Origin: Bacteroidota bacterium
Lineage (GTDB): Bacteria > Bacteroidota > Bacteroidia > Bacteroidales > UBA10428
Length of the DNA stretch: 64,000 nucleotides
Reading direction: 5' to 3'
Assembly (NCBI GenBank): GCA_003252385.1
Contig: QKEH01000137.1
Coordinates: 6,598-70,597 of the forward strand
Shown: piece by piece, positions 1-64,000 of the stretch
How the letters are laid out: every line of letters starts with the position of its first letter
Numbering within the stretch: the first letter of the stretch is position 1
Position numbers and translations under genes: made by a program
The notes under the pieces: generated by a model
What the model was told of the DNA's origin: nothing
What the model saw: only the letters and a program-made list of their open reading frames with translations
Databases searched by the model: none

Positions 1-1500
1 AACCAGTGTTACATCGAACACACCCTGCCCAAAGGTACATCGCCCGAGGCTGTGGCTCATAACCTAAAGCAGATTACGGAACATTTTCAAAGCTATCCTG
101 AGGTCGATATGGTAGTTACCAGCCTGGGAATGACCCCGATGCGCTACTGTTTGGTACGGGGTATGATGGCGGAAAATGCCGATAACTACGGCGAGTTGAT
201 TGTCAATTTCAAGGATTACGAGAGCATGCAGCGCATGCGCCCTGTATTTCAGAAATACCTCCGCGAACAATTTCCGGAAGCCATTAGCCGTATACGCAAG
301 TATTCGCTTTCCATAAAATCGACCCACTCGGTCGAAGCCGAATTTACCGGCCCCGATCCGAAGGTGCTTAAAGAACTCAGCAACCAGGTGCAGCAACTCA
401 TGCTGCAAAACCCCCATGTGGATCCCTACACCGTTTGCGACGACTGGAACCCCAAAGCCCGCACCCTGCGTGCAGTTTACAGTCCGGTGCCCGCCAGCCG
501 CAACAACATTACCCGCAGCGACCTGGGCAATGCCATTCTTGCGGCCACCGACGGGCTTCCGATAGCCACGGTATACCAGGGCGAAACTCCCTACCCGGTG
601 CGTTTCAGAGTACGAAACAACCAGGGGAAACGCATCGAAGATTTGAACGATATTCCGGTTTGGAGTTCCCTGCCCAATATTAACACGGGTATGGATAAAA
701 ATACCCTGATGGGGCTATTTAGTGGCACCATCGATTCGGACGAACTCCTAAAGGAAAGCCTGGGTACCGTTCCGCTAGGCTCGGTAACCCGTGGGGTCAA
801 ATTGGCCTGGGAAGAGCCGGTAGTGCGGCGTCGTAACGGAAAACGGACTATTCAGGCACAATGCGAACCCCGCGACGGGTCGAGCCCGGCACAGGTGCAA
901 AATGAACTTAACCACCTGGTCCGGAACATCCGCCTGCCCGAAGGCTATTCCATGCGTTGGGTAGGAGAGGCCGAACTGAAAACCGAAGGACTAGCCGGTA
1001 TCATCAGTTTCATTCCCTTAACGGCAGCCATTATGATTCTGGTTCTGCTGCTGCTTTTCAACGATTACCGCCGCCCTCTGATCATCATTCTCTGCCTGCC
1101 CATGTCCATTATCGGCATTGTACCCGGCTTGCTTTTGGCCGGCCAGCCGTTCTCTTTTATTGCTATTGTAGGGGTTATTGGGCTAAGTGGTATGATCATT
1201 AAAAATGCCATTGTACTGCTCGACGAAATTGAGCACCGCCTGAAAAAGAGCCACACTCCGTACCGTGCAGTGGTGGATGCCACCATTTCGAGGGTACGTC
1301 CTGTAATTATGGCTTCGCTTACCACTATACTGGGTATGATTCCCCTGCTGAACGACCCCATGTACGGTTCGCTGGCGGTTGCCATTATTGCCGGGCTTAC
1401 CGTTGGCACACTGGTAACGCTGGTTTTTGTCCCCATTTTATATTCGTTGTTCTACAGCGTGCGGGTCGAACCGCAGGATGCGGGAATTTCACACAGTTAA
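1..1500 (+). CDS. RND efflux transporter permease (AcrB/CzcA-type), C-terminal part; 5' end outside window
   Basis: The frame is open from nt 1, with no stop before the ATG at 52. The translation ends in the last TM bundle typical of RND pumps (IISFIPLTAAIMILVLLLLF, PVIMASLTTILGMIPL). A TolC-like gene starts 12 nt downstream. Confidence 0.88.
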   Translation, partial: NQCYIEHTLPKGTSPEAVAHNLKQITEHFQSYPEVDMVVTSLGMTPMRYCLVRGMMAENADNYGELIVNFKDYESMQRMRPVFQKYLREQFPEAISRIRKYSLSIKSTHSVEAEFTGPDPKVLKELSNQVQQLMLQNPHVDPYTVCDDWNPKARTLRAVYSPVPASRNNITRSDLGNAILAATDGLPIATVYQGETPYPVRFRVRNNQGKRIEDLNDIPVWSSLPNINTGMDKNTLMGLFSGTIDSDELLKESLGTVPLGSVTRGVKLAWEEPVVRRRNGKRTIQAQCEPRDGSSPAQVQNELNHLVRNIRLPEGYSMRWVGEAELKTEGLAGIISFIPLTAAIMILVLLLLFNDYRRPLIIILCLPMSIIGIVPGLLLAGQPFSFIAIVGVIGLSGMIIKNAIVLLDEIEHRLKKSHTPYRAVVDATISRVRPVIMASLTTILGMIPLLNDPMYGSLAVAIIAGLTVGTLVTLVFVPILYSLFYSVRVEPQDAGISHS

Positions 1501-1512
1501 TAGGAGGATATC

Positions 1513-2922
1513 ATGAACAAATTCGGATATATCGTAATCCTGCTGCTTACCGGCCTTTCGGGTCAGGCGCAGCTGCCCCTTAACCTCACCCTGGACAGGT
1601 GTCGAACCTTGGCTTTGGAAAATAGCACCACCCTTAAAAAGGCCGATGAAACCCTCAATAAGGCCCGGGGAGAAAAAATGGCGGCACGGTCGGCGTGGTT
1701 TCCCAACATCTCTGCAACGGCCACGGGAGTGTATTCGCATAACGAAATCAGCAAAGATCTCTATCTGCCAACCCAGGTTTTTGATCCCCTAACGGGCGAG
1801 CTGGTGCCCAATGTGGCAATCAATCCTTTAACAGGCGAGCCTATAATGGGACCTGACGGCAATCCGGTATTTGCCAGCTATGCGTACCTGCCTCTGGATA
1901 TTACTCTTCAGGGGGGCGGTGTGGCCGGTGTAAAGGCCGATCAGCCCATCTATGCCGGTGGCCGTATTGGGGCTGGTAATAAAATGGCTCGTCTGGGCGA
2001 AGAAATGGCGCAAACCAACCGCATGTTACAGCAGGCGGAAATACTGTATAAGACCGATCAGGCATACTACCAATACCTTTCGGTGAAGGAAAAAGTGGTA
2101 CTGGCCAACCAATACCTTCAATTGCTCGATCAGCTGGCACAAGTGGTTCAGAACAGCTACGAAACCGGTATGACCCATCAAAATGAGTGGCTGAAAGTAC
2201 AAGTAAAACGGAATGAGGCACAAATAGGGGTTCAGGAAGCTGAAAACGGACTGCAGCTGGCCGGAATGGCTCTGTGCCAGGTAATGGGTATTGCCGTAGA
2301 TACCCCCCTAGAAATTAACGATAGTTTAACTGCGGGGTCCCTTCCTTTCGACAGCCTTCCCGAATTGCAGTTGAACAACCGCCTCGAAGCCCGGCTGTTG
2401 AACGGGCAAGTTGAGCTAGCTGAACAACAGGTGCGTCTGGTGCGCGGCAATTACCTGCCAACGGCAGGGATATCGGTAGGGTACAATTACTACACCCTGG
2501 CGTTGCAGGATGCCGACAATTTCAGCCACTCCGGCCTGATGGCGCTGGGCAGTGTTAAAATTCCCCTGACCACCTTTGGCGAGGGAGCCGGAAAAATGAA
2601 GGCTGCTAAGGCCGACTACCAAATGAAACAACTCGAAAGAGACGAAACCGAAGCGCTCCTTCAGCTGGAACAAAAACAGGTGCAGCTCAACTACCAAACG
2701 GCCTGCCATAGGGTGCAGCTGTCCACCGACGCGCTGGCTCAGGCTGCCGAAAACCGGCGTATCCGCAACGATCGGTACGAATTGGGGCTGGAAACCCTAG
2801 CCGATTTACTGGAAGCCCAGGCCGAATGGCAAAAAGCCTATAGCGACCGGGTAGATGCGGTGACCCGCTTAAAAATTCAGGAAAGCAACTACCGGCGCAT
2901 CGCAGGTCAGATAGCCCCGTAG
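1513..2922 (+). CDS. TolC-family outer-membrane efflux protein
   Basis: 469 aa with a signal peptide (LLLTGLSGQAQ). It has two long coiled-coil/beta repeats with typical OEP wording (LTLDRCRTLALENSTTLKKA, ETLADLLEAQAEWQKA). It is adjacent to the RND permease. Confidence 0.88.
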   Translation: MNKFGYIVILLLTGLSGQAQLPLNLTLDRCRTLALENSTTLKKADETLNKARGEKMAARSAWFPNISATATGVYSHNEISKDLYLPTQVFDPLTGELVPNVAINPLTGEPIMGPDGNPVFASYAYLPLDITLQGGGVAGVKADQPIYAGGRIGAGNKMARLGEEMAQTNRMLQQAEILYKTDQAYYQYLSVKEKVVLANQYLQLLDQLAQVVQNSYETGMTHQNEWLKVQVKRNEAQIGVQEAENGLQLAGMALCQVMGIAVDTPLEINDSLTAGSLPFDSLPELQLNNRLEARLLNGQVELAEQQVRLVRGNYLPTAGISVGYNYYTLALQDADNFSHSGLMALGSVKIPLTTFGEGAGKMKAAKADYQMKQLERDETEALLQLEQKQVQLNYQTACHRVQLSTDALAQAAENRRIRNDRYELGLETLADLLEAQAEWQKAYSDRVDAVTRLKIQESNYRRIAGQIAP

Positions 2923-3030
2923 AATCGGTAGCACGGCCCAAAATGAATATCTTTACCGTGGTAGGCTAAGCCCTATCCAAAATACACACTCTGGCATCCA
3001 AACGGCGGCCGACTAAAACTTTCGAACAAA

Positions 3031-3804
3031 GTGGTACAGGTACTTATTATTGAAGACGAAGCCCACAACAGCCGTATGCTGCAAGGTTTGATGAAGCAAA
3101 TGCGCCCCCAATGGCAGGTGGCTGCCCTGCTCGAAAGCGTAGCCGAAAGTGTCGAATGGCTGAAACATCACCCGGCACCCGATCTGATACTCATGGATAT
3201 ACAACTGTCGGATGGCATCTGTTTCTCTATTTTCGACCAAGCGACCATTGCACCTTCCACCCGTATTATATTTACCACAGCCTACGACGAATACGCCCTT
3301 CGTGCTTTTAAGGTGAACAGTATCGATTACCTGCTCAAACCGCTCGACGAAAAGGAACTGGAAATCGCTTTACAAAAGTTTGAACAGTATTCCCGTGCGG
3401 TACACGAAGTGGAGGCAATGAACTATCAGGCTTTGGTGGCCTCCATCCTGGACGGCAAAAAGGACTACCGTTCCCGCTTCCTTATTTCGGGAGTGACCAG
3501 TTTTCAGAAGCTGGAGACCAACCAAATTGCCTATATTTTCAGCGATAGCAAACAAAGTTTTGCAGTAGCTTTCGATGGTAAACAGTATCCGCTCGATTAC
3601 TGTTTGGAGCAGCTCGAAAGCCAACTGTCGCCGGAACAGTTTTTCCGGGTCAACCGCAAAGTAATTGTCAATATCGAAGCCGTAAGCAGATTGGGTTCCG
3701 AGGATGGGGGACGCCTGCAGGTATTCCTTACTCCCAAACCCGGTTTTGAGGTGATGGTGAGCCGATTGAAAGCGACTGAATTAAAAAACTGGATGGGAAA
3801 ATAG
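3031..3804 (+). CDS. LytTR-family response regulator
   Basis: N-terminal receiver domain (VLIIEDE, LILMDIQLSDG, IIFTTAYDEYA, DYLLKP). C-terminal LytTR DNA-binding domain (FFRVNRKVIVNIEAV). Uses a GTG start. Confidence 0.9.
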   Translation: MVQVLIIEDEAHNSRMLQGLMKQMRPQWQVAALLESVAESVEWLKHHPAPDLILMDIQLSDGICFSIFDQATIAPSTRIIFTTAYDEYALRAFKVNSIDYLLKPLDEKELEIALQKFEQYSRAVHEVEAMNYQALVASILDGKKDYRSRFLISGVTSFQKLETNQIAYIFSDSKQSFAVAFDGKQYPLDYCLEQLESQLSPEQFFRVNRKVIVNIEAVSRLGSEDGGRLQVFLTPKPGFEVMVSRLKATELKNWMGK

Positions 3805-3806
3805 TC

Positions 3807-4895
3807 ATGTTTAATGAGAAAAACCTCCGCCTGTTAGTCAATCTGGGCACCTATAAGCCCCGTTTTCTGGCGCTTCGAATACTGTTGGTTTCCTGCACGG
3901 CAACCTTTATTCTTTTTATTGCCATGGCCGTTACCGAAGAAGATCCGCAACGCAGTGAATTGCTACCCATGGGCTTTGTTATCCTGATAGTTTCGTTTAA
4001 CACCATAGCGGAGGCCAATATTTTCTTCATGCGATTGATGCAGCGCAACCGGCGTCTTCGGTGGAACTTGTACCTCCAGTCGATTTGTATTTTAGGAATT
4101 ACCCTGCTGCTACTCCTTTTTTGGATCCAACTGGCCGAAAAAATGCTGGTGCCCAACATTATGGAGCACACCATGGCGCGTATCACCATCACCATTGGCT
4201 TGCTTACCTTGTTTATTCACCTCCTGATCATTATTATTTCCAACCTCACCTCCGAATGGATGGACAACCGTAAAGAGATTGATACCCTGAAGCAAGCCAA
4301 GTTGCAGAGCGACTACAACTCCCTGAAGGATCGTCTTAACCCGCATTTCCTGTTTAATAACCTGAGCGTTCTCAAATCGTTGATTCATTTCAACCCTGAA
4401 GCCGCCGGGAAATTTACTCAGGATTTCACCAATGTATACCGCTATGTGCTCAGCAGCCACGAAGAAGAAACGGTTACCCTGCAGGAAGAACTTAAGTTCC
4501 TCGAATCGTACATCGCATTGCACAAGGAGCGCATTGGCGAAGGCCTTCAGGTGCATATGAACATTGACTCAGTGCATTACACTTGCTTTTTACCTCCCAT
4601 GTCGTTGCAGCTGCTGGTCGAAAATGCCATTAAACACAATGTGGCGAATAAAACACAACCTTTAACCATTACCATCGCTTCGTCCGATGAGTATATTCTG
4701 GTAAGAAATAACCGAAATACCAAAGAAGATACCTATTCGAGCCTCACCGGACTAACCACCCTGCGCGCGCAGTTTCAGCTACTGGCCGGTCGCGAGGTAC
4801 GTGTAGAAGAAAATAACTCGCATTACAGTGTTTACCTGCCCCTGCTAAGCCGTAGTCAGTTGAAAAGGCCCAATTCACAAGTACCCACGGGCTAA
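3807..4895 (+). CDS. LytS/YehU-type sensor histidine kinase
   Basis: Multi-TM N-terminus followed by the His_kinase motif NPHFLFNNLSVLKSL and an ATPase N-box (LLVENAIKHN). Starts 3 nt after the regulator's stop codon, so the pair is probably translationally coupled. Confidence 0.85.
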   Translation: MFNEKNLRLLVNLGTYKPRFLALRILLVSCTATFILFIAMAVTEEDPQRSELLPMGFVILIVSFNTIAEANIFFMRLMQRNRRLRWNLYLQSICILGITLLLLLFWIQLAEKMLVPNIMEHTMARITITIGLLTLFIHLLIIIISNLTSEWMDNRKEIDTLKQAKLQSDYNSLKDRLNPHFLFNNLSVLKSLIHFNPEAAGKFTQDFTNVYRYVLSSHEEETVTLQEELKFLESYIALHKERIGEGLQVHMNIDSVHYTCFLPPMSLQLLVENAIKHNVANKTQPLTITIASSDEYILVRNNRNTKEDTYSSLTGLTTLRAQFQLLAGREVRVEENNSHYSVYLPLLSRSQLKRPNSQVPTG

Positions 4896-4968
4896 CTGTA
4901 CGATGGATTGGGGAAATCCACTTCCTTCAAAAGACTTTTGGATACGCTGCCATCCTTTCAGTTAGCTA

Positions 4969-6096
4969 TCAATTTTTTACGATTTTCGCACACCAAACGG
5001 TATTTTCATGGAACAGTTTTAGAAAATACATTCCATTCTGCAAGGCACACACATCTATCCCTGTTGCTGTCGATATGATTCCTGTTTTTACCATCGCACC
5101 CTTAAGGTCGGTAATATTGTAATTTACAGGGGTCGGAACCTGCCCTGAAAGATAGATCTTATCGGAAACCGGATTAGGGAATATTTTCCAGGCATCCAGT
5201 GGATTTTTATCCAGGGAATCACGGTTACGATAATTTGGCTGGTGTGCCAATTGCTGTCGCGATAAGAACTCCCACATGATTTCATTGCCGTTATAACCGG
5301 TATTTTCTTCCGTGGGCCAATGGTGCCCCAGGTATGTGTATACGTAAAGCTCCACATCGGACTTTCCATCGGGCGACGACCAGTGTTTTCCAGTTACACT
5401 ATCGTTTTGCATGATCATATCCGGTGGGGAGGTACATCCGTTTATGGCACACCAGGTGGCAATAACCTCTTCGGCAGGAGGAATTTGGAAACCATAAAAC
5501 GGCATGCCTTCGTAGAGTATGGTGTTATCCGCTAAACCATGCGTGTAAAAAATGGGAACCGTAAATTCCGGATTACAATGCTCATACATCATCTGACCCG
5601 CATACGGTGCGGCGGCTGCAACTTTGTGCGATAATTCGGCAGCCACCCGGTATGCCATAAAACCACCGTTGGATCCACCCGACACATAGATACGCAAACT
5701 GTCAACCGGATACTTGGCAATTATCGTATCAATCAAAGCAGCAATAAACCCAATATCATCGCTATGGATCCAGTCCTCGTACTTACCCCCGGCGTTCCAC
5801 ATGGTATGTCCAGTAGATTCGGTAAGGGCAGTTGGGAAAACCCCAATAAATCCTTTGGAATCCGCTAATCCGATCAAGCGTCCCGAATATCCGATACCGG
5901 TTCCACTATACCCATGCAGAAAAATAAGAGCCGGAACTGTTATGCCCGGTTCCAGGTTATTGGGAACATACACATTATAATCCCGGTTCACTCCGTTGTG
6001 CATTAGTTTAAAATCCTGGGATTTCGTTTTAGATACGGGTAAAAACATGCTGATCAGCAGCAGTAGTTGGTATTTGCTAAATGGAAATGTGATCAT
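4969..6096 (-). CDS. Secreted alpha/beta esterase (PHB-depolymerase/CE1-like) with T9SS C-terminal sorting domain
   Basis: Signal peptide, a LHGYSGTG oxyanion region, and the nucleophile elbow GGSNGG. The C-terminal ~75 aa (IFPNPVSDKIYLSG...NGMYFLKL...KIVKN) look like a Por secretion tail. Confidence 0.75.
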   Translation of the reverse strand: MITFPFSKYQLLLLISMFLPVSKTKSQDFKLMHNGVNRDYNVYVPNNLEPGITVPALIFLHGYSGTGIGYSGRLIGLADSKGFIGVFPTALTESTGHTMWNAGGKYEDWIHSDDIGFIAALIDTIIAKYPVDSLRIYVSGGSNGGFMAYRVAAELSHKVAAAAPYAGQMMYEHCNPEFTVPIFYTHGLADNTILYEGMPFYGFQIPPAEEVIATWCAINGCTSPPDMIMQNDSVTGKHWSSPDGKSDVELYVYTYLGHHWPTEENTGYNGNEIMWEFLSRQQLAHQPNYRNRDSLDKNPLDAWKIFPNPVSDKIYLSGQVPTPVNYNITDLKGAMVKTGIISTATGIDVCALQNGMYFLKLFHENTVWCAKIVKN

Positions 6097-6509
6097 GTTG
6101 AATTTCTGTTGTTCAGGTTAGATTTAAATGAGAATGAAGTCATTTCGCCATCTAAGCCCCGATGTAAACCATGGAGGTGAGAACACACTACAGTCCACCC
6201 TAAAAGTACGCACTTTATGGAACCATTTGTTTTCAGAAAGCGGATGGCTGAGCCAGTTGCTGCACAAGAAGCGAACAGGTGTTCCATGCAAATCCGTCTG
6301 TCTATCCTGTTCCAACAGGAAGTACTATCCATTACTTGAAAATAGCCATAAAGAAATTGAATTTTTTTATTCTAAAATTAGTTAATAGTTGTCTTTACCA
6401 GGCCATTGCGAAAACAAATTGTTAAATGGAGCTGCAATCATGGGCAGGTTTGTAGTATAATATTGCTTTTTGCAGGGATCGGTTGGAGGCACATATGTCC
6501 AAGTAACGT

Positions 6510-7670
6510 TTATGTGCATGAAACCACCAAGTTCTTCACCTGCTTATACAACATCCCGTCAATTCTAAGAGCATTTATGCCAGCTGCCAGTTCGGAAAAG
6601 GCGATGGTGTTGTTGCATTGATCAAAACATCCGGGTTTTACCAGGTTGCCAACGCACGAGTACATTGGGTACGAAGTACTACTGTTAAAACTATTTTCAA
6701 TGCGAATACCTGAACTGGCAGGATTGGGTAAAACAACCGATTCATCAATATTTTCCGAAATTTCTGCAGGTTCCAAAAAAGTAGGCTTCAAATCAGATAA
6801 TCGGTATCTGGAGAAAAACTTCCATATTTCAGCTGCTGCCTGAATATCCATGTTTCCTGGCTCTTGTTCAAATCCCGGCCAGTAATGCAAACCTCCCGTA
6901 ATTTTAAATAGTTCAACCTGAGCCCCTCCATGGCAGCCGGAATAGATAATATGTTCCACCGTGCTGTGGTCGTCGGTAGAAAGGTTCGGAACCTGAATTA
7001 TTTCTGGCTCGGTACTGCAATGATTATAATTTACCCAATACCCAATGGAAGCTTCAACCGATAAATACTGACCGTACACATTTCCGTTATAGGCTACTGC
7101 CGGGTCATTTGTGCCGTGAAAATGGATTACGGGAGTAGGGTGTATTGGACTCCGCTCCCAAAGGGTTTCATAAAGCATACAGCCCGAAACCGGCGCTATG
7201 GCTGTAAAAATTGCGCTTTTTTGCAGGGCCAGTATATAGCTCATAAATCCACCCTGTGAGAAACCGGTACTATATACCCGGTTTGTGTCTATGGAATAGC
7301 TGGTTCGTAGGGCATGGTACAGGGAGTCTACAAAATCAACATCGTTGTCGCTGCCCGGGAGGTTGCCTAAGTTCCATGAAGTGCTTCCGACAGTGTTTTC
7401 CAATGCTTGCGGACACACAATAATAAAACCGGCGGTATCGGCCACCGGTTTCAGCCCCGATTTTATCAATATCCAGGGACCATTGCTGGTATATCCATGA
7501 AAACAGAATATCAGGGGAACTGCATCCGCCCCGGTGTAGGAGGCTGGAACATACAAGGTGTAATTCCTAGTAATGCTATTGTGCGTAAAAGTTTCATTCA
7601 GGGTCTGCTGTGCCACAGCCTCATGCATGAGGAAGGCAGCCAAAATCAGGAATAGGGATTGTGTTTTCAT
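6510..7670 (-). CDS. Secreted alpha/beta esterase (PHB-depolymerase/CE1-like), paralog of 4969..6096, probable T9SS tail
   Basis: Signal peptide (LAAFLMHEAVAQ), FHGYTSNG, and the nucleophile elbow GFSQGG. It aligns along its length with the neighbouring esterase. The C-terminus (VVLPNPASSGIRIEN...) is T9SS-CTD-like. Confidence 0.72.
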   Translation of the reverse strand: MKTQSLFLILAAFLMHEAVAQQTLNETFTHNSITRNYTLYVPASYTGADAVPLIFCFHGYTSNGPWILIKSGLKPVADTAGFIIVCPQALENTVGSTSWNLGNLPGSDNDVDFVDSLYHALRTSYSIDTNRVYSTGFSQGGFMSYILALQKSAIFTAIAPVSGCMLYETLWERSPIHPTPVIHFHGTNDPAVAYNGNVYGQYLSVEASIGYWVNYNHCSTEPEIIQVPNLSTDDHSTVEHIIYSGCHGGAQVELFKITGGLHYWPGFEQEPGNMDIQAAAEIWKFFSRYRLSDLKPTFLEPAEISENIDESVVLPNPASSGIRIENSFNSSTSYPMYSCVGNLVKPGCFDQCNNTIAFSELAAGINALRIDGMLYKQVKNLVVSCT

Positions 7671-7923
7671 ACAGAAGGATTTGATTCATGATAGTAGGAC
7701 ACATGGAATATCAAAAACCCGTACTTAAGGGGCAGCCCCGCATTCCCAGACAGTTCGTTATGTTAGCCGTTTTGGCAAGGTAATCCTGCTAAAAGTTCCC
7801 ATATCCGGCCTGAAACCAATGGGAAGTTTGCACTTTTCACTCCACATCGTAAAACGAAGTTGCCCAATCCTGCTTCCATGCGGTTATTCGAATAGTCGGA
7901 TTCTAAAGTTCCTTTGCGATCGA

Positions 7924-8625
7924 TTATTCCGTAATCGGATAGGCATCCCAGGAATGGAGCGTGTCGCCGGCAGCTACCAGCACAGCCTGTAAATGCACGC
8001 GAATAGGGTAGTACGCGTTTAAATTATCAACGCCGGCTCCATAGCCCCAGCGGTCATCCAAAATCTGATTGGTTGCATTTAACAGAACTACCAGAAAACG
8101 GTCGGGACGGTTCCAAACAATCGGAGAAGCCAACTGGCAATCGGGCTCCCAGCACGTCGCTAAACTTTGTTTGGCCTGATACAACCCCGGTTGGCTAAAC
8201 TGAAGGTTGTCTCGGGAAGGGAATTTTTCCTTATACGGATTTCCTCCGCAGCCTCCATTCCACTGAAAACCAAGCTGATACTTCACCGGCCGCGTGTCGG
8301 CCTTGGTAAGTACGGAAACCCGGTAGTAGAGGGTGCCGTCCTTAAAATTTACCGGTTGCAACCAGTTGTAGGGCAGGCTGTCAGCAGGCACCAATATGGA
8401 GAAACCCATCAGTTTGGATTCCGATTCGCCATCTTCATGGGTAAAAACGGTATCCAACAGGAGTATTTCCCGGGCGCTTGAAACGTGCGGCGAAGTGTCG
8501 GATAGAGGAAAAATAGTGGTGCTGTCGCTATCCTTGCTGTGTCGACTGCTTCGCCGTTCTTTTTCGCAGGTCGATGCTGCCAGCGCAATAAATATGGCCA
8601 GAACTATTCGGGATGTGGTATTCAT
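7924..8625 (-). CDS. Hypothetical lipoprotein
   Basis: I prefer the internal ATG at 8625. It gives MNTTSRIVLAIFIALAASTC (a lipobox Cys), and a -7 box (CAAATTTA on the + strand, 8649..8656) sits 24 nt upstream. I recognise no family. Confidence 0.55.
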   Translation of the reverse strand: MNTTSRIVLAIFIALAASTCEKERRSSRHSKDSDSTTIFPLSDTSPHVSSAREILLLDTVFTHEDGESESKLMGFSILVPADSLPYNWLQPVNFKDGTLYYRVSVLTKADTRPVKYQLGFQWNGGCGGNPYKEKFPSRDNLQFSQPGLYQAKQSLATCWEPDCQLASPIVWNRPDRFLVVLLNATNQILDDRWGYGAGVDNLNAYYPIRVHLQAVLVAAGDTLHSWDAYPITE

Positions 8626-8648
8626 GCTTGTTGGATGATAGGGTGTAA

Positions 8649-8656
8649 CAAATTTA
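8649..8656 (-). promoter_or_regulatory. Bacteroidota -7 promoter box (TAAATTTG on the minus strand)
   Basis: Matches the TAnnTTTG consensus 24 nt upstream of the ATG at 8625. Confidence 0.4.
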
Positions 8657-8796
8657 AAGTTTTCTCGCATTGGTTGTATCAACAGGAGGTTTCTTCCTTG
8701 CAAATTCTTTTTCATAAAGTTTGTCGTCTCCTAAGGCTTAGGCTACGATTAGGCCGTCCGTTCAATTATTCCCTTTGAAAAGAAAAAGGAAAAATC

Positions 8797-8804
8797 TATT
8801 TTTG
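8797..8804 (+). promoter_or_regulatory. Bacteroidota -7 promoter box TATTTTTG upstream of sucD
   Basis: Exact TAnnTTTG match 73 nt upstream of the ATG at 8877. Confidence 0.35.
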
Positions 8805-8876
8805 GCACGTTTTGAAGTAGAGGTGGCCTGCATGGCTATCGGCTTCAATAGGTTTCAACTAAATAGAATCAGAACG

Positions 8877-9749
8877 ATGAGTGTACTTGTAAATAAGGAT
8901 TCGAAAATTATAGTACAAGGGTTTACCGGCAGCGAAGGAAGCTTCCATGCCGAGCAGATGATTGCCTATGGATCGAATGTGGTAGGAGGAGTGACCCCCG
9001 GTAAGGGTGGCCAAACCCATTTGGATAAACCCGTTTTTAATACCGTAGCCGAAGCGGTGGAAAAAGCCGGAGCCAATGTGTCGGTCCTATTTGTACCCCC
9101 AGCCTTTGCGGCCGATGCCATTATGGAGGCAGCCGATGCCGGCATTGCCGTGATCGTATGCATCACTGAGGGAATACCCACAGCCGACATGATCAAAGTG
9201 AAACAGTATCTGAAAAATACCCAAAGCCGGTTGATCGGCCCCAACTGCCCGGGAGTTATCACCCCCGACGAAGCCAAAGTGGGCATCATGCCCGGTTTCA
9301 TTCATAAAAAAGGCCGTATTGGCATTGTTTCCCGTTCGGGAACGCTTACCTACGAAGCCGTAGATCAGATTACTAAAGCCGGCCTGGGGCAAAGCACCTG
9401 TATCGGAATTGGTGGCGACCCCATTATTGGTACCACCACTCTGGATGCCGTGCAACTGCTCATGAACGATCCCGAAACCGATGGTATTATCATGATCGGT
9501 GAAATTGGAGGCAGTATGGAATCGGAAGCCGCACGCTGGATTAAAACCCATGGCACCAAACCCGTGGTGGGCTTTATTGCCGGACAAACCGCCCCCAAAG
9601 GACGTCGTATGGGTCATGCCGGAGCCATTATCGGCGGAGCCGATGATACCGCTGCAGCGAAGATGGCCATCATGCGCGAATGTGGCATTCACGTGGTCGA
9701 ATCGCCGGCCAACATTGGCAGCACCATGTTAGCGGCCCTTAAAAAGTAA
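8877..9749 (+). CDS. sucD: Succinate--CoA ligase subunit alpha
   Basis: Begins [28 protein letters not shown]. The phosphohistidine loop GHAGAII and the CoA-binding motifs are present. The start is moved to the internal ATG, which gives the canonical N-terminus. Confidence 0.95.
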
Positions 9750-9851
9750 TAAATTGTCATCCGGCAAACGGAATAGCCGACCCTGCCCATGGCATCCGGT
9801 GTTCCGTTCCGCCTTTTAACAGTACCTATATAAACAGTTAAACACTTAATT

Positions 9852-10598
9852 ATGAATCTTCTAGAAGGAAAAACGGCCATCGTTACCGGTGCCGCCCGCG
9901 GAATTGGAAGAGCTATTGCTCTTACTTTTGCCAAAGCAGGGGCCAATGTAGCGTTTACCGATCTGCAACTTAACGAAAATACCGAATCGCTGGTGAAGGA
10001 AATTGAAGCCCTGGGGCGCAAGGCGAAAGCCTATGCTTCCGATGCCAGCAACCTCGCTCAGACTGAAGAGGTGGTAGCCAGCATTGTGGAGGAATTTGGC
10101 ACCGTGGATGTACTGGTTAACAACGCCGGCATCACCATGGATACCCTGCTTATGCGGATGACCGAACAACAATGGGACACCGTCATCAATGTCAACCTGA
10201 AATCGGTGTTCAACTTTACCAAAGCCGTGCAGCGTGTTATGCTGAAGGCTAAAAGTGGCTCCATTGTCAACCTGAGCTCGGTAGTGGGCGTGCATGGCAA
10301 TGCCGGACAAGGAAACTATTCGGCTTCCAAAGCGGGTATCATTGGCTTCACCAAGTCGATGGCACAGGAACTCGGATCGCGTAATATTCGTTGCAATGCG
10401 GTAGCTCCCGGTTTCATCATCACCGAAATGACCGGTAAACTTACCGAAGAACAACGCAAAGCCTGGGAAGACTTTATTCCTATGAAACGAGGAGGTACCC
10501 CCGAAGAGGTGGCCAACGTATGCCTCTTCCTGGCTTCCGATATGTCATCGTACGTAAGCGGGCAGGTGCTGAGCATTTGCGGCGCCATGAAAACCTGA
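9852..10598 (+). CDS. fabG: 3-oxoacyl-ACP reductase (SDR)
   Basis: TGAARGIGRAIA cofactor motif, NNAG, and the YSASKAG catalytic motif. 248 aa. Confidence 0.9.
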   Translation: MNLLEGKTAIVTGAARGIGRAIALTFAKAGANVAFTDLQLNENTESLVKEIEALGRKAKAYASDASNLAQTEEVVASIVEEFGTVDVLVNNAGITMDTLLMRMTEQQWDTVINVNLKSVFNFTKAVQRVMLKAKSGSIVNLSSVVGVHGNAGQGNYSASKAGIIGFTKSMAQELGSRNIRCNAVAPGFIITEMTGKLTEEQRKAWEDFIPMKRGGTPEEVANVCLFLASDMSSYVSGQVLSICGAMKT

Positions 10599-10622
10599 TC
10601 GACCTAAAACTGAATAATCCGG

Positions 10623-10654
10623 GGTGTACGGCATTTTGTTGTACACCTTTTTTT
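10623..10654 (+). terminator. Rho-independent terminator after fabG
   Basis: GGTGTAC-N11-GTACACC hairpin followed by T7. Confidence 0.6.
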
Positions 10655-10684
10655 ATTTCCCACCGGTATATCGGGGTATTTTCT

Positions 10685-10692
10685 TATTTTTG
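10685..10692 (+). promoter_or_regulatory. -7 promoter box TATTTTTG upstream of the M48 peptidase gene
   Basis: TAnnTTTG match 43 nt upstream of the ATG at 10735. Confidence 0.4.
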
Positions 10693-10734
10693 GCATTCGT
10701 TTAACCCAATGCAAGTTATATTTCCGTTTTTCCC

Positions 10735-12009
10735 ATGAACCACATTTTTCAAGCCATTTGGCAACACCATCTTTCCTGCGGGTACAATGCTCCGTTTGTA
10801 CTGATCATGAGCATCATTGTATTCAACTTTATTCTCGAACGGGTGCTGTCGCTGCTTAACGCCTCCCGCTACGAGGCCGAATTGCCCGTAGAGGTAGCCG
10901 ATGTATACGAAGCCGATCAATATAAAAAATCGCAACAATACAATAAGGTAAATGAGCGTTTTTCCTTGTTAACCAGCAGTTTCAGCTTTTTGCTTATTGT
11001 GTCAATTCTTACTTTCCATATTTTTGGCTATTTTGATAGTATTGCCCGTTCGTTTACCAGTCAGCCCATTTTGGTAGCCTTGTTGTTCTTCGCCATAATT
11101 ATGCTGGCTTCCGATATTCTGAACACTCCCTTTGCACTTTACGATACCTTTGTGATTGAAGAACGCTTTGGCTTTAATAAAACCACCCTGAAAACCTTTA
11201 TTGGCGATAAACTTAAGGGCTGGCTGCTGGCCGGTATTCTGGGGGGAGGTATTACCGCACTGATTATCTGGTTCTACCTGAAAACCCAGCAAATGTTCTG
11301 GATTTATGCCTGGATCACGGTTTCGGTGATTACCCTGTTTATAACCATGTTTTATTCCAGTTTGATTGTACCCCTTTTTAACAAACAAACTCCGCTGGCC
11401 GACGGCCCGCTGCGCAATGCCATTCAGGATTTTTGTAATCGGGTGGGTTTTAAGCTCGACAACGTGTTTGTAATTGATGGTTCCAAACGATCAACCAAAG
11501 CCAATGCTTACTTCACCGGCATAGGGTCAAAAAAGCGCATCGTACTGTACGATACCCTCATTAACGACCTGAGCACCGAAGAAATTGTGGCCGTACTGGC
11601 TCACGAAATAGGTCATTACAAGCGTAAACACACTCGTACCAATATTATTCTAAGCATCTTACAAACCGGTATTACCCTGTACATTTTCTCCTTATTCACG
11701 GTAAATCCTTTGCTTTCGTGGGCCTTGGGAGCGAAGGTACATAGCATCCACATGGTTATTTTGGCTTTTGGCATCATTTACAGTCCCATTACCACGGTGG
11801 TTGGGCTGGGTGTTAACCTGCTTTCGCGTACCAACGAGTATCAGGCCGATGCCTATGTAAAGGAGTACTACGATCCCCAATACCTGGTTTCGGCACTGAA
11901 AAAGCTTTCGTCCACCAACCTGAGCAACCTCACACCGCATCCGGCCTATGTGTTTTTCCATTATTCGCATCCAACGCTGCTGCAGCGTATTAAAGCGTTG
12001 GAGAAATAA
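10735..12009 (+). CDS. M48-family (Ste24-like) membrane zinc metallopeptidase
   Basis: Multi-TM protein with the HEIGH zinc motif (LAHEIGHYKRKH), a downstream NEYQAD, and a C-terminal HPTLLQRI. Confidence 0.85.
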   Translation: MNHIFQAIWQHHLSCGYNAPFVLIMSIIVFNFILERVLSLLNASRYEAELPVEVADVYEADQYKKSQQYNKVNERFSLLTSSFSFLLIVSILTFHIFGYFDSIARSFTSQPILVALLFFAIIMLASDILNTPFALYDTFVIEERFGFNKTTLKTFIGDKLKGWLLAGILGGGITALIIWFYLKTQQMFWIYAWITVSVITLFITMFYSSLIVPLFNKQTPLADGPLRNAIQDFCNRVGFKLDNVFVIDGSKRSTKANAYFTGIGSKKRIVLYDTLINDLSTEEIVAVLAHEIGHYKRKHTRTNIILSILQTGITLYIFSLFTVNPLLSWALGAKVHSIHMVILAFGIIYSPITTVVGLGVNLLSRTNEYQADAYVKEYYDPQYLVSALKKLSSTNLSNLTPHPAYVFFHYSHPTLLQRIKALEK

Positions 12010-12104
12010 GCAGAACTGTGCTCAGATCGATACAGTTCCAACGGGTATTGCCGGCTTATTTGTAAGCGTTCACAAAAGATCTTTAAGCGTATTATATACC
12101 CCTC

Positions 12105-13352
12105 ATGCAGGCAGACATCATCACCATTGGCGACGAAATCCTTATTGGACAGATTGTGAATACCAATGCGGCTTGGCTCGGTGCTGAGCTCACCCAATTG
12201 GGATTTTCGATTCGTCGTATGCTTACCATTCCCGATCTGGCAGAGGCTATCCGGGATACGCTGGATGATTCCATTGCTCATTCCGATCTCTTGGTTATCA
12301 CCGGTGGTCTGGGTCCCACGAACGACGATAAGACCAAAGACACTCTCAAGGCGTACTTCAACGGAAAATTTGTAGTTCATGTACCAACGTTACTCCATCT
12401 GGAGCAATTTTTTGCGACCCGGAACCGGGAGCTGAGCGAACGGAACCGCAGGCAGGCCGAAGTGCCCGATACCTGTGAACCCTTGCTGAACCGGCATGGA
12501 ACTGCCCCCGGCATGCTATTCCGCAAACAGGAAAAGTGGATTGCCTCGCTGCCCGGAGTGCCTTTTGAAATGAAAGGCATCTATGAGGAAGAATTGCTAC
12601 CCCGGATTAAAGCAGCTTTTCGGTTGCCGGTCATTAAACAGGTTACGGTGCTTACAGTAGGGCTGTCCGAGGCCGAAACCGCCGACCGGCTGAGCGACTG
12701 GGAAAATTCCCTGGAAAACGGGGTGGCGTTGGCCTACTTGCCGTCTCCGGGTATATTGCGTTTAAGAATCACTATATCAGGCGAAAACGAGATTTATATC
12801 AACCGGTTAATAAAGAAAAAACAACAGGAATTGGAACAGCTCCTGGGAGCAGCGCACGTGTTTGGCACCAACGAAGATCAGCTCGAAGCCGTGCTGGGAC
12901 AACTGCTGCGGGAGCGCGGAGCCACCCTGGCCACAGCCGAAAGCTGCACAGGAGGTAACCTGGCCCATCTAATAACTTCAGTGCCCGGTGCTTCGGCCTA
13001 CTATCGGGGCTCAATTGTGGCCTACGCCAATGAGATAAAGCAGGAAATTCTGGGAGTAACACCTCAATCAATTCACGAAAAAGGCGCTGTTAGCCAAGAA
13101 GTTGTGGAACAGATGGCACAAGGAGCACGAGCCCGCCTGGGTACCCAGTATGCCATTGCCACCTCGGGCATTGCCGGCCCCACCGGGGGCACTCCTGAAA
13201 AACCTGTAGGAACCGTGTGGATTGCAGTGGCCACTCCAAACACCACCGTTTCCCGTTGCTTTGCCCTGGGAACTCACCGCGAGCGGTGTATCTCCGTGGC
13301 CTCTTACTACGGACTGAACCTGCTTCGCACCATCATTTGCGAAAACAGTTGA
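12105..13352 (+). CDS. cinA: CinA-family competence/damage-inducible protein (MoCF-binding domain + NMN amidohydrolase)
   Basis: Starts MQADIITIGDEILIGQIVNTNAAWL. The C-terminal PncC-like domain has ATAESCTGGNLA. Confidence 0.9.
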   Translation: MQADIITIGDEILIGQIVNTNAAWLGAELTQLGFSIRRMLTIPDLAEAIRDTLDDSIAHSDLLVITGGLGPTNDDKTKDTLKAYFNGKFVVHVPTLLHLEQFFATRNRELSERNRRQAEVPDTCEPLLNRHGTAPGMLFRKQEKWIASLPGVPFEMKGIYEEELLPRIKAAFRLPVIKQVTVLTVGLSEAETADRLSDWENSLENGVALAYLPSPGILRLRITISGENEIYINRLIKKKQQELEQLLGAAHVFGTNEDQLEAVLGQLLRERGATLATAESCTGGNLAHLITSVPGASAYYRGSIVAYANEIKQEILGVTPQSIHEKGAVSQEVVEQMAQGARARLGTQYAIATSGIAGPTGGTPEKPVGTVWIAVATPNTTVSRCFALGTHRERCISVASYYGLNLLRTIICENS

Positions 13353-13440
13353 AATAAGTGTTCATAAATCTTGATAATTTCAAAATATTTAGCGTACTTT
13401 GCGACCTGTTTTAGAAATCGATATTAAAAAACTATAGAAC

Positions 13441-13683
13441 ATGTCACGGATTTGTCAGATAACCGGAAAAAGAATGACTGTGGGAAACAACGTTTCGCAC
13501 TCCAAGAGAAGGACCAAAAGAACATTCTTGCCGAATCTCTTCGATAAAAAATACTTTCTTCCGGAAGAAAACCGCTGGATCACCTTGCGGGTATCGGCTG
13601 CAGGAATGCGCAACATCAACAAAAATGGGCTGAAAGCTTCGTTGGAAGAAGCCAAAAGCAAAGGATATATTTCAATCTATTAA
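13441..13683 (+). CDS. rpmB: 50S ribosomal protein L28
   Basis: [33 protein letters not shown] is canonical L28. Confidence 0.95.
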
Positions 13684-13694
13684 AATTGTAAGAA

Positions 13695-13877
13695 ATGGCT
13701 AAGAAAGGTAACAGAGTACAGGTTATTTTGGAATGCACCGAGCATAAGGATTCCGGCGTTCCTGGTACTTCACGATATGTTACAACCAAAAATCGGAAGA
13801 ACACCCCGGATCGTATGGAGCGGAAGAAATACAACCCGATTTTAAAGAAGGTTACAGTACACAGAGAAATAAAATAA
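13695..13877 (+). CDS. rpmG: 50S ribosomal protein L33
   Basis: [18 protein letters not shown]...[21 protein letters not shown] is canonical L33. Confidence 0.95.
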
Positions 13878-13886
13878 TTTTAAGAT

Positions 13887-14039
13887 ATGGCTAAGAAAGT
13901 AGTGGCAAGTCTTCAGAAGGGTGAAGGCAGAACATACACCAAATGCATTAAAATGGTGAAATCGGACAAAACCGGTGCATACGCTTTCCAGGAAGAAATG
14001 GTGCACAACGACAAACTCAAAGAGTTTTTCGCCGAATAA
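13887..14039 (+). CDS. Small conserved protein (DUF4295-like, 50 aa) downstream of rpmG
   Basis: Below the ORF-track length cutoff. ATG at 13887; translation MAKKVVASLQKGEGRTYTKCIKMVKSDKTGAYAFQEEMVHNDKLKEFFAE. It is followed by a strong terminator. This position after L33 is typical in Bacteroidota. Confidence 0.7.
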   Translation: MAKKVVASLQKGEGRTYTKCIKMVKSDKTGAYAFQEEMVHNDKLKEFFAE

Positions 14040-14066
14040 TCCGTTTCGTATAACACTTTAGGTGCA

Positions 14067-14104
14067 AAAAGCTTTCTTACATCCGATAAGAAGGCTTTTT
14101 TTTT
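14067..14104 (+). terminator. Rho-independent terminator of the rpmB-rpmG operon
   Basis: AAAAGCTTTCTTA / TAAGAAGGCTTTT hairpin (one G-U pair) running into T9. Confidence 0.75.
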
Positions 14105-14136
14105 ACTAACCGGCCCACACAAAATCTACACGTATC

Positions 14137-15096
14137 ATGGCAAAACTTTCGTTCTTCTCCCGGGAAAAAAAGGAACATCTCGATAAGGGTTTGGAAAAAA
14201 CCAAGGAATCGGTATTTAAAAAACTATCCCGCGCCGTTGTTGGCAAGTCCTCGGTGGATGACGAAGTGCTGGACGGTCTGGAAGAAGCTCTGATTGCTTC
14301 GGATGTGGGGGTCGATACTACGCTGCGTATCATTCAGCGGATTGAAAAACGGGTTTCAAAAGATAAATACCTGAATACCAGTGAACTGAATTCGATTCTT
14401 AAGGAGGAAGTTGTGGCTCTGCTGACCGAAAATCCGCAAAACAACCCAGAAGGTTTTCAGCGGGAATTGCCTGAAAAACCCTATGTTATCATGGTGGTGG
14501 GTGTCAATGGAGTGGGTAAGACCACCACCATTGGTAAACTTGCCCATCACTACAAACAGGCCGGGAAGAAAGTGGTTTTGGGTGCTGCGGACACCTTTCG
14601 CGCTGCCGCGGTCGATCAGCTGGATATTTGGGCACAACGTGTGGATGTACCTATAGTAAAACAGGCTATGGGCGCTGATCCGGCCAGTGTGGCTTTCGAT
14701 ACCCTAGCTTCGGCCAAAGCACAAAAATCCGATTTGGCCATTATCGATACTGCCGGAAGGTTGCATAATAAGGTTAACCTGATGAATGAATTGTCCAAAA
14801 TCAAAAAGGTGATGGACAAATTGATACCCGGAGCACCTCACGAAGTACTGCTGGTACTCGACGGATCTACCGGACAGAATGCTTTTGAACAAGCTCGTCA
14901 GTTTACCAAAGCCACCCAGGTGAATGCGCTGGCCATAACCAAACTGGATGGTACCGCCAAGGGGGGGGTCGTGCTGGGGATTTCCGATCAATTCCAAATA
15001 CCGGTTAAATACATCGGCGTGGGCGAGGCCATCGAAGACCTGCAGATTTTCGATAAGGAAGAATTTGTAGACTCCCTGTTTTCCACCCACTCGTAG
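14137..15096 (+). CDS. ftsY: Signal recognition particle receptor FtsY
   Basis: SRP GTPase motifs GVNGVGKTTT, DTAGR and TKLDGTAKGG. Confidence 0.95.
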   Translation: MAKLSFFSREKKEHLDKGLEKTKESVFKKLSRAVVGKSSVDDEVLDGLEEALIASDVGVDTTLRIIQRIEKRVSKDKYLNTSELNSILKEEVVALLTENPQNNPEGFQRELPEKPYVIMVVGVNGVGKTTTIGKLAHHYKQAGKKVVLGAADTFRAAAVDQLDIWAQRVDVPIVKQAMGADPASVAFDTLASAKAQKSDLAIIDTAGRLHNKVNLMNELSKIKKVMDKLIPGAPHEVLLVLDGSTGQNAFEQARQFTKATQVNALAITKLDGTAKGGVVLGISDQFQIPVKYIGVGEAIEDLQIFDKEEFVDSLFSTHS

Positions 15097-15439
15097 CACT
15101 TTTTTGAAAGGGAGTCCGTATTGTTTCCTTTCTGAATCCCAGGGAAACGAACCACCTCCAAACTTTCTGAAAGTGACCGACTGAATCGTTGATCGGCTCA
15201 AATAGGTCGTCCCAAATGCATTTCCAGTAGGCAAAAATATTCAATTCCACAAGCACAAATACAGGGTTATTGATCTGATAAATAACAAATTACCGATATA
15301 TGCATATCGTGAACCTGAAATGATTTCCGTGAGGCTTCCGATCCAAAAAATGAAAGGTATTCCCCGGAATCCATGGCTGCCGTCAACTTAATATGCGCCG
15401 GGTTGTTAATTACCGGAAACTGGAACAACTTTTTAAGGC

Positions 15440-16750
15440 ATGAAAACAAAAGCAACAAAACAAGTAGTGAATGTAATTACCCTGGGGTGCTCCAAAAATG
15501 TGGTGGATTCCGAGAGCCTGATGAAACAATTGGAAAGTAATGGGGTACATGTGGTTTTTGATTCGAACCGCGATGATGTGGATGTGGTAATCGTAAATAC
15601 CTGTGGCTTCATTCAGGATGCCAAGGAGGAGTCCATTGATACCATACTGCAATTTGCCCAGGCCAAAGAACAGGGAAAACTCTCGCAACTCTACGTAATG
15701 GGCTGCCTCTCGGAACGCTACAAACCGGCCTTGCAAAAGGAAATACCTGATGTGGATAAGTTTTTCGGAGTTAATAATATAGCCGATATTGTTAAAACCC
15801 TGGGTTACAATTTTAAGGACAACCTACTAGGCGAGCGACTGCTTACCACACCGGCTCACTATGCCTACCTTAAAATTTCGGAAGGCTGCGACCGTCAATG
15901 TGCCTTTTGTGCCATTCCGCTGATACGTGGCAAGCATCAGTCACAATCCCTGGAAAATTTAGTGCAGGAAGCCACCCATCTGGCTAATAAAGGGGTGAAG
16001 GAGCTGATTCTCATTGCTCAGGATCTGAGCTACTACGGAGTCGACCGTTATGGCAAACAGCGTTTGCCCGAGCTGCTGGATGCATTATGCGAAATCCCCG
16101 GACTGGAATGGATCCGACTGCATTATGCCTATCCGGCAGGTTTTCCCAAGGAGGTCCTGCGAGCTATGCGCGAGCAGGAGAAGATATGCAACTACCTCGA
16201 TATACCATTCCAACATATTGCCGATCCGGTGCTTAAAAAGATGCGCCGGGGGATAACCAGCAGGCAAACCTACGAGCTGATTGAACGTTTCCGTTCCGAG
16301 GTGCCCCACCTAACCCTGCGCACCACTTTACTGGTAGGGCATCCCGGCGAGGGAGAGGCCGAGTTTGAGGCGTTGTTGGATTTTGTGGCACGTACCCGTT
16401 TCGATCGGCTGGGTGTGTTCACCTATTCCGAGGAAGAGGATACCTTTGGCGCCCGCAACTACCCCGATGTGGTGCCTCCGGAAGTGAAGCAGGAGCGGGC
16501 CGACCGGATTATGGAACTGCAACAGGGTATTTCCATGGAGATTAATGCGGCCAAAGTAGGTACCCTGCAAAAAACCATAATTGACCGTAAGGAAGGCGAT
16601 CTGTATATTGGCCGTACCGAGTCCGATTCGCCCGAGGTGGATAATGAGGTCATTATCCAAACGGATGACAGGCTAAAGGTTGGAAATTTTTATTCGGTCG
16701 AAATCACTGAAGCACACGATTTTGATTTGATGGGCAGCATCAAGGGATAG
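15440..16750 (+). CDS. rimO: Ribosomal protein S12 methylthiotransferase RimO
   Basis: N-terminal MTTase Cys cluster (LGCSKN...NTCGF), radical-SAM CDRQCAFC, and a C-terminal TRAM domain. Confidence 0.93.
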   Translation: MKTKATKQVVNVITLGCSKNVVDSESLMKQLESNGVHVVFDSNRDDVDVVIVNTCGFIQDAKEESIDTILQFAQAKEQGKLSQLYVMGCLSERYKPALQKEIPDVDKFFGVNNIADIVKTLGYNFKDNLLGERLLTTPAHYAYLKISEGCDRQCAFCAIPLIRGKHQSQSLENLVQEATHLANKGVKELILIAQDLSYYGVDRYGKQRLPELLDALCEIPGLEWIRLHYAYPAGFPKEVLRAMREQEKICNYLDIPFQHIADPVLKKMRRGITSRQTYELIERFRSEVPHLTLRTTLLVGHPGEGEAEFEALLDFVARTRFDRLGVFTYSEEEDTFGARNYPDVVPPEVKQERADRIMELQQGISMEINAAKVGTLQKTIIDRKEGDLYIGRTESDSPEVDNEVIIQTDDRLKVGNFYSVEITEAHDFDLMGSIKG

Positions 16751-16875
16751 TTTATTTGAAAGTAGTTCTCTGATAACTATTTGGTAGCTGCGTAATAGGG
16801 AACAGGGATTGGGAAAGCCAATTTTGGGGATGGAACATACCCGGAACAGGAACCAGCATACAAGACATCATGAAT

Positions 16876-16908
16876 AAAAAACGGGAATAGAGGCTATTCC
16901 CGTTTTTT
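16876..16908. terminator. Bidirectional terminator between convergent rimO and clpC
   Basis: Perfect 10-bp stem ACGGGAATAG / CTATTCCCGT with a 3-nt loop, flanked by A5 and T5-6. Confidence 0.8.
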
Positions 16909-16924
16909 ATTCCATTTGAAGTCT

Positions 16925-19537
16925 CTACTCTTCGGTAGGTTCTGCCAGGTCATTGCTCACATCTCCCGGAGGCAGGGCTTCGTCCTCATCGGCTGGGGGT
17001 AAAGCATTTCCGGAAGCCACCACCTTCATGGTTATCTCATTATTTTTCTTGCTGAAGCCTACATTGATGGTATCCCCTTCCTTGATTTCCGATTTAATTA
17101 GAATTTCGGCCATAGGATCTTCGAGGTACTTCTGTATGGCACGTTTGAGGGGACGGGCGCCAAATTGCACATCGTAGCCCCGTTCGGCTACAAAATCCTT
17201 GGCTGCCGGGGTAAGTTTAATGTTGTAACCCAGTTTCAGGATACGTTGGTAAAGGCCATTCAGTTCAATATCAATAATTTTAAAGATATCGTCTTTGGAG
17301 AGGGAATTAAACAGCACCACATCGTCAATCCGGTTCAGGAATTCCGGAGCAAAAGCTTTTTTCAGTGCATTCTGGATCACCGATTTTGCATAATCGTTCG
17401 TCTGATCGCGTTTGGCCTGGGTGTTGAAACCCACTCCGGAACCAAAATCCTTAAGTTGCCGGGTGCCAATGTTGGAGGTCATAATGATAATGGTGTTCCG
17501 GAAGTCCACACGCCGACCCAGACTGTCGGTAAGCTGCCCTTCGTCCAGCACCTGAAGCATCAGGTGGAACACATCGGGGTGGGCTTTTTCAATTTCATCG
17601 AGCAGCACCACACTGTAAGGCTTGCGCCGAACCTTCTCGGTCAACTGGCCGCCTTCTTCGTAGCCCACATATCCGGGAGGTGCACCCACCAGGCGCGATA
17701 CGGAGAATTTCTCCATATACTCGCTCATGTCGATACGGATCAGATTATCAACGGTATCGAACAGGTAACGGGCAAGAACTTTGGCCAACTGGGTTTTACC
17801 CACTCCCGTGGGTCCCAGAAAGATAAAGGTGCCAATGGGCTTGTTGGGGTCTTTCAGTCCGGCCCGGTTGCGTTGAATGGCTTTCACCACTTTGGCAATG
17901 GCTTCGTCCTGTCCGATCACTTTTCCACGTATTTTATCACCCATTTCGAGCAGGCGTAAGCCCTCGGCCTGTGCCACCCGCTGAACGGGAATACCGGTCA
18001 TCATAGCGACTACTTCGGCTACTTTATCTTCATCCACTACTTCACGGTTTCGTGCTAACTCCTTCTCCCATCGGATCTTTTCTTCTTCCAGCTTTTCAAT
18101 ATAATCCTTTTCCTTGTCGCGGAAGCTGGCGGCTTTCTCAAAATTTTGATTTTTTACCGCGCGTATCTTTTCTTTCTTGGTTTCTTCCACTTTTTTCTCC
18201 AAATCCAGAATGCTGCTGGGCACCACAATGTTAGAGATATGCACTCGCGATCCGGATTCATCCAGAGCATCAATGGCCTTGTCGGGCAGGTGCCGGTCGG
18301 TGATGTAACGGTTGGTCAGGTGCACGCAGGCTCGTATGGCTTCGGGGGTGAAAATTACGTTGTGATGATCCTCGTAGCGTTCTTTGATATTATTGAGGAT
18401 TTCGAAGGTTTCTTCCTCGGAGGTAGGCTCTATCATCACTTTTTGAAAACGACGTTCCAGAGCCCCGTCTTTTTCGATATGCTGGCGGTATTCATCGAGG
18501 GTAGTAGCACCGATACACTGTATTTCGCCGCGAGCCAATGCCGGTTTGAGCATGTTGGCGGCATCCAACGAACCGGTAGCGCCTCCGGCTCCCACGATGG
18601 TATGTATTTCGTCAATAAACAGGATGACATCGGTGGTTTTCTGCAGCTCGTTCAAAATGGCTTTCATTCGTTCCTCGAATTGCCCGCGGTACTTGGTTCC
18701 GGCCACAATTGAGGCCAAATCGAGGGTTACTACCCGCTTGCCAAAAAGCACGCGCGATACCTTCCGTTTGATGATGCGTAAAGCCAAGCCTTCGGCAATG
18801 GCCGATTTCCCAACTCCCGGTTCTCCAATCAGTATGGGATTGTTCTTTTTACGGCGACTCAGGATTTGTGCCAGTCGCTCAATTTCGCGCTCACGGCCCA
18901 CAATGGGATCCAGCCGGTCTTCTTCGGCAGCTTTTGTTAGGTCGATCCCGAAATTATCGAGCACCGGAGTTTCGGAGCTCGACTTGCCACCGCTTTCCGG
19001 CGAAGCACCGGGAGTGCCTTTACCCGGGCCAAATGTACTTCCGGGTTCCTCATCTTCACCGGGAAATTCGGCCCGGGTTTCCGTTCTTTCAATTGATTCC
19101 TGATTTTCTTTTTCTAGCTCCATGCGAACCGTGTTGTAGGTGATTTGATGTTTTTGCAGTACCCGGGGTACGTTGTCGTTTTCTTCCTTCAGAATGGCCA
19201 GCAACAGGTGTCCGGTATCAATGGTAGTCTTTTTTAACGACTTGGCTTCCAGATACACCAGTTTCAGAATACGTTCCGATGATTTCAGCAAGGGAATATT
19301 CTCGGTATGGGTCACTTTAATGGGGCCTGAGGGATGTAGGGAGTTTTCCACCTCTTTCCGGAGTTCGTAGAGGTTGGCGCCCAAGGTTACCATAACGTCT
19401 ATGGCAATGCCCTCGCCTTCGCGTAAAATCCCCAAAAAAAGATGTTCCGGGCCTATTTCGGTATTGCCCAGGCGAATGGCCTCTTCCTTGCTGTAGGATA
19501 AGACATCTTTTATTCGTTGCGAAAATTTTGCATCCAT
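16925..19537 (-). CDS. clpC: ClpC-type AAA+ chaperone/unfoldase (Clp ATPase, two NBDs)
   Basis: Duplicated Clp_N repeat. Walker A in both NBDs (GEPGVGKSA, GPTGVGKT). A short UVR-like linker (QNFEKAASFRDKEK) rather than the long ClpB M-domain. A low-complexity insert lies after the N-domain. Confidence 0.88.
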   Translation of the reverse strand: MDAKFSQRIKDVLSYSKEEAIRLGNTEIGPEHLFLGILREGEGIAIDVMVTLGANLYELRKEVENSLHPSGPIKVTHTENIPLLKSSERILKLVYLEAKSLKKTTIDTGHLLLAILKEENDNVPRVLQKHQITYNTVRMELEKENQESIERTETRAEFPGEDEEPGSTFGPGKGTPGASPESGGKSSSETPVLDNFGIDLTKAAEEDRLDPIVGREREIERLAQILSRRKKNNPILIGEPGVGKSAIAEGLALRIIKRKVSRVLFGKRVVTLDLASIVAGTKYRGQFEERMKAILNELQKTTDVILFIDEIHTIVGAGGATGSLDAANMLKPALARGEIQCIGATTLDEYRQHIEKDGALERRFQKVMIEPTSEEETFEILNNIKERYEDHHNVIFTPEAIRACVHLTNRYITDRHLPDKAIDALDESGSRVHISNIVVPSSILDLEKKVEETKKEKIRAVKNQNFEKAASFRDKEKDYIEKLEEEKIRWEKELARNREVVDEDKVAEVVAMMTGIPVQRVAQAEGLRLLEMGDKIRGKVIGQDEAIAKVVKAIQRNRAGLKDPNKPIGTFIFLGPTGVGKTQLAKVLARYLFDTVDNLIRIDMSEYMEKFSVSRLVGAPPGYVGYEEGGQLTEKVRRKPYSVVLLDEIEKAHPDVFHLMLQVLDEGQLTDSLGRRVDFRNTIIIMTSNIGTRQLKDFGSGVGFNTQAKRDQTNDYAKSVIQNALKKAFAPEFLNRIDDVVLFNSLSKDDIFKIIDIELNGLYQRILKLGYNIKLTPAAKDFVAERGYDVQFGARPLKRAIQKYLEDPMAEILIKSEIKEGDTINVGFSKKNNEITMKVVASGNALPPADEDEALPPGDVSNDLAEPTEE

Positions 19538-19594
19538 AATTCTTTCCTGTTTTTCCTTTCTCTAAAGCGATGATGTCGTTGATTGGGGCTTATG

Positions 19595-19602
19595 CAAATA
19601 TA
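19595..19602 (-). promoter_or_regulatory. -7 promoter box (TATATTTG on the minus strand) upstream of clpC
   Basis: CAAATATA on the + strand, 58 nt upstream of the clpC ATG. Confidence 0.35.
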
Positions 19603-19753
19603 CGAATAAATGGCATGGTTTATAAACAGTCTTTGTTGATAATTAGCCCCCGTTTTTTTACGATTCACCGGCTTAAATATCTACTTTAGCGGGCGTATTT
19701 TCTAATAAATATAGCACTATTTTTCCACATATCTAATCTTATGCAACACAACA

Positions 19754-22270
19754 ATGGCTGAAGGAGAAAGAATAGTAAAAATTAATATTGAGGAGGAAAT
19801 GAAATCGGCCTACATCGATTATTCGATGTCGGTGATTGTTTCCAGAGCCTTGCCCGATGTCCGTGATGGTTTAAAACCGGTGCACCGCAGGGTGCTTTTC
19901 GGCATGTCGGAGCTGGGCGTATTTGCCAACCGTCCTTTCAAAAAGTCAGCCCGTATTGTTGGTGAAGTGTTGGGTAAGTACCACCCGCATGGCGATAGTT
20001 CGGTATACGATGCCATGGTCCGTATGGCTCAGGACTGGTCGTTACGCTATCCGCTGGTGGACGGACAGGGAAACTTTGGGTCGATGGACGGCGATAGTCC
20101 GGCGGCCATGCGTTATACGGAAGCACGCCTCCAGCGGGTAGCCGAAGAGACCTTGGCCGATCTGGATAAAAATACGGTCGATTTCCAGCTTAATTTTGAT
20201 GATTCACTTGAGGAACCCACCGTATTACCTACCCGTATTCCCAACCTGCTGGTTAACGGAGCCTCCGGTATTGCCGTGGGTATGGCCACCAATATGGCTC
20301 CACATAACATCCGCGACGTAATCAATGCCACCATTGCCTACATAGATAACCACGAGGTTGAAACGGAAACTCTGATACAGCTTATTAAAGCACCAGATTT
20401 TCCAACAGGCGGTATTATATATGGTTATCAAGGTGTTAAAGATGCCTATGAGACGGGTAGGGGACGTATTGTTTTACGTGCTAAAACCGAGATTGAAATA
20501 ACCGAATCGGGACGCGAGCGTATTGTGGTTACCGAAGTTCCCTACCAGGTGAATAAGGCTGAAATGATCAAGAAGATCGCCGAAATGATTAACGAGAAAA
20601 AACTGGAAGGTATCTCGTACATCAACGACGAATCGGATCGGAGCGGACTACGTGTTGTAATTATCCTTAAAAAAGAGGCCCAATCGGGCGTCGTATTAAA
20701 TAAGCTCTTTAAATATTCGCAACTGCAAACCAGCTTCAGTGTTAATAACATAGCCTTGGTTGCGGGTCGTCCGCGTCTGTTAACCCTGCGCGACATGTTG
20801 AAGCACTTTGTGGAACACCGGCACGAAGTAGTTACCCGCCGTACCCAATACGATCTGGAACAATCAGAGAAGAAAGCGCACATACTGGAGGGTTTAATCA
20901 TTGCGGTAGATAATGTGGACGAAGTCATCCAGCTCATCCGTTCCTCCAAAACCCCCGACGAAGCCCGCGATGGGCTGATGGAGCGCTTCCAGCTTTCTGA
21001 AATTCAAGCCAAAGCCATTTTGGAGATGCGGCTCCAGCGTCTTACTGGTTTGGAAATTGAAAAGTTACGGGCCGAATACGACGAGCTGATGAAGCACATT
21101 GCCTGGTTGAAGGAAGTGCTGGCCAGCGAAGCGCTGCGGATGGATATCATTAAAAACGAACTGCTGGAAGTAAAAGAAAAATACGGCGATGAGCGCCGTA
21201 CCGAGATCGTTCCCAACGCCGAAGAATTTAATCCTGAAGATTTCTACGCCGACGAGGATATGATTATTACCATATCGCATCTGGGCTATATCAAGCGTAC
21301 CCCGCTAACCGAGTTCCGCACCCAGAACCGGGGAGGGGTGGGTTCCAAAGGCAGTGTAACCCGCGACGAGGATTTCCTGGAACACATGTTCCACGCCACC
21401 ATGCACAATACCCTGTTATTTTTTACAGAACATGGTAAGTGCTTCTGGCACAGGGTGTATCAAATACCTGAAGGTATGCGTACTTCAAAAGGACGCGCCA
21501 TTCAGAACCTGATTAATATTGATGCAGAGGACAAGGTTAAGGCCTTTATCATAGTGAAGAACTTTACGGATCCGGAATACCTAAAAGACAAATATATAGT
21601 GATGGCCACCCGGAAAGGGGTGATTAAAAAAACGGCATTGGAGGCCTACAGTCGACCGAGGTCGAACGGAATTATTGCCATCAATGTCAGGGAAGGAGAC
21701 AACCTCATTCAGGCACGGCTTACCGATGGAAAAATGGATCTGATGCTTGCGGTTCGTTCGGGTAAAGCCATTCGTTTCCCCGAGCAGGCTACCCGCGATA
21801 TGGGCCGTACTGCCTCTGGTGTGCGCGGAATCCGCCTGGCCGATGAGCAGGATGATGTAGTGGGTATGGTATGTGTGGATCCGAACAACGAGCACACCAC
21901 CATTCTGGTTGTATCGGAAAAAGGCTACGGCAAACGCACTCAACTGGAAGATTACCGGATTACCAACCGGGGTGGTAAGGGAGTAAAAACCATCAACATC
22001 ACGGAAAAAACCGGTAAGCTGATATCTATCAAATCGGTAACCGACCAGGACGACCTGATGATTATCAATCGTTCGGGACTTACCATTCGTTTGGCAGTTG
22101 AAGACCTGCGGGTAGCAGGAAGAGCCACCCAGGGGGTACGTTTGATCAACCTGCGAGACAACGATGCTATTGCCGCCGTATGTAGCGTGGTGAAAAGTGA
22201 AGAAACGGAAAGTCCGGAAACGGAAGCGAAGGAGCAATCAACCTTGGATGAAGTAGAAGGACAAGAATAG
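19754..22270 (+). CDS. gyrA: DNA gyrase subunit A
   Basis: Contains the AAMRYTE active-site Tyr motif, the QRDR-type segment [10 protein letters not shown], and C-terminal beta-pinwheel repeats. Confidence 0.97.
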
Positions 22271-22317
22271 AATGCAGTGTGCAGGAAATACAAGTTGCAA
22301 TTTTCGCTTAGCTTTTT

Positions 22318-22325
22318 CTAACTTT
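22318..22325 (+). promoter_or_regulatory. -7 promoter box TAACTTTG upstream of the TPR gene
   Basis: TAnnTTTG match 49 nt upstream of the ATG at 22374. Confidence 0.4.
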
Positions 22326-22373
22326 GCGGCAGAAACTTTTTAAACCATAATTGACATTTAATATTCAGATACC

Positions 22374-23699
22374 ATGAACAAAGCCAAATTGTATGTAAGT
22401 GTGCTGGTTCTTTTTTTAACGGCTGCCTTGCAGGCGCAGGAAACCACAGGGGGGCCTCTGACCAATTTCCCCATATACCAGTCGAAACTTAAAAAGAGTG
22501 ACGAAGGCACTACCGATGAGAAGAAAAATAGTAGTGCAAAATTCTGGATGTCGCGTGCAGAGCTGATGATGGACATTTTTGAATTGCACCGCAATGCCTT
22601 GCGCAAAGGAACGGATGCCTTTCAGGTAGAACTGACTTATCCCGGAGCGAAAAGCAAAACCGAATCGTCGGATGCCGAAGGAAATAAGGTGGTGGAATAC
22701 GATTACGACATTCTGACCATTAAAGTAGTGAATGGCAAGGTGGATAGCTATGTGGAAAAAGTTAAATTGTGCGAAGATCCGCTGAACCAGGCCTTGCTCT
22801 CTTTGGAAAAGGCCCAGGAAACCGATGTGGAGGGCAAATTAACCAAGCGTATCCTGAGCAACTACAATCGGCTGAAAGATCTATTGAAAAACAAGGGTAT
22901 TGAAGACTATGTGGACAGTAAGTTCGAATCGTCCTACAAGGAGTTTGCGGCTATTGATGTGATTAACAGCAAAGCCATTATGGGCGGAATTGTAAACGAC
23001 ACGCTGTTGTTTTATGCTGCCATGGCGGCCTCGGAAGGCGGAATGCTCGACGAAAGCCTGAACTATTTTGAAAAAGCCGAAGCCAATCACTATGCCGATC
23101 CGGATTTGTACTACTTCCTGAAAAATAAGTATTTTGAAAAAGGCGATACCGCCAAAGGGGTAGCGGCTCTGGAAAAAGGTTTTAATCTTTATCCCGACAA
23201 TCAAACCGTACTGGTGGAATTGATCAACTATTTCCTGACTAAAGGGAAGGCAGACGCGGCTTTGGAATACATTCAAATCGCTCAGAAAGGCGATCCGAAG
23301 AACATGTCGTTTATTTTTGCCGAAGCCACGTTGTATGATAAAATGAAAGACATGGACAAGGCCGTGGCAACCTATGAAAAATGCATTGCGCTGGACCCGA
23401 CTTACTTTAATGCGTATTACAACATTGGTGTAATGTATTACAACAAGGCGGTAGACGATTTGCAGGCTGCTAATTCCATAAAGGATGGCAAGCAATACTC
23501 CGCAGCCAAAGAAGCTGCTGAAGCCTTACTGAAAAAGGCGTTGCCGTACATGGAGAAAGCTCACGAAATTAATGCTGAAGATCGTGGAACATTGGAATCG
23601 TTGAAGACCTTGTACTATCGCGATGGCAATATTGAAAAGTACAACGAAGTGAAAGCCAAACTGGAATCGCTTCCGGAACCGACCAAGGGAGGTTTGTAA
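22374..23699 (+). CDS. Secreted tetratricopeptide-repeat protein
   Basis: Signal peptide (VLFLTAALQAQ) and several TPR units (e.g. AVATYEKCIALDPTYFNAYYNIGVMYY). Confidence 0.8.
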   Translation: MNKAKLYVSVLVLFLTAALQAQETTGGPLTNFPIYQSKLKKSDEGTTDEKKNSSAKFWMSRAELMMDIFELHRNALRKGTDAFQVELTYPGAKSKTESSDAEGNKVVEYDYDILTIKVVNGKVDSYVEKVKLCEDPLNQALLSLEKAQETDVEGKLTKRILSNYNRLKDLLKNKGIEDYVDSKFESSYKEFAAIDVINSKAIMGGIVNDTLLFYAAMAASEGGMLDESLNYFEKAEANHYADPDLYYFLKNKYFEKGDTAKGVAALEKGFNLYPDNQTVLVELINYFLTKGKADAALEYIQIAQKGDPKNMSFIFAEATLYDKMKDMDKAVATYEKCIALDPTYFNAYYNIGVMYYNKAVDDLQAANSIKDGKQYSAAKEAAEALLKKALPYMEKAHEINAEDRGTLESLKTLYYRDGNIEKYNEVKAKLESLPEPTKGGL

Positions 23700-23704
23700 G
23701 ATAC

Positions 23705-23742
23705 AACCAAGGGGAGATCAAAAAGGAGCTCCCTTTGGTTTT
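23705..23742 (+). terminator. Rho-independent terminator after the TPR gene
   Basis: 12-bp stem AACCAAGGGGAG / CTCCCTTTGGTT (one G-U pair) running into TTTT. Confidence 0.65.
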
Positions 23743-23750
23743 GTACATCA

Positions 23751-24323
23751 TATTTAACATAATAATAATTATACGACATTAATTAGAGGATTTGATGGAT
23801 ACAAAGTCCCAAACTTAAGCTTCTGAGAATTGAATATTTGAATTTTATTCTATCAGAACCCGATAAATGCGTACTATTTTAAGTTGCTTGTACTACGAAA
23901 TAGATTTTAATGCTGCAGTGGGAAACCAAGTGTTAGGTTCTGCGGAGCGAGCAAAATTATCTTTCATTTTGTATTTTACAAACTTAGTGGTCGGTGTTTC
24001 GGAATTAAGTGAGTTAATTGAGACCATAAATTAAATCTAAACCCAAGACAAAAACCAAATCTGATTCTGGTTTTCATACCAATTTCATGGAGCCAAAAAC
24101 CGACTTCATTGAAAGAATAGTATAAAATCCAATGTATATGGATATATTTTTCGAAGGAGATTACCGCATAGGAGAATGGGATGTTTCTACAGATTCCTAT
24201 AGGGTAATTTCAGAACCTGTATTGTGAATGGGATTCGCTTTAGTTTATGCATTCTGAACTTTATCCGATCCAGAAATTTCAGCTTCGATACAGTGTTTTT
24301 ACGTTATTCTATTTAACATAATA
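23751..24323. repeat. 14-bp direct repeats (TATTTAACATAATA at 23751..23764 and 24310..24323) bracketing an AT-rich, ORF-free segment
   Basis: Both copies were read directly. The enclosed ~545 bp are much more AT-rich than the flanks and have no ORF of 60 aa or more in any frame. Confidence 0.6.
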
Positions 24324-24383
24324 TTTTAATCCTAAACCGCTTCACTTCCTTAGTCATGGCAAGAATTCCATACCAATTGGGCA

Positions 24384-25229
24384 TTGCATGAAACCAATAA
24401 CTCGTATCTTTGCCGAAAATTTCATTTGGAAACACTTCATTTTTGCAGCCTGAGCAGCGGAAGCAGTGGCAATTGCTACTATTTGGGGTACCAGGAAAAA
24501 GGCCTGCTGATTGATGCCGGAATTAGTGCCCTGTCCATCAAAAAACACCTGCAAAACATTGGGAAGTCCATCGGGCAAATTATGGGCATTGTGGTTACCC
24601 ACAACCACCACGACCATATTGCGGGATTGCAAACCCTGAGCAAAAAATACCATATTCCCATCTATACCACCGAAACCGTTTGGAGGCATATTCTGAGAAG
24701 CAATAAACAAAGGGAGATTGGCAGCGATTGCATACGCCATATTCAGGTGGAAAAAGAATTTGACCTTATCGGGTTTTCGATACAGGCGTTTCGGGTGTTG
24801 CATGATACTCCGGAAGCCTTGGGCTACTATATTACCTGCGGCCAGCGAAAAATTACCGTAGTTACCGATTTGGGCCATATCTGCAGTACAGCGGCCCGCT
24901 TTATCCAACTGGCCAATTTTCTGATTATCGAAAGCAATTACGACCGCGATATGCTTCTGAAGGGCACCTATCCCGAAGACCTGAAGAGACGCATCTTGGG
25001 AAAAAACGGACATCTCGAAAATTCCGAATGTGCCGATTTCTTAGCCACCCATCGAAACCCCGACCTGACCCATATTTTCCTGGCTCACCTGAGCCGCGAT
25101 AACAATACGCCGGAGCTGGCGCTAAAAACCATGACAGACCGGCTGCTTCCGGTGGCTCCCCCACCCTGCCTGCTGCCGGAAATTGCTGTTCTGCAACGAA
25201 ACAGCCCTTCAAAGGTGTACGCGCTGTAA
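24384..25229 (+). CDS. MBL-fold metallo-hydrolase (YycJ-like)
   Basis: Has the HxHxDH motif (THNHHDHIAG) and an N-terminal SLSSGSSGNCYYL. The true start may be the TTG at 24426 (METLHFCSL...). Confidence 0.85.
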   Translation: MHETNNSYLCRKFHLETLHFCSLSSGSSGNCYYLGYQEKGLLIDAGISALSIKKHLQNIGKSIGQIMGIVVTHNHHDHIAGLQTLSKKYHIPIYTTETVWRHILRSNKQREIGSDCIRHIQVEKEFDLIGFSIQAFRVLHDTPEALGYYITCGQRKITVVTDLGHICSTAARFIQLANFLIIESNYDRDMLLKGTYPEDLKRRILGKNGHLENSECADFLATHRNPDLTHIFLAHLSRDNNTPELALKTMTDRLLPVAPPPCLLPEIAVLQRNSPSKVYAL

Positions 25230-25408
25230 TTCAACACTGCTTTTGTTAATAACTTACCCCCAACCAAGCAGTATGGATATACTACTTTTGTGTTCCATTT
25301 AGCACACGATACCTGAAAAGAAAAACTGTTTAACGTAACCCGCACCAGTAACCACACTCCGCAGTTTAACTGCCTCAGCGAACCGACCTGCATCCAAACC
25401 ATTTTTAT

Positions 25409-26359
25409 ATGAAAACCCCAAAGTACATCCTACAGAATTCAGTTGCCGCCCTGCTTTTGGTATTCGGCATGCTGCCCCTGAAGGCACAAACCGATTTTAC
25501 CGAAGAAAACGCGTTCCTGCTTTTTCTCCGGCACGATACTCTGCCGGCTGATGCGTACACCGAGGAATTTATTTACCGCTTTCAGCGCGATAAGTACTAC
25601 CTGATCCGTGACGATGAATTTGAGAAACGACGAGCCGCCCGCGAACTGAAAGAACGGGTGGATGCCCTGGCAGAAAACACGGAGTACAGCCTCGAATTCC
25701 CGGCCAGTTTTGGCGACTACGACTTTGATCGTCAAGGATTTGTATTTCAGGGCTTGAGTGAAGATACCGAAATAAAAATTGTATCCCCCATTTTAGCGAC
25801 ACGGCTCAGTTCCAACGTGAGTGCCAATCTGGTGTATACCAATGCATCGGCATTGGATTTGTTTCCACTGGACGAAAACCAGGCTAATATGCTGCTGAAG
25901 GAACGAAAAAACTATAAAAACGGCAAGGTAGACAGAAGCATTACTCTTAAACTCTTCTTTACGGTGGATGAAATGCTGAAATCGACCGCCGGCGACCGGC
26001 GTTGTTCCGGCCGCCTGATTGCCACCCTTCGCAAGGTGGAGTTTCTGGCGCCCAATCAGGTTGGGTCCAAGCCTCTGGCCGCTGTCAGCCTGGTTACCGA
26101 TGAGGAGGGAAAAACAACTACCTCAACCGCACAGGCGCAAAAGTCGGGAAGCAGCAAGGGCGGTGATAAAACCGCAGCCGATCAGGCCAGCCGTGCTGTG
26201 ATTGAACAAGTGGAAAAGTTACTTTCCAATTCCGAATTGTCCGATGAATTGAAAGCGACTTTAATCAAATCGACCATTCAGTACTACGAAACCAAGCAGC
26301 AGACACAGAATGCATCATTGTATCGTCCCCAGGAAGCGATAGCCCGGGATAACCCGTAA
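25409..26359 (+). CDS. Hypothetical secreted protein
   Basis: Signal peptide (LLLVFGMLPLKAQ). A globular N-terminal part is followed by a Ser/Thr/Lys-rich low-complexity region. I recognise no motif. Confidence 0.55.
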   Translation: MKTPKYILQNSVAALLLVFGMLPLKAQTDFTEENAFLLFLRHDTLPADAYTEEFIYRFQRDKYYLIRDDEFEKRRAARELKERVDALAENTEYSLEFPASFGDYDFDRQGFVFQGLSEDTEIKIVSPILATRLSSNVSANLVYTNASALDLFPLDENQANMLLKERKNYKNGKVDRSITLKLFFTVDEMLKSTAGDRRCSGRLIATLRKVEFLAPNQVGSKPLAAVSLVTDEEGKTTTSTAQAQKSGSSKGGDKTAADQASRAVIEQVEKLLSNSELSDELKATLIKSTIQYYETKQQTQNASLYRPQEAIARDNP

Positions 26360-26400
26360 TTTTTTGAGGTATTCGGCCAACCCGCCGGTGTGCAAAGGAT

Positions 26401-27102
26401 CTATTTATTGTCCGTAGTTGAGGAGCTTCCGGTGTTGAGAAGTTTTTGCCCGAAACGATAATTAAATACCAGTGAGTACGCCACCAGATCGTCGTTATAG
26501 GACGAATTGGTAGTGGTATATCCTTCGAGGTAGTCGTTTCCTCCATGGCCGTAACTGGCCGATAATCCCGCCTGCATATACTCATTTATGGGGTAATCCA
26601 ATTCCATATTTAGCCACAACACCACACCATGGCTGGGCGTGCGGTAGTTGTCGGAGGGATGGTACCCGTAATACGGATCGACCGTAAAGCGATGCCACGA
26701 AAGATAGAACGACACTCCCCCGCCGCCATAAAGCTCCACAGGCAGCTTTACATCCAGAAAATAGGCCAATAAATTGTACTGAGCTCCCAATCCAATCTCG
26801 TGCATGGAGGTGCGTATGGTGCGTCCTCTGAAGTTAGCCGAACCCTGATCGTCGTTTTTTTGCCGGCGATACCCATACCGCAGGGTATATTTACTGCGAG
26901 GGTCGTACTGATAGACCGATGCCGCACCCAGGGTAAAGGCATTGGACTCCCTGCCTGGCAGTTTGAGCAGGCGGTCGCGGGTTTCCAAATCGGTGATAAT
27001 GTCGGAAATGCCCAGGTTGGCCTGCCACCACAAGGTGCCTGGTGCTGCGCTGGTGAATCGCATCAGGCCAAGCAGGCAACATGCAATGAGAAGCTTCCCC
27101 AT
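26401..27102 (-). CDS. Probable outer-membrane beta-barrel protein
   Basis: Signal peptide, alternating aromatic/Gly-rich strands, and a C-terminal region ...VAYSLVFNYRFGQK typical of small OM barrels. Confidence 0.55.
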   Translation of the reverse strand: MGKLLIACCLLGLMRFTSAAPGTLWWQANLGISDIITDLETRDRLLKLPGRESNAFTLGAASVYQYDPRSKYTLRYGYRRQKNDDQGSANFRGRTIRTSMHEIGLGAQYNLLAYFLDVKLPVELYGGGGVSFYLSWHRFTVDPYYGYHPSDNYRTPSHGVVLWLNMELDYPINEYMQAGLSASYGHGGNDYLEGYTTTNSSYNDDLVAYSLVFNYRFGQKLLNTGSSSTTDNK

Positions 27103-27379
27103 TTCGGCAGATTTCGATCCTCAGCATCCGGATTATGGGGACGTAAAGGATCTATTTCTCTGAATTTACAACATTTCATCCTCAAATCCTTGCTATAGGC
27201 GGATTTGTTTTAGATTGAAACCGTTAGAACTAAAAATCCAATTCTACGGATGGGATGTATTTCGGATTTTTGAAGCCGGATACAACAATCCGTGCGCAAA
27301 GTCAAGCGTGGAATCGAAAAACACCCAAAAATCATGGTCTGCATTTTCTTAAATTGGATTTTCGCTCTATTTTTAACCT

Positions 27380-28726
27380 ATGATTCCTTTTTCGAAACTT
27401 TCCGCCTATTCCAAAAAGGCCACCAGCCGACCGCAACGCCCCGGCTGGGTACCATCGGCACTGATCCGAACGGTGCCCTATATCAGCACCTCTACGGGTG
27501 CGCTAAAGTTGAAATTTTACCGGCATTTCGCCGGGTTCATTCAGGTTATCGGCTTGTATCTGATCCGGCAGCATCCGGAGTTGGACTTATTTGGACGCAA
27601 GTTGGAGGAATTGTACCATACGCCGGTTATGGGACGCAGGCTGCAATCTTTTGTTGAACTGTTGCTTCATTTTGAACTGGCTCATCTCAAAGACAATCGT
27701 CTGCAACCGAGCCGACGCTACCTGCACATTCTGCAATCGGATCATTGTTCCATCGACTGGCTGATACACAACCCGGGAAGTAAACTGCCCAAAGATCACG
27801 CGGTGTTTCAGACGCTGGCTGCCGATTACCGGTTTATCACCGACCTGATGCGGCGTTATCGGAATACCAGTTACCAGCTGCCTCATATTATCCGGAATAA
27901 GGAGCAGTGGAGCAACCTGGTGGACAGTAGTGCGCTGGACTACGAAATACGCTTGTGCGAAACGCTTTCTTACCTCACCCGGCTGCGCTTTCCGAATAAG
28001 ATAAAAAGTCCTTTTAACGAGGCGTACTACACCGAATCGGGGCGCAATGCCTTCCGGAATTACACCCAACACCGCTTTACAGCCTGCTACGGGTATTGCA
28101 CATCTGCGACCCGGGAAGCCCATACCCTGGATATTGGCTGTGGATACGGCAATTACATCCGTGTTATTCAGGAGCAGTTTCCCCTGCACCGGGTAACCGG
28201 TATCGAAATGAACCCGGAAGTCTATCGGACTACGGCTAATGCCTTTGATGGCCGCAAAAACATCCAACTGATCAACCAAAACATTTTGAATTGGGAAACT
28301 GTGGAACGTTTTGATGTGCTGTTGATTAATTACGCCATTTTTTATTTCAACCGTACCGAAAAACTTGAATTACTAAGAAAATCGCGTGCCTTGCTCAAAT
28401 CGGGTGGTTCCGTGCTGATTTGCCAGTATTTTTCGCAGTTGGAGCCCCTTAAGCAAAGACTGGCCACTTTGCAACGCGATACTTCCATCACGCAGCGTAT
28501 TGAACGCTATTTTGGGAATAAAATATTGTACGCCAATACGCTATGGAACGATTCGGTGGATACCTTTTCCGAAGCAGCCCGCTGGGACGAATTTGAAACC
28601 CTGTGCCAGGAAGCCGGCCTGCAGATTGAAAGCCTTACTCATGCCGACCGGTTCTACTATTCCCTGTTTATCCGTTTAACTGTAAAGCATACCTCTTCCG
28701 GGCCTGCTCCTGCTGAAAAGGTGTAG
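27380..28726 (+). CDS. Class I SAM-dependent methyltransferase with a ~240-aa N-terminal extension
   Basis: SAM motif I LDIGCGYGNY at aa 250-259, then VTGIEMNP and LLKSGGSVLI. The N-terminal half has no motif I recognise, and the start codon is uncertain. Confidence 0.65.
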   Translation: MIPFSKLSAYSKKATSRPQRPGWVPSALIRTVPYISTSTGALKLKFYRHFAGFIQVIGLYLIRQHPELDLFGRKLEELYHTPVMGRRLQSFVELLLHFELAHLKDNRLQPSRRYLHILQSDHCSIDWLIHNPGSKLPKDHAVFQTLAADYRFITDLMRRYRNTSYQLPHIIRNKEQWSNLVDSSALDYEIRLCETLSYLTRLRFPNKIKSPFNEAYYTESGRNAFRNYTQHRFTACYGYCTSATREAHTLDIGCGYGNYIRVIQEQFPLHRVTGIEMNPEVYRTTANAFDGRKNIQLINQNILNWETVERFDVLLINYAIFYFNRTEKLELLRKSRALLKSGGSVLICQYFSQLEPLKQRLATLQRDTSITQRIERYFGNKILYANTLWNDSVDTFSEAARWDEFETLCQEAGLQIESLTHADRFYYSLFIRLTVKHTSSGPAPAEKV

Positions 28727-28744
28727 CTCCTGAATTCCCTCGTC

Positions 28745-29800
28745 TTACTTGGAATGGGTGGTAAAGAAATTCTCCACCTGCTCGTTCCAGCTTTTGAGTT
28801 CGCGGTTGCGCGAGTCGTTCGAAGCGTTCATGATCTGGTTTACCTTGTTTACCGATGTATTATATTCCTGTCTGGCTGTATTCATGCGGTTGACATCCTC
28901 CTGGGTTCGTTCATTTTTGCTTTTGGACTCGAAGGCTTTCTGAATCTTTTCAAAATTGTCCTTCTTTACATAGAAATCCGAAATGGCCGGAAAATCTTCT
29001 TCGGCTTCGCGCTGGTAAAAATGCAATATACGTTGTACAGCTGTTTTCAGAATGGCATCGCCCCGATAGCTTTCCAGCGATTTGGCTTTGGTGAGGCTTT
29101 CGTCGCAATACTGAACAAAAGTAGCGGTATTCTGAGCCAGTGCGGTAATGTCGTTGCGCTGCATGGCATCCAGCACGTAGGCTTCCTGCTTGTAGCATTT
29201 AAAAAAGATCAGGTAAACCTGGTTGTAATAGGATAAGGACTCGCTGGCTTTGCGTATTTTCTCGGAGGTTTTATCCTTCTCGGCTGCCAACAGGGTGATT
29301 CCGTATTTTTCGGCGAAGGCCGCCTGAACGGTCACCACGCTGTCGAAGGCACTGCTAAGTTTATCGTTAGCCTTTTCCTTGGCTAATAAGTAGGCTTCCA
29401 TCAAATCGTACGATTGCTCGGCTATGTCTTCCATATCGAGTATCTTGTCGAAATCCTCTTTGAGTACAATATAGCTCAGTTCAAGGTAATTCACCACGGC
29501 ATCGCGCAGGCTGACATCGGATTCGTAAGCGGCTTTCTTTTTAACTTCGAATTTGGACGATTTTAGCTGAGCGAGCAAATCCTGGCGTGCGCTTTCCACT
29601 TTTCGACCGCCCCTTCCCCGGGTAACGGCTTTGAGATAGTTCCAGGTATCGTCCTTGGTTTTTTCCAGGGGCACCATTAAGCTGCTCATGTATTCCACGG
29701 GGCTGGCAGCTTTTACAGGAAGCGATGCGCTGAGCAGCCACAGGCCGGCAATAATAAACCAACGGTAGATTCTAATTTTCATCAGGTAATAATTTTTCAA
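28745..29800 (-). CDS. Hypothetical secreted helical/coiled-coil protein
   Basis: Signal peptide (IIAGLWLLSASLPVKA); an alternative start lies at 29782. Lys/Glu-rich helical sequence. It overlaps the stop of the upstream S41 peptidase gene by 11-29 nt. Confidence 0.55.
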   Translation of the reverse strand: MKNYYLMKIRIYRWFIIAGLWLLSASLPVKAASPVEYMSSLMVPLEKTKDDTWNYLKAVTRGRGGRKVESARQDLLAQLKSSKFEVKKKAAYESDVSLRDAVVNYLELSYIVLKEDFDKILDMEDIAEQSYDLMEAYLLAKEKANDKLSSAFDSVVTVQAAFAEKYGITLLAAEKDKTSEKIRKASESLSYYNQVYLIFFKCYKQEAYVLDAMQRNDITALAQNTATFVQYCDESLTKAKSLESYRGDAILKTAVQRILHFYQREAEEDFPAISDFYVKKDNFEKIQKAFESKSKNERTQEDVNRMNTARQEYNTSVNKVNQIMNASNDSRNRELKSWNEQVENFFTTHSK

Positions 29801-31856
29801 GGTTCAGGTAATCGGTTACTATATGCAAGGCTTCGCCTACATAGGGGTCGTTTTTAATTTGGATCATAATGTCTTCGTTCATTTCTTTATCGGATTCCGA
29901 AATGCTGTTTAACCCCCGAAGGTGGGCCGGATTGGATACCGTATACCACGACCGTGTGCTTCCGCACCTGGGTTGTTGGTTTTGCTTGTAGTAGCGCTGA
30001 AATGCATCGAAGTAGAGTGGAATTTGATGGATCTGTTCCTGTTCGGCCTTCCACTGTGCCACCTGAAGCTGACACTGAAAGACCGTATCGTGTTGCACAC
30101 GGCTGGCACTTTTTGCTTTGAGAGCTTCCACAGGAAGTTCGGGTCGGGGATAATAGTATGTCTTCTTTTCAACAGGCTTCAGCGTGAGTACCCCGGAAAG
30201 ATCCTGCTCACGCACATCTTCCGGGCGGTTTAAACCTGGCAGAATGATATCCGGGATCACGCCTGTTTTCTGATGGGTCTGTCCGGTCACCCGATAGAAA
30301 CATCCGGTAGTAACCTTTACAAAACCTTCTGGTTTTCGCGTCGACAACTCCTTCGATCCGGCTTCCACCGGCATAATTTCCTGCATGGTGGCCTTTCCAA
30401 AAGTGGGTGCCCCCACCACAAGAGCCCGGTGATGATCCTGCAGTGTGGCGGCCAGAAGTTCTGATGCCGAAGCGCTGTTGCCATTCACCAGAACTACCAG
30501 CGGATCGTTATACAGAACCCCCCGGTTCATGTCCTTAAGCGTTTCTATGGCCTGTCCTTTGGTGCAAACCAGGCTCATGGCTCCATAATCGAGAAAGATA
30601 CCCGCGAGCAGCGAAGCTTCCATCAGAAAGCCACCTCCGTTGTTGCGCAGATCGAGCACCAAACCTTGTATCCCCTCTCCTTTCAGCCGGAGCAGTTCGA
30701 GTGCCACATCGTGGGCACATCCGTTAGGGGCATTCTGGTAATTGTCCATTTGGGAGTAAAATGAGGGGAGGTACAGGTAGCCTACGCGTTTTCCGGCATC
30801 CAGTATAAATCCCTGAACCCGGTTGTCTTCTGCCTCTTGTTCTTCCTTAATCAACTTCACCTCTGCTTTGTTTCGATCGACCTTCCGCAATACAAACACG
30901 GCCTCCTCGGTAGCGGCCGACATTAGCAGATCCGCCAGTTCGTGCCACGAAGAACAGTCGGCATTAATCGTTTTCTGTGCAGTACGTACCTCCAGGATCA
31001 CATCGCCCACATTAAAACGGTTCGATTTCCAGGCCGGACTGGCGGGTACCAGCCGGTCGATTTCCAATTCGTTTTGAGCATTGATGCTGACCGAGAATCC
31101 GAACGATTTCCGGCTCGATGACAGGGCATCTTCGAAAACGTTTTCCTCCAGGGGGGTAAAATACGTAGTATGCGGATCGTAGGAGGTTGCAATAGCGTCC
31201 AGCAAAGCCGCAGCAACAAATTCACCGACCGATCCGGTACTGTCCTTCAGGTTGTTCAGATGGCAAAGCTGCAGGCTCACTACGTTGCGCTGCAGGACAG
31301 CCATCCGTTCGCCGGTCGGTCGAGGTGCTGAAGGCAGCGTATCAAAGTCCGAAAAATAACTATCCCATACCCGGTATTTAATCAGTTGTTTCCATCGCTC
31401 GGAGTAATCCGTAGTGTTTTCGGCCGCCTGGGTACTATCGAGGAACAGGGTGTCCGGCTGGTTGTAATTCAGCACATTCGTTTCCAGCTGCAGTAACAGC
31501 TGCTCTAGGTCGCTGCAGCGTTGTTGAAAAATTTGCTCACTCTTTTGCAGGTAATCGCACTGGCCGTATTCCATCAAACCTTGCAGCGATGTTGGTGCAG
31601 CTTTTAAAGCGTCCCGATCGGCTTCCGTCAGGTAGTAGCCCGTACCATCGAGCGAAGCAATAAAATTTTCGGCGATGCGGTTTAAAAGCGCGCTATCGGT
31701 TACATGGGGGGCATAATGAAAGCTTTCTATGGTTTTGACCAGCTTTTTGGCCTGATTGCAGTAAGAGGCACTCTGGCCGTTGCCCTGGATAGCCCAACCC
31801 CCAAAGGCGAAACATAAAATCAGACGTACCCTGAAGGTGGGAAAAGGTGAAAGCAT
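29772..31856 (-). CDS. S41-family carboxy-terminal processing (tail-specific) peptidase
   Basis: 694 aa with a signal peptide, a PDZ-like segment and the S41 core (DLRNNGGG, VLVNGNSASASE, GAPTFGKATMQ). Confidence 0.85.
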   Translation of the reverse strand: MLSPFPTFRVRLILCFAFGGWAIQGNGQSASYCNQAKKLVKTIESFHYAPHVTDSALLNRIAENFIASLDGTGYYLTEADRDALKAAPTSLQGLMEYGQCDYLQKSEQIFQQRCSDLEQLLLQLETNVLNYNQPDTLFLDSTQAAENTTDYSERWKQLIKYRVWDSYFSDFDTLPSAPRPTGERMAVLQRNVVSLQLCHLNNLKDSTGSVGEFVAAALLDAIATSYDPHTTYFTPLEENVFEDALSSSRKSFGFSVSINAQNELEIDRLVPASPAWKSNRFNVGDVILEVRTAQKTINADCSSWHELADLLMSAATEEAVFVLRKVDRNKAEVKLIKEEQEAEDNRVQGFILDAGKRVGYLYLPSFYSQMDNYQNAPNGCAHDVALELLRLKGEGIQGLVLDLRNNGGGFLMEASLLAGIFLDYGAMSLVCTKGQAIETLKDMNRGVLYNDPLVVLVNGNSASASELLAATLQDHHRALVVGAPTFGKATMQEIMPVEAGSKELSTRKPEGFVKVTTGCFYRVTGQTHQKTGVIPDIILPGLNRPEDVREQDLSGVLTLKPVEKKTYYYPRPELPVEALKAKSASRVQHDTVFQCQLQVAQWKAEQEQIHQIPLYFDAFQRYYKQNQQPRCGSTRSWYTVSNPAHLRGLNSISESDKEMNEDIMIQIKNDPYVGEALHIVTDYLNLEKLLPDEN

Positions 31857-32092
31857 GCCGAATTATCAGTTAACTGGGACAGGTTGAATTGCGCTCTAAA
31901 GTAAGGTATTTTTTTAAAAATGCGCACCCTAAGTCGCCTAAACGGAGTCGAGCTTTTCCGCTTTTAAGTTTCCGTTGTGAAGAATTCCTTTTTTGACCGG
32001 AATATGATCCGATAACAACGTGTGGCCAGCTGGTTCCTCACGGATGAACAAAGGATTTCAGATCCCGAATCTGCCTCTAATGGTAGAAGCCC

Positions 32093-32542
32093 TTAAATCT
32101 GAAAATCTACCTCTTTCAGCGCTTGTTCGTTTAAATGGATTTGCTCGTCAATAAGCGATTGCAGGCTCTTGCCCACCATAATGGCTTCCATTTCGGTATT
32201 GAGTTGCGACCAAAACAACTGGCTGGCACAAAAGTCGCACCGGCTGCAGGGCACCTGGTCGTTGACACATTGCACCAGAGCCAGATGGCCTTCGAAGGCC
32301 TGATAGATGGTATATACCGATATTTTATGAGCGGGACGGGCCAGCAGATAGCCACTTCTTTTCCCGGCCACATTCACAATCAGATTGGCCGCCTTAAGCT
32401 CCGACACAATTTTGTCGAGGTATTTCAGGGGAATCCGTTGCCGCTCGGCGATTTCCTTTTGCAGTATTCCGTTTTGATTAGTCGGCATGCCTATTTCAAT
32501 TAGCGTGCGTAACCCGTAGCGAATTTTGGTATTTACTTTCAT
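32093..32542 (-). CDS. Rrf2-family transcriptional regulator
   Basis: MKVNTKIRYGLRTLIEIG and a winged helix (QKEIAERQRIPLKYLDKIVSELKAANLI). Cys residues at CVNDQVPCSRCDFC suggest a possible Fe-S ligand set. Confidence 0.9.
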   Translation of the reverse strand: MKVNTKIRYGLRTLIEIGMPTNQNGILQKEIAERQRIPLKYLDKIVSELKAANLIVNVAGKRSGYLLARPAHKISVYTIYQAFEGHLALVQCVNDQVPCSRCDFCASQLFWSQLNTEMEAIMVGKSLQSLIDEQIHLNEQALKEVDFQI

Positions 32543-32566
32543 CTGTATACTATATATGCGACCTTT

Positions 32567-32585
32567 TTTGTAGGATACAAAGATA
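32567..32585. promoter_or_regulatory. Palindrome TTTGTA-N3-TACAAA overlapping a -7 box (TATCTTTG on the minus strand) upstream of the Rrf2 gene
   Basis: Perfect 6+6 inverted repeat at 32567..32581. CAAAGATA on the + strand at 32578..32585, 36 nt upstream of the Rrf2 start. Related (A/G)TACAAA copies follow at about 32586 and 32653. Confidence 0.4.
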
Positions 32586-32809
32586 GTACAAAAGGTGATT
32601 CCGGGAAGTAGGGTGCATGGAATATTGCAGTTCCTTTGATGTTCGAAAGAAGTACAAATTGCCTGTTATGCTATTTATAATCAGTAGGATCATTTACAAT
32701 AGTTCTTTATATGCAATCCACCTGGCTGCTTGACTGAACCAATTTCCGGAAGGTAAATTTAATTTCATTCAAACCTTTTACTAGTTTTAAGCACCAAAAC
32801 AACAAACCA

Positions 32810-33330
32810 TGAAAAACGTATTCCGCAAACCAGTGCTACTGGCACTGCCGTCATTGCATTGACGTTCCCTGCTGCCCCTGCGCAGCGTATTGTATGCACC
32901 GATGCCAATGGGCATTTGCATGCCGGGCACATTGGCGTAGATCATGAATGGTGGCCCATGGTGGTTTTTATGCGCATGCTGTTCGAGCTGTACGACGCCA
33001 CCAAAGACCCCGAACTGCTAAAAGCCATTGAGAAACACTATCAGGCCACGTACCAGGACGAAAGAAGTTTTAACATCCCTAAAACCTCGGGATTCTACAT
33101 CCGGTCGGTACTGCATGTGGAGCATTTGTGCGAACTGTACCGGATTACCGGTAATGCCTTTTACCTGAAGGTAGAGGAACGATTGTATGCCGGTTTTCAG
33201 GAGCGGGCCGAACTCATGGGCGAAAACAGCGAAATGTATCAGTTTTCGGTCATGGGGTAACCTATCACGAATTTTTAAAATTGCCGGCCATCCTGTACAA
33301 ATACACCGGAAAGGAAGGTATGATTTCTCA
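32810..33330 (+). pseudogene. Frameshifted and truncated remnant of a secreted enzyme gene (possibly an alpha/alpha-toroid glycoside-hydrolase-like protein)
   Basis: ATG at 32810 gives MKNVFRKPVLLALPSLH then a stop. A shifted frame continues with a signal-peptide-like ...TAVIALTFPAAPAQ joined to the 133-aa ORF 32859..33260. After that stop, another frame reads HGVTYHEFLKLPAILYKYTGKEG. Together this amounts to at least 2 frame disruptions, and the total length is far too short for such an enzyme. Confidence 0.5.
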
Positions 33331-33443
33331 ATGTATCAAGACTCGAAGCTGATTGTATGATATATATCATTGGTTTTTAGAACAAATACAGTCGGCATTC
33401 TGAAAGTGTTTGTATAACTTGGTTTCTCCAATCCGACAAGGTC

Positions 33444-33914
33444 ATGGAAACGATACTAAAAGATACTGCAGCTACACCAAGTGGTTTCCGGGTTATACAA
33501 AACAACCACCTGGTTCAATCCATTAACAAAGGAAACCGCCTTTTTCATCAGCTCGACCTGAGCTATATCGGGGAAGATATTTTTTACCATGGATGGATAG
33601 GCTACCGCTCCGATGAACAGATCATAGAGGTTTTAACCGGCCATTTTCTGGAACTCTTTGCAAAACATCGCTGCAAGAAAATGTTGATTGATAACCGCCA
33701 AATGACCGGTTCCTTTGCCGCACTTAATTCGTGGCTTTCCGAAACCTACATGCCGCAGCTCATCAGTTTGGGTTTGGAATACAATGCCGTGGTTTACCCC
33801 GATAATGTATTCAGTCAACTGGCAGTGGAAGATTGGGATCAAAAAGTAGTAGGTTTTGAGAACCGCAGTTTTCCCAGTCTGGATCAGGCGTTAATCTGGC
33901 TCCGAAAGGTATGA
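33444..33914 (+). CDS. Hypothetical cytoplasmic protein (possibly SpoIIAA/STAS-like fold)
   Basis: 156 aa with no signal peptide. The pattern ...KKMLIDNRQMTGSFAALNSWL...AVVYPDNVF...FPSLDQALIWL resembles STAS-like modules, but this is weak. Its 3' end overlaps the convergent lipocalin-like gene by 24 nt. Confidence 0.45.
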   Translation: METILKDTAATPSGFRVIQNNHLVQSINKGNRLFHQLDLSYIGEDIFYHGWIGYRSDEQIIEVLTGHFLELFAKHRCKKMLIDNRQMTGSFAALNSWLSETYMPQLISLGLEYNAVVYPDNVFSQLAVEDWDQKVVGFENRSFPSLDQALIWLRKV

Positions 33915-34385
33915 TCCTTCTCCTGCCCGCACCCATAAAACTTCGATGGTCGATTTTATGCCTCGTACCTGCATTTCCGGGGTGCGTAGACAAAGCTTCC
34001 GATCCTGAAAGGATGCATAGCGAATTTGTTCAGTTCCCCACCAGGTGAGGTTACTGCATCCGTGTACGCGGTGCACAATTTTTCCGGGCTCTTCTTCGGT
34101 ATAACGGCCGTAATAGGCCAGGTAGGTTTCGGCAAGTGGGTCGGAATGCGCCCGCGTGTCGGTAACGGTCAACGGAATCTCATGGCAAGAATAGCCAATC
34201 TGGGCATTCACAAATCCTTCGGGGGTATACATCAATATGCCGCATGGCTGATTACCGTACAGGTTATTTCGGAGCCCGTTTCGGTGGCAGCGGAAAATTG
34301 CATCCAGAATCCAGGTGCCCGCCAGAAGCGGTGCCACATAACACGAGGTGGTGGCCATTGTGGGGTTCGGTTGGGTGGTTTTCAT
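33891..34385 (-). CDS. Lipocalin-like domain protein (Lipocalin_5-type)
   Basis: LAGTWILD..., GILMYTPEGFVNAQI, YLAYYGRYTEE..GKIVHRV and WWGTEQIRYASFQDRKLCLRTP match the bacterial lipocalin-like family signature. It starts 43 nt after the PKS stop on the same strand. Confidence 0.72.
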   Translation of the reverse strand: MKTTQPNPTMATTSCYVAPLLAGTWILDAIFRCHRNGLRNNLYGNQPCGILMYTPEGFVNAQIGYSCHEIPLTVTDTRAHSDPLAETYLAYYGRYTEEEPGKIVHRVHGCSNLTWWGTEQIRYASFQDRKLCLRTPEMQVRGIKSTIEVLWVRAGEGSYLSEPD

Positions 34386-34427
34386 ATTCTACCGGCTGGT
34401 TTATGGTTACAGAATGGGGTAAGAATG

Positions 34428-37400
34428 TTACGAGAATACTTTCTGCTGATGGTGCAGGCGTATGGCATCCAATACCACCTCTACCGCTTGCCTGCCCTGT
34501 GCATAAACGGCATGGTGCCCGCCTTCCATCGAACAGAGGGTGAAGCCCCGCGAAGTGGCATGCTCCCAAAGCTGAACATCTGCAAGAGCTACCCGGTCAT
34601 CCTGGGTGGCATGAAGAGCTACTATGCCCGCATTCAATACGGTACAGTTGCGGTACGGATAGTGATACAACAGCTCAAAATCGGCACGCAGGGTTTCCAG
34701 CAATTGTTTTACCAGCTGCTCCTGTGCAGTTTGTGCTGCACTACCAATGAGGGACAGCAATTGTTCATCGGTAACCGGTGAAGCCATCAGGGTGTTGATA
34801 AAACGGTTTTCATAGCCATTCAGATACGGGGTGCCGGAAACGATAAGTGCATCGGCTTGCAGGTTATAGCGATTATTCAGTTGGCAGGCTGTCTCAAAAG
34901 CCAACACCCCACCCATACTGTGCCCAAAAATGCTAAACGGTTTGTTCAGGTGTTCTTTCAACTTGGGAACAATAAAATCCAGCAGTTGATCGTACCGTTT
35001 GATATGTTGTTCTTCCATGCGGCTGCCGTGCCCTGGAAGTTCAACCATTACCAGTTCGAAAGAAGAGGGTAGGAATACTTCCCAGTCCTTAAATAATTGA
35101 GTAGAGCCTCCGGCATCGTAGAACAGAACCAGTTGATACTCCACGCGGTTTGATTTTCGGGATTTAATCAGCCAGGGATCGTGATGGGTGGCTTCAGGTT
35201 CGGTATGTTTTTTAAAAAGCATCCGTTCGTCAATATAGCGTGCAAAGGAATTGGGCGAAGGAAACTTCGTGAAATCCTTCAGGGTAATACTGATCTGGAA
35301 TTCCTTTTCGATGCGGTTCCAAAGTTGGACCATAGAGAGCGAATCGATACCCAGACTCCTGAACGTGGTTTTGGAACTGATACTGTCGCTTGAAGCTTTG
35401 ATTAGTTTCGCAACGATTGCGATCAGGTAATCCTGTATCCACTTGATCCTTTCCTGACTGTCGGGCAGGTCGATTAGCTGCCTTATAGACGATTGGGTAT
35501 CCGCTGTTTTCTGTACCGGTTTTATCAGACCCGTATCTGCCACTGAAGCCATTACACCTTTAAGAGCCAGCACCAGGTCGCCATGCGCATTGTGTACCTG
35601 TAGTGTGCTGTTAAGACTGTAACGGGCACTTTCGCCCAGCTGCTTATGAGTAACGTGCAACGTAACCACATGGCGCTGGGTGAATGGCACCTCTTTGGGC
35701 AGGTAGATTTCCTGAATGCCCAGTACCGTAGTAAATATGAGATGTTCGGCAATAATTTTTCCTTTCATCGGAAGCAAAATGGAATGCAATGCATTGTCCA
35801 GCAATACCGGATTTAGGGAACCATTACCAGCTTCTTCAAACATATTTTCTGCCACATGAACTACCGCTTCGTAGTTTTCGCCCTGCCCCTGAATACCTAC
35901 CACATTCCTGAACGGGTGTCCATAATCCACCCCAAGGATATGTAAAAGTTGGTACAGGCTTTCACGATCGGTGTATTCAGCTGCAGGTTTGGCGCAAGTG
36001 GATTTGATCGGAGGGGCTGGCACATCCGCAATCTCACCGCTGCAGGTAAGCTGCCAGGCTTCTTCGTCGTGGGTGGCGCGGTAGAAGGCAAAAGCTGTGG
36101 GGGTTCCTTCGAAGGTGGTTACTTTTAGTTGTAGTTCGACCCGCACGTCTTTTTCCGGGTATACCGGTTGATGAAACTTCACTTTTCTCAATCCGCAAGG
36201 CTGATCAGGCAAATACCTGTTCAGCACATAGCTGACCATTTCGATATAAAAAGCCGCAGGAAACACCGAGCGGTCATTAACCCGATGTTCTTCTAAAAGC
36301 GGTTGCTGATTCACGCATAGGTGCACATTGAAATGCAGGTCGGTTAATCCGGCCAAGTTCACCTTCTCCCGGATAAAAGGGTGTTGCATACAGCCCTGAT
36401 CGGATTCGGAACGGGTTGCAAGCATGGATAAGTCTTTGAGTTGAAACTCTCCGCGTTCCATCGGATATGCCGGAAGTTCGATCTGATCGGGCCATTCAAG
36501 CTGGTAGTAGGTCTTCCAACCTATGTTGTGCCCCCGTTCAAAGACTTGTGCGAAGTTTTTCCAAAACTCTTCGTCTTCCGGGTCTTCGCGATTGAGTGAA
36601 CCAATAGACGACAGATTGGGGATTACTTGTTGTCCGGCACATTCGTAGATTGCATTTTTCAGCAATGGATGGGGGCTGAGTTCAATAAACAGGTTGGCTC
36701 CGTCGTGGAGCAGCGAATTTATCGCTTGTTCAAAATATACCGGATGGCGTAAGTTTTCCACCCAATATGCGGCGTCCATTTCAGTTCCCTGAAGCGGTTG
36801 ACGACGAACCGTGGAAACCAACGGATACCTGCCTTTTTGCGGGTGTATATTTTCCAGCTGTATCAAAAGGTCGTGGGTAATGGCGTCCATTTGTGCACTA
36901 TGCGAAGCCACATCCACCTGAACCTGGCGGCCGAACAAATCCTTACTTTCCAAATCGCTAAGCAGGCGATTAATCGCCTCCTGCGATCCGGAAACAACCG
37001 TGGATTTTGGGCTGTTATTGACTGAAATCTCCAATGATCCGGAGAAATTCGTCAGGAATTCCCGGGTTTGATCCAGTCCCAGGCCCACTACCGCCATGGT
37101 GCTTCCCTGTCCGCTAAGCGAACGCATCAGTTGGCTGCGCGAACAAATAATCCGGGCGGCATCGGGAAGGGTGAGCACTCCGGCAATATGAGCAGCTGCC
37201 ACTTCGCCCATGCTGTGTCCAACTACTGCATCGGGAACCACTCCAAGGGAAAGCCACAAGTGAGCCAGACTTACCTGAATGGCAAAAATATATGGCTGGA
37301 TCACATCGATACGTTGCAGCAACCCGGTATCTTCCGATGCCTGCATCAGGTTTGTCAACGACCAGTTGGTAAAGGGTTTCAGTGCTTCAGCACAACGTTG

Positions 37401-39095
37401 CATGGCTTCGAAAAAAACCGGCTGCGAAGTATACAAGCGGCACCCCATGCCATGCCATTGCGATCCTTGTCCGGAAAAAACAAATACCGTCCGATCGGGT
37501 ATTCGACCTTGAACAGGTTCGGTAATTTGGATGGATTGATGAAATTTCACCAGATGCTCACACAATTGTTCCCGGCTTGTGGCCACAACCAGTTTGCGGA
37601 ATTCCAACTGAGGTTTTCGAATGGCAAAGGCAGCACAAAAGTGGCGCAGTGCTTCGGGGTGGTTGTCCACTTTTTTCTCCACAAAGTCGGCTACCTTTTT
37701 GGCGTAACTCTTGAGTGCCGTATCGGAACTGGCCGACAATGGTAAAACAAAGTACTTTTGGGTGAAAGTAGGATTGGATTCTCTTGCGCGGCAAGGTTTG
37801 TATTCCTGAAGTACAATATGGGCATTGCTTCCGCCCCATCCGAAAGAGCTTACTCCGGCCAGTAAAGGCTTTTCGGCATTAGCAGGCCAGGCAGTGGTCT
37901 TGTTGGCTACCTCAAGATGCCACTCATCAAACCGAATTTTGGGATTGGGTGTTTCAAAATGGATGTTTGCCGGAATTTCGCGGTGCTGCATGGCCAAAAC
38001 TACCTTCAGTAAACCCGCAATCCCCGAGGCGGCTTCGGTATGTCCAATACTGGCTTTTACCGAGCCAATGAGCAATGGGGGTTTACGGATGCGGGAAGTG
38101 CCAAAGAAAGCACCCAGGGCTTCTGCTTCTAACGGATCGCCCAACCGGGTGCCCGTTCCGTGTGTTTCGATGTAATCAACATCGCATGGGTCGATTCCTG
38201 ACTGTTGATATGCTTTTTCGAGCAGGCGATATTGTCCTTTGGCGCTCGTAGCCGGCATGTGGGTATTGAATCCGTTGTTATTGAAGGCTCCGCCACGAAT
38301 TACTGCAAGTATGCGATCGCGATCGTTTTCGGCAGTTTCAAGCGGTTTTAAGAGAACCAGCCCTGCCCCTTCTGCACGAACAAAACCGTCGGCATTGGCA
38401 TCAAAACAACGGCATTGCCCGGCACTCGATAGCCCTCCGAATTTTGCCAGGTACACGTATTGTTCGGGGTTTAGGATATGGTTGACTCCTCCGGCGATGC
38501 CCATATCAATTTTCCCGTTTTGAAGCGATTCCACACACTGCATCACCGCTATAAGCGACGACGAACAACCGGTGTCGAGCACATAACTGGGGCCGGTTAA
38601 CCCGAAGAAGTATGATATACGGTTAGCAATCACATTGTTGGACTGTCCAATTCCTGAGAAATTATTGATTTCGGCATGTCTTTGGTTTCGGAAATGTTCG
38701 AAATCGGCCCAGATATTCCCCAGGTAAACCCCGGTGTTGGTACCTGCAAGGGCATCGAAGGGCATCGTACTGCTTTCGAAAAGTTCCCAGGCCAATTCCA
38801 TCATCAGTTTCTGCGAGGGGCTCATTTCATAAGCTTCCATGGGCGATATGGAAAATAGCTTAGGATCAAAATGGTGGATGGTTTCTAAAAAACCACCTAC
38901 ATTCTGGTTGGTTTTATTGGGTTTCTTTCCATCGGGATGATAGTATCTGCTCATATCCCATCGGTCGGATGGAACAGGCTCAATGGCAGACCGTCCTTCT
39001 TTCAACAGTTTCCAAAGTTCTTCGGGATGAGCTGCTTTTGGAAAACGACACGACATCCCGATTATAGCAATGGCTTTTTCGTTTCTGGCACGCAT
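34428..39095 (-). CDS. Type I polyketide synthase, single module KS-AT-DH-ACP-TE (no KR, ER or MT)
   Basis: 1555 aa. All catalytic motifs were read directly (see the domain sub-features). Confidence 0.95.
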   Translation of the reverse strand: MRARNEKAIAIIGMSCRFPKAAHPEELWKLLKEGRSAIEPVPSDRWDMSRYYHPDGKKPNKTNQNVGGFLETIHHFDPKLFSISPMEAYEMSPSQKLMMELAWELFESSTMPFDALAGTNTGVYLGNIWADFEHFRNQRHAEINNFSGIGQSNNVIANRISYFFGLTGPSYVLDTGCSSSLIAVMQCVESLQNGKIDMGIAGGVNHILNPEQYVYLAKFGGLSSAGQCRCFDANADGFVRAEGAGLVLLKPLETAENDRDRILAVIRGGAFNNNGFNTHMPATSAKGQYRLLEKAYQQSGIDPCDVDYIETHGTGTRLGDPLEAEALGAFFGTSRIRKPPLLIGSVKASIGHTEAASGIAGLLKVVLAMQHREIPANIHFETPNPKIRFDEWHLEVANKTTAWPANAEKPLLAGVSSFGWGGSNAHIVLQEYKPCRARESNPTFTQKYFVLPLSASSDTALKSYAKKVADFVEKKVDNHPEALRHFCAAFAIRKPQLEFRKLVVATSREQLCEHLVKFHQSIQITEPVQGRIPDRTVFVFSGQGSQWHGMGCRLYTSQPVFFEAMQRCAEALKPFTNWSLTNLMQASEDTGLLQRIDVIQPYIFAIQVSLAHLWLSLGVVPDAVVGHSMGEVAAAHIAGVLTLPDAARIICSRSQLMRSLSGQGSTMAVVGLGLDQTREFLTNFSGSLEISVNNSPKSTVVSGSQEAINRLLSDLESKDLFGRQVQVDVASHSAQMDAITHDLLIQLENIHPQKGRYPLVSTVRRQPLQGTEMDAAYWVENLRHPVYFEQAINSLLHDGANLFIELSPHPLLKNAIYECAGQQVIPNLSSIGSLNREDPEDEEFWKNFAQVFERGHNIGWKTYYQLEWPDQIELPAYPMERGEFQLKDLSMLATRSESDQGCMQHPFIREKVNLAGLTDLHFNVHLCVNQQPLLEEHRVNDRSVFPAAFYIEMVSYVLNRYLPDQPCGLRKVKFHQPVYPEKDVRVELQLKVTTFEGTPTAFAFYRATHDEEAWQLTCSGEIADVPAPPIKSTCAKPAAEYTDRESLYQLLHILGVDYGHPFRNVVGIQGQGENYEAVVHVAENMFEEAGNGSLNPVLLDNALHSILLPMKGKIIAEHLIFTTVLGIQEIYLPKEVPFTQRHVVTLHVTHKQLGESARYSLNSTLQVHNAHGDLVLALKGVMASVADTGLIKPVQKTADTQSSIRQLIDLPDSQERIKWIQDYLIAIVAKLIKASSDSISSKTTFRSLGIDSLSMVQLWNRIEKEFQISITLKDFTKFPSPNSFARYIDERMLFKKHTEPEATHHDPWLIKSRKSNRVEYQLVLFYDAGGSTQLFKDWEVFLPSSFELVMVELPGHGSRMEEQHIKRYDQLLDFIVPKLKEHLNKPFSIFGHSMGGVLAFETACQLNNRYNLQADALIVSGTPYLNGYENRFINTLMASPVTDEQLLSLIGSAAQTAQEQLVKQLLETLRADFELLYHYPYRNCTVLNAGIVALHATQDDRVALADVQLWEHATSRGFTLCSMEGGHHAVYAQGRQAVEVVLDAIRLHHQQKVFS
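34446..35144 (-). other. PKS C-terminal thioesterase domain (aa ~1318-1550)
   Basis: LVLFYDAGGS, GHS(1393)MGG nucleophile elbow, and late Asp/His residues (ATQDD..., EGGHH). Confidence 0.85.
35226..35483 (-). other. PKS acyl carrier protein domain (aa ~1205-1290)
   Basis: Phosphopantetheine site LGIDS(1252)LSMVQL. Confidence 0.88.
35541..36398 (-). other. PKS dehydratase-like double-hotdog domain (aa ~900-1185)
   Basis: H(937)xxxDxxxxP in LLEEHRVNDRSVFPAAFY, and D(1100)xxxH in LLDNALHS. Confidence 0.75.
36591..37490 (-). other. PKS acyltransferase domain (aa ~536-835)
   Basis: FSGQGSQWHGMG; GHS(628)MGE nucleophile; the specificity position reads VASH (aa 729-732). Confidence 0.9.
37806..39077 (-). 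other. PKS ketosynthase domain (aa ~7-430)
   Basis: IAIIGMSCRFP; active-site Cys177 in DTGCSSS (codon at 38565..38567); HGTGT at aa 312-316; GHTEAASG at aa 351-358; GSNAH. Confidence 0.93.
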
Positions 39096-39276
39096 AAATG
39101 GTTGGTTTTAAAGGTAAAAACGCACTGAAAACGAGGTACGTAAAATGGATTTGGGTGGTATGCAAGAGCCGGGAGCATCCGGGAACTCCATTATGGCTCA
39201 CCCCTGACGGGGTCAATTGTATGATTTCCACCTATAAAATTGATTATTCATTTGCGGTTAATCCCGGTATTTAAAG

Positions 39277-39352
39277 TGATTTACCTCATGAAAATCACAT
39301 GCTATACATCACTTATATAGTATATTGCATTGAATGACAAGTTATTGCAATA
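39277..39352. promoter_or_regulatory. Inverted/direct repeat cluster in the PKS-CheR divergent intergenic region
   Basis: GTGATTT-N8-AAATCAC at 39277..39298. TATTGCA (39323..39329) is repeated at 39343..39349, and TGCAATA (39346..39352) is its inverted partner. A third inverted repeat, ACGAAT-N19-ATTCGT, lies nearer cheR (~39491..39521). Confidence 0.35.
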
Positions 39353-39549
39353 AACACAATTCGAAAAAACTGTTGATTAGGATGGATCGCCACCATTCCC
39401 TGGGTGATATATGTCATATTTTCATCAGGTCGATGGAATTAATACGTAATTTCATAAATCTGTAGCGGGTCGAATGAAATATACCACAAACGAATAACAA
39501 AGAGGTAAGCATAATTCGTTAAATTTCAGCTAAATAAGGATTTTGGTTA

Positions 39550-40464
39550 ATGAAATGTACCATGGATACATGCGTAAACCTACAGAAAGAAGAAACTGTT
39601 AATTGGATTTCTGAACCGGAACTAAACGATGGTAATCAGCTGGAAAGGCTGGAGATTGAGCTTTTGTTGGAAGCCATTCATTCTCGCTATGGTTACGACT
39701 TTAGCAACTATTCTCCCAAATGTATCCGGCGTCGTATCCTTCACTTTCTCCGTCAGTCGCCTTACCCGGCAATTGCCGATTTGATCCACCCCATACTTAC
39801 CCAAGCCCCTTTTTTTCAGAAATTCATGCAACACCTGTCCATTACGGTGACCGAAATGTTCAGGGATCCCAACTTCTACCAGGAAATACGCAGCCGGGTA
39901 ATACCGGTATTGAGAACCTATCCGTACATTAAGATATGGCATGCCGGATGTGCAACCGGCGAAGAAGTGTATTCCATGGCTATTATCTTAAAAGAAGAAG
40001 GCTTGTTGGAACGAAGCCAGCTCTATGCCACAGATTTTAATCACCATGCTCTCATACTGGCGAGCGATGGCCGTTATACCAGCGAAACCGTCCATCAGTA
40101 TCAGGCGAACTACAGCCTTTCTGGCGGAAAAGGCCTGCTTACAGACTACTTTACCTGCAGTAAGCGCCACCTGCAAATCAGTAAAGAATTGAAATCCAAC
40201 ATTTTTTTCACCAGTCACAACCTGGTAACCGACAGCCTTTTTGGCGAAATGAATGTAATCTTCTGCCGGAATGTACTGATCTATTTTAATTCGGATTTGC
40301 AAAACCGGGTACTGAATATGATGAGCGAGAGCCTGGTATATAATGGTTTTTTATGCCTGGGTGCCAAGGAATCCCTCTGCTCCTATCCACACGCTCATTT
40401 TTACCATACTACCTCCGGGAAAATCGGGATTTTTCAAAAAAAACACGCGATTCCTCCATTCTAA
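39550..40464 (+). CDS. CheR-type protein-glutamate O-methyltransferase (stand-alone)
   Basis: N-terminal CheR helical domain (LEIELLLEAIHSRYGYDFSNYSPKCIRRRI). SAM-binding IWHAGCATGEEVYSMAIIL, DFNHHAL and IFCRNVLIYF. Confidence 0.85.
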   Translation: MKCTMDTCVNLQKEETVNWISEPELNDGNQLERLEIELLLEAIHSRYGYDFSNYSPKCIRRRILHFLRQSPYPAIADLIHPILTQAPFFQKFMQHLSITVTEMFRDPNFYQEIRSRVIPVLRTYPYIKIWHAGCATGEEVYSMAIILKEEGLLERSQLYATDFNHHALILASDGRYTSETVHQYQANYSLSGGKGLLTDYFTCSKRHLQISKELKSNIFFTSHNLVTDSLFGEMNVIFCRNVLIYFNSDLQNRVLNMMSESLVYNGFLCLGAKESLCSYPHAHFYHTTSGKIGIFQKKHAIPPF

Positions 40465-40509
40465 AGAAGCCGATAACCGCAACACAAGACTACTACCTAC
40501 ACCAACCAT

Positions 40510-43500
40510 ATGAAATTCAAGCAAAATAAAGCCGTCTATGGGACTGTTATCACCCTGGTAATCCTTGCGGCAGGCAGTTTGGCACTCAACAACCTGGGAT
40601 GCCGGCCATTAGGCTACCATCCAACTGTACATTCGGCAGTGGAGGCCATTGGGTCTCTGGTGGCCCTGTTAACCTGGTTTTTTCTTTATCGGAGTGCGAA
40701 CCCCGATGATAAAGTACTTCAGTGGCTGGCACAGGGATTTCTTGCCATGGGAATTCTGGATGGATTTCATGCACTTCTTGTTCCTGGAAATCATTTTGTT
40801 CTTATACACTGCCTGTCCGACTTGTTCGGAGGCACCTTGTTTGCCATGTCCTGGAGCACTTTGTTTTGGACATCATTCCGAACCCGTCTGGCGGCTTTTC
40901 TTACCGCCTGCACGGCTTTACTGGTGGGGCTGACATCCATTTTTTGGCCACATGGCATGCCGGTTTTCTGGTCCAATGGACACTATACCTCCCTGGCCGT
41001 TGCCATGAACCGGCTGGCGGCTATACTGTTTTTTCTGGCCGGCCTTTATTTTGTGCGCCTGTTGCTTTCCGGCAAACGCAACCCAGGTGTTTTGTTAAGT
41101 GTGGTATTGGCTGTGCTGCTAGGAGTTTCGAGCATTCTGTTAGAATTTTCCAATCTTTGGAATTCCTTCTGGTGGACCCTTCATGCCGTGCGTCTTTCAG
41201 CCTATATTTTTACCCTATGGTATTTGTTACGCGGCGTAGGCCAAATGCAAACCGAACTCAGCAAAAGCAATCAAATGCTGGCCAGGCAACAAGCCGAAAT
41301 TGAACAGGTAAATGCCGAACTCCGACGACAAACCGACAGTTTGAAGCAATCCGAAGAAAAACTCATTGCCCAGCAGCAGAAAATGGTAACCTTTAATACC
41401 GAACTGGAAGAGAAAACCTTGTTTCTGGAAGAACAAAAACAAGAGATTCTTGAAAAGAACCGGGAAAGTGAGCTGAATAACTGGCTCAAAACCGGGCAAA
41501 CCGAATTGGAAAAGCACATGAGGGGAAATAAGCAACCCGAAGTGCTGTGCCGCAACATTCTCACTTTTGTTTGCAACTACCTGCAAGCCGAAGTTGGCAC
41601 CATGTACCTGCTATCAAGTCCGGATACCCTGCAATTTACTGCCGGCTATGCCTTCGACTCCAACCGCCCCCATTTTTCTGAATTTAAAATAGGCGAAGGC
41701 TTTCCGGGGCAGGTCGCTCAGGATGGCCGGCGTATGCTGCTCAAAACTTTCCCCAACAATTACATGCAAATGAAATCGTCGCTGGGGACTAAAAATCCAG
41801 AGCTTATTGTGATCAGTCCGCTGATTTTTGAGGGACAAACCCTGGGTGTTTACGAATTGGGATGCTCGCATGACCTGGAAAACATTCACTATGATTTCCT
41901 GGACAGTATTCACGATAGTGTGGCGATCAGCATACAATCCCTTTTATCCCGGATTCGCCTGGACGAAGCCTTGTCGAGAGCACAGCTACAGGCCGAAGAA
42001 TTGCAGGTTCAGCAGGAAGAGTTGGAAAAAGCCAACGAAGAACTGCGACAACAAACCGATATTCTGATTCAATCGGAAAGAAAGCTGATGATACAGCAGG
42101 AAGAATTGCAGGCGAGCAATGAGGAACTGGCCCAGAAAACCTTGTATTTGGAAGAACAGAAAAAGGAAATCGACCGCAAAAACCACACTCTCGAAGAAGC
42201 CAGAAATACCCTGTCCGTTAAAGCCAGAGAACTGGAAGTTACCAGTCAGTACAAATCCGATTTTTTGGCAAACATGTCGCACGAACTTCGCACCCCCCTG
42301 AACAGTTTACTGATACTTGCACAGCAGTTGCACCGAAATAAGGAGCAGAATCTGATGCCCGATCAGGTAAAAGCAGCCGAAGTGATATATTCCAGTGGTT
42401 CCGATTTATTGCACCTCATTAACGATATTCTGGATCTGTCCAAAATTGAATCGGGTAAGATGATTCTCCAATGGGAAGATGTCAGCCTGAGCCAACTGGT
42501 AGAATCGTTACAGAATCGATGTCTGCCATTGATTCAGGAAAAAGGCCTCGAATTCACCCTAAAAATAGATACGACCCTGCCGCACACTATCCGAACCGAC
42601 CGAACCCGCACGGAACAGGTGCTGATGAATCTGCTGTCGAATGCCATGAAATTCACCGAAACAGGAACTGTTGGTCTTCACTTTTATCCCGCGGAACCTG
42701 ACCGGAATCAAAATCAACAGGACAACCATCCGGGCATGCTGGCCATGGAAATAAGCGATACAGGAATGGGAATACCCGAGGATAAACAGCAGATTATTTT
42801 TGAGGCATTTCAGCAGGTCGATAGCAGCATATCCCGGAAATTTGGTGGCACAGGCCTGGGTCTGTCCATTTCGCGCGAGCTTGCCAACCTGTTGGGAGGA
42901 AAGTTGCAGCTAAGAAGTACCCTGGGCAAAGGATCCGTTTTCACCCTGTTGGTTCCAATGATTCCTAATCCATCACGGAATGAAAGCCAAATCGAATCCG
43001 GAGAGGGACGCAGGAAACCGGATCTCTCCTCCCTGCTGTCGGATGGCATGCAACCAGCCCCGGCAGTTTCCGATGACCGGTTATCCCTGCACAATGGTGA
43101 CTGTATTGTAATGGTGATTGATCACGATTCGCACAGCACGGCTTATATTCACGACCAATGCCGAAAAAACGAGCTGAAATTCTTGCACGCCCTGAATGGA
43201 AACGAAGGTATAGAACTCGTCTATAAGTACCCTGTAGAAGCCATTTTACTGGCGTTGGATTTGCAGGATATGCCTGGCGAAGAGGTGTTACTTGCACTTA
43301 AGAGCGAATCCTGCACCCGACACATACCGGTGGTAACCCTGTTAGGAGCAAACTGTTCCATTCCGGCATTGTGCAAAGGAGCCTTAGCTATTGTGCAAAA
43401 GCCATTAAATCCCAAACGATTTGATACCGTGTTTAACACCCTTCTCGGTTTCATAGCGAAAAAGACAAAATCGCTACTCATTGTAGAAGATAATCAGCTC

Positions 43501-44271
43501 ATCCGGGAAAAACTCACGGAATTGCTGGCAGCCGATGATCTGACCATCACCCTTCTTGACACAGGAATGCAGGCAGTAAAAGCCATTCAGGATACCTCCT
43601 ACGATTGTATGATCCTGGATTTAATGCTACCCGATATCTCCGGCATAGAATTGCTCCAAAAGCTACAGGCAGATGCTGCGAAACCCCTTCCCCCCATCAT
43701 TGTATACACGGCCAAGGATTTGACCCGACAGGAAGCCGAGCAGCTTCAAAAGTATGCCCGTTCCATCATAATAAAAGGCCCCAACTCCAATGAACGGATC
43801 TTCGAAGAAACCTCGCTTTTTCTGCACCGGCCTTCAACCAGTCTGACCCCAAAAGGGCAGCAGATGCTTCAAAAAATCTACGACCACGAAACCATTTTTA
43901 AAGGTAAATCTGTGCTCCTGGTCGATGACGATATGCGCAATGTATTTGCCATATCGCAAGTACTCGAAGAAAAGGGAATGGACATTCACATAGCATCCAA
44001 TGGAAAGCTGGCACTGGAAAAGCTGCAAAGCGGAAAAGCTATTGATATGGTACTCATGGATATCATGATGCCGGTTATGGACGGATACGAAGCCATCCGT
44101 CGCATACGCTCCCAGGAATGCTTTTGGAAACTGCCCATAGTGGCTCTAACTGCAAAGGCCATGAAGGATGACCGCGAGAAATGCATGGCGGCAGGTGCCA
44201 ACGACTACCTATCCAAACCCATCCATATCGAACGTTTATTAGCCCTTATGCGAATATGGTTTTTTAATTAA
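40510..44271 (+). CDS. Hybrid sensor histidine kinase: polytopic membrane domain / coiled coil / GAF / coiled coil / HisKA-HATPase / 3 receiver domains
   Basis: About 7 hydrophobic helices (aa 1-240). A GAF-like region (aa ~340-485). H-box FLANMSH(591)ELRTPLNS, and the N/G boxes (LMNLLSNAMKFT, DTGMGIP, GGTGLGLSI). Receivers have acceptor Asp at ~917, 1036 and 1184. Confidence 0.9.
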   Translation: MKFKQNKAVYGTVITLVILAAGSLALNNLGCRPLGYHPTVHSAVEAIGSLVALLTWFFLYRSANPDDKVLQWLAQGFLAMGILDGFHALLVPGNHFVLIHCLSDLFGGTLFAMSWSTLFWTSFRTRLAAFLTACTALLVGLTSIFWPHGMPVFWSNGHYTSLAVAMNRLAAILFFLAGLYFVRLLLSGKRNPGVLLSVVLAVLLGVSSILLEFSNLWNSFWWTLHAVRLSAYIFTLWYLLRGVGQMQTELSKSNQMLARQQAEIEQVNAELRRQTDSLKQSEEKLIAQQQKMVTFNTELEEKTLFLEEQKQEILEKNRESELNNWLKTGQTELEKHMRGNKQPEVLCRNILTFVCNYLQAEVGTMYLLSSPDTLQFTAGYAFDSNRPHFSEFKIGEGFPGQVAQDGRRMLLKTFPNNYMQMKSSLGTKNPELIVISPLIFEGQTLGVYELGCSHDLENIHYDFLDSIHDSVAISIQSLLSRIRLDEALSRAQLQAEELQVQQEELEKANEELRQQTDILIQSERKLMIQQEELQASNEELAQKTLYLEEQKKEIDRKNHTLEEARNTLSVKARELEVTSQYKSDFLANMSHELRTPLNSLLILAQQLHRNKEQNLMPDQVKAAEVIYSSGSDLLHLINDILDLSKIESGKMILQWEDVSLSQLVESLQNRCLPLIQEKGLEFTLKIDTTLPHTIRTDRTRTEQVLMNLLSNAMKFTETGTVGLHFYPAEPDRNQNQQDNHPGMLAMEISDTGMGIPEDKQQIIFEAFQQVDSSISRKFGGTGLGLSISRELANLLGGKLQLRSTLGKGSVFTLLVPMIPNPSRNESQIESGEGRRKPDLSSLLSDGMQPAPAVSDDRLSLHNGDCIVMVIDHDSHSTAYIHDQCRKNELKFLHALNGNEGIELVYKYPVEAILLALDLQDMPGEEVLLALKSESCTRHIPVVTLLGANCSIPALCKGALAIVQKPLNPKRFDTVFNTLLGFIAKKTKSLLIVEDNQLIREKLTELLAADDLTITLLDTGMQAVKAIQDTSYDCMILDLMLPDISGIELLQKLQADAAKPLPPIIVYTAKDLTRQEAEQLQKYARSIIIKGPNSNERIFEETSLFLHRPSTSLTPKGQQMLQKIYDHETIFKGKSVLLVDDDMRNVFAISQVLEEKGMDIHIASNGKLALEKLQSGKAIDMVLMDIMMPVMDGYEAIRRIRSQECFWKLPIVALTAKAMKDDREKCMAAGANDYLSKPIHIERLLALMRIWFFN

Positions 44272-44290
44272 ACTTTTAATTACGAGGATT

Positions 44291-46876
44291 ATGTGCGGAG
44301 GAAAACCTATTATTTTATTGGTTGACGACAAGTCGGAAAATTTGTTTGCCCTGGAACAGTTACTTGGCGAGCTGGAGGTGGATACCCTGGCCGCATTATC
44401 GGGCAACGAAGCCATAACCAAAACGTTGGAATACGAATTTGCTCTGGCACTTATTGATGTTCAAATGCCCGACATGGATGGATTTGAAACGCTGGAGTTG
44501 CTTCGAAAAAACAGGGCTACAAAAAACCTGCCCGTAATTTTTATTACCGCAACCTACCAACCCGATTATTCAAAAGTGAAGGGCATTGAACGCGGGGCGG
44601 TCGATTTTTTAACCAAACCCATCGTGCCGGAATTGTTATTGGGTAAAATAAGGGTGCTTCTTAGTCTCTATGAACAACAAAAACAACTCTCCAATACCAT
44701 TAAGGAACGTGATATTGCTTTGCAACATCTCGAAGAGTACAAAGAACATCTGGAAGAACTGGTAGAAACCCGAACCAATGAGCTGGCCAATGTCAATGCC
44801 GGACTGGAAGAAGAAATTTCCATACGAAAAGATACGGAAACCCGGTTACGAGCCAGTGAGGAACGGTACCGTTTGCTTACGGAAAACGCCATTGATTGCA
44901 TTTGGACAATGGATGTAAGGATGCGTTTTACCTATGTAAGCCAGGCCATGGAACTGGTAACTGATTTTACACCGGAGGAGTGCATGGGTAAACCACTTTC
45001 CGCCTTTTGCGACTGGATTCACTTTGCCAAAGTCGCCCGGCTGGCGCTCGGCACCCTGCACAATCCGTTGGAATATCCCTACCTGAGGATTGAAACCCAG
45101 CTTCGATCCAAAAACGGCCAGTCCATCCCTATTGAAATAGCAGGTAAAGCCTTATTAGACAGCCAGGGTAAAGTGATTGGTTTACAGGGTTCCATGAAAG
45201 ATATTACCGAACGTGTCCAGTCGCATCGCGCGTTGCTGGAAAGCGAAAATCGCTTTCGAACCCTGTTCGACAGTTCCCCCGACATGTATGTGTCGTTTGC
45301 ACCAAAAGATGGACGCATTCTGCTCAGCAACCGCACCATGATGGCGCATCTGGGATATGCGGTCGAGGAACTGCGCGGTCGGGAGATCTTTGAGTTTTAT
45401 GCCGACAACGAACAGGATTTATTTAAACTCTTGCAAGAGGAAGGACGCTTAATCGATAAAGAGCTTAAACTGAAAAGAAAGGACAATACTTACATTGATG
45501 TGAACCTCAATGCAGAGGCCATCTACAACACCAACCATCAGCTGGTCTATTACATTGCTACCTGCAGAGACATTAGCCAGCGAATACGAACTGAACAGAA
45601 GCTAACCGACCAGAAGAAGAAGATTTTTGAGCAAATGAAGAATTTCAGCGAGCTCAACAAGGAATATCAGGCACTGAACAAAAACCTCATTAACTCCAAC
45701 CTTAAACTGAAAGAAACCAATATCCAATTGGAAATAGCAAAGAAGAAAGCAGAGGAGAGCGACCGGCTGAAATCGGCATTCTTAGCCAATATGTCGCACG
45801 AGATCCGTACTCCGATGAATGCGATTATTGGCTTTTCCAACCTTTTGAAAGATAATACACTCACAAGTAAAAAAACCGAGCACTATGTCGAACTAATCAA
45901 TAACTCCGGTCAGTATTTACTCAAGCTGATCAACGACATTATTGACCTCTCCAAATTGGAAGCCAGGCAATTAAAAATAAGCTATTGCACGTGTCGACTT
46001 TACGAAATTTTCCGTAATTCCTATGAGCTTTTCCTTCATCATGAGGTGTATAAGTCGAACGAAAAGGTGGATCTCTTGCTCGATGTGGATGAAGCCCAGT
46101 GTACCTGGAACATTGTGACCGATCAGATTCGCTTTGAACAGGTACTTAATAACCTTATTAACAATGCACTAAAATTCACTAAGGAAGGGCACGTACGGAT
46201 AGGCTATCGAGTCACCAAAGATGAAAGTCGCAGCTTTCTGGAGGTGTATGTGGATGATACCGGAATTGGTATACCGGACGAGATGAAGAACGTTATTTTT
46301 GAACGCTTCCGGCAGGTAAAAGAGCTGGACTATCACGAAGGCGCAGGTTTGGGACTGTGCATCTCAAAAGGTATTGTTGAACTCATGGGAGGTACTATCT
46401 GGTATGAAAGCGAGCCGGGTAAAGGATCTACCTTCTTTTTCACCATTCCCCTAAAAATAAACCTCTATTCCGAACCCGTGAAAACGCGCAACACCAACGG
46501 ACAGCTTAATCTGGCCAACAAAACCATTTTTATTGCTGAAGATGACAAGAATTCGTACGAATACCTGGAAGATTTACTCCAGGAAACCCAGGTAACCATT
46601 AAACATGCGCATAATGGCGAAGAACTCATGGAACTGTTGGAAGAGTCGATTCCCGACTTAATTCTGCTGGATATGAATATGCCGAGAAAAAATGGATACG
46701 ATTGCCTGAAAGAAATTAAACAAAAGCAAATTCCGGTTAAGATTATTGCACAGACCGCCTATGCCATGGCCAACGATAAAGAAAAATACCTCAACGAAGG
46801 CTGCCATGCTTATATTGCCAAGCCCTACGAGAGAAATGAAATGATACAAAAAATTGAAGAAGTATTGCAGGAATGA
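44291..46876 (+). CDS. Hybrid sensor histidine kinase: REC / coiled coil / 2 PAS / HisKA-HATPase / REC
   Basis: N-terminal receiver (ILLVDDKSEN, LIDVQMPDMDG, FLTKP). PAS-like repeats (EERYRLLTENAIDCIW..., ENRFRTLFDSSPDMYV...). H-box FLANMSHEIRTPMNAI; DDTGIGIP; GAGLGLCIS. C-terminal receiver (IFIAEDD, LLDMNMPRKNG, AYIAKP). Confidence 0.9.
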   Translation: MCGGKPIILLVDDKSENLFALEQLLGELEVDTLAALSGNEAITKTLEYEFALALIDVQMPDMDGFETLELLRKNRATKNLPVIFITATYQPDYSKVKGIERGAVDFLTKPIVPELLLGKIRVLLSLYEQQKQLSNTIKERDIALQHLEEYKEHLEELVETRTNELANVNAGLEEEISIRKDTETRLRASEERYRLLTENAIDCIWTMDVRMRFTYVSQAMELVTDFTPEECMGKPLSAFCDWIHFAKVARLALGTLHNPLEYPYLRIETQLRSKNGQSIPIEIAGKALLDSQGKVIGLQGSMKDITERVQSHRALLESENRFRTLFDSSPDMYVSFAPKDGRILLSNRTMMAHLGYAVEELRGREIFEFYADNEQDLFKLLQEEGRLIDKELKLKRKDNTYIDVNLNAEAIYNTNHQLVYYIATCRDISQRIRTEQKLTDQKKKIFEQMKNFSELNKEYQALNKNLINSNLKLKETNIQLEIAKKKAEESDRLKSAFLANMSHEIRTPMNAIIGFSNLLKDNTLTSKKTEHYVELINNSGQYLLKLINDIIDLSKLEARQLKISYCTCRLYEIFRNSYELFLHHEVYKSNEKVDLLLDVDEAQCTWNIVTDQIRFEQVLNNLINNALKFTKEGHVRIGYRVTKDESRSFLEVYVDDTGIGIPDEMKNVIFERFRQVKELDYHEGAGLGLCISKGIVELMGGTIWYESEPGKGSTFFFTIPLKINLYSEPVKTRNTNGQLNLANKTIFIAEDDKNSYEYLEDLLQETQVTIKHAHNGEELMELLEESIPDLILLDMNMPRKNGYDCLKEIKQKQIPVKIIAQTAYAMANDKEKYLNEGCHAYIAKPYERNEMIQKIEEVLQE

Positions 46877-46927
46877 ACAGTTTTTCTGCAGCACCAACAT
46901 CCCATTCAGTGCCACCCAAACAAATAT

Positions 46928-46960
46928 AAGAGCCGGTAATTCATTACGTTACCGGCTCTT
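46928..46960. terminator. Hairpin between convergent genes (probable bidirectional terminator)
   Basis: Perfect 12-bp stem AAGAGCCGGTAA / TTACCGGCTCTT with a 9-nt loop. The flanking T/A runs are weak. Confidence 0.5.
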
Positions 46961-46981
46961 GCACTTTATGCTTTACACATC

Positions 46982-47359
46982 CTATTCCTGGGAACGCTTC
47001 TCCGATAGTTTCAGCATGGCCTCCAGTTCACTGGTTACATCATCCTGGTACTTATTTACCATGTCGATGGTAAGCTGATTAGCGGCTACCCAACGGGTTT
47101 TATTTTCTTCATCCAGTTCCGTAACAAAGGTCAGGTTCTTCACCTGCTTTTTATGGGTCATTTTAAGCGACACCTTATCGGCACTCATCACCCCGAAGGT
47201 GGTACTGCCCTTTGTAATAGAAGTTGCCCCTCGTATGGTTTCAAAATTAGCCACAATCTCATTGATTATTGCCTGATAGGACGAAGGTAAAATTTGACCA
47301 GACGCTTTCGAAGCACCCAGTGCAACCACCAGCAGTAAAAGAATTCCGATTTTCTTCAT
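46982..47359 (-). CDS. Hypothetical small secreted protein (125 aa)
   Basis: Signal peptide MKKIGILLLLVVALGASKASGQ. I recognise no motif. Confidence 0.5.
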   Translation of the reverse strand: MKKIGILLLLVVALGASKASGQILPSSYQAIINEIVANFETIRGATSITKGSTTFGVMSADKVSLKMTHKKQVKNLTFVTELDEENKTRWVAANQLTIDMVNKYQDDVTSELEAMLKLSEKRSQE

Positions 47360-47513
47360 AATCTATTTGTTAGTTCTCCTGAAAGAGTGAAGTTATAAAA
47401 ATACAGGGTAAAACCGGCGATTTACCGGTGTGCTACCTGAATGATACTCGAGTAATCCGGCAGCTCCGGATTGGTTATTGTATACAAACCCATGGTTCGA
47501 TCAATACCACCGA

Positions 47514-47810
47514 TCAGGCGTACACGTAACTGATTACCATATTTTCCAGTTGGTTGAGTTGCATCTTAACGGTGCGATTCTCGTTCAGGACAAACTTATT
47601 CTTTTCCTCATTCCAATCGTAACAGGTCATTTCCATTTTTACCCGATCCGGAATGGTATGAAAACTGTTATTACAACCAAATTTTGCCTGAATGATTTTT
47701 AGATAGCGTGCATCAAAATCGTCCAGCCCAAAGTAGGTATCCTCCTGGTACGAATGACGCAAAATTACCCGATAATTTTTGGGATGATCAAATACGGCTC
47801 TTTTGCTCAT
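47514..47810 (-). CDS. Hypothetical small cytoplasmic protein (98 aa)
   Basis: A clean ORF with no competing frame on the same strand, upstream of 46982..47359. I recognise no motif. Confidence 0.45.
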   Translation of the reverse strand: MSKRAVFDHPKNYRVILRHSYQEDTYFGLDDFDARYLKIIQAKFGCNNSFHTIPDRVKMEMTCYDWNEEKNKFVLNENRTVKMQLNQLENMVISYVYA

Positions 47811-48217
47811 GACACTGCGATGTTAAGTTATTAGATACCGCTAATTTAATGAAAAATCAGCGTTTAACCTCAAGCTAACGTCTTTAATGTATCAATAAGT
47901 CCTCTATTCTTTTGCGTGTAAAGAAAAGCAATTATCATACGCCCATTTCCCAGTCCGGTAGGCATTGCAGGTAAGTTCCTGAATAGTAAGGAATCAGTCG
48001 TTGGACTACCATTTTTTTACCTTCCGGTGCAGCGGATACGGTTGGGGGGAACACGAAATGCAGATGAACCGGAAAGCCGTTCTCCGGTCAGATATCCACG
48101 CTTCGAATTTTGACCATAAAGGGGTATTCAACACCCGGTTGTTAGGAAAAAAAGCCAATTCTCTAAGATATAAGCACCAGAATGGCTATATTTAGGTAAT
48201 AGAAATACTTTATTAAA

Positions 48218-50986
48218 ATGAGAACGATTTGTTTTAGCGCATTCCTACTGTTTTTAGCTCTGATCGGCAATGCCCAATCTGCTGATATCGTTGAGAAACG
48301 TAACATTTATACCAAAAAAGGCGATTTCTACACGGAAAAGGGTGATTACGACAAAGCCATTCTGTTCTATAACATGGCGTATGAAAATGATAAAACCGAT
48401 TACCTGTCGATTCTAAAAAAAGCAGATGCCTACAGCAAACTGGCACTCTACCCGCAAGCGGTGAACAGTTATCGCTTCGTGTTTGAGCAGCCGGTTCGCC
48501 CTGCTAATTCGTATCGTTTAAAATATGCACTGGCTCTGCAGGCTAATGGGCAATACTCCGAATTCAAAAAAGTGATTAAGGAATACTCCGATTTGGTGGA
48601 GCTTGAAATTGGCAGCGGAAACACACTGGTTTCTGCCGAAAACCGTACAAAACTTTATAAAGATACCGCGGTAAGTTTTGTGGCCAACGGGCAAAGCGAA
48701 ACCGTAGCCTTCAAGGTAAAATATGCCGGGTATAAAATGCGCCGCCAGGAACACCCCGAAGACAAATACCTGAACCTGATTCTCAGCAACGGAACCGAGC
48801 ATAGCGTAGCACCATCCGATGGCGATAATTTTGAGTTTAACTTCCAGCCCCAGGAAGCCTACACCCTGCTGATACGAAAAGAAAATATTGAGGCTGCCAA
48901 CCTGTTGAATAAACCCGGATTTCAAACCCCTGCCCCGCTGCAGGAAACTGCTATTGAACTGGAACCGGGCATGAAATACGTGTTTACCACCGGATCGAAA
49001 AAAATAAGTGCCGATTACCGCTCGCGCCTGCAGTCTATGGCAGGAAGCTACCAATCGCCCGGTTCCGATGCCGTGGATCTGACTGCCCTGGTGAAGGAAC
49101 TCCACATGGCGGGCGACGAGGTATACAGCATCCGTTTTGAAAAAGGAACTGCTTCCGGTTATAAAAAGCCTGAAATTTCGAGCTTAACCATCAATGACGA
49201 AGCCATTAACATTTTTGGCAATTCGTTCTTTATTGTACTTCCGCTGGAAACCGGTGTCAACTTCAACGTACAAACCGACCTGGACGCTTTGGAGAAAAAC
49301 TTCAGCCCGAAAAAGTTTGCCATGCATATCGATGATGCACCGGTATTTACCGGATCACCCGATCAGGGCTATATGGTGGCACTTACCATCAACACCACTA
49401 CGGTGGATGGTATTAAAACCGAAAATACCTTTATGGGCCGCGAAATTGGCATGATACCCGGTACCGAATACATTCTTACACTAAGCAAACCCGATCCGTC
49501 GGGAGGTAACGATATCGAAGTGTTTGTTCCCTTAACCCAGGGGGTGAAATACAATTTTACTTCTCTGAGTGACAAACAGGAAGAATACCGCAAGGAACTG
49601 GCTGAGTTCCTTTTGGATCGGAAGGATGTAAAACTGGCCGACGAGGAAATCATTAATATTTCGATGCTCTCCAAGGCTCTGGAGGTGGAACCGGGCGAAA
49701 AACTGTCGTTTAACCTTAAACCTGCCAAAAAAATGGGCTCCCAGCCAGGCACAGCGTCCGCAGCAAGCTCGATACTCATGATCGATGACAAGGAATTTAA
49801 AATTAACAGTACCGAAAAATTCCGGGTAAACATTCCTTTTGATCTGGAAAATAAACTCAATATCCAGACCGATCTGGGTTATGTGCAGGAACATTTTGCC
49901 AGCAATGCCTATACCGTGCGGGTGGATACCTCATCCTTCGTCTCCGAAATCAGTATTGATGTGAAAGAGCTGGATAAGTACAAGGACAGCGAATGGCTAA
50001 GCATGAGCGTAAATACCGAGTCGGTGGCAGAGGTTAGCAAACAGGATCAGTTTATTGCCAAGGATGTAAGCATACTGCCCGGCAAGGAGTACATCCTCAC
50101 CATCAGCAAAACCGATGGTAAAACCGGTAAAATCGATGATATCATCATTCCGTTGATCCGCGATGTGAAGTACGATTTTACAGCCCGCGAGGGCTCGGCC
50201 GAAGAATTTGACGCGGCGCTGGATGCCTTCCTGTCCGGACAGAAGAAAGCGACCACTCCCGAAGGAACCATGATCGACATTAAACTGCTTTCGAAGGAAC
50301 TGGAGATCGAGAAAGGCGATGCGGTATCCTTCAGTCTGTTACCGGTTAAAAACATCTACAAAAAGCCCGAAAATGTCGAAAACGCAGCCTCCAGCCTTTT
50401 CCTCGATGATAAAGTGGTAGAGTTTACTCATATTAACAAATATTCCATTAACATGCCGCTACACCAGGGACAGATGAATGTACAAACCAACCTGGACTAC
50501 ATCCAGCAAAATTACCAACCCGGCACGGTACATTTTGAAGTGGACACCCTCTCCTTCTTCTCCGAAATAACTGTAGATACCACAGGGCTCGGCAATCGGG
50601 TAGTGAAAGAAAAAATTACCGATCCGGTATTCGATGTGGTCATTGTAAATTTTGAAGTCAACCAACACGTGCTTACCCCAAAAGCCAAACAAATCATTCA
50701 GGACAAAGTATTCAACGAGATGAGTAAGGACAACCGATTGTATGTTACCATTACCGGCTATACCGATGCACTGGGCGATGCCGATTACAACATGAAATTG
50801 TCGCAAAAAAGAGCCGAATCGGTTCAAGCCTATCTGAAAGCCAATGGCGTGGGCGACAACCGGATCCGGACTTTCTCCTTCGGCGCGGCTTCCAAGCTCG
50901 AAGCAGGAGTAAACTGGAAGGATTTAAGCGAGGCTGAACTGGCCAAGTACCGCAAGGTGGAAATTGTGATCTATTTACCGAAATAA
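48218..50986 (+). CDS. Large OmpA-family protein: signal peptide / TPR / three ~200-aa tandem repeats / OmpA peptidoglycan-binding domain
   Basis: Signal peptide (LLFLALIGNAQS) and a TPR-like region (GDYDKAILFYNMAYEND...). The C-terminal OmpA_C domain has ITGYTDALGDADYNMKLSQKRAESVQAYL. Confidence 0.8.
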   Translation: MRTICFSAFLLFLALIGNAQSADIVEKRNIYTKKGDFYTEKGDYDKAILFYNMAYENDKTDYLSILKKADAYSKLALYPQAVNSYRFVFEQPVRPANSYRLKYALALQANGQYSEFKKVIKEYSDLVELEIGSGNTLVSAENRTKLYKDTAVSFVANGQSETVAFKVKYAGYKMRRQEHPEDKYLNLILSNGTEHSVAPSDGDNFEFNFQPQEAYTLLIRKENIEAANLLNKPGFQTPAPLQETAIELEPGMKYVFTTGSKKISADYRSRLQSMAGSYQSPGSDAVDLTALVKELHMAGDEVYSIRFEKGTASGYKKPEISSLTINDEAINIFGNSFFIVLPLETGVNFNVQTDLDALEKNFSPKKFAMHIDDAPVFTGSPDQGYMVALTINTTTVDGIKTENTFMGREIGMIPGTEYILTLSKPDPSGGNDIEVFVPLTQGVKYNFTSLSDKQEEYRKELAEFLLDRKDVKLADEEIINISMLSKALEVEPGEKLSFNLKPAKKMGSQPGTASAASSILMIDDKEFKINSTEKFRVNIPFDLENKLNIQTDLGYVQEHFASNAYTVRVDTSSFVSEISIDVKELDKYKDSEWLSMSVNTESVAEVSKQDQFIAKDVSILPGKEYILTISKTDGKTGKIDDIIIPLIRDVKYDFTAREGSAEEFDAALDAFLSGQKKATTPEGTMIDIKLLSKELEIEKGDAVSFSLLPVKNIYKKPENVENAASSLFLDDKVVEFTHINKYSINMPLHQGQMNVQTNLDYIQQNYQPGTVHFEVDTLSFFSEITVDTTGLGNRVVKEKITDPVFDVVIVNFEVNQHVLTPKAKQIIQDKVFNEMSKDNRLYVTITGYTDALGDADYNMKLSQKRAESVQAYLKANGVGDNRIRTFSFGAASKLEAGVNWKDLSEAELAKYRKVEIVIYLPK
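48770..50587 (+). repeat. Three tandem ~200-aa protein repeats inside the OmpA-family gene
   Basis: Repeats R2 (aa ~385-585) and R3 (aa ~592-790) align clearly: PGTEYILTLSKPD/PGKEYILTISKTD; VKYNFT/VKYDFT; LSKALEVEPGEKLSFNL/LSKELEIEKGDAVSFSL; NIQTDLGYVQEHF/NVQTNLDYIQQNY; SEISIDV/SEITVDT. R1 (aa ~185-380) is more diverged (NFNVQTDLDALEKNF). Confidence 0.7.
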
Positions 50987-51012
50987 TCCACTCAAATTGT
51001 GAATAAAACAGG

Positions 51013-51046
51013 AAAGGAGCACGGATATTCCCGCGGCTCCTTTTTT
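51013..51046 (+). terminator. Rho-independent terminator after the OmpA-family gene
   Basis: AAAGGAGC...GCTCCTTT stem followed by T6. It lies inside the 5' extension of tracked ORF 50999..52117, which argues for the later start at 51083. Confidence 0.65.
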
Positions 51047-51082
51047 AATTTAGAAGATGGAATAACCAATAACATAAAAACC

Positions 51083-52117
51083 ATGCCAACCTTTAAAAAA
51101 GCCCTAATGCTAACGGGCGCAGCAGCACGTATTTCGCAGGAAGTAGCCCTGTTTGACAAGTTGCGCGAACCACGCTACCAAAACTTGACCCTTTCCGAAG
51201 ACGACACCCTGCTTTGCGGGTTTAGCTCCGGATCGTTAAACCTGGCTGCTATCAACGCATGCTTCCGAAAGAAGGATCCCTGTAGTTGGGATAATTACTA
51301 CAAAGAATCAGTACTGTTCCCATTAACCAGTTCTCAGGTGTTCAATGCGTTTCCCATTCTGCATTTGCCTATTTACAGTACCCATCCCCTGCGCGATACC
51401 CTCGAAGATTTTTTGCGCAATACCCAAATGACCTATACCCGCGATTTACTGTTTCAGTCGTACATTCTCACTATGGCCGACCGGACAAGAGACGAACGAA
51501 GCGACCAGAAAAAGTGGGAAACTCTATGGGCCTGCAGTCGCAACCCGATGCAGGAGAACCTCTATTTGGCCGATTTGCTCATGTCGTCAACGGCCATACC
51601 GGTAGCTTTTCCTTCGCAGGAAATCTATGGTAAGCCGGGTAGTACAACCGATTTTCCGACCCGAAAATTCTACGATGGGGGCACTGGTGGCACTTTTGCC
51701 CGCTTCGAAGACTACCTGGGCAGCCTGATCCTCCAAAACGGCCCTCTGGACGAACTTTACATTATCAGTCCTATGCGCGAAAAGTCGGAGGAAGAAATCC
51801 ATCTGGAGTTTAACCATCTTTTTTCTGGTTTGGAGGCCCTGGAAATTAAACAGTTTAAAGACTTTCTAAGCTCAATTTCCATGAAAACCTTCATGAAGTT
51901 TCTGGTTGCCCTGCAGCAATGGGGGCAACAGCATTTTCCCATGGCGAAGCATTGCTACGTATGCATCCCCGAAATGGAAAGCAATTTTAAAATTCTGGAT
52001 TTTGATAACGAAAAGCCCCAATACCAGGCTGTTTGCAAATGGGTCGACCAACATCCCGACCGGCTTGCCATACCACTCGATCAATTTATTAAAAGCCACC
52101 AAAACGATCTTGCCTAG
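51083..52117 (+). CDS. Patatin-like phospholipase
   Basis: GxSxG nucleophile (GFSSG), DGG Asp motif (FYDGGTGG), and a degenerate oxyanion loop TGAAAR in place of GGGxR. Start set at the internal ATG after the terminator. Confidence 0.72.
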   Translation: MPTFKKALMLTGAAARISQEVALFDKLREPRYQNLTLSEDDTLLCGFSSGSLNLAAINACFRKKDPCSWDNYYKESVLFPLTSSQVFNAFPILHLPIYSTHPLRDTLEDFLRNTQMTYTRDLLFQSYILTMADRTRDERSDQKKWETLWACSRNPMQENLYLADLLMSSTAIPVAFPSQEIYGKPGSTTDFPTRKFYDGGTGGTFARFEDYLGSLILQNGPLDELYIISPMREKSEEEIHLEFNHLFSGLEALEIKQFKDFLSSISMKTFMKFLVALQQWGQQHFPMAKHCYVCIPEMESNFKILDFDNEKPQYQAVCKWVDQHPDRLAIPLDQFIKSHQNDLA

Positions 52118-52124
52118 AATTGTG

Positions 52125-52132
52125 TAACTTTG
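52125..52132 (+). promoter_or_regulatory. -7 promoter box TAACTTTG upstream of ppnP
   Basis: TAnnTTTG match 26 nt upstream of the ATG at 52158. Confidence 0.4.
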
Positions 52133-52157
52133 CCGCTTCATAAAAAATACCAGCAAC

Positions 52158-52439
52158 ATGTTTACTACCAATCAATATTTCGATGGAAAAGTTGCCTCTC
52201 TGGGATTTAATGGTACCGAGGGCAAAGCCACAGTGGGAGTTATTGCTCCCGGCGAATACGAATTTGGAACCAGCACTATAGAAATCATGACCGTGATATC
52301 CGGTCAGATGGAAGTGCAAAAGGCCGGTGATAAAAACTGGACGGTATATAAAAAATTCGAATCGTTTCGGGTGGAAAAAGACTCCGGCTTTAAGGTAAAA
52401 GTAACCGCTGACACTCCCTATCAGTGCCTATATTTGTAG
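52158..52439 (+). CDS. ppnP: Pyrimidine/purine nucleoside phosphorylase (DUF1255/YaiE family)
   Basis: NQYFDGKVASLGF...GEYEFGTSTIEIMTVISG...YQCLYL aligns with E. coli PpnP along its whole length. Confidence 0.85.
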   Translation: MFTTNQYFDGKVASLGFNGTEGKATVGVIAPGEYEFGTSTIEIMTVISGQMEVQKAGDKNWTVYKKFESFRVEKDSGFKVKVTADTPYQCLYL

Positions 52440-52461
52440 GCTTGGCGGATAATCGCATTGA

Positions 52462-52507
52462 AAGAGGCTTCCGGCAGACTAAATGCCGTGAAGCCTCTTC
52501 CATTTTT
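52462..52507 (+). terminator. Rho-independent terminator after ppnP
   Basis: 10-bp stem AAGAGGCTTC / GAAGCCTCTT with inner CGGCA/TGCCG pairing, then T5. Confidence 0.7.
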
Positions 52508-52720
52508 ACCAATCCGCCTTGGTCGTATTTCTGAATAATTACCCTTTACCTTCTGCATTTGATTGTTGGCACTTAGGGTTCTTGTTTTTACACCACTTTT
52601 ATAACTTTCAATCGACTGAAGCATCGCAGAACCAGTTGAGATTCTCTGTAAGACGGAGTGTTGTATTTAATAAAAAACTAACTTACCATCAGTGAAAACA
52701 ATTGGCAAATCAATTGAAAA

Positions 52721-53173
52721 ATGAATAGAAACAAAATTTCGCCTTGCATTTGGCTGACAGCATACGAAGGACATCTGCTACCGGTTATTGAGTATTACCA
52801 AACGGTATTTGAGGCTGCTTTTCAGGCAGGATCTATTGTACCGCTTGGCGAAACACCAAGTGGCTATGCTGAGATGAGTGAGGTACTGATCTTTGGCCAA
52901 ACCTTTACAGTAATGAATACCGAAAATCCTCATCATCCACTGAATGATGCAGTTTCGTTGATGATTCATTGTGACGGACAGGAAGAAATTGATCACTACT
53001 GGAATTATTTTACACTAGACGGAAAAGAAGCTCCATGTGGTTGGTGTTCCGACAAATACGGACTTCGATGGCAGGTGCTTCCAAAGAACCTGGCAGAACT
53101 GATGAGTATGCCCCATTCTATGAAGGTACTGATGCAACAGAAGAAAATAGTAATAGCCGACTTTTTTAAATGA
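52721..53173 (+). CDS. VOC-superfamily protein (PhnB / 3-demethylubiquinone-9 3-methyltransferase-like fold)
   Basis: The N-terminal ISPCIWL... and the pattern FGQTFTVMN...ISLMIHCDGQEEIDHYW...CGWCSDKYGLRWQV are typical of this family. Confidence 0.7.
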   Translation: MNRNKISPCIWLTAYEGHLLPVIEYYQTVFEAAFQAGSIVPLGETPSGYAEMSEVLIFGQTFTVMNTENPHHPLNDAVSLMIHCDGQEEIDHYWNYFTLDGKEAPCGWCSDKYGLRWQVLPKNLAELMSMPHSMKVLMQQKKIVIADFFK

Positions 53174-53312
53174 ACAACAAACCACTGAACACTACGGATA
53201 TCCCTAACCGCAATAGCCATGAGTAATTCCACTTTAAGCCTTGATCCAGTAATGGTGTAGGCGGGCTGCATTTTTCCACTTAAATTACTTTCGCCGCATC
53301 GGTCAATAATCC

Positions 53313-53320
53313 TATATTTG
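53313..53320 (+). promoter_or_regulatory. -7 promoter box TATATTTG upstream of the acyltransferase gene
   Basis: TAnnTTTG match 27 nt upstream of the ATG at 53347. Confidence 0.4.
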
Positions 53321-53346
53321 CGCCTTACATTTCAAACTGGCAATTT

Positions 53347-54099
53347 ATGCTTCGCAAACTGGCAAATTGGCTTTATCTGCCCTACCGATGGCTGTTTTAC
53401 ATTCCATTTTTCTTTATTAACACCCTGTTTTTCGGCACTTTGGCTGTTCTTATGTCGCTGCTTTTTAATGCCCGCATAGGTAGCTACTTTGGAGGGGTAC
53501 TGTGGGCACGCTTTAATTCGTTGCTGGTTCCCATGCTGCCCAGCGTAACCGGCAGGGAACACATCGACCCGAAGACTTCCTATGTGGTGCTGGCCAACCA
53601 CCAGAGTATGTACGATATTTTTCTCCTCTACGGGTGGATTGGTATCGATATCAAATGGGTGATGAAGAAAGAACTGCGCAAGGTACCCGGACTGGGATTT
53701 GGCAGCGAGAAGGTGGGACACATTTTTCTGGATCGCTCGAACAGCCGTGCGGCAGTTCAAAGTTTGGAAGAAGCCAAACGCAAGCTGGTAAACGGTACGT
53801 CGGTGGTTATTTTCCCCGAAGGCACCCGCAGCCCCGATGGATCTTTGGGTCCCTTCAAACGCGGAGCCTTTAAGCTGGCCATGGATCTTGAACTTCCCAT
53901 ACTTCCGGTAACCCTTGTAAACACCCGAAAGATACTACCCGCCAAAGGCCTGCAGTTGCTTCCCGGAAGAGTCCAAATGCATATCCACGCCCCTATTGAC
54001 ACCAGCAGCTACCCGGACGATTCGATGCAAGAACTTATGGATCGTGTAAAAAGAGATATTCTCAGCGCAGCTCCCGAAACGGTTACTTCCCAAGAATAA
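53347..54099 (+). CDS. 1-acyl-sn-glycerol-3-phosphate acyltransferase (PlsC family)
   Basis: HxxxxD motif (NHQSMYDI), FPEGTRS and PILPV blocks, and an N-terminal TM helix. Confidence 0.85.
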   Translation: MLRKLANWLYLPYRWLFYIPFFFINTLFFGTLAVLMSLLFNARIGSYFGGVLWARFNSLLVPMLPSVTGREHIDPKTSYVVLANHQSMYDIFLLYGWIGIDIKWVMKKELRKVPGLGFGSEKVGHIFLDRSNSRAAVQSLEEAKRKLVNGTSVVIFPEGTRSPDGSLGPFKRGAFKLAMDLELPILPVTLVNTRKILPAKGLQLLPGRVQMHIHAPIDTSSYPDDSMQELMDRVKRDILSAAPETVTSQE

Positions 54100-54286
54100 T
54101 CCTTCCGCCAGCCTCTTCAAAAAGTATAACTGGGATCGGCTTTTGTTGATATTCTGACACGTGAAGCGCTTCAAAAAACTGGACTTAGGCTTTGCATTTT
54201 TGTACCTTTATTAATCGGGGGCAACGGTATTGGTTCGGTGTAAATACGGTAACCGAAATGCAAGTGGTTCAATAATATTCAGCAAC

Positions 54287-55522
54287 ATGAAAACTCAAAA
54301 ATTACTTCGCAGACCCTATAAAGTACTCTGTTTTTTGTGGGTGGTCGTAATGGGTTTATGGGCCTGTCATAAGGAAAACCCCGAAGAATACCATTACCAG
54401 TATGTAACCGATTACGAACAGGTTAACACACTGGTGAAAAGCACCATCGGCAACCTGTATGCCTTGGGCGCCATACAAGAACCCACCCTGTTAAATCTGA
54501 CGGAAAGCATTCAAAGCAGCGTTACGATCTACAAAATTTCCTACACCACCACCTTTCAGGGATATTCCAAAATTGCATCGGGCTTGCTGTGCATTCCTAC
54601 GGAACAAGGCACCTATCCGCTGATTTGTTTTCAGAATGGTACCAATACTTCCCATGCCCAAGCACCTACCCAATCCTATTCCAATGCGACTTTCACCCTT
54701 ATCACCAGCCTGGCCGGGCAGGGCTACATCCTGCTCATTCCCGATTATTTCGGTTTCGGATCGGCCAGCGACGTCGTTCATCCCTTCCTGGAAAAGGAAA
54801 GCAGCAACCGGTCCATTCTGGATATGATCCGCGCAACACGCGAATTTTTAGATCATTACGAAGGTGAGGCCACGTACAGCAACAAGTTGTATCTGATGGG
54901 CTATTCGCAGGGCGGATGGGCCACGGCGTGTTTATTAGAAGCCCTGGAGAAAGAAAATACCACCGGATTTGAGGTAAAGGCTGCATCGTGCGGTGCGGGA
55001 GCCTACAATCTGGAATCGGTTGCAGCATACATGCTTTCACGCGACAGCTTACCCAGCCCCCTGTACCTGCCCTATTTGGTGTATTCCCATCAGAAATACG
55101 GAACGCTCACCGGCAATCTGAATACTTATTTCATGGAACCGTTTGCCTCCCGGATTCCCCAACTTTTTGATGGCAGTCTCAGTAATACGGAAGTGAACGA
55201 TCAACTTACTCACCGCGTAAGCGATTTATTGACGGCTCAATTTATCGACCAATTCGAAACCGATACTACATTCAACAGCCTAAAAGTGGAACTGGCAGCT
55301 AACAGTCTGTATGCCTTCACAACCCGTGCAGCCGTGCATTTGTACCACGGCGATCACGATGAGAATGTTCCCTTCAGCGAGTCGGAACAGTTGTACCGGG
55401 GGTTTCTGGAACTAAATCCTTCTGTCCGTCCCGAATTGCTCCCATTATCTGGGCTCAACCACTCCACCGGAGTAACCCCTTGGGGGGTAGCTACCCTATT
55501 GTGGTTCAATAGCATGCAATAA
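54287..55522 (+). CDS. Alpha/beta hydrolase lipoprotein (lipase/esterase-like)
   Basis: Start moved to MKTQKLLRRPYKVLCFLWVVVMGLWAC (lipobox). Nucleophile elbow GYSQGG; late HGDHDENVP. Confidence 0.68.
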   Translation: MKTQKLLRRPYKVLCFLWVVVMGLWACHKENPEEYHYQYVTDYEQVNTLVKSTIGNLYALGAIQEPTLLNLTESIQSSVTIYKISYTTTFQGYSKIASGLLCIPTEQGTYPLICFQNGTNTSHAQAPTQSYSNATFTLITSLAGQGYILLIPDYFGFGSASDVVHPFLEKESSNRSILDMIRATREFLDHYEGEATYSNKLYLMGYSQGGWATACLLEALEKENTTGFEVKAASCGAGAYNLESVAAYMLSRDSLPSPLYLPYLVYSHQKYGTLTGNLNTYFMEPFASRIPQLFDGSLSNTEVNDQLTHRVSDLLTAQFIDQFETDTTFNSLKVELAANSLYAFTTRAAVHLYHGDHDENVPFSESEQLYRGFLELNPSVRPELLPLSGLNHSTGVTPWGVATLLWFNSMQ

Positions 55523-55567
55523 AAAAAGTTCCTTCGGAATACCGTATTTGCACCAAATGGCCTATTT

Positions 55568-56173
55568 TTGTCCTATCCGATCACCGATGAATCAACCCGC
55601 AAATTGAGCAACCTAAAAATTCTTTGGATCTTGAAAACACCAATTTTCTTTTTTCTGGCCGTTCTTGGCGGTACCGCGTTGAATCTTACCTATGCACAGC
55701 CCCAAACCAGTTACAACGTGCACCGGGAGTACGATAAACAGGGTACGCTGATACAATACGACTCCAGTGTGGTTACTTCGTGGCACACCGATACCCTCTG
55801 GGCCGACAACGATTCGTTGATCACTTCCTGGCAAATTAGCCCCGATAGTACCCGACCATCCACCGCAGAAAATCATTTAGCGGGCATGAATACTCTCTTT
55901 CCGGACGGATTTGAGATTCAGATTCCAAGCCTTAACGGCTATTTTCCACAGGAAGAAATCGACCATATCCTGGAAGAATTCACAGAAGTGATGATCCGTT
56001 TTGATGTAGACAACCACCTGAATCAAATGGAACAAATATTCCAGAAACTTCAGAGTGACATGGAGCAGGAATTTGTCCGGCCCGGAATACACCCTTCTGC
56101 CGACTCTACGCAAGTGACACCCTCCGATCCTAGAGATCCGCAGGAGTTTCAGGATAATTTTCTGGAACTGTAA
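55568..56173 (+). CDS. Hypothetical secreted protein (start uncertain)
   Basis: The tracked TTG start overlaps a TATTTTTG -7 box (55563..55570). The more likely start is the TTG at 55631, giving (M)KTPIFFFLAVLGGTALNLTYAQ. I recognise no motif. Confidence 0.5.
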   Translation: MSYPITDESTRKLSNLKILWILKTPIFFFLAVLGGTALNLTYAQPQTSYNVHREYDKQGTLIQYDSSVVTSWHTDTLWADNDSLITSWQISPDSTRPSTAENHLAGMNTLFPDGFEIQIPSLNGYFPQEEIDHILEEFTEVMIRFDVDNHLNQMEQIFQKLQSDMEQEFVRPGIHPSADSTQVTPSDPRDPQEFQDNFLEL

Positions 56174-56239
56174 AATCAACCGCGCCCAACCTGATCCTGG
56201 TATTCTCACGAGCAATCTCCATCAGCCTTCACCTGAACC

Positions 56240-57187
56240 ATGCAAATTTTACTCCATCGATTTAATAAAAATCTGGTAGTATGGGTACTACTACTGGGGG
56301 TGGTTGCCTATCTCCTACCCGGACTTTTTACCCCACTCCGCGCCTCCATCAATGGATTCTTTGCCCTGGCTATGTTTGGTATCGGTCTGGTGCTTCCTAC
56401 CGATAGCTACCGGCACATGGTCAGTTCGCCGGGCCGAATTGTTTTTGGTGTACTTTGTCAGTTTACCATCATGCCGCTATTGGCGCTGCTAACCAGTATA
56501 GTGTTTAAGCTGTCGCCCGAGTGGACCCTGGGCCTGATTCTGACCGGAGCCGCCCCGGGTGCCATGACCAGCAATGTGATAGCCCACCTTTCCAAGGCAG
56601 ACGTGAGCTACTCGGTAGCCCTTACGGCAGTATCCACTCTGCTGTGTCCGGTACTGACCCCGCTCATTACCCTTACCCTTGCAGGTACACGCATACCCAT
56701 TGCCTTTTGGCCTATGTTTATTACCATTGCCGGAGTGGTGTTTTTGCCGTTACTTTTGGGATTAGCCGTTCGGTATTTTATCCCAGGCCTGGTACGCCAA
56801 TTACACGAATGGCCCTCCACGCTTTCGGTGTTAGCTATCCTCGTGGTTACATCGTACGTTATTGCAGCCAATCACGAAAATCTAGAATATGCTTCGTTTA
56901 TTTTGTTTGTGGCAGTGATGTTTCACAATGCACTTGGGATGGCCCTTGGTTATGTCTCGGGATACCTGATTCGTTTGGATCATCTGCGTCGGAAAACACT
57001 GTCTATTGAAGTAGGTATGCAAAATGCAGGTCTTGGAGTGGTTCTGGCTCTGGCTCATTTTGGACATGCTGTAGCCATTCCGGCAGCTCTGTTTACGATA
57101 TGGTGCATTCTTACAGCCTCGTTGTTGGTCTACTTCTGGAAATATATGGAACGTATTCGTACCCGGGAGGATGAATGCCTTTCCTAA
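56240..57187 (+). CDS. Bile acid:sodium symporter (BASS) family transporter
   Basis: About 9-10 TM helices with the family signature GLILTGAAPGAMTSNVIAHLSKADVSYSVALTAVSTLL and IEVGMQNAGLG. Confidence 0.85.
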   Translation: MQILLHRFNKNLVVWVLLLGVVAYLLPGLFTPLRASINGFFALAMFGIGLVLPTDSYRHMVSSPGRIVFGVLCQFTIMPLLALLTSIVFKLSPEWTLGLILTGAAPGAMTSNVIAHLSKADVSYSVALTAVSTLLCPVLTPLITLTLAGTRIPIAFWPMFITIAGVVFLPLLLGLAVRYFIPGLVRQLHEWPSTLSVLAILVVTSYVIAANHENLEYASFILFVAVMFHNALGMALGYVSGYLIRLDHLRRKTLSIEVGMQNAGLGVVLALAHFGHAVAIPAALFTIWCILTASLLVYFWKYMERIRTREDECLS

Positions 57188-57276
57188 AATTAAGCCAGGC
57201 ACATTCCTTATCACAGTACACTACCCATCTTTTGACTGATTGTCTTGCCCGAAGCAATACGCATTCGTGCTACATG

Positions 57277-57666
57277 CTATCCTTCAATATCGCTCAAATG
57301 CAGGTTTAGGGCCCGCACCGATATTTGAATTTCCCAGGCGGATACAGCCAACGATATGATTAGCAGTACGAGGGCAATGCCAAAGATAATTTCGGCTATG
57401 GCCATCCACTCAATGTAAAGCAGAAACATGCACACCACACAAAGTAACAGGCTTAAAATTCCGAACAATTGCATATTCCGGATCAGATAAATTCGCCGGC
57501 GCAGATTTTTGATCTGTCCAAAAAGAACGGCGTTGTGGTTCTCCTTGTACATGGTATGTAAATTACGTACCAGCTGCGCAATGCTTAAAAAACGATTGGT
57601 GTAGGCCAACAGCAACAACGATATGGCCGAAAACAAGAGTGCCGGAGTGGTTAAGGATAAATGCAT
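57277..57666 (-). CDS. DUF2721-like small membrane protein
   Basis: PALLFSAISLLLLAYTNRF...IKNLRRRIYLIRNMQ... with 3 TM helices is the typical family pattern. Confidence 0.6.
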   Translation of the reverse strand: MHLSLTTPALLFSAISLLLLAYTNRFLSIAQLVRNLHTMYKENHNAVLFGQIKNLRRRIYLIRNMQLFGILSLLLCVVCMFLLYIEWMAIAEIIFGIALVLLIISLAVSAWEIQISVRALNLHLSDIEG

Positions 57667-57856
57667 GCCTGGATAAGTATAGTAACGCTAAGTTACTATT
57701 TTGTCTACAGAGATACCAGCCAGCACCCCTGGAAAAATCAAATATATTGTATGAGACACCTACCTGATTTAAAAACAATAGAGGCTCAGTTCTTAGATTT
57801 ATCCCGGAAAGATGGATGGTTGTATTGAAAGATAGGCACTACACCATGGCAGTGAA

Positions 57857-58354
57857 CTAGTGAAGATATTTTGCCAGGGTTTCCAGCAGCACTTTGTAAC
57901 GAATGGGTTTGGCAAGAAAATCACTACACCCGACTGCTGCACAATTTCGTTGATCTTCCTCCATGGCAAAAGCGGTTTGGGCAATAATGACCAAATCTTT
58001 ACGAAACGATCTGATGCTGCGAGTGGCTTCCAATCCATTCATCTCGGGCATTTTAATATCCATGAGTATGATATCGAGATGAGGAGTCACTTTGGCAATT
58101 TCGACCGCTTCGCGTCCATTTTTTGCTCGTAGGATAGTAATATTAGTTCTTTGAAGTGCCGTTTGCAGGTAAACAAAATTAGTTTCCTCATCCTCTGCAA
58201 CCAATACCGTATGGTTCGACCAATCGTGAGTTGCTTTTTCGCTATTGGATTGGGCATTCGGCATTGACATTCCTCTTTCGTTCATATTCATCAACTTATA
58301 TCTGCGCTCAGCGAGCTGGTGCGATATGGTTCGGTTCGTAGTTAGCAGGTTCAT
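57857..58354 (-). CDS. Single-domain response regulator (receiver only)
   Basis: VLVAEDEE, IILMDIKMPEMNG, IIAQTAFA and DFLAKP. There is no output domain. Confidence 0.85.
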   Translation of the reverse strand: MNLLTTNRTISHQLAERRYKLMNMNERGMSMPNAQSNSEKATHDWSNHTVLVAEDEETNFVYLQTALQRTNITILRAKNGREAVEIAKVTPHLDIILMDIKMPEMNGLEATRSIRSFRKDLVIIAQTAFAMEEDQRNCAAVGCSDFLAKPIRYKVLLETLAKYLH

Positions 58355-58523
58355 AGTTGGCTCTTGAAAACAGATACTATACGGAACGTTTGCCTTAAAA
58401 GTTTGTATTCAGCCTAAAAACAATGGATTTACACGACAATATTGTTATTAAAATAACACAAAAACATCCTGCAACTGATGATCCCATGGTCCTTTAGTAC
58501 CTTGTAAAGTACTTTGATCAACT

Positions 58524-59441
58524 CTACTTAATATCGTTTGGGTCGTAGGGTGTTAGTTGGTAAACGTAGTAATTCAGCCAGTTGGAAAACAACAAATGGG
58601 CGTGGCTTTTCCATCGAATCTGTGGCGCTTCACCGGGGTCGTTGTTTGGAAAGTAGTTTTTTGGAATGGCAATGTCAAGGCCTTTTTGAATGTCCCTTTC
58701 ATATTCTTCCTTCAAGGTGGATGGATCGTATTCGGCATGCCCTGTTATAAACACCCGGCGGCCATTCTTTGAAATCAGCAGGTAAATACCTGCTTCTTCC
58801 GATTCGGCAATCACTTCCAAATCGTCAATGGTATCTACATCGCCATGCCGGATTTCGGTATACCGCGAATGAGGGGCAGAAAACACTTCATCAAACCCTC
58901 TGATGATGGGCGACAACGGATTCTTGATGGTGTGATCGAATACTCCCGACATCTTTTCCGTTAGTTCGTGTTTTGGGACACCGTAAAAGTGGTAAAGCCC
59001 TGCCTGAGCTCCCCAGCAAATGAACATGGTTGACGTAACATGGTTCTTCGACCAATCCATAATACGCTGCATCTCATCCCAGTAATCCACTTCCTCAAAT
59101 TGGAGATGCTCGATGGGGGCGCCCGTAATAATAAGTCCGTCCAGTTTCTCCTTCTCAATCTGATCGAAGGTTTTGTAGAACGATTCGAGATGCTCCTTGG
59201 GGGTGTTGCGCGATTCGTGATTGGCTGGATGCAACAGCACAATTTCCACCTGCAACGGGCTGTTGGATAACAAACGCAACAAGTGCGTTTCCGTTTTTAT
59301 TTTCTGCGGCATCAGATTAAGAATCGCCACGCGAAGAGGACGAATATCCTGATGAATGGCTTGAGTTTCCTGCATTACGAAAATATTCTCGCTCCGCAAT
59401 ACATCAACGGCCGGAAGTTTATCGGGGATGTTTAATGGCAT
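58524..59441 (-). CDS. metA: Homoserine O-acyltransferase MetA
   Basis: Collinear with E. coli MetA: [59 protein letters not shown]. Confidence 0.92.
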
Positions 59442-59458
59442 GAGTACTGTATTTCACA

Positions 59459-59466
59459 CAAAAATA
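59459..59466 (-). promoter_or_regulatory. -7 promoter box (TATTTTTG on the minus strand) upstream of metA
   Basis: CAAAAATA on the + strand, 18-25 nt upstream of the metA ATG. Confidence 0.4.
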
Positions 59467-59653
59467 GAATTTATATGAAACCCCTGCTAACGATTAACGG
59501 TAAAACGGCTTATAAATAATTTACGTCGTCTAACTACTTCGAACAGACATTCCAGCAGGAAAGAATAAGCAGTATTAAACACTTGAATTGAAACACATTA
59601 CAACTTTGGCATTCCTTTTGCAATACTACAGTTAAACCATTAAGCATTGTGTC

Positions 59654-60553
59654 ATGAGAAAAATTACCATTGTATTGGTTGCGCTGTTGACCACGTTAAC
59701 AGCCTATAATCAGACCTCAAGGAGATCAACCGATAATACGAAAGATAGAACCACCACCACCCGAACCTCCACAACTGGCACCAGTACCCGTAGTTCGGCT
59801 GCGCCCGTTCGCTCAACTTCTACAGAAACACGCAGTACAGCGAGCCCTGATCGAAGTTCGGCCACACCAACACGTAATTCAAGTGCCACCCGGAACGAAT
59901 CAACGGTACGTCCTGCCGACCGCAGTCGGACTACTACCACTACCGCCACCACCACCACCACCCGTGCTACTCATCCGTCCAATGAGCGCAGCCATAGCAC
60001 GCAAAACGTGGCTCCGGCCCGTAGAACCAGCAACGAGTATGTGGTAGAATACGCATCGCCAAGAGTGGAACGTACTGTACACCACACCCATCACCATTAC
60101 AACACGCCTCCGGCTACCCGCGAGTACCGACGTGAACATTACGCCTGCCGTCCTCCTGTGCATATCGAGTTTGTCTGGACACCTCAAATTCGTACCCGGT
60201 TTATTACCATTTATCCCATGGTACAGCACTGGGAATACCACGAAGGCCGTCGCTTCGAAGCTATATCTTCGTACGATGCCATTTACTATCGGGGTGAAGT
60301 AGCCACAGTGTATGGCGAGGTAAACGAGGTGTACTATTCCAGGGCCACCGATGAATACTTCTTATATTTTGGCCCCTTCTACCCGCACCAGGATTTTACC
60401 GTGGTGATGCCCGGATATCTGGCCCGCAGCTACAGTCGCAATCCGAGCCGTTATTTTACACGGCAGTATATGGCGGTAAATGGATTAATTACCACCTACG
60501 AAGGAGAACCCGAAATCTATGTTAAAGAAGATTTTCAGGTAAATTTCTACTAA
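59654..60553 (+). CDS. Secreted protein with a Thr/Ser/Arg low-complexity region and a conserved-looking C-terminal domain
   Basis: Signal peptide (LVALLTTLTAYNQ). About 110 aa of T/S/R-rich sequence, including TTTTTATTTTT. The C-terminal ~120 aa (YYRGEVATVYGEVNEVYY...FTVVMPG...GLITTYEGEPEIYV) look like a small beta/OB-like module. Confidence 0.6.
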   Translation: MRKITIVLVALLTTLTAYNQTSRRSTDNTKDRTTTTRTSTTGTSTRSSAAPVRSTSTETRSTASPDRSSATPTRNSSATRNESTVRPADRSRTTTTTATTTTTRATHPSNERSHSTQNVAPARRTSNEYVVEYASPRVERTVHHTHHHYNTPPATREYRREHYACRPPVHIEFVWTPQIRTRFITIYPMVQHWEYHEGRRFEAISSYDAIYYRGEVATVYGEVNEVYYSRATDEYFLYFGPFYPHQDFTVVMPGYLARSYSRNPSRYFTRQYMAVNGLITTYEGEPEIYVKEDFQVNFY

Positions 60554-60579
60554 TTAGCTCATAAAGCTTTAAAGGAAAG

Positions 60580-60608
60580 AAGGTTGCCCTGAAAAGGCAG
60601 CCTTTTTT
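60580..60608 (+). terminator. Rho-independent terminator
   Basis: AGGTTGCC / GGCAGCCT stem (one G-U pair) with a 7-nt loop and T6. Confidence 0.65.
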
Positions 60609-60877
60609 GTTTCATGCGGTAATAGGGTGAGATTCAAAGGGGTTTACCTGGAAAAACATTCGAATGGTCAAAAAGAATGACAAGAAAAGTTGTTTTATTC
60701 GGCATTTTTATTTGTTTTGCCAGTGCATTACAACGAATTTCACATTAACCGTAACAAACTACTCCTTGATAGATTTACATACAGTACATCGCATCCTTGC
60801 GATGTGGCCAAGACTTGTATCTTTAACTACAAGAAATAGCTTTACTCATCAGGTCGTATGCCATAATTATGCAAAAT

Positions 60878-60885
60878 TATATTTG
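60878..60885 (+). promoter_or_regulatory. -7 promoter box TATATTTG upstream of the PD40/PKD gene
   Basis: TAnnTTTG match 20 nt upstream of the ATG at 60905. A perfect hairpin CATCGCA-TCCT-TGCGATG lies ~75 nt further upstream. Confidence 0.4.
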
Positions 60886-60904
60886 TAAATTTAGGTAACC
60901 TGCC

Positions 60905-62053
60905 ATGATGAAAAACAGCAACATAGCACGCCTCGGGTTTGAAAAAATCAAATGGGCAGTAGTGGTGGCTCATGCGCTCATCTTAGCCCCTGTTGTGGCT
61001 ACTGAGCCTGGTATGTTTCATACCGATCTGGCTGAGGTGAGTGCTAAAACCCGTAAAGAGATTTATGCCAAAGCCCACCCCTTCCTTCCTTTTCCGTTTT
61101 CCGATGCGTTTACTTCGCCACTGAATTACCATTTTTTCTCGACCGACAGCACTTTGTATTTCAGTGCCTCGTTCCCCGATAGTTACGGTAAAAGCGACCT
61201 GTACATGTCGAAGTGGGAAAATGGCGAATGGGGTGCCCCACAAAATCTGGGAACTTCCATCAATACCATCTATAGCGAGTCGTATCCCTACTTCACCGAA
61301 TCGGGAAAGCTCTTGTTCAGTTCCGATCGCAAAGGAGGATACGGAGGGCTTGACAACTACTACTCCATTCTGGCCGATACCGGCTGGATGCACCCCGTAC
61401 TGCTTGACTCAACCCTAAATTCTTCCAGGGACGATTATGCCTTAATCAGTTTTGATGATTTAAAAAGCGGGTATTTTACCTCCGATAAAGCCTCGAAAAA
61501 CACACTCTACGGATTTAGCCGCAATGTCGAGTTCTTCAACACGTGCTCCGAAGCACATAAACGAAGCTATTGCTATACCTTTACCGATAACCGGCTCATG
61601 CCTCCGGACAGCATTCGCCCCCGATACGAATGGACGTTTAGCACGGGTGATGCACTACAAGGGAAAGAAGTGACAGCGTGTTTTCCTCATGCCGGCGAGT
61701 ACCAGCTCATTTTACGCGTGATCGATGAGATAACTGGCGATACTCTGAATGCCCCGATCCAGCAACTTGTGGTTATTCCGGAAATTGAGCAACCGGTTAT
61801 CCACATCGATGCTCCCTACCGTTCCCAAGCAATGCTGACTTTTGATGCCTCAGACAGCTACCTGCCCCAACTCAATAGTATCGACTACATCTGGGATTTT
61901 GGCGATGATACGTTTGCCCTTGGAATGCAGGCAGTGCATGCTTTCCACATGGAAGGGCACTATACCATAAAACTGGCCGTAACCGGGTTTATCGCCAACG
62001 GACAGCGTGAACACCATTGCATTTATCAGCAAATCGAAGTACGGAATGAGTAA
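60905..62053 (+). CDS. PD40 (TolB-like beta-propeller repeat) plus PKD-domain protein
   Basis: PD40-like repeats (LYFSASFPDSYGKSDLYMSKWENGEWGAPQNLG; PYFTESGKLLFSSDRKGGYGGLDNY). Two PKD-like units (YEWTFSTGD...GEYQLILRV; YIWDFGDD...GHYTIKLAV). Confidence 0.7.
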   Translation: MMKNSNIARLGFEKIKWAVVVAHALILAPVVATEPGMFHTDLAEVSAKTRKEIYAKAHPFLPFPFSDAFTSPLNYHFFSTDSTLYFSASFPDSYGKSDLYMSKWENGEWGAPQNLGTSINTIYSESYPYFTESGKLLFSSDRKGGYGGLDNYYSILADTGWMHPVLLDSTLNSSRDDYALISFDDLKSGYFTSDKASKNTLYGFSRNVEFFNTCSEAHKRSYCYTFTDNRLMPPDSIRPRYEWTFSTGDALQGKEVTACFPHAGEYQLILRVIDEITGDTLNAPIQQLVVIPEIEQPVIHIDAPYRSQAMLTFDASDSYLPQLNSIDYIWDFGDDTFALGMQAVHAFHMEGHYTIKLAVTGFIANGQREHHCIYQQIEVRNE

Positions 62054-62057
62054 TCGC

Positions 62058-63077
62058 ATGCAATATTCAAGGAATACAGCTCTCCGGTCTGCCTGCTCCA
62101 GAAGTGTCTGGTTCCGCCCGTTAATCGGCCTTGTAACCGTGATAATGGCTTTAACGCCGGGATGGAGCCAGCCTGTTCCTGCAGAAGAAGAAAATATCCC
62201 CTATTTAGTGACCTTCGGAAACCATGCGGATCGGGCCTGGGGCGATGATGATTTTTGCCAGATTTTTTTCTGTGTACTTCCCAAAGAACGTGTTGAACCG
62301 GTTTACATTCGCATTTTTGATCCAAATACCGGAGGAATGTTCGATGAAGCCAAAGGCAGCTTCAATACCCGGATCAGTTTTCAGATTTATGGAGGAACCG
62401 GATGCTGGTCGACCAACGATGCGAAGAACACCGATCCCATTGGCAACTATAAAAGCGGCATTGAGCTGGATGCGCAAACCTTTGGCGACGAAGCTACCTA
62501 CGATGACAAGTGGTACACCTTCGGCCCCTTTAACCCCTCGGAGGGTGAGCTGGTTCCGCGTTTGGGAGGCCGGGTGCTAAAAATTGTTGCCGAAGGTATT
62601 TCCGGTGATGATGGTAACCTGTACCGCTATTTTGTAAGCAAAAGCCCAAACGAAAACCTGCCGGTGGAAGGATGTAACCTCTTTACCTATGAGTACACGT
62701 TTCGTCTTTCCGATTCTAAAAAATCCATATCGCAAGTCTACCCCTATATTGATGAAGAAACCATTTCGGTAAAGGTTTCCAATTTTGATTGGGATAACGA
62801 CGGCTCCATCAGGGTATTTAGCCTGGTGAAAAACGGATTGCCCTGCCAGGTTTCCGGACAGGGCAGTTGGCTGCAACAGGAATTTCGCATAGAGAACGAG
62901 GAAAAAAACACCTCCCTGGAGATACAGTTTATTAAAAACTCTGCGAAGGATATCCTGAACAACAATGTTTGCATTACCGTGCAAAACCAATATGGCCACT
63001 CGCTTCCCTTTTTCGTAATCCCCATTGGCGGAGCCCCGGTGTATTTACCAAAAATACTGATGCGTCCTGCCAACTAA
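62058..63077 (+). CDS. Hypothetical secreted/membrane-anchored protein
   Basis: The tracked ORF starts at 62007, inside the upstream gene. ATG at 62058 (or 62046) gives MQYSRN...LIGLVTVIMALTPGWSQ. Beta-rich sequence with no motif I recognise. Confidence 0.55.
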   Translation: MQYSRNTALRSACSRSVWFRPLIGLVTVIMALTPGWSQPVPAEEENIPYLVTFGNHADRAWGDDDFCQIFFCVLPKERVEPVYIRIFDPNTGGMFDEAKGSFNTRISFQIYGGTGCWSTNDAKNTDPIGNYKSGIELDAQTFGDEATYDDKWYTFGPFNPSEGELVPRLGGRVLKIVAEGISGDDGNLYRYFVSKSPNENLPVEGCNLFTYEYTFRLSDSKKSISQVYPYIDEETISVKVSNFDWDNDGSIRVFSLVKNGLPCQVSGQGSWLQQEFRIENEEKNTSLEIQFIKNSAKDILNNNVCITVQNQYGHSLPFFVIPIGGAPVYLPKILMRPAN

Positions 63078-63093
63078 CTCTAATCCTGCACCT

Positions 63094-64000
63094 ATCCGAA
63101 AGCTACTGTACATATTGCTATTTCTACCCATCAACCTTTGGGGTGAAAACTACACGGGTCAACTGTTTACCGAGGGAGACGGGTTACCTCAGCGTTATGT
63201 ATACACCTTAAATCAGGATTACCAAGATTTTATTTGGTTGGGAACCGATCAGGGCATTTTTCGTTTCGACGGGCACTTTTTTTATCCGGTTTCCACTTCA
63301 GATACCGTTTCAGCACGCTTTATTACCACCGGTTTAACCGATGACCAAACCCTGTATTTTGCTACCATGGATGGCCGTATATACGCCCGGAATGAGCTGG
63401 GAATACACAGTCTGGTGCCACCTAAGGATTGGCAAGGTAAAATTACCTGTCTTGCCATGGATCCCGACCATGTGCTTTGGGCCAGTGTGTACAACCGGGG
63501 TTTCATACGGGTTAACCCCAATTTCCGTTGGGATAACGCAGTAGTTCTCCCCGAAACCCAGCTTCCTCCTATCCACCAGTTTGCTTTTCTTACCACCCAC
63601 GAAATACTTGCGGCAACGAATAACGGCTTGTATGTATCCGATGTGGAAGGTAAGACGTGGAAACTGGTTTCCGGTATTCCGGAAACGCGTGTACTGCAAT
63701 TAATTACGACCTCCACGCCTGACGACTGGCTGGTAGTAACCCGGCACGAAGGTATATATCGCATGCGCTTTAGCTCGTCCGAAGTATCGTACGTTCAGCG
63801 TTTGGACAAGCTCTGGCCTGAAAATCCGGCACCGATTCAATGCGCGTATCTGGACGCCACCAACCGACTGTATCTGGCCATCAACGAAAAAGGATTATTT
63901 ACCTCGACACTGCCGGATAGCGGCCTCTGTCCGCCCCCATTACCGGTAGACGCTGCAAATGTCAACTTAAAAAATATTCATTCGCTGTATACCGACCGGG
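63094..64000 (+). CDS. Two-component-regulator beta-propeller (Reg_prop-type) sensor protein, N-terminal part; 3' end outside window; no canonical start codon
   Basis: Not in the ORF track because it runs off the window. The frame is open from 63061 to 63999. Typical propeller-sensor wording (GLPQRYVYTLNQDYQDFIWLGTDQGIFRFDG; LATNNGLYVSD). A signal-peptide-like (I)RKLLYILLFLPINLWG begins at an ATC codon (63094). The only in-frame near-canonical candidates before the propeller are CTG at 63067 and 63106 and TTG at 63115. Confidence 0.6.
   Translation, partial: MRKLLYILLFLPINLWGENYTGQLFTEGDGLPQRYVYTLNQDYQDFIWLGTDQGIFRFDGHFFYPVSTSDTVSARFITTGLTDDQTLYFATMDGRIYARNELGIHSLVPPKDWQGKITCLAMDPDHVLWASVYNRGFIRVNPNFRWDNAVVLPETQLPPIHQFAFLTTHEILAATNNGLYVSDVEGKTWKLVSGIPETRVLQLITTSTPDDWLVVTRHEGIYRMRFSSSEVSYVQRLDKLWPENPAPIQCAYLDATNRLYLAINEKGLFTSTLPDSGLCPPPLPVDAANVNLKNIHSLYTDR

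Follow-up and report, generated by a model that had tools for sequence, protein, structure and literature searches.

A stand-alone type I polyketide synthase without a ketoreductase and its lipocalin-like and STAS-like partners in Bacteroidota

In the canonical reducing loop of type I polyketide synthases (PKSs) a ketoreductase (KR) is present wherever there is a dehydratase (DH) domain. The PKS considered here departs from this arrangement by having a DH and no KR, which raises the question of what such an enzyme makes and what its DH does. The gene lies within a 64-kb stretch of Bacteroidota DNA, which was analysed as a whole and is called the window; its flanks (gyrA, clpB, ftsY, and genes for an S41 peptidase and an Rrf2 regulator) confirm the setting between ordinary chromosomal genes described in an earlier note on this DNA. 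By sequence, the enzyme belongs to an uncharacterised family of single-module cis-AT type I PKSs specific to Bacteroidota, of which it represents the KR-less form. The best explanation, to which we give about an even chance, is an intact, stand-alone, KR-less single-module PKS that belongs to a three-gene unit and acts by the mechanism proposed below; its product is probably a small methyl-branched, unreduced polyketide and not an aromatic of the orsellinate type. The gene and its domains (Pfam E-values 1e-14 to 1e-88; numbering of the encoded protein) are:

34428..39095, minus strand: type I PKS gene, 1555 aa, ATG start, KS-AT-DH-ACP-TE without KR (ORF, Pfam and NCBIfam, motifs)
37800..39077, minus strand: KS domain, aa 7-432, with C177, H312, and H352 (Pfam, motifs; Pfam match to residues 7-381, E = 2.5e-81 and 9.6e-39)
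residues 383-520: KS-AT linker (Pfam)
36543..37487, minus strand: AT domain, aa 537-851 (Pfam E = 8.7e-88), with GHS628MGE, R653, VASH729-732, and RIDVIQP
35526..36383, minus strand: double-hotdog DH domain, aa 905-1190 (Pfam PKS_DH_N, residues 905-998; PS-DH, residues 1042-1181), with H937, Y1058 in a YGP-like motif, and D1100xxxH
35232..35432, minus strand: ACP (PP-binding), aa 1222-1288, with phosphopantetheine site S1252
34500..35135, minus strand: C-terminal thioesterase (TE), aa 1321-1532 (Pfam E = 9.4e-27), with S1393, D1499, and H1527

Pfam domain calling thus bears out the KS-AT-DH-ACP-TE layout in one 1555-aa ORF that the earlier note had read from motifs, and the motifs themselves are where it had placed them: DTGC at 174 (C177), HGTGT at 312, GHTEAASG at 351, GQGSQ at 542, GHSMGE at 626 (S628), VASH at 729, H937xxxDxxxxP, D1100NALH, LGIDSL at 1248 (S1252), and GHSMGG at 1391 (S1393). 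The residues of a cis-AT type I PKS are all present (C177, H312, H352, S628, R653, and S1252). The KS is found at the very start of the protein (residue 7), and a loading or docking domain is absent. The generic type I PKS model of NCBIfam, NF045894, scores 965 bits with the protein; the model for the PUFA synthase PfaA, TIGR02813, is failed with 330 bits vs a cutoff of 1010. The claim that there is no KR also stands, as neither KR (PF08659) nor adh_short is matched in the PKS protein by Pfam, even at E<=1. The region from the end of the DH to the ACP consists of ~37 residues; this interval is 36-45 aa in KR-less homologues vs 490-547 aa in KR-containing ones. An unreduced product, as previously proposed, is the simplest expectation without a KR in cis.

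PKSs of this layout had been thought not to be a described feature of Bacteroidota, but they are unstudied there rather than absent. Genomes and metagenomes of Bacteroidota contain more than 80 homologues, of which 38 lack a KR and 44 have one, and the family comprises at least 80 sequence clusters spread over the Marinilabiliales and Cytophagales. It is monophyletic and restricted to Bacteroidota, with KS-AT-DH-KR-ACP-TE as its commonest form; the family node has a bootstrap of 100/100 in a neighbour-joining tree (the only type of tree used) of the KS-AT region with 12 actinobacterial modular PKSs as outgroups. Within clade A, the PKS of the window is only weakly placed (35% bootstrap). The KR-less clades appear old and diverse in the neighbour-joining tree, and a KR block of ~500 aa is cleanly missing in at least three separate lineages that branch from within KR-containing ones, as C, D, and P0084 do. 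The KS and AT of P0084 share 93% identity with those of its KR-containing sister, but the DH only 52%, and the active-site His of this DH has become Arg.

Among the KR-containing members, the PKSs of Fulvivirga ulvae (P0064) and a member of the Flammeovirgaceae (P0118) are annotated, uncharacterised enzymes that form one family with the PKS of the window. They share with it 42-46% identity across the common domains, identical AT motifs (VASH and GHSMGE), the same type of TE, a Lipocalin_5 gene directly downstream, and an adjacent gene like S155 (see below). They differ by the KR block of 490-547 aa between DH and ACP, so reduced, dehydrated products are expected from them. Literature searches on the family gave no characterised orthologue or relative, in agreement with the earlier note. 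Searches on KS-AT-DH-ACP-TE, on PF13924, on lipocalin-like proteins with PKSs, on iterative PKSs of Bacteroidota, and on Fulvivirga T1PKS and Carboxylicivirga polyketides yielded nothing relevant, and a search on the KS-AT-DH-KR-ACP-TE layout yielded animal and fungal PKS papers only.

The earlier note answered the question of the product with a non-reducing aromatic synthase that works iteratively, like AviM/CalO5 or the fungal non-reducing PKSs (NR-PKSs); its DH-like domain would serve as a product template (PT) or thioester hydrolase, and an orsellinate-like acid would be built from malonyl units. These systems resemble the PKS of the window in lacking a KR, in having a hotdog domain between AT and ACP, and in being a single self-priming polypeptide; the order KS-AT-hotdog-ACP-TE is that of an NR-PKS minus the SAT domain, and a stand-alone gene that opens with the KS is like those of iterative PKSs. 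The same start at residue 7 means that a SAT domain is absent, however, and the nearest relatives of the enzyme are the KR-containing, reducing members of its own family. With bit scores against PDB sequences as a rough proxy for KS grouping, in place of a KS tree with AviM/CalO5 references, modular cis-AT KSs score best (340-421 bits; PikA1 421, CurL 384) vs 245 bits for norsolorinic acid synthase, a fungal NR-PKS, and 239 bits for FAS. Grouping of the KS with modular cis-AT synthases, which the earlier note had said would count against its own proposal, is therefore found at the level of bit scores.

The AT likewise has its best PDB matches in DEBS AT3 (255 bits), Pik (214-218 bits), and MAS (213 bits), whereas malonyl-type ATs score lower (PpsA 186, PpsC 175, and CurL 158 bits); the Pks13 AT gives 138 bits. 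Two of the three signature motifs, VASH and RIDVIQP, are methylmalonyl-type, and GHSMGE is the sole malonyl-like feature. VASH, earlier assigned to neither type, is documented as a variant of YASH in methylmalonyl, ethylmalonyl, and methoxymalonyl ATs (PMC7327777). By similarity and motifs the AT appears to be methylmalonyl-type; GHSMGE instead of GHSQGE is malonyl-like and leaves this assignment tentative. A methylmalonyl-type AT argues against orsellinate, which needs malonyl units, and distinguishes the enzyme from the AviM/CalO5 type with its malonyl-specific AT. The presence of a TE is a second difference, as AviM and CalO5 to our knowledge have no TE at all. The best PDB matches of the TE are 6vap (which we take to be BorB), 3qmv/3qmw (presumably RedJ), the surfactin TE subunit, and RifR, so that its resemblance is to editing thioesterases of type II, such as 6vap and RifR, and not to the offloading TEs of DEBS and Pik, a further point against an aromatic synthase.

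Modular cis-AT modules (DEBS, Pik, and curacin) thus provide the closest sequences for KS, AT, and DH, with the same domain order and linkers; the PKS of the window differs from them in being a stand-alone single module, without upstream or downstream partner or docking domains, and in having a DH without a KR. Mycobacterial Pks13, the mycolic condensase, is another KR-less, single-module type I PKS with a TE at its end, and what it releases is alpha-branched with a beta-keto group. Its NCBIfam model gives 774 bits with the PKS of the window vs a cutoff of 2100, and Pks13 differs in having an N-terminal ACP, which is lacking here, and an AT for long-chain carboxyacyl units, in having no DH, and in its dependence on FadD32; a FAAL gene is found in none of the PKS neighbourhoods, and an AMP-ligase gene is absent from the vicinity of the PKS of the window.

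The DH domain is central to the choice between the remaining answers. Its profile matches the curacin dehydratases best among PDB sequences (CurK at 1.6e-36; CurK, CurF, and CurJ at 1e-36 to 1e-33). The 47 PDB sequences matched at E<=1, in what is a sequence-level test only, are nearly all PKS/FAS dehydratase domains; PT domains are not among them, and the chain of norsolorinic acid synthase that the KS had matched is absent. The canonical dehydratase residues H937, D1100xxxH, and Y1058 are all present, and the Gly of HxxxGxxxxP is Asp, as in many KR-containing relatives. KS scores, DH profile, and methylmalonyl-type AT are all contrary to the analogy with AviM/CalO5 and NR-PKSs and to orsellinate, and we regard an aromatic synthase as quite improbable. 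Two features of the DH do lean toward it: the His/Asp dyad is conserved in the clade although the KR is missing, and the Tyr of the YGP motif is replaced by Phe in 15/16 members of clade A, a hint of non-canonical DH chemistry, while the PKS of the window retains Tyr.

Among the KR-less enzymes, clades A and B, which form a deep grade, have the dyad in 22/22 members, whereas it has been lost in the younger KR-less lineages, clades C and D; this retention in the one and decay in the other suggests that the DH still has a catalytic role in the deep grade. Since selection seems to maintain the dyad in this clade, the non-canonical role that had been proposed for the DH is plausible. Relative to the KS, the DH is not less conserved in clade A (DH 0.39, KS 0.66) than in KR-containing enzymes (0.35 and 0.72).

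As its sequence is that of an ordinary modular dehydratase, the DH would fit real dehydration after reduction in trans equally well. FabG or another SDR would then reduce the chain, the DH would be a genuine dehydratase, and the product would be a 2-methyl-2-enoic or polyenoic acid, as for the KR-containing paralogues. The conserved dyad of clades A and B agrees with this, as do the His, Asp, and YGP Tyr that this protein has together; the lipocalin partner is common to KR-containing enzymes, which suggests similar products. A candidate reductase was sought with an HMM built from the KRs of KR-containing relatives, whose sole match in the window is the first of these two genes:

9852..10598: FabG-like SDR, 24 kb from the PKS
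8775..9749: succinyl-CoA ligase alpha-subunit-like gene, adjoining the SDR gene

The SDR gene looks like a housekeeping gene, and with no other match than this distant one, a trans KR encoded in the cluster was rejected. Across the 16 PKS neighbourhoods no SDR gene is conserved, so a beta-hydroxy substrate has neither a cis KR nor a conserved partner SDR to supply it. The speed with which other KR-less lineages lose the DH dyad argues that trans reduction is no general backup in the family, and the Tyr-to-Phe change in nearly all of clade A also tells against dehydration. Reduction in trans is accordingly judged unlikely.

The preferred reading, a KR-less single-module PKS with an unreduced product, extends to two neighbouring genes. 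The earlier note, which saw no PPTase, tailoring oxygenase, or exporter in the operon, missed two small adjacent genes, one lipocalin-like and one STAS-like, that accompany the PKS as conserved partners:

33891..34385, minus strand: Lipocalin_5 (PF13924) gene, 164 aa, on the strand of the PKS gene and 42 bp beyond its stop (Pfam 4.1e-17)
33444..33914, plus strand: S155, STAS/SpoIIAA-like gene, 156 aa, running toward the lipocalin gene, with a 24-bp overlap of the two 3' ends

PKS, lipocalin, and S155 are a conserved three-gene unit: the Lipocalin_5 gene is directly downstream of the PKS gene in 16/16 distinct loci, in every clade, and S155 is adjacent in 15 of these 16. In one locus, L016, a pair of S155 and lipocalin genes occurs without the PKS, in company with a KASIII-like enzyme and a 4HBT thioesterase. 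The lipocalin is modelled as a cytoplasmic beta-barrel partner of the PKS. W25, Y53, Y88, Y91, H105, R122, and W151 are invariant, and the Arg, His, and Tyr residues among them would suit a carboxylate or enolate ligand. Foldseek with the AF2 model finds generic lipocalins, nitrophorins, and nitrobindin among the best 50 of 1180 matches; AbyU and PyrI4 are not among these 50, and a function as Diels-Alderase or cyclase was rejected.

S155 is 48-54% identical to the genes beside homologous PKSs and has only 38 close relatives among 5.8e9 proteins; a metagenome scan with S155 found only five loci, mainly on short contigs. Its AF2 model (pLDDT 93.5) has STAS-fold matches. The S155-like partners of KR-containing PKSs are without an N-terminal extension of ~30 residues. 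Members of the wider S155 family occur fused with PAS-HisKA-HATPase kinases and with LytTR, taking the position of a receiver domain. A gene for an MCP is directly upstream of S155 in seven loci of Marinilabiliales; the 64-kb window holds no MCP gene.

The conservation of these partners together with the PKS also bears on a third alternative, that the gene is what remains of a KR-containing PKS, is decaying or silent, and makes nothing useful. The loss of the KR block would agree with this, and so would the origin of the gene, known from sequence alone, in a metagenome contig and the lack of a PPTase, which the earlier note had not seen in the operon and which is absent from the whole window. 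An Sfp-type PPTase adjoins the PKS cluster in four other loci (L005, L019, L020, and L026). The 4.7-kb ORF is unbroken, the catalytic residues of KS, AT, ACP, and TE are invariant in the 82 homologues, including the 38 KR-less ones at ~40% identity, and KR-less enzymes form old, diverse clades; we therefore hold a remnant to be extremely improbable.

For an intact enzyme the following mechanism is proposed. The KS would prime itself, as neither a loading module nor a FAAL gene is present, and the AT would place a methylmalonyl or other 2-substituted malonyl unit on S1252. One or a few Claisen condensations would lead to alpha-methyl-beta-keto thioesters, with no reduction in cis. The His937/Asp1100 pair of the DH may work on this chain in a non-canonical manner, for example by enolisation or cyclisation; alternatively, the DH may dehydrate an intermediate that has been reduced in trans. 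The TE would free a small acid or a pyrone-type product, which the lipocalin may bind or process, and the STAS-like protein, with the MCP in relatives, may couple the product to signal transduction. Chain length, number of iterations, and mode of release are all features that we infer.

That lipocalin and STAS-like partners are so constant, and an MCP gene so frequent, suggests that the product may be a signal, a role for the PKS cluster that we infer from gene neighbourhood and domain analogy only. In its widest form, which is speculative and in our view rather doubtful, PKS, lipocalin, and STAS-like protein would be a polyketide-based signalling module widespread in Bacteroidota: the PKS, a minimal type I enzyme, would make a small methyl-branched keto-acid or pyrone ligand, the cytoplasmic calycin would hold or mature it, and the receiver-like STAS domain (with the MCP in Marinilabiliales) would read it; repeated KR loss would tune the chemistry of the signal differently from lineage to lineage, and the orphaned DH of this clade would have acquired a new catalytic role. 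A precedent for small polyketides as signals is the anaerobe Clostridium acetobutylicum, in which a stand-alone iterative PKS makes clostrienoic acid/clostrienose and the small polyketide regulates differentiation. There, too, a lone gene for a type I PKS has ordinary chromosomal neighbours; the enzyme differs in being reducing, with a KR, and in belonging to another phylum, and we know of no lipocalin or STAS partner for it.

Bacteroidota are poorly explored for polyketides, and this PKS family is unstudied. The three-gene unit is compact and has a cultured host in Carboxylicivirga linearis FB218; its expression could reveal what a DH does in a KR-less PKS. The repeated absence of the KR, with decay or retention of the DH, bears on the evolution of the reductive loop and on PKS engineering. 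If the product is a signal, small-molecule signalling of a new class would exist in a phylum that is important in the environment and in association with the gut.

Other features of the locus are less distinctive. The GC content at the PKS (0.49-0.50) vs that of its neighbours (0.45-0.47) is no clear anomaly, and a foreign island was rejected. A promoter/terminator scan gave fewer matches than shuffled sequence, the sigma-70 consensus being ill-suited to Bacteroidota. On the other side of the PKS gene, one gene is noted as context, its membership of the cluster being uncertain:

39550..40464, plus strand: gene for a CheR-type methyltransferase, transcribed away from the PKS gene (Pfam)

Relatives instead have an MCP gene beside the cluster.

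By its sequence, the window carries a predicted functional, stand-alone, single-module type I polyketide synthase (PKS) without a ketoreductase (KR). An earlier note had read the ORF as KS-AT-DH-ACP-TE, and Pfam bears this out: every domain is in place (E-values 1e-10 to 1e-88), nothing in the protein matches a KR or a short-chain dehydrogenase even at E<=1, and all motifs named in that note lie at the residues it assigned. Both its architecture and its family membership are firmly established. The sequence is from a metagenome contig (Logan SRR7216773); the PKS, its Pfam domains and its two partner genes are as follows.

34428..39095, minus strand: PKS ORF, 1555 aa
aa 7-381: KS
aa 383-520: KS-AT linker
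aa 537-851: AT
aa 905-998: PKS_DH_N
aa 1042-1181: PS-DH
aa 1222-1288: PP-binding
aa 1321-1532: Thioesterase
33891..34385, minus strand: Lipocalin_5 gene, 42 bp downstream of the PKS
33444..33914, plus strand: S155 gene (156 aa, STAS/SpoIIAA-like), convergent with the lipocalin gene and overlapping it by 24 bp

Among PDB sequences, those that score best with the KS are KSs of the modular cis-AT kind (PikA1, 421 bits; CurL, 384; GfsA, 375; DEBS, about 340-358; Pks13, 354), and scores are far lower for norsolorinic acid synthase, a fungal NR-PKS (245), and for FAS (239); among NCBIfam models, the whole protein scores 965 bits with generic type I PKS and 330 with PfaA. The AT is closest to DEBS AT3 (255 bits), Lsd14, DEBS AT5, MAS (213) and Pik (214-218), all of which we take to be methylmalonyl-specific; scores are lower for PpsA (186), PpsC (175) and CurL (158), presumably malonyl-specific, and for Pks13 (138) and FAS (99). 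All 82 homologues have VASH, GHSMGE and the catalytic Arg, and a family-wide motif, (R/E)I(N/D)V(I/V)QP, resembles the RVDVVQP of methylmalonyl-type ATs; the Met of GHSMGE is the sole malonyl-like feature. VASH had been taken earlier to fit neither type, but it is a documented variant of YASH in methylmalonyl, ethylmalonyl and methoxymalonyl ATs (PMC7327777). From the VASH and QP motifs and the PDB scores, the AT most likely selects methylmalonyl or a different 2-substituted malonyl unit. The TE, whose Ser, Asp and His are invariant among homologues, resembles type II thioesterases: PDB 6vap (which we take to be BorB), 3qmv/3qmw (presumably RedJ), the surfactin TE subunit and RifR.

In a database of 5.8 billion sequences the nearest proteins share only 44% identity with the window PKS and are all from Bacteroidota. 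They have two architectures: KS-AT-DH-ACP-TE of ~1560 aa (Carboxylicivirga, Breznakibacter, Ohtaekwangia, Chryseosolibacter) and KS-AT-DH-KR-ACP-TE of ~2000-2080 aa (Fulvivirga, Flammeovirgaceae). Across an 83-sequence alignment, the KR position holds 490-547 residues in KR-containing proteins versus 36-45 in KR-less ones. A neighbour-joining tree of the KS-AT region, rooted with 12 actinobacterial modular PKSs, gives the whole family 100/100 support. KR-less clades A (Marinilabiliales) and B form a basal grade, and the window PKS is a deep branch with or beside clade A, a position with just 35% support. Clades C and D and the single protein P0084, all KR-less, are nested within KR-containing lineages, so the KR has been lost repeatedly there. 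P0084 shares 93% identity in KS and AT with its KR-containing sisters P0106 and P0115 versus 52% in DH, where its catalytic His is Arg; it is a recent KR deletion and a natural case of fast DH divergence after KR loss. No characterised family member was found in the literature, the KR-containing domain string returning animal and fungal PKS papers only. The enzyme class is known; the conserved partner set of this form is undescribed.

The window DH alone matches CurK, CurF and CurH; a profile of 16 clade A and B sequences recovers CurK, CurF and CurJ at 1e-36 to 1e-33 and no PT domain at E<=1. Its sequence is that of a modular-type dehydratase. The earlier proposal of an orsellinate synthase resembling AviM becomes less likely given the predicted AT type, a KS and DH of modular type, and a TE in the protein. 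The catalytic His/Asp pair of the DH is retained by 44/44 KR-containing proteins. It decays in the nested KR-less lineages, with clade C having Ser, Ala or Thr for Asp, and clade D, P0084 and part of clade C having Arg or Asn for His. Clades A and B, KR-less and deep-branching, retain the pair in 22/22 sequences, though clade A DH identity is 0.39, and the clade A DH/KS identity (0.39/0.66) is not below that of KR-containing enzymes (0.35/0.72). The dyad thus appears to be under selection in these clades, which would imply that the DH has a catalytic task even with no KR in cis. In 15/16 clade A members Phe replaces the YGP tyrosine, hinting at chemistry other than plain dehydration; the window PKS retains Tyr. 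The task could be enolisation, cyclisation, or dehydration following reduction in trans. Ketoreduction in trans by FabG is a real alternative to an unreduced product; the window's sole KR-like ORF is a FabG-like SDR, 24 kb from the PKS.

9852..10598: FabG-like SDR (adh_short_C2 3e-70, KR 8e-22)
8775..9749: succinyl-CoA ligase alpha-like gene, adjoining the SDR

The PKS, lipocalin and S155 genes are a Bacteroidota-specific three-gene unit. Three clade A relatives have a Lipocalin_5 gene after the PKS and a 155-156-aa gene without Pfam match before it; overall, in 16/16 distinct loci of all clades, KR-containing forms included, the next gene downstream of the PKS is the lipocalin gene, and an S155 homologue adjoins the PKS in 15/16. 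W25, Y53, Y88, Y91, H105, R122 and W151 of the lipocalin are invariant across all clades. AF2 predicts for the lipocalin a calycin barrel (pLDDT 86.6), closest among the best 50 of 1180 structure matches to a Bacteroides ovatus lipocalin, nitrophorins and nitrobindin. Since no signal peptide is obvious by eye, the PKS-linked lipocalins are probably cytoplasmic.

S155 has only 38 close relatives among the 5.8 billion sequences; 1.8 billion representative proteins, scanned in full with HMMER, include 2317 distant ones, just 9 at E<=1e-30. The fold that AF2 predicts for S155 (pLDDT 93.5) is STAS/SpoIIAA-like plus an N-terminal beta extension. In distant relatives the domain is fused C-terminal to PAS-HisKA-HATPase kinases or N-terminal to LytTR, the usual receiver-domain place, and for this reason S155 is probably a signalling module rather than an enzyme. 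Among 185,579 species genomes scanned, S155 occurs at 13 loci; apart from a single cultured strain, Carboxylicivirga linearis FB218, all are in MAGs of Marinilabiliales or Bacteroidales. At two loci (L014, 9995..11445; L023, 2873..4317) a lone homologue, without PKS or lipocalin, adjoins genes for a SiaC-family regulatory phosphoprotein (PF09345) and a hexapeptide transferase; the SiaC-family gene ties S155 to partner-switch signalling. One locus (L016, 9364..12272; MAG OH_CBlB_256) has the S155-lipocalin pair without a type I PKS; its neighbours are a 434-aa protein, divergent and FabH/KASIII-like, and a 4HBT thioesterase of YbgC/FadM type; another condensing enzyme and thioesterase may feed the same partners there.

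In the pathway we propose, the KS would prime itself, extend with methylmalonyl for one or a few rounds without cis reduction, and the hydrolytic TE would free a small methyl-branched product, either a beta-keto acid or a compound of pyrone type; we give this product class roughly even chances. The lipocalin would bind or mature this product and S155 would connect the product with signal transduction, a role in signalling that is no more than a lead.

Sfp-type PPTase genes adjoin the cluster in four loci. In seven Marinilabiliales loci the gene immediately upstream of S155 encodes an MCP; the window has no MCP gene, and in it a CheR-type gene lies on the other side of the PKS.

39550..46876, divergent from the PKS: CheR-type methyltransferase gene, then two hybrid histidine kinases (1253 and 861 aa)

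The repeated presence of chemotaxis-type genes may be significant or may be chance. The remaining window genes are ordinary chromosomal ones, including a T9SS-sorted protein, consistent with Bacteroidota. Between an Rrf2 regulator gene and S155, a 133-aa ORF (32859..33260) with weak matches to the middle of GH127, GH88 and GH76 may be a gene remnant. A 448-aa SAM-dependent methyltransferase (27380..28726) has ~230 N-terminal residues without Pfam match. About 12 kb from the PKS is a small group of lipid-metabolism genes, which encode a patatin-like phospholipase (50999..52117), a PlsC-type acyltransferase (53347..54099) and a secretory-lipase-like hydrolase (54230..55522). A 922-aa protein (48218..50986) with an OmpA-like C-terminus apparently has, by eye, two long stretches duplicated within it, such as '...GTEYILTLSKPD...VKYNFTS' and '...GKEYILTISKTD...VKYDFTA'.

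What the first reader, a model, noticed from the sequence alone, without database searches (positions are those of the whole stretch)
39550..46876. Orphan CheR methyltransferase with two hybrid kinases (5 receivers, no output) and no chemotaxis genes
**Seen in the sequence.**
- A normal-length CheR (N-terminal helical domain plus the AGCATGEEVYS SAM site) is followed after 45 nt by a 1253-aa hybrid kinase.
- That kinase is followed after 19 nt by an 861-aa REC-PAS-PAS-kinase-REC protein.
- All three genes are on the same strand with no terminator until 46928.
- Nothing resembling CheA, CheW, CheB, CheY-P phosphatases or a classical MCP is present in the 64 kb.
- Between them the two kinases hold five apparently intact receiver domains (acceptor Asp, T/S and K all present). 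There is no Hpt domain and no DNA-binding or enzymatic output domain.

**Established knowledge.** CheR methylates glutamates in the coiled-coil adaptation region of chemoreceptors.

**Inference.**
- The methylation target here is probably the adjacent kinase itself (see the coiled-coil finding). That would give an adaptation-type covalent input to a multi-step phosphorelay.
- The final output is encoded elsewhere, or it acts through protein-protein contacts.
- I cannot tell from the sequence alone how widely this exact arrangement occurs.
Basis: partly seen in the sequence, partly recalled or inferred. Interest (0 to 1): 0.75.

Follow-up and report, generated by a model that had tools for sequence, protein, structure and literature searches.

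The report
CheR paired with a methyl-accepting-like kinase
An uncultured Bacteroidales bacterium carries a chemotaxis-type methyltransferase next to two sensor kinases and no chemotaxis genes; comparison with about 140 related loci suggests that the enzyme methylates a conserved glutamate-pair motif in the first kinase, a widespread arrangement that nobody appears to have tested biochemically.

Summary
The three genes are real and sit at the stated coordinates. No CheA, CheW, CheB, CheZ or MCP lies in the 64 kb. One claim is wrong: receiver 1 of the 1253-aa kinase (HK1) has Ala in place of the acceptor Asp, so four receivers are intact, not five.

The locus is not an oddity. This CheR clade sits beside an HK1-type kinase (sensor-GAF-coiled coil-HisKA-HATPase-REC×3) in about 50 of 63 genomes from many phyla. 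A REC-less CheB and a REC-GGDEF or a second REC-kinase usually follow. By architecture this is the P. putida cfcABCDE type.

The helix between GAF and the phospho-His carries two near-invariant repeats, QQEEL-x3-NEEL.
- They match the chemoreceptor methylation consensus EExxA(S/T).
- They keep strict heptad phase with the His (82/82).
- They recur in CheB-CheR-fusion kinases.
- They are degenerate in family members that lack CheR (11/13 versus 5/24).

Best reading: CheR methylates HK1's signalling helix.

The window is a variant with no CheB, a MASE3-like sensor, a duplicated coiled coil and a dead receiver. The evidence is comparative only, and no biochemistry was found in the literature.

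The parts
39096..39549 (.). 454-nt intergenic region between the divergent type I PKS gene and cheR. It presumably holds the promoter of the three-gene unit.
   Evidence: no convincing promoter was identified
39550..40464 (+). CheR-family protein-glutamate methyltransferase, 304 aa. The N-terminal helical domain is aa 35-80 and the SAM domain aa 100-280. It has a roughly 24-aa N-terminal extension relative to the family.
   Evidence: Pfam. It matches 57 of 57 columns that are at least 95% conserved in 58 CheRs of this clade. It is about 27% identical to E. coli CheR.
40510..44271 (+). HK1, a 1253-aa CfcA-type hybrid histidine kinase and the proposed methyl acceptor
   Evidence: Pfam. Residues 324-1252 are 36-45% identical to the CheR-adjacent kinase in 50 loci.
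40510..41229 (+). HK1 aa 1-240: multi-pass membrane sensor, MASE3-like
   Evidence: Weak Pfam MASE3 hit at 1.6e-3, below the cut-off. It is 27% identical to the MASE3 region of P0134 at E 1e-17, and a crude hydropathy scan finds five segments.
41284..41514 (+). HK1 aa 259-335: coiled coil cc1, a degenerate internal duplicate of cc2 with the Glu pairs lost (QQAEI..NAEL, QQQKM..NTEL)
   Evidence: 53% identity over 76 aa to cc2, E 1e-22. Most homologues have a HAMP domain here.
41536..41937 (+). HK1 GAF domain, aa 343-476
   Evidence: Pfam GAF_2 at 1.9e-8
41974..42252 (+). HK1 aa 489-581: coiled coil cc2, the signalling helix between GAF and the DHp domain
   Evidence: AlphaFold2 predicts one unbroken helix over aa 458-609, with pLDDT above 90 over the repeats. 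All seven d positions from 505 to 547 are Leu.
42004..42057 (+). Repeat 1, QVQQEELEKANEELRQQT (aa 499-516). Candidate methyl-accepting pairs are E503/E504 and E510/E511.
   Evidence: Per-column counts out of 51: Q502 50, E503 48, E504 48, L505 50, N509 51, E511 51
42088..42141 (+). Repeat 2, MIQQEELQASNEELAQKT (aa 527-544). Residues 531-536, EELQAS, match the MCP consensus EExxA(S/T) exactly. Candidate pairs are E531/E532 and E538/E539.
   Evidence: It lies 28 residues after repeat 1, and N537 lies 54 residues before His591, the modal spacing in the family.
42253..42960 (+). HK1 HisKA (aa 582-649, phospho-His591 at 42280-42282) and HATPase_c (aa 697-817)
   Evidence: Pfam
43105..43464 (+). HK1 REC1, aa 866-985: a pseudo-receiver with the acceptor Asp replaced by Ala915 (43252-43254)
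43492..44247 (+). HK1 REC2 (acceptor D1037) and REC3 (acceptor D1184), both canonical
44291..46876 (+). HK2, an 861-aa REC-PAS-PAS-HisKA-HATPase-REC hybrid kinase (D56, H503, D794). It has no NEEL motif.
   Evidence: Pfam. The best matches to its kinase-REC core, at 36-38% identity, are the REC-HK-REC genes that lie between the HK1-like gene and cheR in loci L008, L001 and L023 (Bacteroidales/Bacteroidota MAGs). The motif is absent from it.
46931..46959 (.). Perfect 10-bp inverted repeat with a 9-nt loop, likely a bidirectional terminator that ends the unit

Best explanation

**Proposed mechanism**
- CheR uses SAM to methylate glutamates of the two QQEEL-x3-NEEL repeats (aa 502-512 and 530-540).
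- The repeats lie on the long dimeric helix that runs from the GAF domain straight into the DHp helix carrying His591.
- The Glu pairs occupy exposed b/c heptad positions of a leucine zipper whose a positions are polar (Q, N, T). Neutralising them should therefore shift helix packing and with it the kinase/phosphatase balance, as methylation does in chemoreceptors.
- Phosphoryl groups then pass to REC2/REC3 of HK1, to the receivers of HK2, and on to an output encoded elsewhere.

**Shown here**
- Domain content.
- Conserved synteny.
- Motif conservation and heptad phase.
- Predicted helix continuity.
- Correlation between the motif and CheR adjacency.

**Inferred**
- That methyl transfer happens at all.
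- Which Glu residues accept the methyl group.
- The effect on kinase activity.
- The phosphotransfer route.

In this window no CheB is present. Methylation would then be a one-way or slowly reversible set-point, unless an esterase is encoded elsewhere in the genome.
For: 1. **Synteny from the CheR side.** 63 loci from Bacteroidales, Desulfobacterota, Vibrio, Ferrimonas, Coxiellaceae, Rhodospirillales, Spirochaetales, Cloacimonadota and others were anchored on CheR. About 50 have an HK1-type kinase directly adjacent, and most of the rest are cut by contig ends. No CheA, CheW or MCP is part of the cluster.
2. **Synteny from the kinase side.** P0162 (Chitinophaga), P0166, P0165 (Dyadobacter) and P0134 all have CheR and CheB next door.
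3. **Motif conservation.** The repeats are conserved as well as the HisKA domain. Mean frequency of the commonest residue is 0.78 and 0.84 for the repeats, 0.81 for HisKA and 0.46 for GAF. N509, E511, E532, L533, N537 and L540 are invariant in 51 of 51 sequences.
4. **Heptad phase.** Spacings between repeats are multiples of 7 in 78 of 78 cases. The distance to the phospho-His is 5 mod 7 in 82 of 82 kinases. AlphaFold2 gives one helix over aa 458-609.
5. **Match to chemoreceptors.** EELQAS and the family's EELRVT fit the MCP methylation consensus EExxA(S/T). Tar has LEETAAS and MEQLTAT.
6. **Motif specificity.** The motif occurs in 48 of 50 HK1-like proteins. It occurs in 3 of 772 other proteins from the same loci, and all three are truncated or variant CheR-adjacent kinases. 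In the window's six-frame translation it occurs only twice, both in HK1.
7. **Fusion kinases.** CheB-CheR-fusion kinases P0206 and P0221 carry 4-5 tandem EELxxxNEEL heptads directly after the CheR domain.
8. **Co-loss.** In an H-box-anchored metagenome sample of family members, 11 of 13 with an intact motif have CheR within 3.5 kb. Only 5 of 24 with a degenerate motif do (Fisher p = 3e-4). Two motif-less Desulfosarcina-clade kinases have neither CheR nor CheB.
9. **CheR integrity.** The window's CheR keeps 57 of 57 highly conserved family columns.
Against: - There is no biochemical evidence anywhere. Ten literature searches found only the genetics of P. putida cfcABCDE. Unpublished results quoted in that paper say that mutants in the other cfc genes, which include the CheR and CheB genes, keep the crinkly-colony phenotype (PMC4951495).
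- The motif/CheR association is not corrected for phylogeny. Most degenerate, CheR-less cases appear, from their near-identical sequences, to belong to one large soil clade.
- Five family members have CheR with an imperfect motif, so the strict regular expression is not required.
- A conserved polar leucine zipper could be kept for signalling-helix mechanics alone.
- The window lacks CheB, and it uniquely lacks the third Glu pair of each repeat. The family has NEEL-EE where the window has NEEL-RQ and NEEL-AQ. If those pairs were the true sites, this HK1 would be a poor substrate.
- The rest of the genome is unseen.
Confidence: 0.6

Rival explanations
1. This CheR methylates something other than HK1. 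Candidates are a classical or cytoplasmic chemoreceptor encoded elsewhere in the genome, HK2, or an unrelated protein. On this view the adjacency reflects only co-regulation.
For: - Only 64 kb of a 72-kb contig from a MAG is visible.
- CheR enzymes are otherwise known only as MCP methyltransferases (established knowledge).
- MCP genes lie a few kb upstream in two loci, L012 and L049.
Against: - The clade-specific adjacency to HK1-type kinases holds in Vibrio and Desulfovibrio-type genomes, genera that I know to be flagellated and chemotactic; I did not check those genomes for che operons.
- The window organism is an uncultured Bacteroidales with T9SS cargo proteins. That group is normally without flagella or Che arrays (plus my own knowledge).
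- HK2 has no EE-heptad motif.
- P. putida's CheR of this cluster was reported to have no chemotaxis role (Garcia-Fontana 2013, as cited in PMC4951495).
Confidence: 0.15
2. The QQEEL-NEEL repeats are a purely structural signalling-helix element. CheR, and CheB where present, regulate the kinase by binding to it or by modifying another region, so the motif is not the methyl acceptor.
For: - The strict heptad phase to the His and the all-Leu d positions are what any rigid signal-transmitting coiled coil would show.
- Some CheR-linked members have imperfect repeats.
- The window lacks the third EE pair.
Against: - The same heptads recur in CheB-CheR-fusion kinases whose helix sits next to the CheR domain and before PAS domains, a different structural context.
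- Motif decay accompanies CheR/CheB loss while the kinase core is kept.
- Glu pairs at b/c positions are conserved at 94-100%, which packing alone does not demand.
Confidence: 0.15
3. The locus is a decaying remnant of a Cfc-type cluster. CheB is lost, REC1 is dead and the gene order is scrambled, so CheR no longer has a function here.
For: - CheB is absent.
- REC1 has lost its acceptor Asp and matches the family consensus at only 29% of columns.
- The two extra EE pairs are lost.
Against: - All three ORFs are intact.
- CheR keeps 57 of 57 conserved columns.
- Both core repeats, His591, the HATPase domain and four receivers are canonical.
- CheB-less versions with a second kinase recur independently in L008, L094, L101, L121 and others.
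Confidence: 0.08

Closest known systems
Pseudomonas putida cfcABCDE cluster: CfcA hybrid kinase, CfcB (CheR), CfcC (CheB), CfcD, and the distant response regulator CfcR (REC-GGDEF-EAL)
   Same: - A membrane sensor kinase with GAF, a HisKA/HATPase core and three C-terminal receivers is encoded next to a non-chemotactic CheR (PMC4951495; bioRxiv 10.1101/2024.11.25.625174 citing Tagua 2022).
- A second kinase carrying a REC domain lies in the same cluster. For CfcD this rests on my memory of the Tagua 2022 abstract; PMC4951495 shows only that CfcD has a REC domain.
- The 50 loci analysed here have the same layout.
   Different: - The window has no CheB and no GGDEF partner.
- Its sensor is MASE3-like and multi-pass rather than CHASE3.
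- A duplicated coiled coil takes the place of HAMP.
- REC1 is dead.
- cheR lies upstream of the kinase.
- Sequence-level orthology to PP_3761 could not be tested here.
- No publication I could find assigns a role to CfcB or CfcC, or describes the EE-heptad motif.
Methyl-accepting chemotaxis proteins with CheR/CheB adaptation (E. coli Tar/Tsr)
   Same: - The enzyme belongs to the CheR family.
- Glu pairs are spaced seven residues apart on a long coiled coil.
- The local consensus is EExxA(S/T).
- The presumed logic is the same: charge neutralisation tunes kinase output.
   Different: - HK1 has no MCPsignal domain, and there is no CheW or CheA.
- The helix is fused directly to a HisKA kinase rather than controlling CheA through an array.
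- The window CheR is about 27% identical to E. coli CheR.
CheB-CheR-fusion sensor kinases containing PAS_10, for example Desulfocurvibacter africanus P0206
   Same: - CheR-family enzymes are physically coupled to a HisKA kinase.
- The same tandem EELxxxNEEL heptads are present.
   Different: - There the enzymes are fused to the kinase, and the heptads follow the CheR domain.
- Here CheR is a separate protein, only about 27% identical to the fusion's CheR domain.
- Here the heptads lie between GAF and DHp.
Wsp, Frz and other 'alternative cellular function' chemosensory systems
   Same: Che-type methylation enzymes are used for outputs other than flagellar control, often c-di-GMP.
   Different: Those systems keep an MCP, CheW and a CheA-type kinase. 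This module has none of them.

Membership tests
CheR protein-glutamate O-methyltransferase (PF03705 + PF01739) | Two-domain architecture: an N-terminal all-alpha domain plus a SAM-binding Rossmann-type domain | tested here: met
   CheR_N at 3.6e-8 (33.4 bits, cut-off 27) and CheR at 6.2e-41
CheR protein-glutamate O-methyltransferase (PF03705 + PF01739) | Conserved SAM-site and catalytic residues retained | tested here: met
   57 of 57 columns that are at least 95% conserved in 58 clade members are matched. The AGCATGEEVYS and NVLIYF blocks align with E. coli CheR.
CheR protein-glutamate O-methyltransferase (PF03705 + PF01739) | Transfers methyl groups from SAM to glutamate side chains of a substrate | not testable with these tools
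   Needs a biochemical assay
Equivalog of enterobacterial chemotaxis CheR (NCBIfam NF007902) | Score above the curated equivalog cut-off | tested here: not met
   64.5 bits against a cut-off of 435; about 27% identity to E. coli CheR
CfcA-type CheR/CheB-coupled hybrid kinase cluster | Kinase architecture: sensor-GAF-coiled coil-HisKA-HATPase-REC-REC-REC | tested here: met
   Pfam. Residues 324-1252 are 36-45% identical to 50 CheR-adjacent kinases. REC1 is degenerate.
CfcA-type CheR/CheB-coupled hybrid kinase cluster | cheR of the dedicated clade directly adjacent on the same strand | tested here: met
   45-nt gap. The CheR is 43-55% identical to the cluster CheRs. The gene order is reversed relative to most loci but matches L074 and L129.
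CfcA-type CheR/CheB-coupled hybrid kinase cluster | Double QQEEL-x3-NEEL repeat in heptad phase with the phospho-His | tested here: met
   Residues 502-512 and 530-540, 28 residues apart. N537 lies 54 residues before His591.
CfcA-type CheR/CheB-coupled hybrid kinase cluster | Stand-alone, REC-less CheB methylesterase in the cluster | tested here: not met
   tblastn with 46 CheB sequences finds nothing in 64 kb. CheB is also missing from 8 of 62 related loci.
CfcA-type CheR/CheB-coupled hybrid kinase cluster | Partner REC-GGDEF(-EAL) or a second REC-containing kinase in the cluster | tested here: inconclusive
   A second kinase, HK2, is present and resembles the cluster's REC-HK-REC in loci L008, L001 and L023 (Bacteroidales/Bacteroidota MAGs). 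No GGDEF gene is in the window.
CfcA-type CheR/CheB-coupled hybrid kinase cluster | Sequence orthology to P. putida PP_3761 (CfcA) and PP_3760 | not testable with these tools
Only the architecture could be compared with the published description.
Chemosensory (Che) pathway | CheA kinase, CheW adaptor and an MCP with an MCPsignal domain | tested here: not met
   None in the window. No CheW and no confirmed CheA lie in the conserved cluster elsewhere; MCP genes lie a few kb upstream in two loci, and one unverified CheA-like label occurs in L015. The rest of the genome is unseen.
Methyl-accepting chemotaxis protein | MCPsignal (PF00015) hairpin domain | tested here: not met
   No such Pfam hit in HK1 or HK2
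Methyl-accepting chemotaxis protein | Methylation consensus EExxA(S/T) with heptad spacing | tested here: met
   EELQAS at 531-536 and Glu pairs 7 residues apart (503/504 and 510/511; 531/532 and 538/539). Compare Tar 301 and 308.
CheB-CheR-fusion sensor kinases | CheB and CheR domains fused to PAS_10 and a kinase in one polypeptide | tested here: not met
   CheR is a separate 304-aa protein, and HK1 and HK2 have no CheB, CheR or PAS_10 domains

The most novel reading that the evidence does not exclude
A large, phylum-spanning family of histidine kinases is itself methyl-accepting. On this reading, dedicated CheR and CheB enzymes write and erase glutamyl methyl esters on a conserved double QQEEL-x3-NEEL element in the helix that feeds the phospho-His. 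That would give ordinary two-component phosphorelays chemotaxis-style memory and adaptation without MCPs, CheW or CheA. The window would be a CheB-less version in a non-chemotactic Bacteroidales, where methylation acts as a set-point.
Probability: 0.55. Interest if true: 0.8.

Novelty: new variant of a known kind. Interest (0 to 1): 0.6.

Why it matters
CheR/CheB methylation is the textbook mechanism of sensory adaptation, but it is known only for chemoreceptor arrays.

Non-chemotactic CheR and CheB genes, such as P. putida CheR3/CfcB and the many found in Bacteroidota, have had no assigned substrate.

The comparative evidence here points to specific residues: E503/E504, E510/E511, E531/E532 and E538/E539 on the helix leading to His591. 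It also points to a family present in culturable genera, with members seen here in Vibrio, Ferrimonas, Dyadobacter and Chitinophaga and, by architecture, in Pseudomonas. The question can therefore be tested directly by mutagenesis and methylation assays.

If confirmed, covalent adaptation would extend to classical two-component systems, including ones that control c-di-GMP and biofilm formation.

Tried and rejected
- **Literature.** No paper was found on CheR methylating a histidine kinase or on the NEEL heptads. Only the cfc genetics turned up. Tagua 2022 and Garcia-Fontana 2013 are not held.
- **CheB or other Che genes in the window.** None was found.
- **Source genome.** The window comes from a 72-kb contig of a MAG or metagenome with no close relatives. 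Only order-level placement was possible, from GyrA. Whether a che operon or a CheB lies elsewhere therefore stays open.
- **Does loss of CheB go with REC1 degeneration or with loss of the third EE pair?** No consistent pattern emerged.
- **HK2 as an alternative methyl acceptor.** Rejected, because it has no EE-heptad motif.
- **Rfam and tRNA scans of the window.** Nothing found.
- **Promoter and terminator consensus scan.** Uninformative. It missed the real hairpin, and it does not cover Bacteroidota promoters.
- **Mirror-tree test of CheR against kinase.** Considered but not run, because shared species phylogeny would confound it.

Full report
**1. Observation**

- cheR lies at 39550-40464.
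- A 1253-aa hybrid kinase (HK1) lies at 40510-44271, after a 45-nt gap.
- An 861-aa kinase (HK2) lies at 44291-46876, after a 19-nt gap.
- All are on the + strand.

Pfam gives these architectures.
- CheR has CheR_N plus the CheR SAM domain.
- HK1 has a weak MASE3-like membrane region, GAF, HisKA, HATPase_c and three Response_reg matches.
- HK2 has REC, two PAS domains, HisKA, HATPase_c and REC.
- There is no Hpt and no output domain.

A perfect 10-bp hairpin at 46931-46959 separates HK2 from a convergent gene.

I ran a Pfam scan of the main ORFs of at least 150 aa in the window. I also ran tblastn with 46 CheB sequences and with E. coli CheA, CheW, CheZ and Tar. Neither found a chemotaxis component.

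Two esterases carry T9SS sorting domains. GyrA is 75-86% identical to proteins named 'Bacteroidales bacterium'. The organism is therefore an uncultured Bacteroidales. The window comes from a 72-kb contig with no near relatives.

One claim fails. When REC1 of HK1 is aligned with 50 homologues, it has Ala915 where 49 of them have the acceptor Asp. It also has DHD for EDD and Leu for Ser. HK1 and HK2 thus hold four intact receivers and one pseudo-receiver.

**2. What the locus belongs to**

*CheR-anchored scan.* Scanning one genome per GTDB species with the CheR sequence returned 63 loci at 43-55% identity from many phyla. I annotated their ORFs with the window's own domains and with E. coli Che proteins. 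The result is a recurrent cluster:
- a 1200-1500-aa kinase with a sensor (dCache or others), HAMP, GAF, a coiled coil, HisKA, HATPase and three receivers;
- then CheR;
- then a roughly 190-aa CheB that has only the methylesterase domain;
- then REC-GGDEF, REC-GGDEF-EAL or a REC-kinase.

*Relation of the window's genes to this cluster.*
- HK1 residues 324-1252 are 36-45% identical to these kinases.
- Bacteroidales versions have extra REC-HK-REC(-REC) kinases and no GGDEF.
- The best matches to HK2's kinase-REC core are exactly those cluster kinases in L008, L001 and L023.

*Kinase-anchored look-ups.* These gave the same picture in Chitinophaga, Dyadobacter and two metagenome or MAG contigs, P0166 and P0134.

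*Link to published work.* By architecture this is the cluster called cfcABCDE in Pseudomonas putida.
- CfcA is a CHASE/GAF hybrid kinase with three receivers.
- CfcB and CfcC are a CheR/CheB pair with no role in chemotaxis.
- CfcA activates the diguanylate cyclase CfcR.
- Sources: PMC4951495; bioRxiv 10.1101/2024.11.25.625174 citing Tagua 2022.
- I could not fetch the P. putida sequences, so the link rests on architecture.

**3. The candidate methyl-accepting element**

*Sequence and conservation.* In an alignment of 51 family kinases, the segment between GAF and HisKA holds two repeats with the consensus QQEELRVTNEELEE(Q/R)T.
- In HK1 they read QVQQEELEKANEELRQQT (499-516) and MIQQEELQASNEELAQKT (527-544).
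- They are as conserved as the HisKA domain and much more conserved than GAF.
- Several positions are invariant in all 51 sequences.

*Heptad phase.* I counted spacings across 82 family kinases.
- The spacing between successive NEEL cores is always a multiple of seven (78 of 78, usually 28).
- The distance to the phospho-His is always 5 mod 7 (82 of 82, usually 54, as in HK1).

*Predicted structure.* AlphaFold2 on HK1 324-700, with 33 homologues in the alignment, reached a mean pLDDT of 86.8. It predicts one unbroken helix from residue 458 to 609, running through both repeats and His591.

*Position of the Glu pairs.* Reading the heptads directly from the sequence:
- every d position from 505 to 547 is Leu;
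- the a positions are polar (Q502, N509, T516, E523, Q530, N537, T544);
- the Glu pairs sit at b/c.

*Match to chemoreceptors.* Residues 531-536 (EELQAS) match the classical chemoreceptor methylation consensus Glu-Glu-x-x-Ala-Ser/Thr. The family consensus EELRVT is one conservative step away. E. coli Tar sites read LEETAAS and MEQLTAT.

**4. Tests linking the motif to CheR**

- *Specificity.* Among 822 proteins from the 63 loci, the motif occurs in 48 of 50 HK1-like kinases. Otherwise it occurs only in three truncated or variant CheR-adjacent kinases. In the window it occurs only in HK1.
- *Independent context.* Two CheB-CheR-fusion kinases, P0206 from Desulfocurvibacter africanus and P0221, carry four to five tandem EELxxxNEEL heptads right after their CheR domain.
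- *Co-loss.* A Desulfosarcina-type subclade has the repeats degenerated beyond recognition. Its two contexts I could read have no CheR or CheB.
- *Unbiased sample.* I drew 80 metagenome loci using only H-box peptide patterns. Among family members with enough flank, 11 of 13 with an intact repeat have CheR within 3.5 kb, against 5 of 24 without (Fisher p = 3e-4).

The last test has a weakness. It is not corrected for relatedness, and many of the negatives appear to belong to one soil clade. The five exceptions carry near-motifs.

**5. Mechanism proposed**

CheR methylates Glu residues of the repeats. Charge neutralisation on a marginally stable zipper with a polar core alters helix packing or rotation. 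That change propagates into the DHp domain and resets the kinase/phosphatase balance, as in chemoreceptors. In canonical clusters the REC-less CheB reverses the modification.

The phosphorelay then runs through the kinase's receivers to REC-GGDEF proteins or, in Bacteroidota, to further REC-kinases and single receivers. Everything after 'CheR methylates' is inference.

**6. How the window differs**

- cheR precedes the kinase. This is also seen in L074 and L129.
- CheB is absent. It is also absent from 8 of 62 CheR-anchored loci. Among the metagenome loci, L094, L101 and L121 combine CheR with a second kinase and have no CheB.
- The sensor is a MASE3-like multi-pass domain. It is shared with P0139 and is related to P0134.
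- The usual HAMP is replaced by a duplicate of the coiled coil in which every Glu pair has been lost (53% identity).
- REC1 is dead.
- The third Glu pair after each NEEL is RQ and AQ, unique among 51 sequences.
- CheR itself looks fully functional, matching 57 of 57 conserved columns.

Without an esterase, methylation here would be a one-way or slowly reversible set-point, unless CheB is encoded elsewhere.

**7. Rivals**

- *CheR acts on an unseen MCP or another protein.* The clade-level synteny and the host lineage argue against this, but I cannot exclude it without the whole genome.
- *The motif is purely structural.* This is weakened by its reappearance in fusion kinases in a different context and by its decay where CheR is lost.
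- *The locus is a decaying remnant.* This is weakened by intact ORFs, conserved catalytic residues and recurrent CheB-less relatives.

**8. Novelty and verdict**

The cluster type is known genetically in one species and is annotated widely. I found no publication that assigns a substrate to its CheR and CheB or that describes the heptad motif (ten searches).

The window is a new variant of that known kind. Interest is moderate to high because the idea can be tested directly. Confidence in the mechanism is about 0.6.

Noticed in passing
window 34428-39095 (-), with 33891-34385 (-): A single-module type I polyketide synthase (KS-AT-DH-ACP-TE, 1555 aa) is transcribed divergently from cheR across a 454-nt intergenic region. 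A lipocalin-like protein lies just downstream of it. Such a PKS is an unusual neighbour for a signalling operon in a Bacteroidales.
   Followed up: no
window 41284-41514 (HK1 aa 259-335): An internal duplicate of the motif-bearing coiled coil sits between the membrane domain and GAF, where most homologues have HAMP. All four Glu pairs are replaced (AE, AE, QK, TE). P0139 has a comparable MASE3-coiled coil-GAF layout.
   Followed up: partly
window 42043-42048 and 42127-42132 (HK1 aa 513-514 and 541-542): The family has a third Glu pair after each NEEL, present in 39-49 of 51 sequences. The window alone has RQ and AQ at both places. Gln mimics methyl-Glu in chemoreceptors, which is intriguing in a locus without CheB. 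No consistent link to CheB loss was seen in other loci.
   Followed up: partly
window 57857-58354 (-): A stand-alone receiver protein of 165 aa, with canonical Asp, Thr and Lys and a roughly 45-aa N-terminal extension, lies 11 kb downstream. Related Bacteroidota clusters include single receivers next to CheR (L067). It could be a relay partner, but nothing ties it to the operon.
   Followed up: partly
window 48218-50986 (+) and 50999-52117 (+): A 922-aa protein has an N-terminal TPR, a C-terminal OmpA domain and, by eye, two or three internal repeats of about 190 aa (for example '...NIQTDLGYVQEHF...' and '...NVQTNLDYIQQNY...'). A patatin-like phospholipase follows it.
   Followed up: no
window 3031-4895 (+); 4969-6096 (-); 6510-7670 (-): A LytTR response regulator and a LytS-type kinase pair lie next to two esterase/lipase-like proteins with T9SS C-terminal sorting domains. 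The sorting domains are what first marked the contig as Bacteroidota.
   Followed up: no
L096 (metagenome contig Ga0126379_10005123), about 3600-8700: An HK1-like kinase lies next to a convergent 882-aa CheB-CheR fusion protein and two more CheB-like genes. This looks like an intermediate between the separate-enzyme and fused-enzyme versions of the system.
   Followed up: no
L083-L131, many loci (for example L105, L114, L116, L125, L131): A large set of metagenome kinases, apparently from soil samples and mostly 1900-2250 aa, has a long N-terminal extension, a single degenerate repeat (QQKELQQTNEQL) and no CheR nearby. It appears to be a CheR-independent branch of the same family.
   Followed up: partly
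L015 (Calditrichaceae MAG), downstream of CheR: In place of CheB, the gene after cheR was labelled REC plus CheA-like by phmmer against E. coli CheA (611 aa). This may only be HATPase similarity, and I did not check it with Pfam.
   Followed up: no

What the first reader, a model, noticed from the sequence alone, without database searches (positions are those of the whole stretch)
41272..42234. Duplicated EEL-rich coiled coil flanking the GAF domain, with a Glu-Glu-x-x-Ala-Ser chemoreceptor methylation-site match
**Seen in the sequence.** Two ~65-85-aa heptad segments of the first hybrid kinase are clear paralogs:
- aa ~255-325: NAELRRQTDSLKQSEEKLIAQQQKMVTFNTELEEKTLFLEEQKQEILEKNRE
- aa ~490-575: NEELRQQTDILIQSERKLMIQQEELQASNEELAQKTLYLEEQKKEIDRKNHT

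They bracket the GAF-like domain (nt ~41527..41964). The second segment runs straight into the HisKA H-box. It contains EELQAS (aa 531-536, nt 42100..42117), as well as EELEKA and NEELAQ.

**Established knowledge.** MCP methylation sites fit Glu-Glu-x-x-Ala-Ser/Thr on a coiled-coil face. Repeated xEELxxxNEEL segments are also seen fused to CheR/CheB modules in multidomain sensor proteins.

**Inference.** These helices are the likely CheR substrate. Sitting between the ligand-binding GAF and the DHp helix, their methylation could tune signal transmission.
Basis: partly seen in the sequence, partly recalled or inferred. Interest (0 to 1): 0.62.

Follow-up and report, generated by a model that had tools for sequence, protein, structure and literature searches.

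The report
Methyl-accepting-type sensor kinase with duplicated coil
The two similar helical segments are real, but only the second belongs to an already described class of sensor kinases that chemotaxis-type enzymes are thought to methylate, so this is an ordinary new member with a few local quirks.

Summary
HK1 (40510-44271) has two paralogous heptad coils around a GAF domain: 57% identity over 60 ungapped residues, z = 8.7 against heptad-preserving shuffles.

The two coils are not equivalent. Coil 2 (aa ~488-585) is the hallmark of a large family of GAF-coil-HisKA hybrid kinases. It aligns without gaps to the H-box. Leu sits at position d and Asn/Gln/Thr at position a. Glu-Glu pairs at the exposed b/c positions are 70-95% conserved.

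In 87 loci including the window, 61 have CheR and/or CheB next to the kinase; 48 have both. This matches the "methyl-accepting coiled-coil" class MAC2 and the experimentally shown RsbK/RsbM pair of Bacillus cereus.

Coil 1 is rare and possibly lineage-specific. It replaces the usual HAMP linker and has lost all four Glu-Glu pairs, so it is probably only a connector.

The single EELQAS match is not beyond chance by itself.

No cheB lies in the 64 kb, although the two closest relatives have CheR-CheB-kinase.

Verdict: new member of a known kind; methylation itself is untested.

The parts
39550..40464 (+). CheR-type protein-glutamate O-methyltransferase gene (304 aa), 45 nt upstream of HK1
   Evidence: Pfam CheR_N (E 3.6e-08) and CheR SAM-binding domain (E 6.2e-41, profile 2-183 of 195). 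It is 38-46% identical to the CheRs encoded next to family kinases. It aligns over its full length to the CheR of the closest locus L008.
40510..44271 (+). HK1: hybrid histidine kinase. Order: MASE3-like membrane domain, coil 1, GAF, coil 2, HisKA, HATPase, three receiver domains
   Evidence: ORF. Pfam domains. The core is 40-49% identical to family members that carry other N-terminal sensors.
40618..41211 (+). MASE3-like multi-pass membrane sensor region (aa 37-234)
   Evidence: Weak Pfam MASE3 match below the curated cut-off (E 0.0016). N-terminal relatives P0121 and P0122 carry precomputed MASE3 hits.
41233..41520 (+). Coil 1 (aa 242-337): pre-GAF helix. Its core, aa 257-320 (nt 41278-41469), is a degenerate paralog of coil 2 that has lost the EE pairs
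   Evidence: AF2 predicts a single helix at aa 242-337. The coil-2 HMM hits aa 257-320 at 29 bits. Shuffle test. The four EE pairs are replaced by AE, AE, QK and TE.
41536..41937 (+). GAF domain (aa 343-476)
   Evidence: Pfam GAF_2, E 1.9e-08. Foldseek top hits are GAF-domain crystal structures.
41971..42264 (+). Coil 2 (aa 488-585): conserved Glu-rich signalling helix, 13 unbroken heptads, in register with the H-box. This is the candidate methyl-accepting segment
   Evidence: Alignment to the H-box is ungapped or differs by whole heptads. Column conservation. AF2 predicts a continuous helix at aa 458-609.
41995..42042 (+). Three consecutive EE pairs at heptad b/c positions: E496/E497, E503/E504, E510/E511
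   Evidence: Glu frequency is 77-87% in 60 CheR/CheB-linked relatives.
42100..42126 (+). EE pairs E531/E532 (QEELQAS) and E538/E539 (NEEL). E532 is the most conserved exposed Glu in the helix
   Evidence: E531 85%, E532 95%, N537 100%, E538 70%, E539 82%. E532 lies 59 residues before the phospho-acceptor His.
42280..42282 (+). Codon of the phospho-acceptor His591 (H-box HELRTP)
   Evidence: Sequence. Invariant in the family. Lies within Pfam HisKA, aa 582-649.
42598..42960 (+). HATPase_c catalytic domain (aa 697-817)
   Evidence: Pfam, E 1.1e-23.
43123..44247 (+). Three receiver domains. Pfam reports 3 stretches; the best is aa 1135-1246
   Evidence: Pfam Response_reg, E 8.3e-57, 3 stretches. 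The boundaries of the first two were read from the sequence and are approximate.
44291..46876 (+). HK2: REC-PAS-PAS-HisKA-HATPase-REC, 19 nt downstream of HK1. It is the counterpart of the REC-output gene that ends the canonical operon
   Evidence: Pfam. REC-HK or REC-GGDEF genes follow CheB in related loci.

Best explanation
HK1 belongs to the widespread family of hybrid sensor kinases built as sensor, GAF, long Glu-rich coiled coil, DHp. This corresponds to the "methyl-accepting coiled-coil" class MAC2 and to RsbK-type kinases.

Shown here:
- Coil 2 is one continuous helix from the GAF domain to the phospho-acceptor His.
- It keeps strict heptad register. Leu is at d and Asn/Gln/Thr at a.
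- The conserved Glu-Glu pairs fall at the solvent-exposed b/c positions.

Inferred:
- The CheR encoded 45 nt upstream uses S-adenosylmethionine to esterify one or more of these Glu residues.
- E532 is the best candidate, followed by E497, E504, E511 and E539.
- Neutralising charge on this marginally stable helix changes how the GAF signal reaches the DHp, and so sets the kinase output that passes to HK1's own receivers and to HK2.

Coil 1 is a rare, possibly lineage-specific copy of the first ~60 residues of coil 2. It replaces the usual HAMP or PAS linker between the membrane domain and GAF. It keeps the a/d core but has lost every EE pair, so it most likely acts as a rigid connector and not as a methyl acceptor.

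No cheB is present in the window. Methylation here would therefore be a set-point or brake, as proposed for RsbK/RsbM, unless an esterase is encoded elsewhere in the genome.
For: - Domain architecture.
- Coil 2 register: alignment to the H-box is ungapped or shifted by whole heptads, with EEL at 7-residue spacing in about 100 relatives.
- Conservation in 60 CheR/CheB-linked relatives: d-Leu 87-97%, N537 100%, N509 93%, E503/504 87/82%, E510/511 82/83%, E531/532 85/95%, E538/539 70/82%.
- Gene neighbourhood of 87 loci including the window: 45 kinase-CheR-CheB, 3 CheR-CheB-kinase, 10 with CheR only, 3 with CheB only.
- The window CheR is full length and 38-46% identical to those CheRs.
- The AF2 model (mean pLDDT 85) shows a helix at aa 242-337, then GAF, then one helix at aa 458-609.
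- Precedent: RsbM methylates the S-helix of RsbK (CHASE3-HAMP-GAF-S-helix-HK-REC) and has no cognate esterase (PMC4574943).
- The MAC1/MAC2 classes are described in PMC6943060 and bioRxiv 10.1101/2022.05.07.491037.
- Coil 1: the HMM finds a pre-GAF copy only in the window, weakly in P0007, and in 1 of the top 149 library representatives. The EE pairs are lost.
Against: - No methylation data exist for this protein or for any close relative.
- The MAC class is reported as experimentally uncharacterised (bioRxiv 10.1101/2022.05.07.491037).
- 25 of the 87 loci have no CheR or CheB within about 5 kb. Eight of these are Bacteroidales-type or similar loci that keep EE-rich coils.
- The c-position Glu (E532, E539) is equally conserved in relatives without CheR or CheB. 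It may therefore have a structural role.
- The classical small-residue context EExx[AST][ST] is only partly conserved in this family.
- Heptad exposure is inferred from conservation and a monomer model, not from a dimer structure.
- The absence of cheB may mean the system is decaying.
Confidence: 0.6

Rival explanations
1. One reading: both paralogous coils are CheR substrates, so methylation acts on both sides of the GAF domain.
For: - Coil 1 keeps the a/d core and a Glu at the c position in three of the four former EE sites (AE, AE, TE).
- It also has EE pairs in other registers: SEEKL, LEEK, LEEQ.
- In chemoreceptors the second residue of the pair is the one modified (my own knowledge, not tested here).
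Against: - All four b-position Glu residues of the copied EE pairs are replaced, and one c-position Glu has become Lys.
- Coil 1 is missing from nearly all CheR/CheB-linked relatives, so it cannot be the family's conserved acceptor.
- No [EQ][EQ] pair remains at b/c in the stretch copied from coil 2.
Confidence: 0.12
2. The Glu-rich heptads are purely structural. They form a dynamic signalling helix whose acidic surface serves helix stability or docking of the receiver domains. CheR acts on another target, such as a receiver domain or HK2.
For: - The c-position Glu and the NEEL motif are just as conserved in relatives that lack neighbouring CheR or CheB, including a Paenibacillus/Cohnella clade.
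- A Lys at g, four residues after the c-position Glu, could form intrahelical salt bridges (sequence).
- CheR has been reported to methylate a response regulator, PhoP, in Salmonella (PMC8546571).
- In RsbK the S-helix contributes to binding of the receiver domain (PMC4574943).
Against: - Two enzymes specific for glutamyl esters are tightly linked to this kinase family: 61 of 87 loci, usually with overlapping or abutting genes.
- The same EEL/NEEL coil is fused to CheB-CheR in MAC1-type proteins.
- RsbK is directly reported to be methylated on the equivalent helix (PMC4574943).
- The total Glu count in the coil is higher in CheR+CheB-linked loci (mean 15.7) than in unlinked loci (10.2), although the unlinked set is dominated by one clade.
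Confidence: 0.18
3. The module is decaying. After cheB was lost, cheR and the acceptor sites are relics, and HK1 now signals without covalent modification.
For: - There is no CheB in 64 kb, while the two closest relatives have CheR-CheB-kinase.
- The window has lost the e/f Glu pairs that follow NEEL in most relatives: R513/Q514 and A541/Q542.
Against: - cheR is an intact full-length ORF with a strong Pfam match, and it aligns end to end with orthologs.
- All five b/c EE pairs of coil 2 are intact.
- CheR-only loci recur independently in the family: L009, L037, L044, L045, L050, L057, L078, L089.
- RsbK/RsbM works without an esterase (PMC4574943).
Confidence: 0.08

Closest known systems
RsbK / RsbM of Bacillus cereus: a hybrid sensor kinase methylated on its signalling helix by a CheR-like methyltransferase (Chen et al. 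2012; PMC4574943)
   Same: - A hybrid kinase with a GAF domain followed by a coiled signalling helix that leads into HisKA.
- An adjacent CheR-type methyltransferase with no paired esterase.
- The proposed role is setting kinase output.
- RsbK His505 is given in PMC4574943. The methylated residues Glu439 and Glu446 are from my memory of the 2012 paper and could not be verified here. With those numbers they lie 66 and 59 residues before the His. In this family those are c positions of consecutive heptads, corresponding to window K525 and E532.
- Short-coil Firmicute relatives P0045 and P0050 have EEL heptads at exactly those offsets.
   Different: - RsbK has CHASE3-HAMP in front and a single receiver. 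HK1 has a MASE3-like membrane domain, a duplicated coil instead of HAMP, and three receivers.
- RsbK's partner is RsbY (REC-PP2C) in the sigB cluster. Here the partner is a REC-PAS-PAS kinase, and no sigma-factor genes are nearby.
MAC2 class of "methyl-accepting coiled-coil" proteins (Wuichet & Zhulin 2010, as described in MiST3, PMC6943060, and bioRxiv 10.1101/2022.05.07.491037)
   Same: - One protein combines a receptor-like coiled coil with a histidine kinase.
- Separate CheR and CheB genes are associated with it.
- HK1's core is 40-49% identical to kinases in kinase-CheR-CheB-REC-output operons.
   Different: - cheB is missing from the window.
- cheR lies upstream rather than downstream of the kinase.
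- An extra degenerate coil precedes the GAF domain.
- The MiST3 MAC2 profile is not available here, so formal class assignment was not tested.
MAC1-type fused CheB-CheR-(PAS)-coil-kinase proteins
   Same: They carry the same heptad motif, xEELxx[ST]NEEL repeated at 7-residue spacing. Examples seen here are the fused protein in L022, P0074 and P0089.
   Different: In MAC1 the enzymes are fused to the acceptor, and the small-residue context EELQST is much clearer. Here CheR is a separate protein and the context is mostly EELxV[TS].
Methyl-accepting chemotaxis proteins (adaptation region)
   Same: Glu-Glu pairs at 7-residue spacing on an acidic coiled coil, modified by CheR and CheB. One site (EELQAS) fits Glu-Glu-x-x-Ala-Ser.
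   Different: - There is no MCPsignal domain and no antiparallel hairpin bundle.
- No CheA or CheW is indicated in the locus.
- The coil is a parallel-type helix feeding a DHp directly.
- The consensus context is weakly conserved.

Membership tests
MAC2 (methyl-accepting coiled-coil kinases) | A single protein carries a receptor-like coiled coil and a HisKA/HATPase kinase | tested here: met
   Pfam HisKA, HATPase_c and GAF. Continuous heptad coil from GAF to the H-box.
MAC2 (methyl-accepting coiled-coil kinases) | A separate CheR gene is associated with the kinase | tested here: met
   The CheR ORF 39550-40464 ends 45 nt before HK1. It is orthologous to the CheRs of related loci.
MAC2 (methyl-accepting coiled-coil kinases) | A separate CheB methylesterase gene is associated with the kinase | tested here: not met
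   No tblastn or HMM hit to CheB anywhere in the 64-kb window. The rest of the genome is unknown. 51 of the 86 related loci have CheB.
MAC2 (methyl-accepting coiled-coil kinases) | Match to the MiST3 MAC2 profile HMM | not testable with these tools
   The profile is not in Pfam, NCBIfam or the other libraries offered. As a surrogate, homology (40-49% identity) to kinases in kinase-CheR-CheB operons was shown.
RsbK/RsbM-type methylated sensor kinase | Hybrid kinase with GAF, then a signalling helix, then HisKA-HATPase-REC | tested here: met
   The N-terminal sensor (MASE3-like versus CHASE3-HAMP) and the number of receivers (3 versus 1) differ.
RsbK/RsbM-type methylated sensor kinase | An adjacent orphan CheR-like methyltransferase with no cognate esterase | tested here: met
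   CheR is present and CheB is absent in the window. This is inconclusive for the whole genome.
RsbK/RsbM-type methylated sensor kinase | Glutamyl methylation of the signalling helix by the methyltransferase | not testable with these tools
   Needs mass spectrometry or radiolabelled S-adenosylmethionine assays. Only positional conservation of Glu was shown.
RsbK/RsbM-type methylated sensor kinase | Output through RsbY (REC-PP2C) and the sigB partner-switching cluster | tested here: not met
   The downstream gene is REC-PAS-PAS-HisKA-HATPase-REC. The ten flanking ORFs scanned with Pfam show no PP2C or sigma-factor genes.
Methyl-accepting chemotaxis protein | MCPsignal domain (antiparallel four-helix hairpin that binds CheA/CheW) | tested here: not met
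   The Pfam scan of HK1 lists no MCPsignal match at E <= 0.01.
Methyl-accepting chemotaxis protein | Methylation consensus [EQ][EQ]xx[ASTG][ASTG] conserved at the sites | tested here: inconclusive
   One exact match in the window (EELQAS), which is not above chance. At that site relatives have V32/A25/Q23 then T35/S30/I13/A13.

The most novel reading that the evidence does not exclude
The pre-GAF coil may be a deliberately unmethylatable twin of the methyl-accepting coil. It keeps the same a/d core and length but has lost the first Glu of every pair. It could act as a fixed reference or as a CheR docking or decoy helix. With no esterase present, methylation of coil 2 would then shift the balance between two otherwise matched helices on either side of the GAF domain. 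That would be a built-in comparator not described for MAC or RsbK-type kinases.
Probability: 0.08. Interest if true: 0.55.

Novelty: new member of a known kind. Interest (0 to 1): 0.3.

Why it matters
Kinases of this class join two textbook bacterial signalling designs: the covalent adaptation of chemoreceptors and the two-component histidine kinase. Apart from RsbK/RsbM they remain almost untested experimentally.

This locus adds nothing new in principle. It does offer a compact CheR-only, three-gene module. It also contains a natural internal control: a paralogous coil that lacks the Glu-Glu pairs. That control could be useful for mapping which residues CheR needs.

Tried and rejected
- Significance of the EExxAS match. 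It is not above chance, so it was dropped as evidence.
- Search for cheB in the window by tblastn and by HMM on all ORFs. Nothing was found. The CheR C-terminal tail is not a CheB remnant.
- Search for orthologs that carry coil 1. A word-indexed search with aa 1-345 gave only a 98%-identical N-terminal fragment and two distant proteins. The full HMMER search of 1.84 billion representatives gave no hit above 48% identity, and only 1 of the top 149 had a coil-2-like segment upstream of its GAF.
- Verifying the RsbK methylation sites (Glu439, Glu446). Chen et al. 2012 is not held, and text searches found nothing. These residues stay marked as recalled. The RsbK sequence could not be obtained, so its helix was not aligned.
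- Wuichet & Zhulin 2010 could not be read.
- NCBIfam gave only generic sub-threshold hybrid-kinase matches.
- The promoter and terminator scan found no more sites than shuffled sequence.
- Comparison of CheR-only with CheR+CheB loci for site-specific Glu loss. The sample was too small and phylogenetically confounded.
- No RNA runs hold the sequence, so co-transcription could not be tested.
- Model coordinates are not exposed, so the relative geometry of coil 1 and coil 2 could not be measured.
Full report
**Observation**

The finding lies inside a 1253-aa ORF, HK1 (40510-44271, + strand). Pfam gives the following:
- a weak MASE3-like membrane region, aa 37-234
- GAF_2, aa 343-476
- HisKA, aa 582-649
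- HATPase_c, aa 697-817
- three receiver stretches

A CheR gene (39550-40464; CheR_N plus the CheR SAM-binding domain) ends 45 nt upstream. A second hybrid kinase, HK2 (44291-46876; REC-PAS-PAS-HisKA-HATPase-REC), starts 19 nt downstream.

The two coils are true paralogs:
- BLASTP gives 53% identity over 76 aa, E = 2e-17.
- The Smith-Waterman score is 166. Shuffles that keep each heptad phase intact give 82 +/- 9.6 (z = 8.7).
- Over 60 ungapped residues, identity is 57% at protein level and 63% at DNA level. The duplication is therefore old, not an assembly artefact.

**What coil 2 is**

A database search found a family with a conserved GAF-coil-HisKA-HATPase-REC x3 core, 40-46% identical to HK1. 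Family members carry interchangeable N-terminal sensors: dCache, CHASE3, 4HB_MCP, NIT, HAMP, PAS, MASE3.

A scan of species-representative genomes found more than 575 relatives across Bacteroidota, Desulfobacterota, Gammaproteobacteria, Paenibacillus and others. An exhaustive HMMER search found 1667 representative clusters at E <= 1e-30.

When anchored on the H-box, the ~95 residues upstream align without gaps or with whole-heptad indels. EEL recurs at 7-residue spacing and at fixed distances from the His.

Column statistics in 60 relatives linked to CheR or CheB define the register:
- position d is Leu (87-97%)
- position a is polar (N537 100%, N509 93%, otherwise Gln, Thr or Lys)
- the Glu-Glu pairs occupy b and c

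Their conservation rivals that of the core: 496/497 at 77/77%, 503/504 at 87/82%, 510/511 at 82/83%, 531/532 at 85/95%, 538/539 at 70/82%. This is unusual for exposed coiled-coil positions.

An AF2 model built with a 43-sequence alignment (mean pLDDT 85) predicts one helix at aa 242-337, a GAF fold, then one uninterrupted helix at aa 458-609 running through His591. Foldseek confirms the GAF fold.

The register is inferred from conservation and a monomer model.

**Link to CheR and CheB**

I called ORFs in 86 related loci and the window, then searched them with small CheR, CheB and coil-2 HMMs:

| Arrangement | Loci |
|---|---|
| kinase-CheR-CheB | 45 |
| CheR-CheB-kinase | 3 |
| kinase followed by a fused CheB-CheR-coil protein | 1 |
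| kinase-CheR only (two cut by contig ends) | 9 |
| CheB only | 3 |
| neither within about 5 kb | 25 |
| CheR-kinase (the window) | 1 |

Called genes with Pfam labels confirm the canonical operon: kinase, CheR, a stand-alone ~195-aa CheB methylesterase, then a REC-output protein.

Fused CheB-CheR proteins carry the same EELxxxNEEL coil.

**Comparison with what is known**

[quoted passage not shown] A 2022 preprint defines MAC1 as incorporating CheB/CheR domains and MAC2 as associated with them. It notes they had not been characterised experimentally (bioRxiv 10.1101/2022.05.07.491037).

Independently, B. cereus RsbK (CHASE3-HAMP-GAF-S-helix-HK-REC) is methylated on its signalling helix by the CheR-like RsbM. 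RsbM has no cognate esterase. RsbK-like kinases were reported in 10 phyla (PMC4574943).

RsbK's phospho-acceptor is His505 (PMC4574943). From my memory of Chen et al. 2012, which I could not verify here, the methylated residues are Glu439 and Glu446. That places them 66 and 59 residues before the His. In this family those offsets are c positions of consecutive heptads. In the window they are K525 and E532, and E532 is the most conserved exposed Glu.

The short-coil Firmicute relatives P0045 and P0050 have EEL heptads at exactly those offsets. The P0045 locus reads kinase, CheR, REC-PAS-kinase with no CheB, which is the same logic as the window.

**What coil 1 is**

The coil-2 HMM finds a second copy upstream of GAF in very few proteins:
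- the window (aa 257-320, 29 bits)
- weakly, the only other MASE3-type full-length relative, P0007
- 1 of the top 149 library representatives

Other double hits are tandem heptad extensions of coil 2.

Coil 1 is about as similar to coil 2 of the closest relatives (L008 scores 182, P0001 scores 164) as to its own coil 2 (164). The copy therefore dates to roughly the divergence of this subclade.

Coil 1 keeps every a and d residue. However, the four EE pairs in the copied stretch are now AE, AE, QK and TE. It follows the last membrane helix directly and occupies the place of HAMP or PAS in relatives. I read it as a rigid connector, not a conserved methyl acceptor.

**Local peculiarities**

No CheB is detectable anywhere in the 64 kb. 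The two closest relatives, L008 (49% identity) and L006/P0001 (46%), both have CheR-CheB-kinase. L008 also has a 45-nt gap before its kinase, the same as the window. The window CheR aligns end to end with L008's, and its tail is not a CheB remnant. cheB therefore appears to have been lost cleanly.

CheR-only loci recur in the family (L009, L037, L044, L045, L050, L057, L078, L089).

The window also lacks the e/f Glu pairs that follow NEEL in most relatives (R513/Q514 and A541/Q542).

**Weighing the evidence**

In favour of coil 2 as the CheR substrate:
- family-wide gene linkage
- conservation of exposed Glu-Glu pairs
- the MAC1 fusions
- the RsbK precedent

Against, or limiting:
- no methylation data exist for this protein
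- 25 loci have no CheR or CheB nearby, and several of them keep EE-rich coils
- the c-position Glu is equally conserved without CheR or CheB
- the classical small-residue context is weak
- the lone EELQAS match is not above chance

I put about 0.6 on the full mechanism and about 0.85 on family membership in the broad sense.

**Verdict**

The locus is a new member of a known kind, with a rare duplicated linker coil and loss of cheB.

Noticed in passing
window 34428-39095 (-): A single-module type I polyketide synthase (KS-AT-DH-ACP-TE, 1555 aa) is transcribed divergently from the CheR-HK1-HK2 operon.
   Followed up: partly
window 40465-40509; L008 4843-4887; L006 100-709: The two closest relatives have CheR-CheB-kinase, and L008 has a 45-nt gap before its kinase. 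The window has the same 45-nt gap but no cheB and no CheB remnant.
   Followed up: yes
window 42046-42051 and 42130-42135 (aa 513/514 and 541/542): The e/f Glu pairs that follow NEEL in most relatives (E65/E58 and E75/E87) are R,Q and A,Q in the window. Three of the eight CheR-only loci have lost the second pair. The sample is too small to interpret.
   Followed up: partly
window 44251-44268 (HK1 C-terminus ...RIWFFN): A Trp 4-5 residues from the C-terminus is nearly invariant across the family (alignment A1). It is reminiscent of the xWxxF pentapeptide that tethers CheR to chemoreceptors, but it does not match that pentapeptide.
   Followed up: no
L022 5206-8826 and 9762-12722: In a Desulfuromonadaceae MAG, a MAC2-type kinase is followed by a fused CheB-CheR-coil (MAC1-type) protein. 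Both classes sit in one locus.
   Followed up: partly
L089 6001-11523: A Firmicute-like contig carries 4HB_MCP-HAMP-GAF-kinase-REC, then CheR, then REC-PAS-kinase, without CheB. This is an independent CheR-only module like the window's.
   Followed up: partly
window 39400-44400: All sampled 31-mers of this stretch are held in two metagenome runs, one labelled hydrothermal vent metagenome. No RNA runs were found. A 237-aa ENA protein fragment (P0121) is identical over the first 212 residues of HK1 and then diverges, probably because of a contig-end artefact.
   Followed up: partly
window 48218-50986 (+): A 922-aa protein with a C-terminal OmpA domain shows obvious long internal repeats in its translation.
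   Followed up: no
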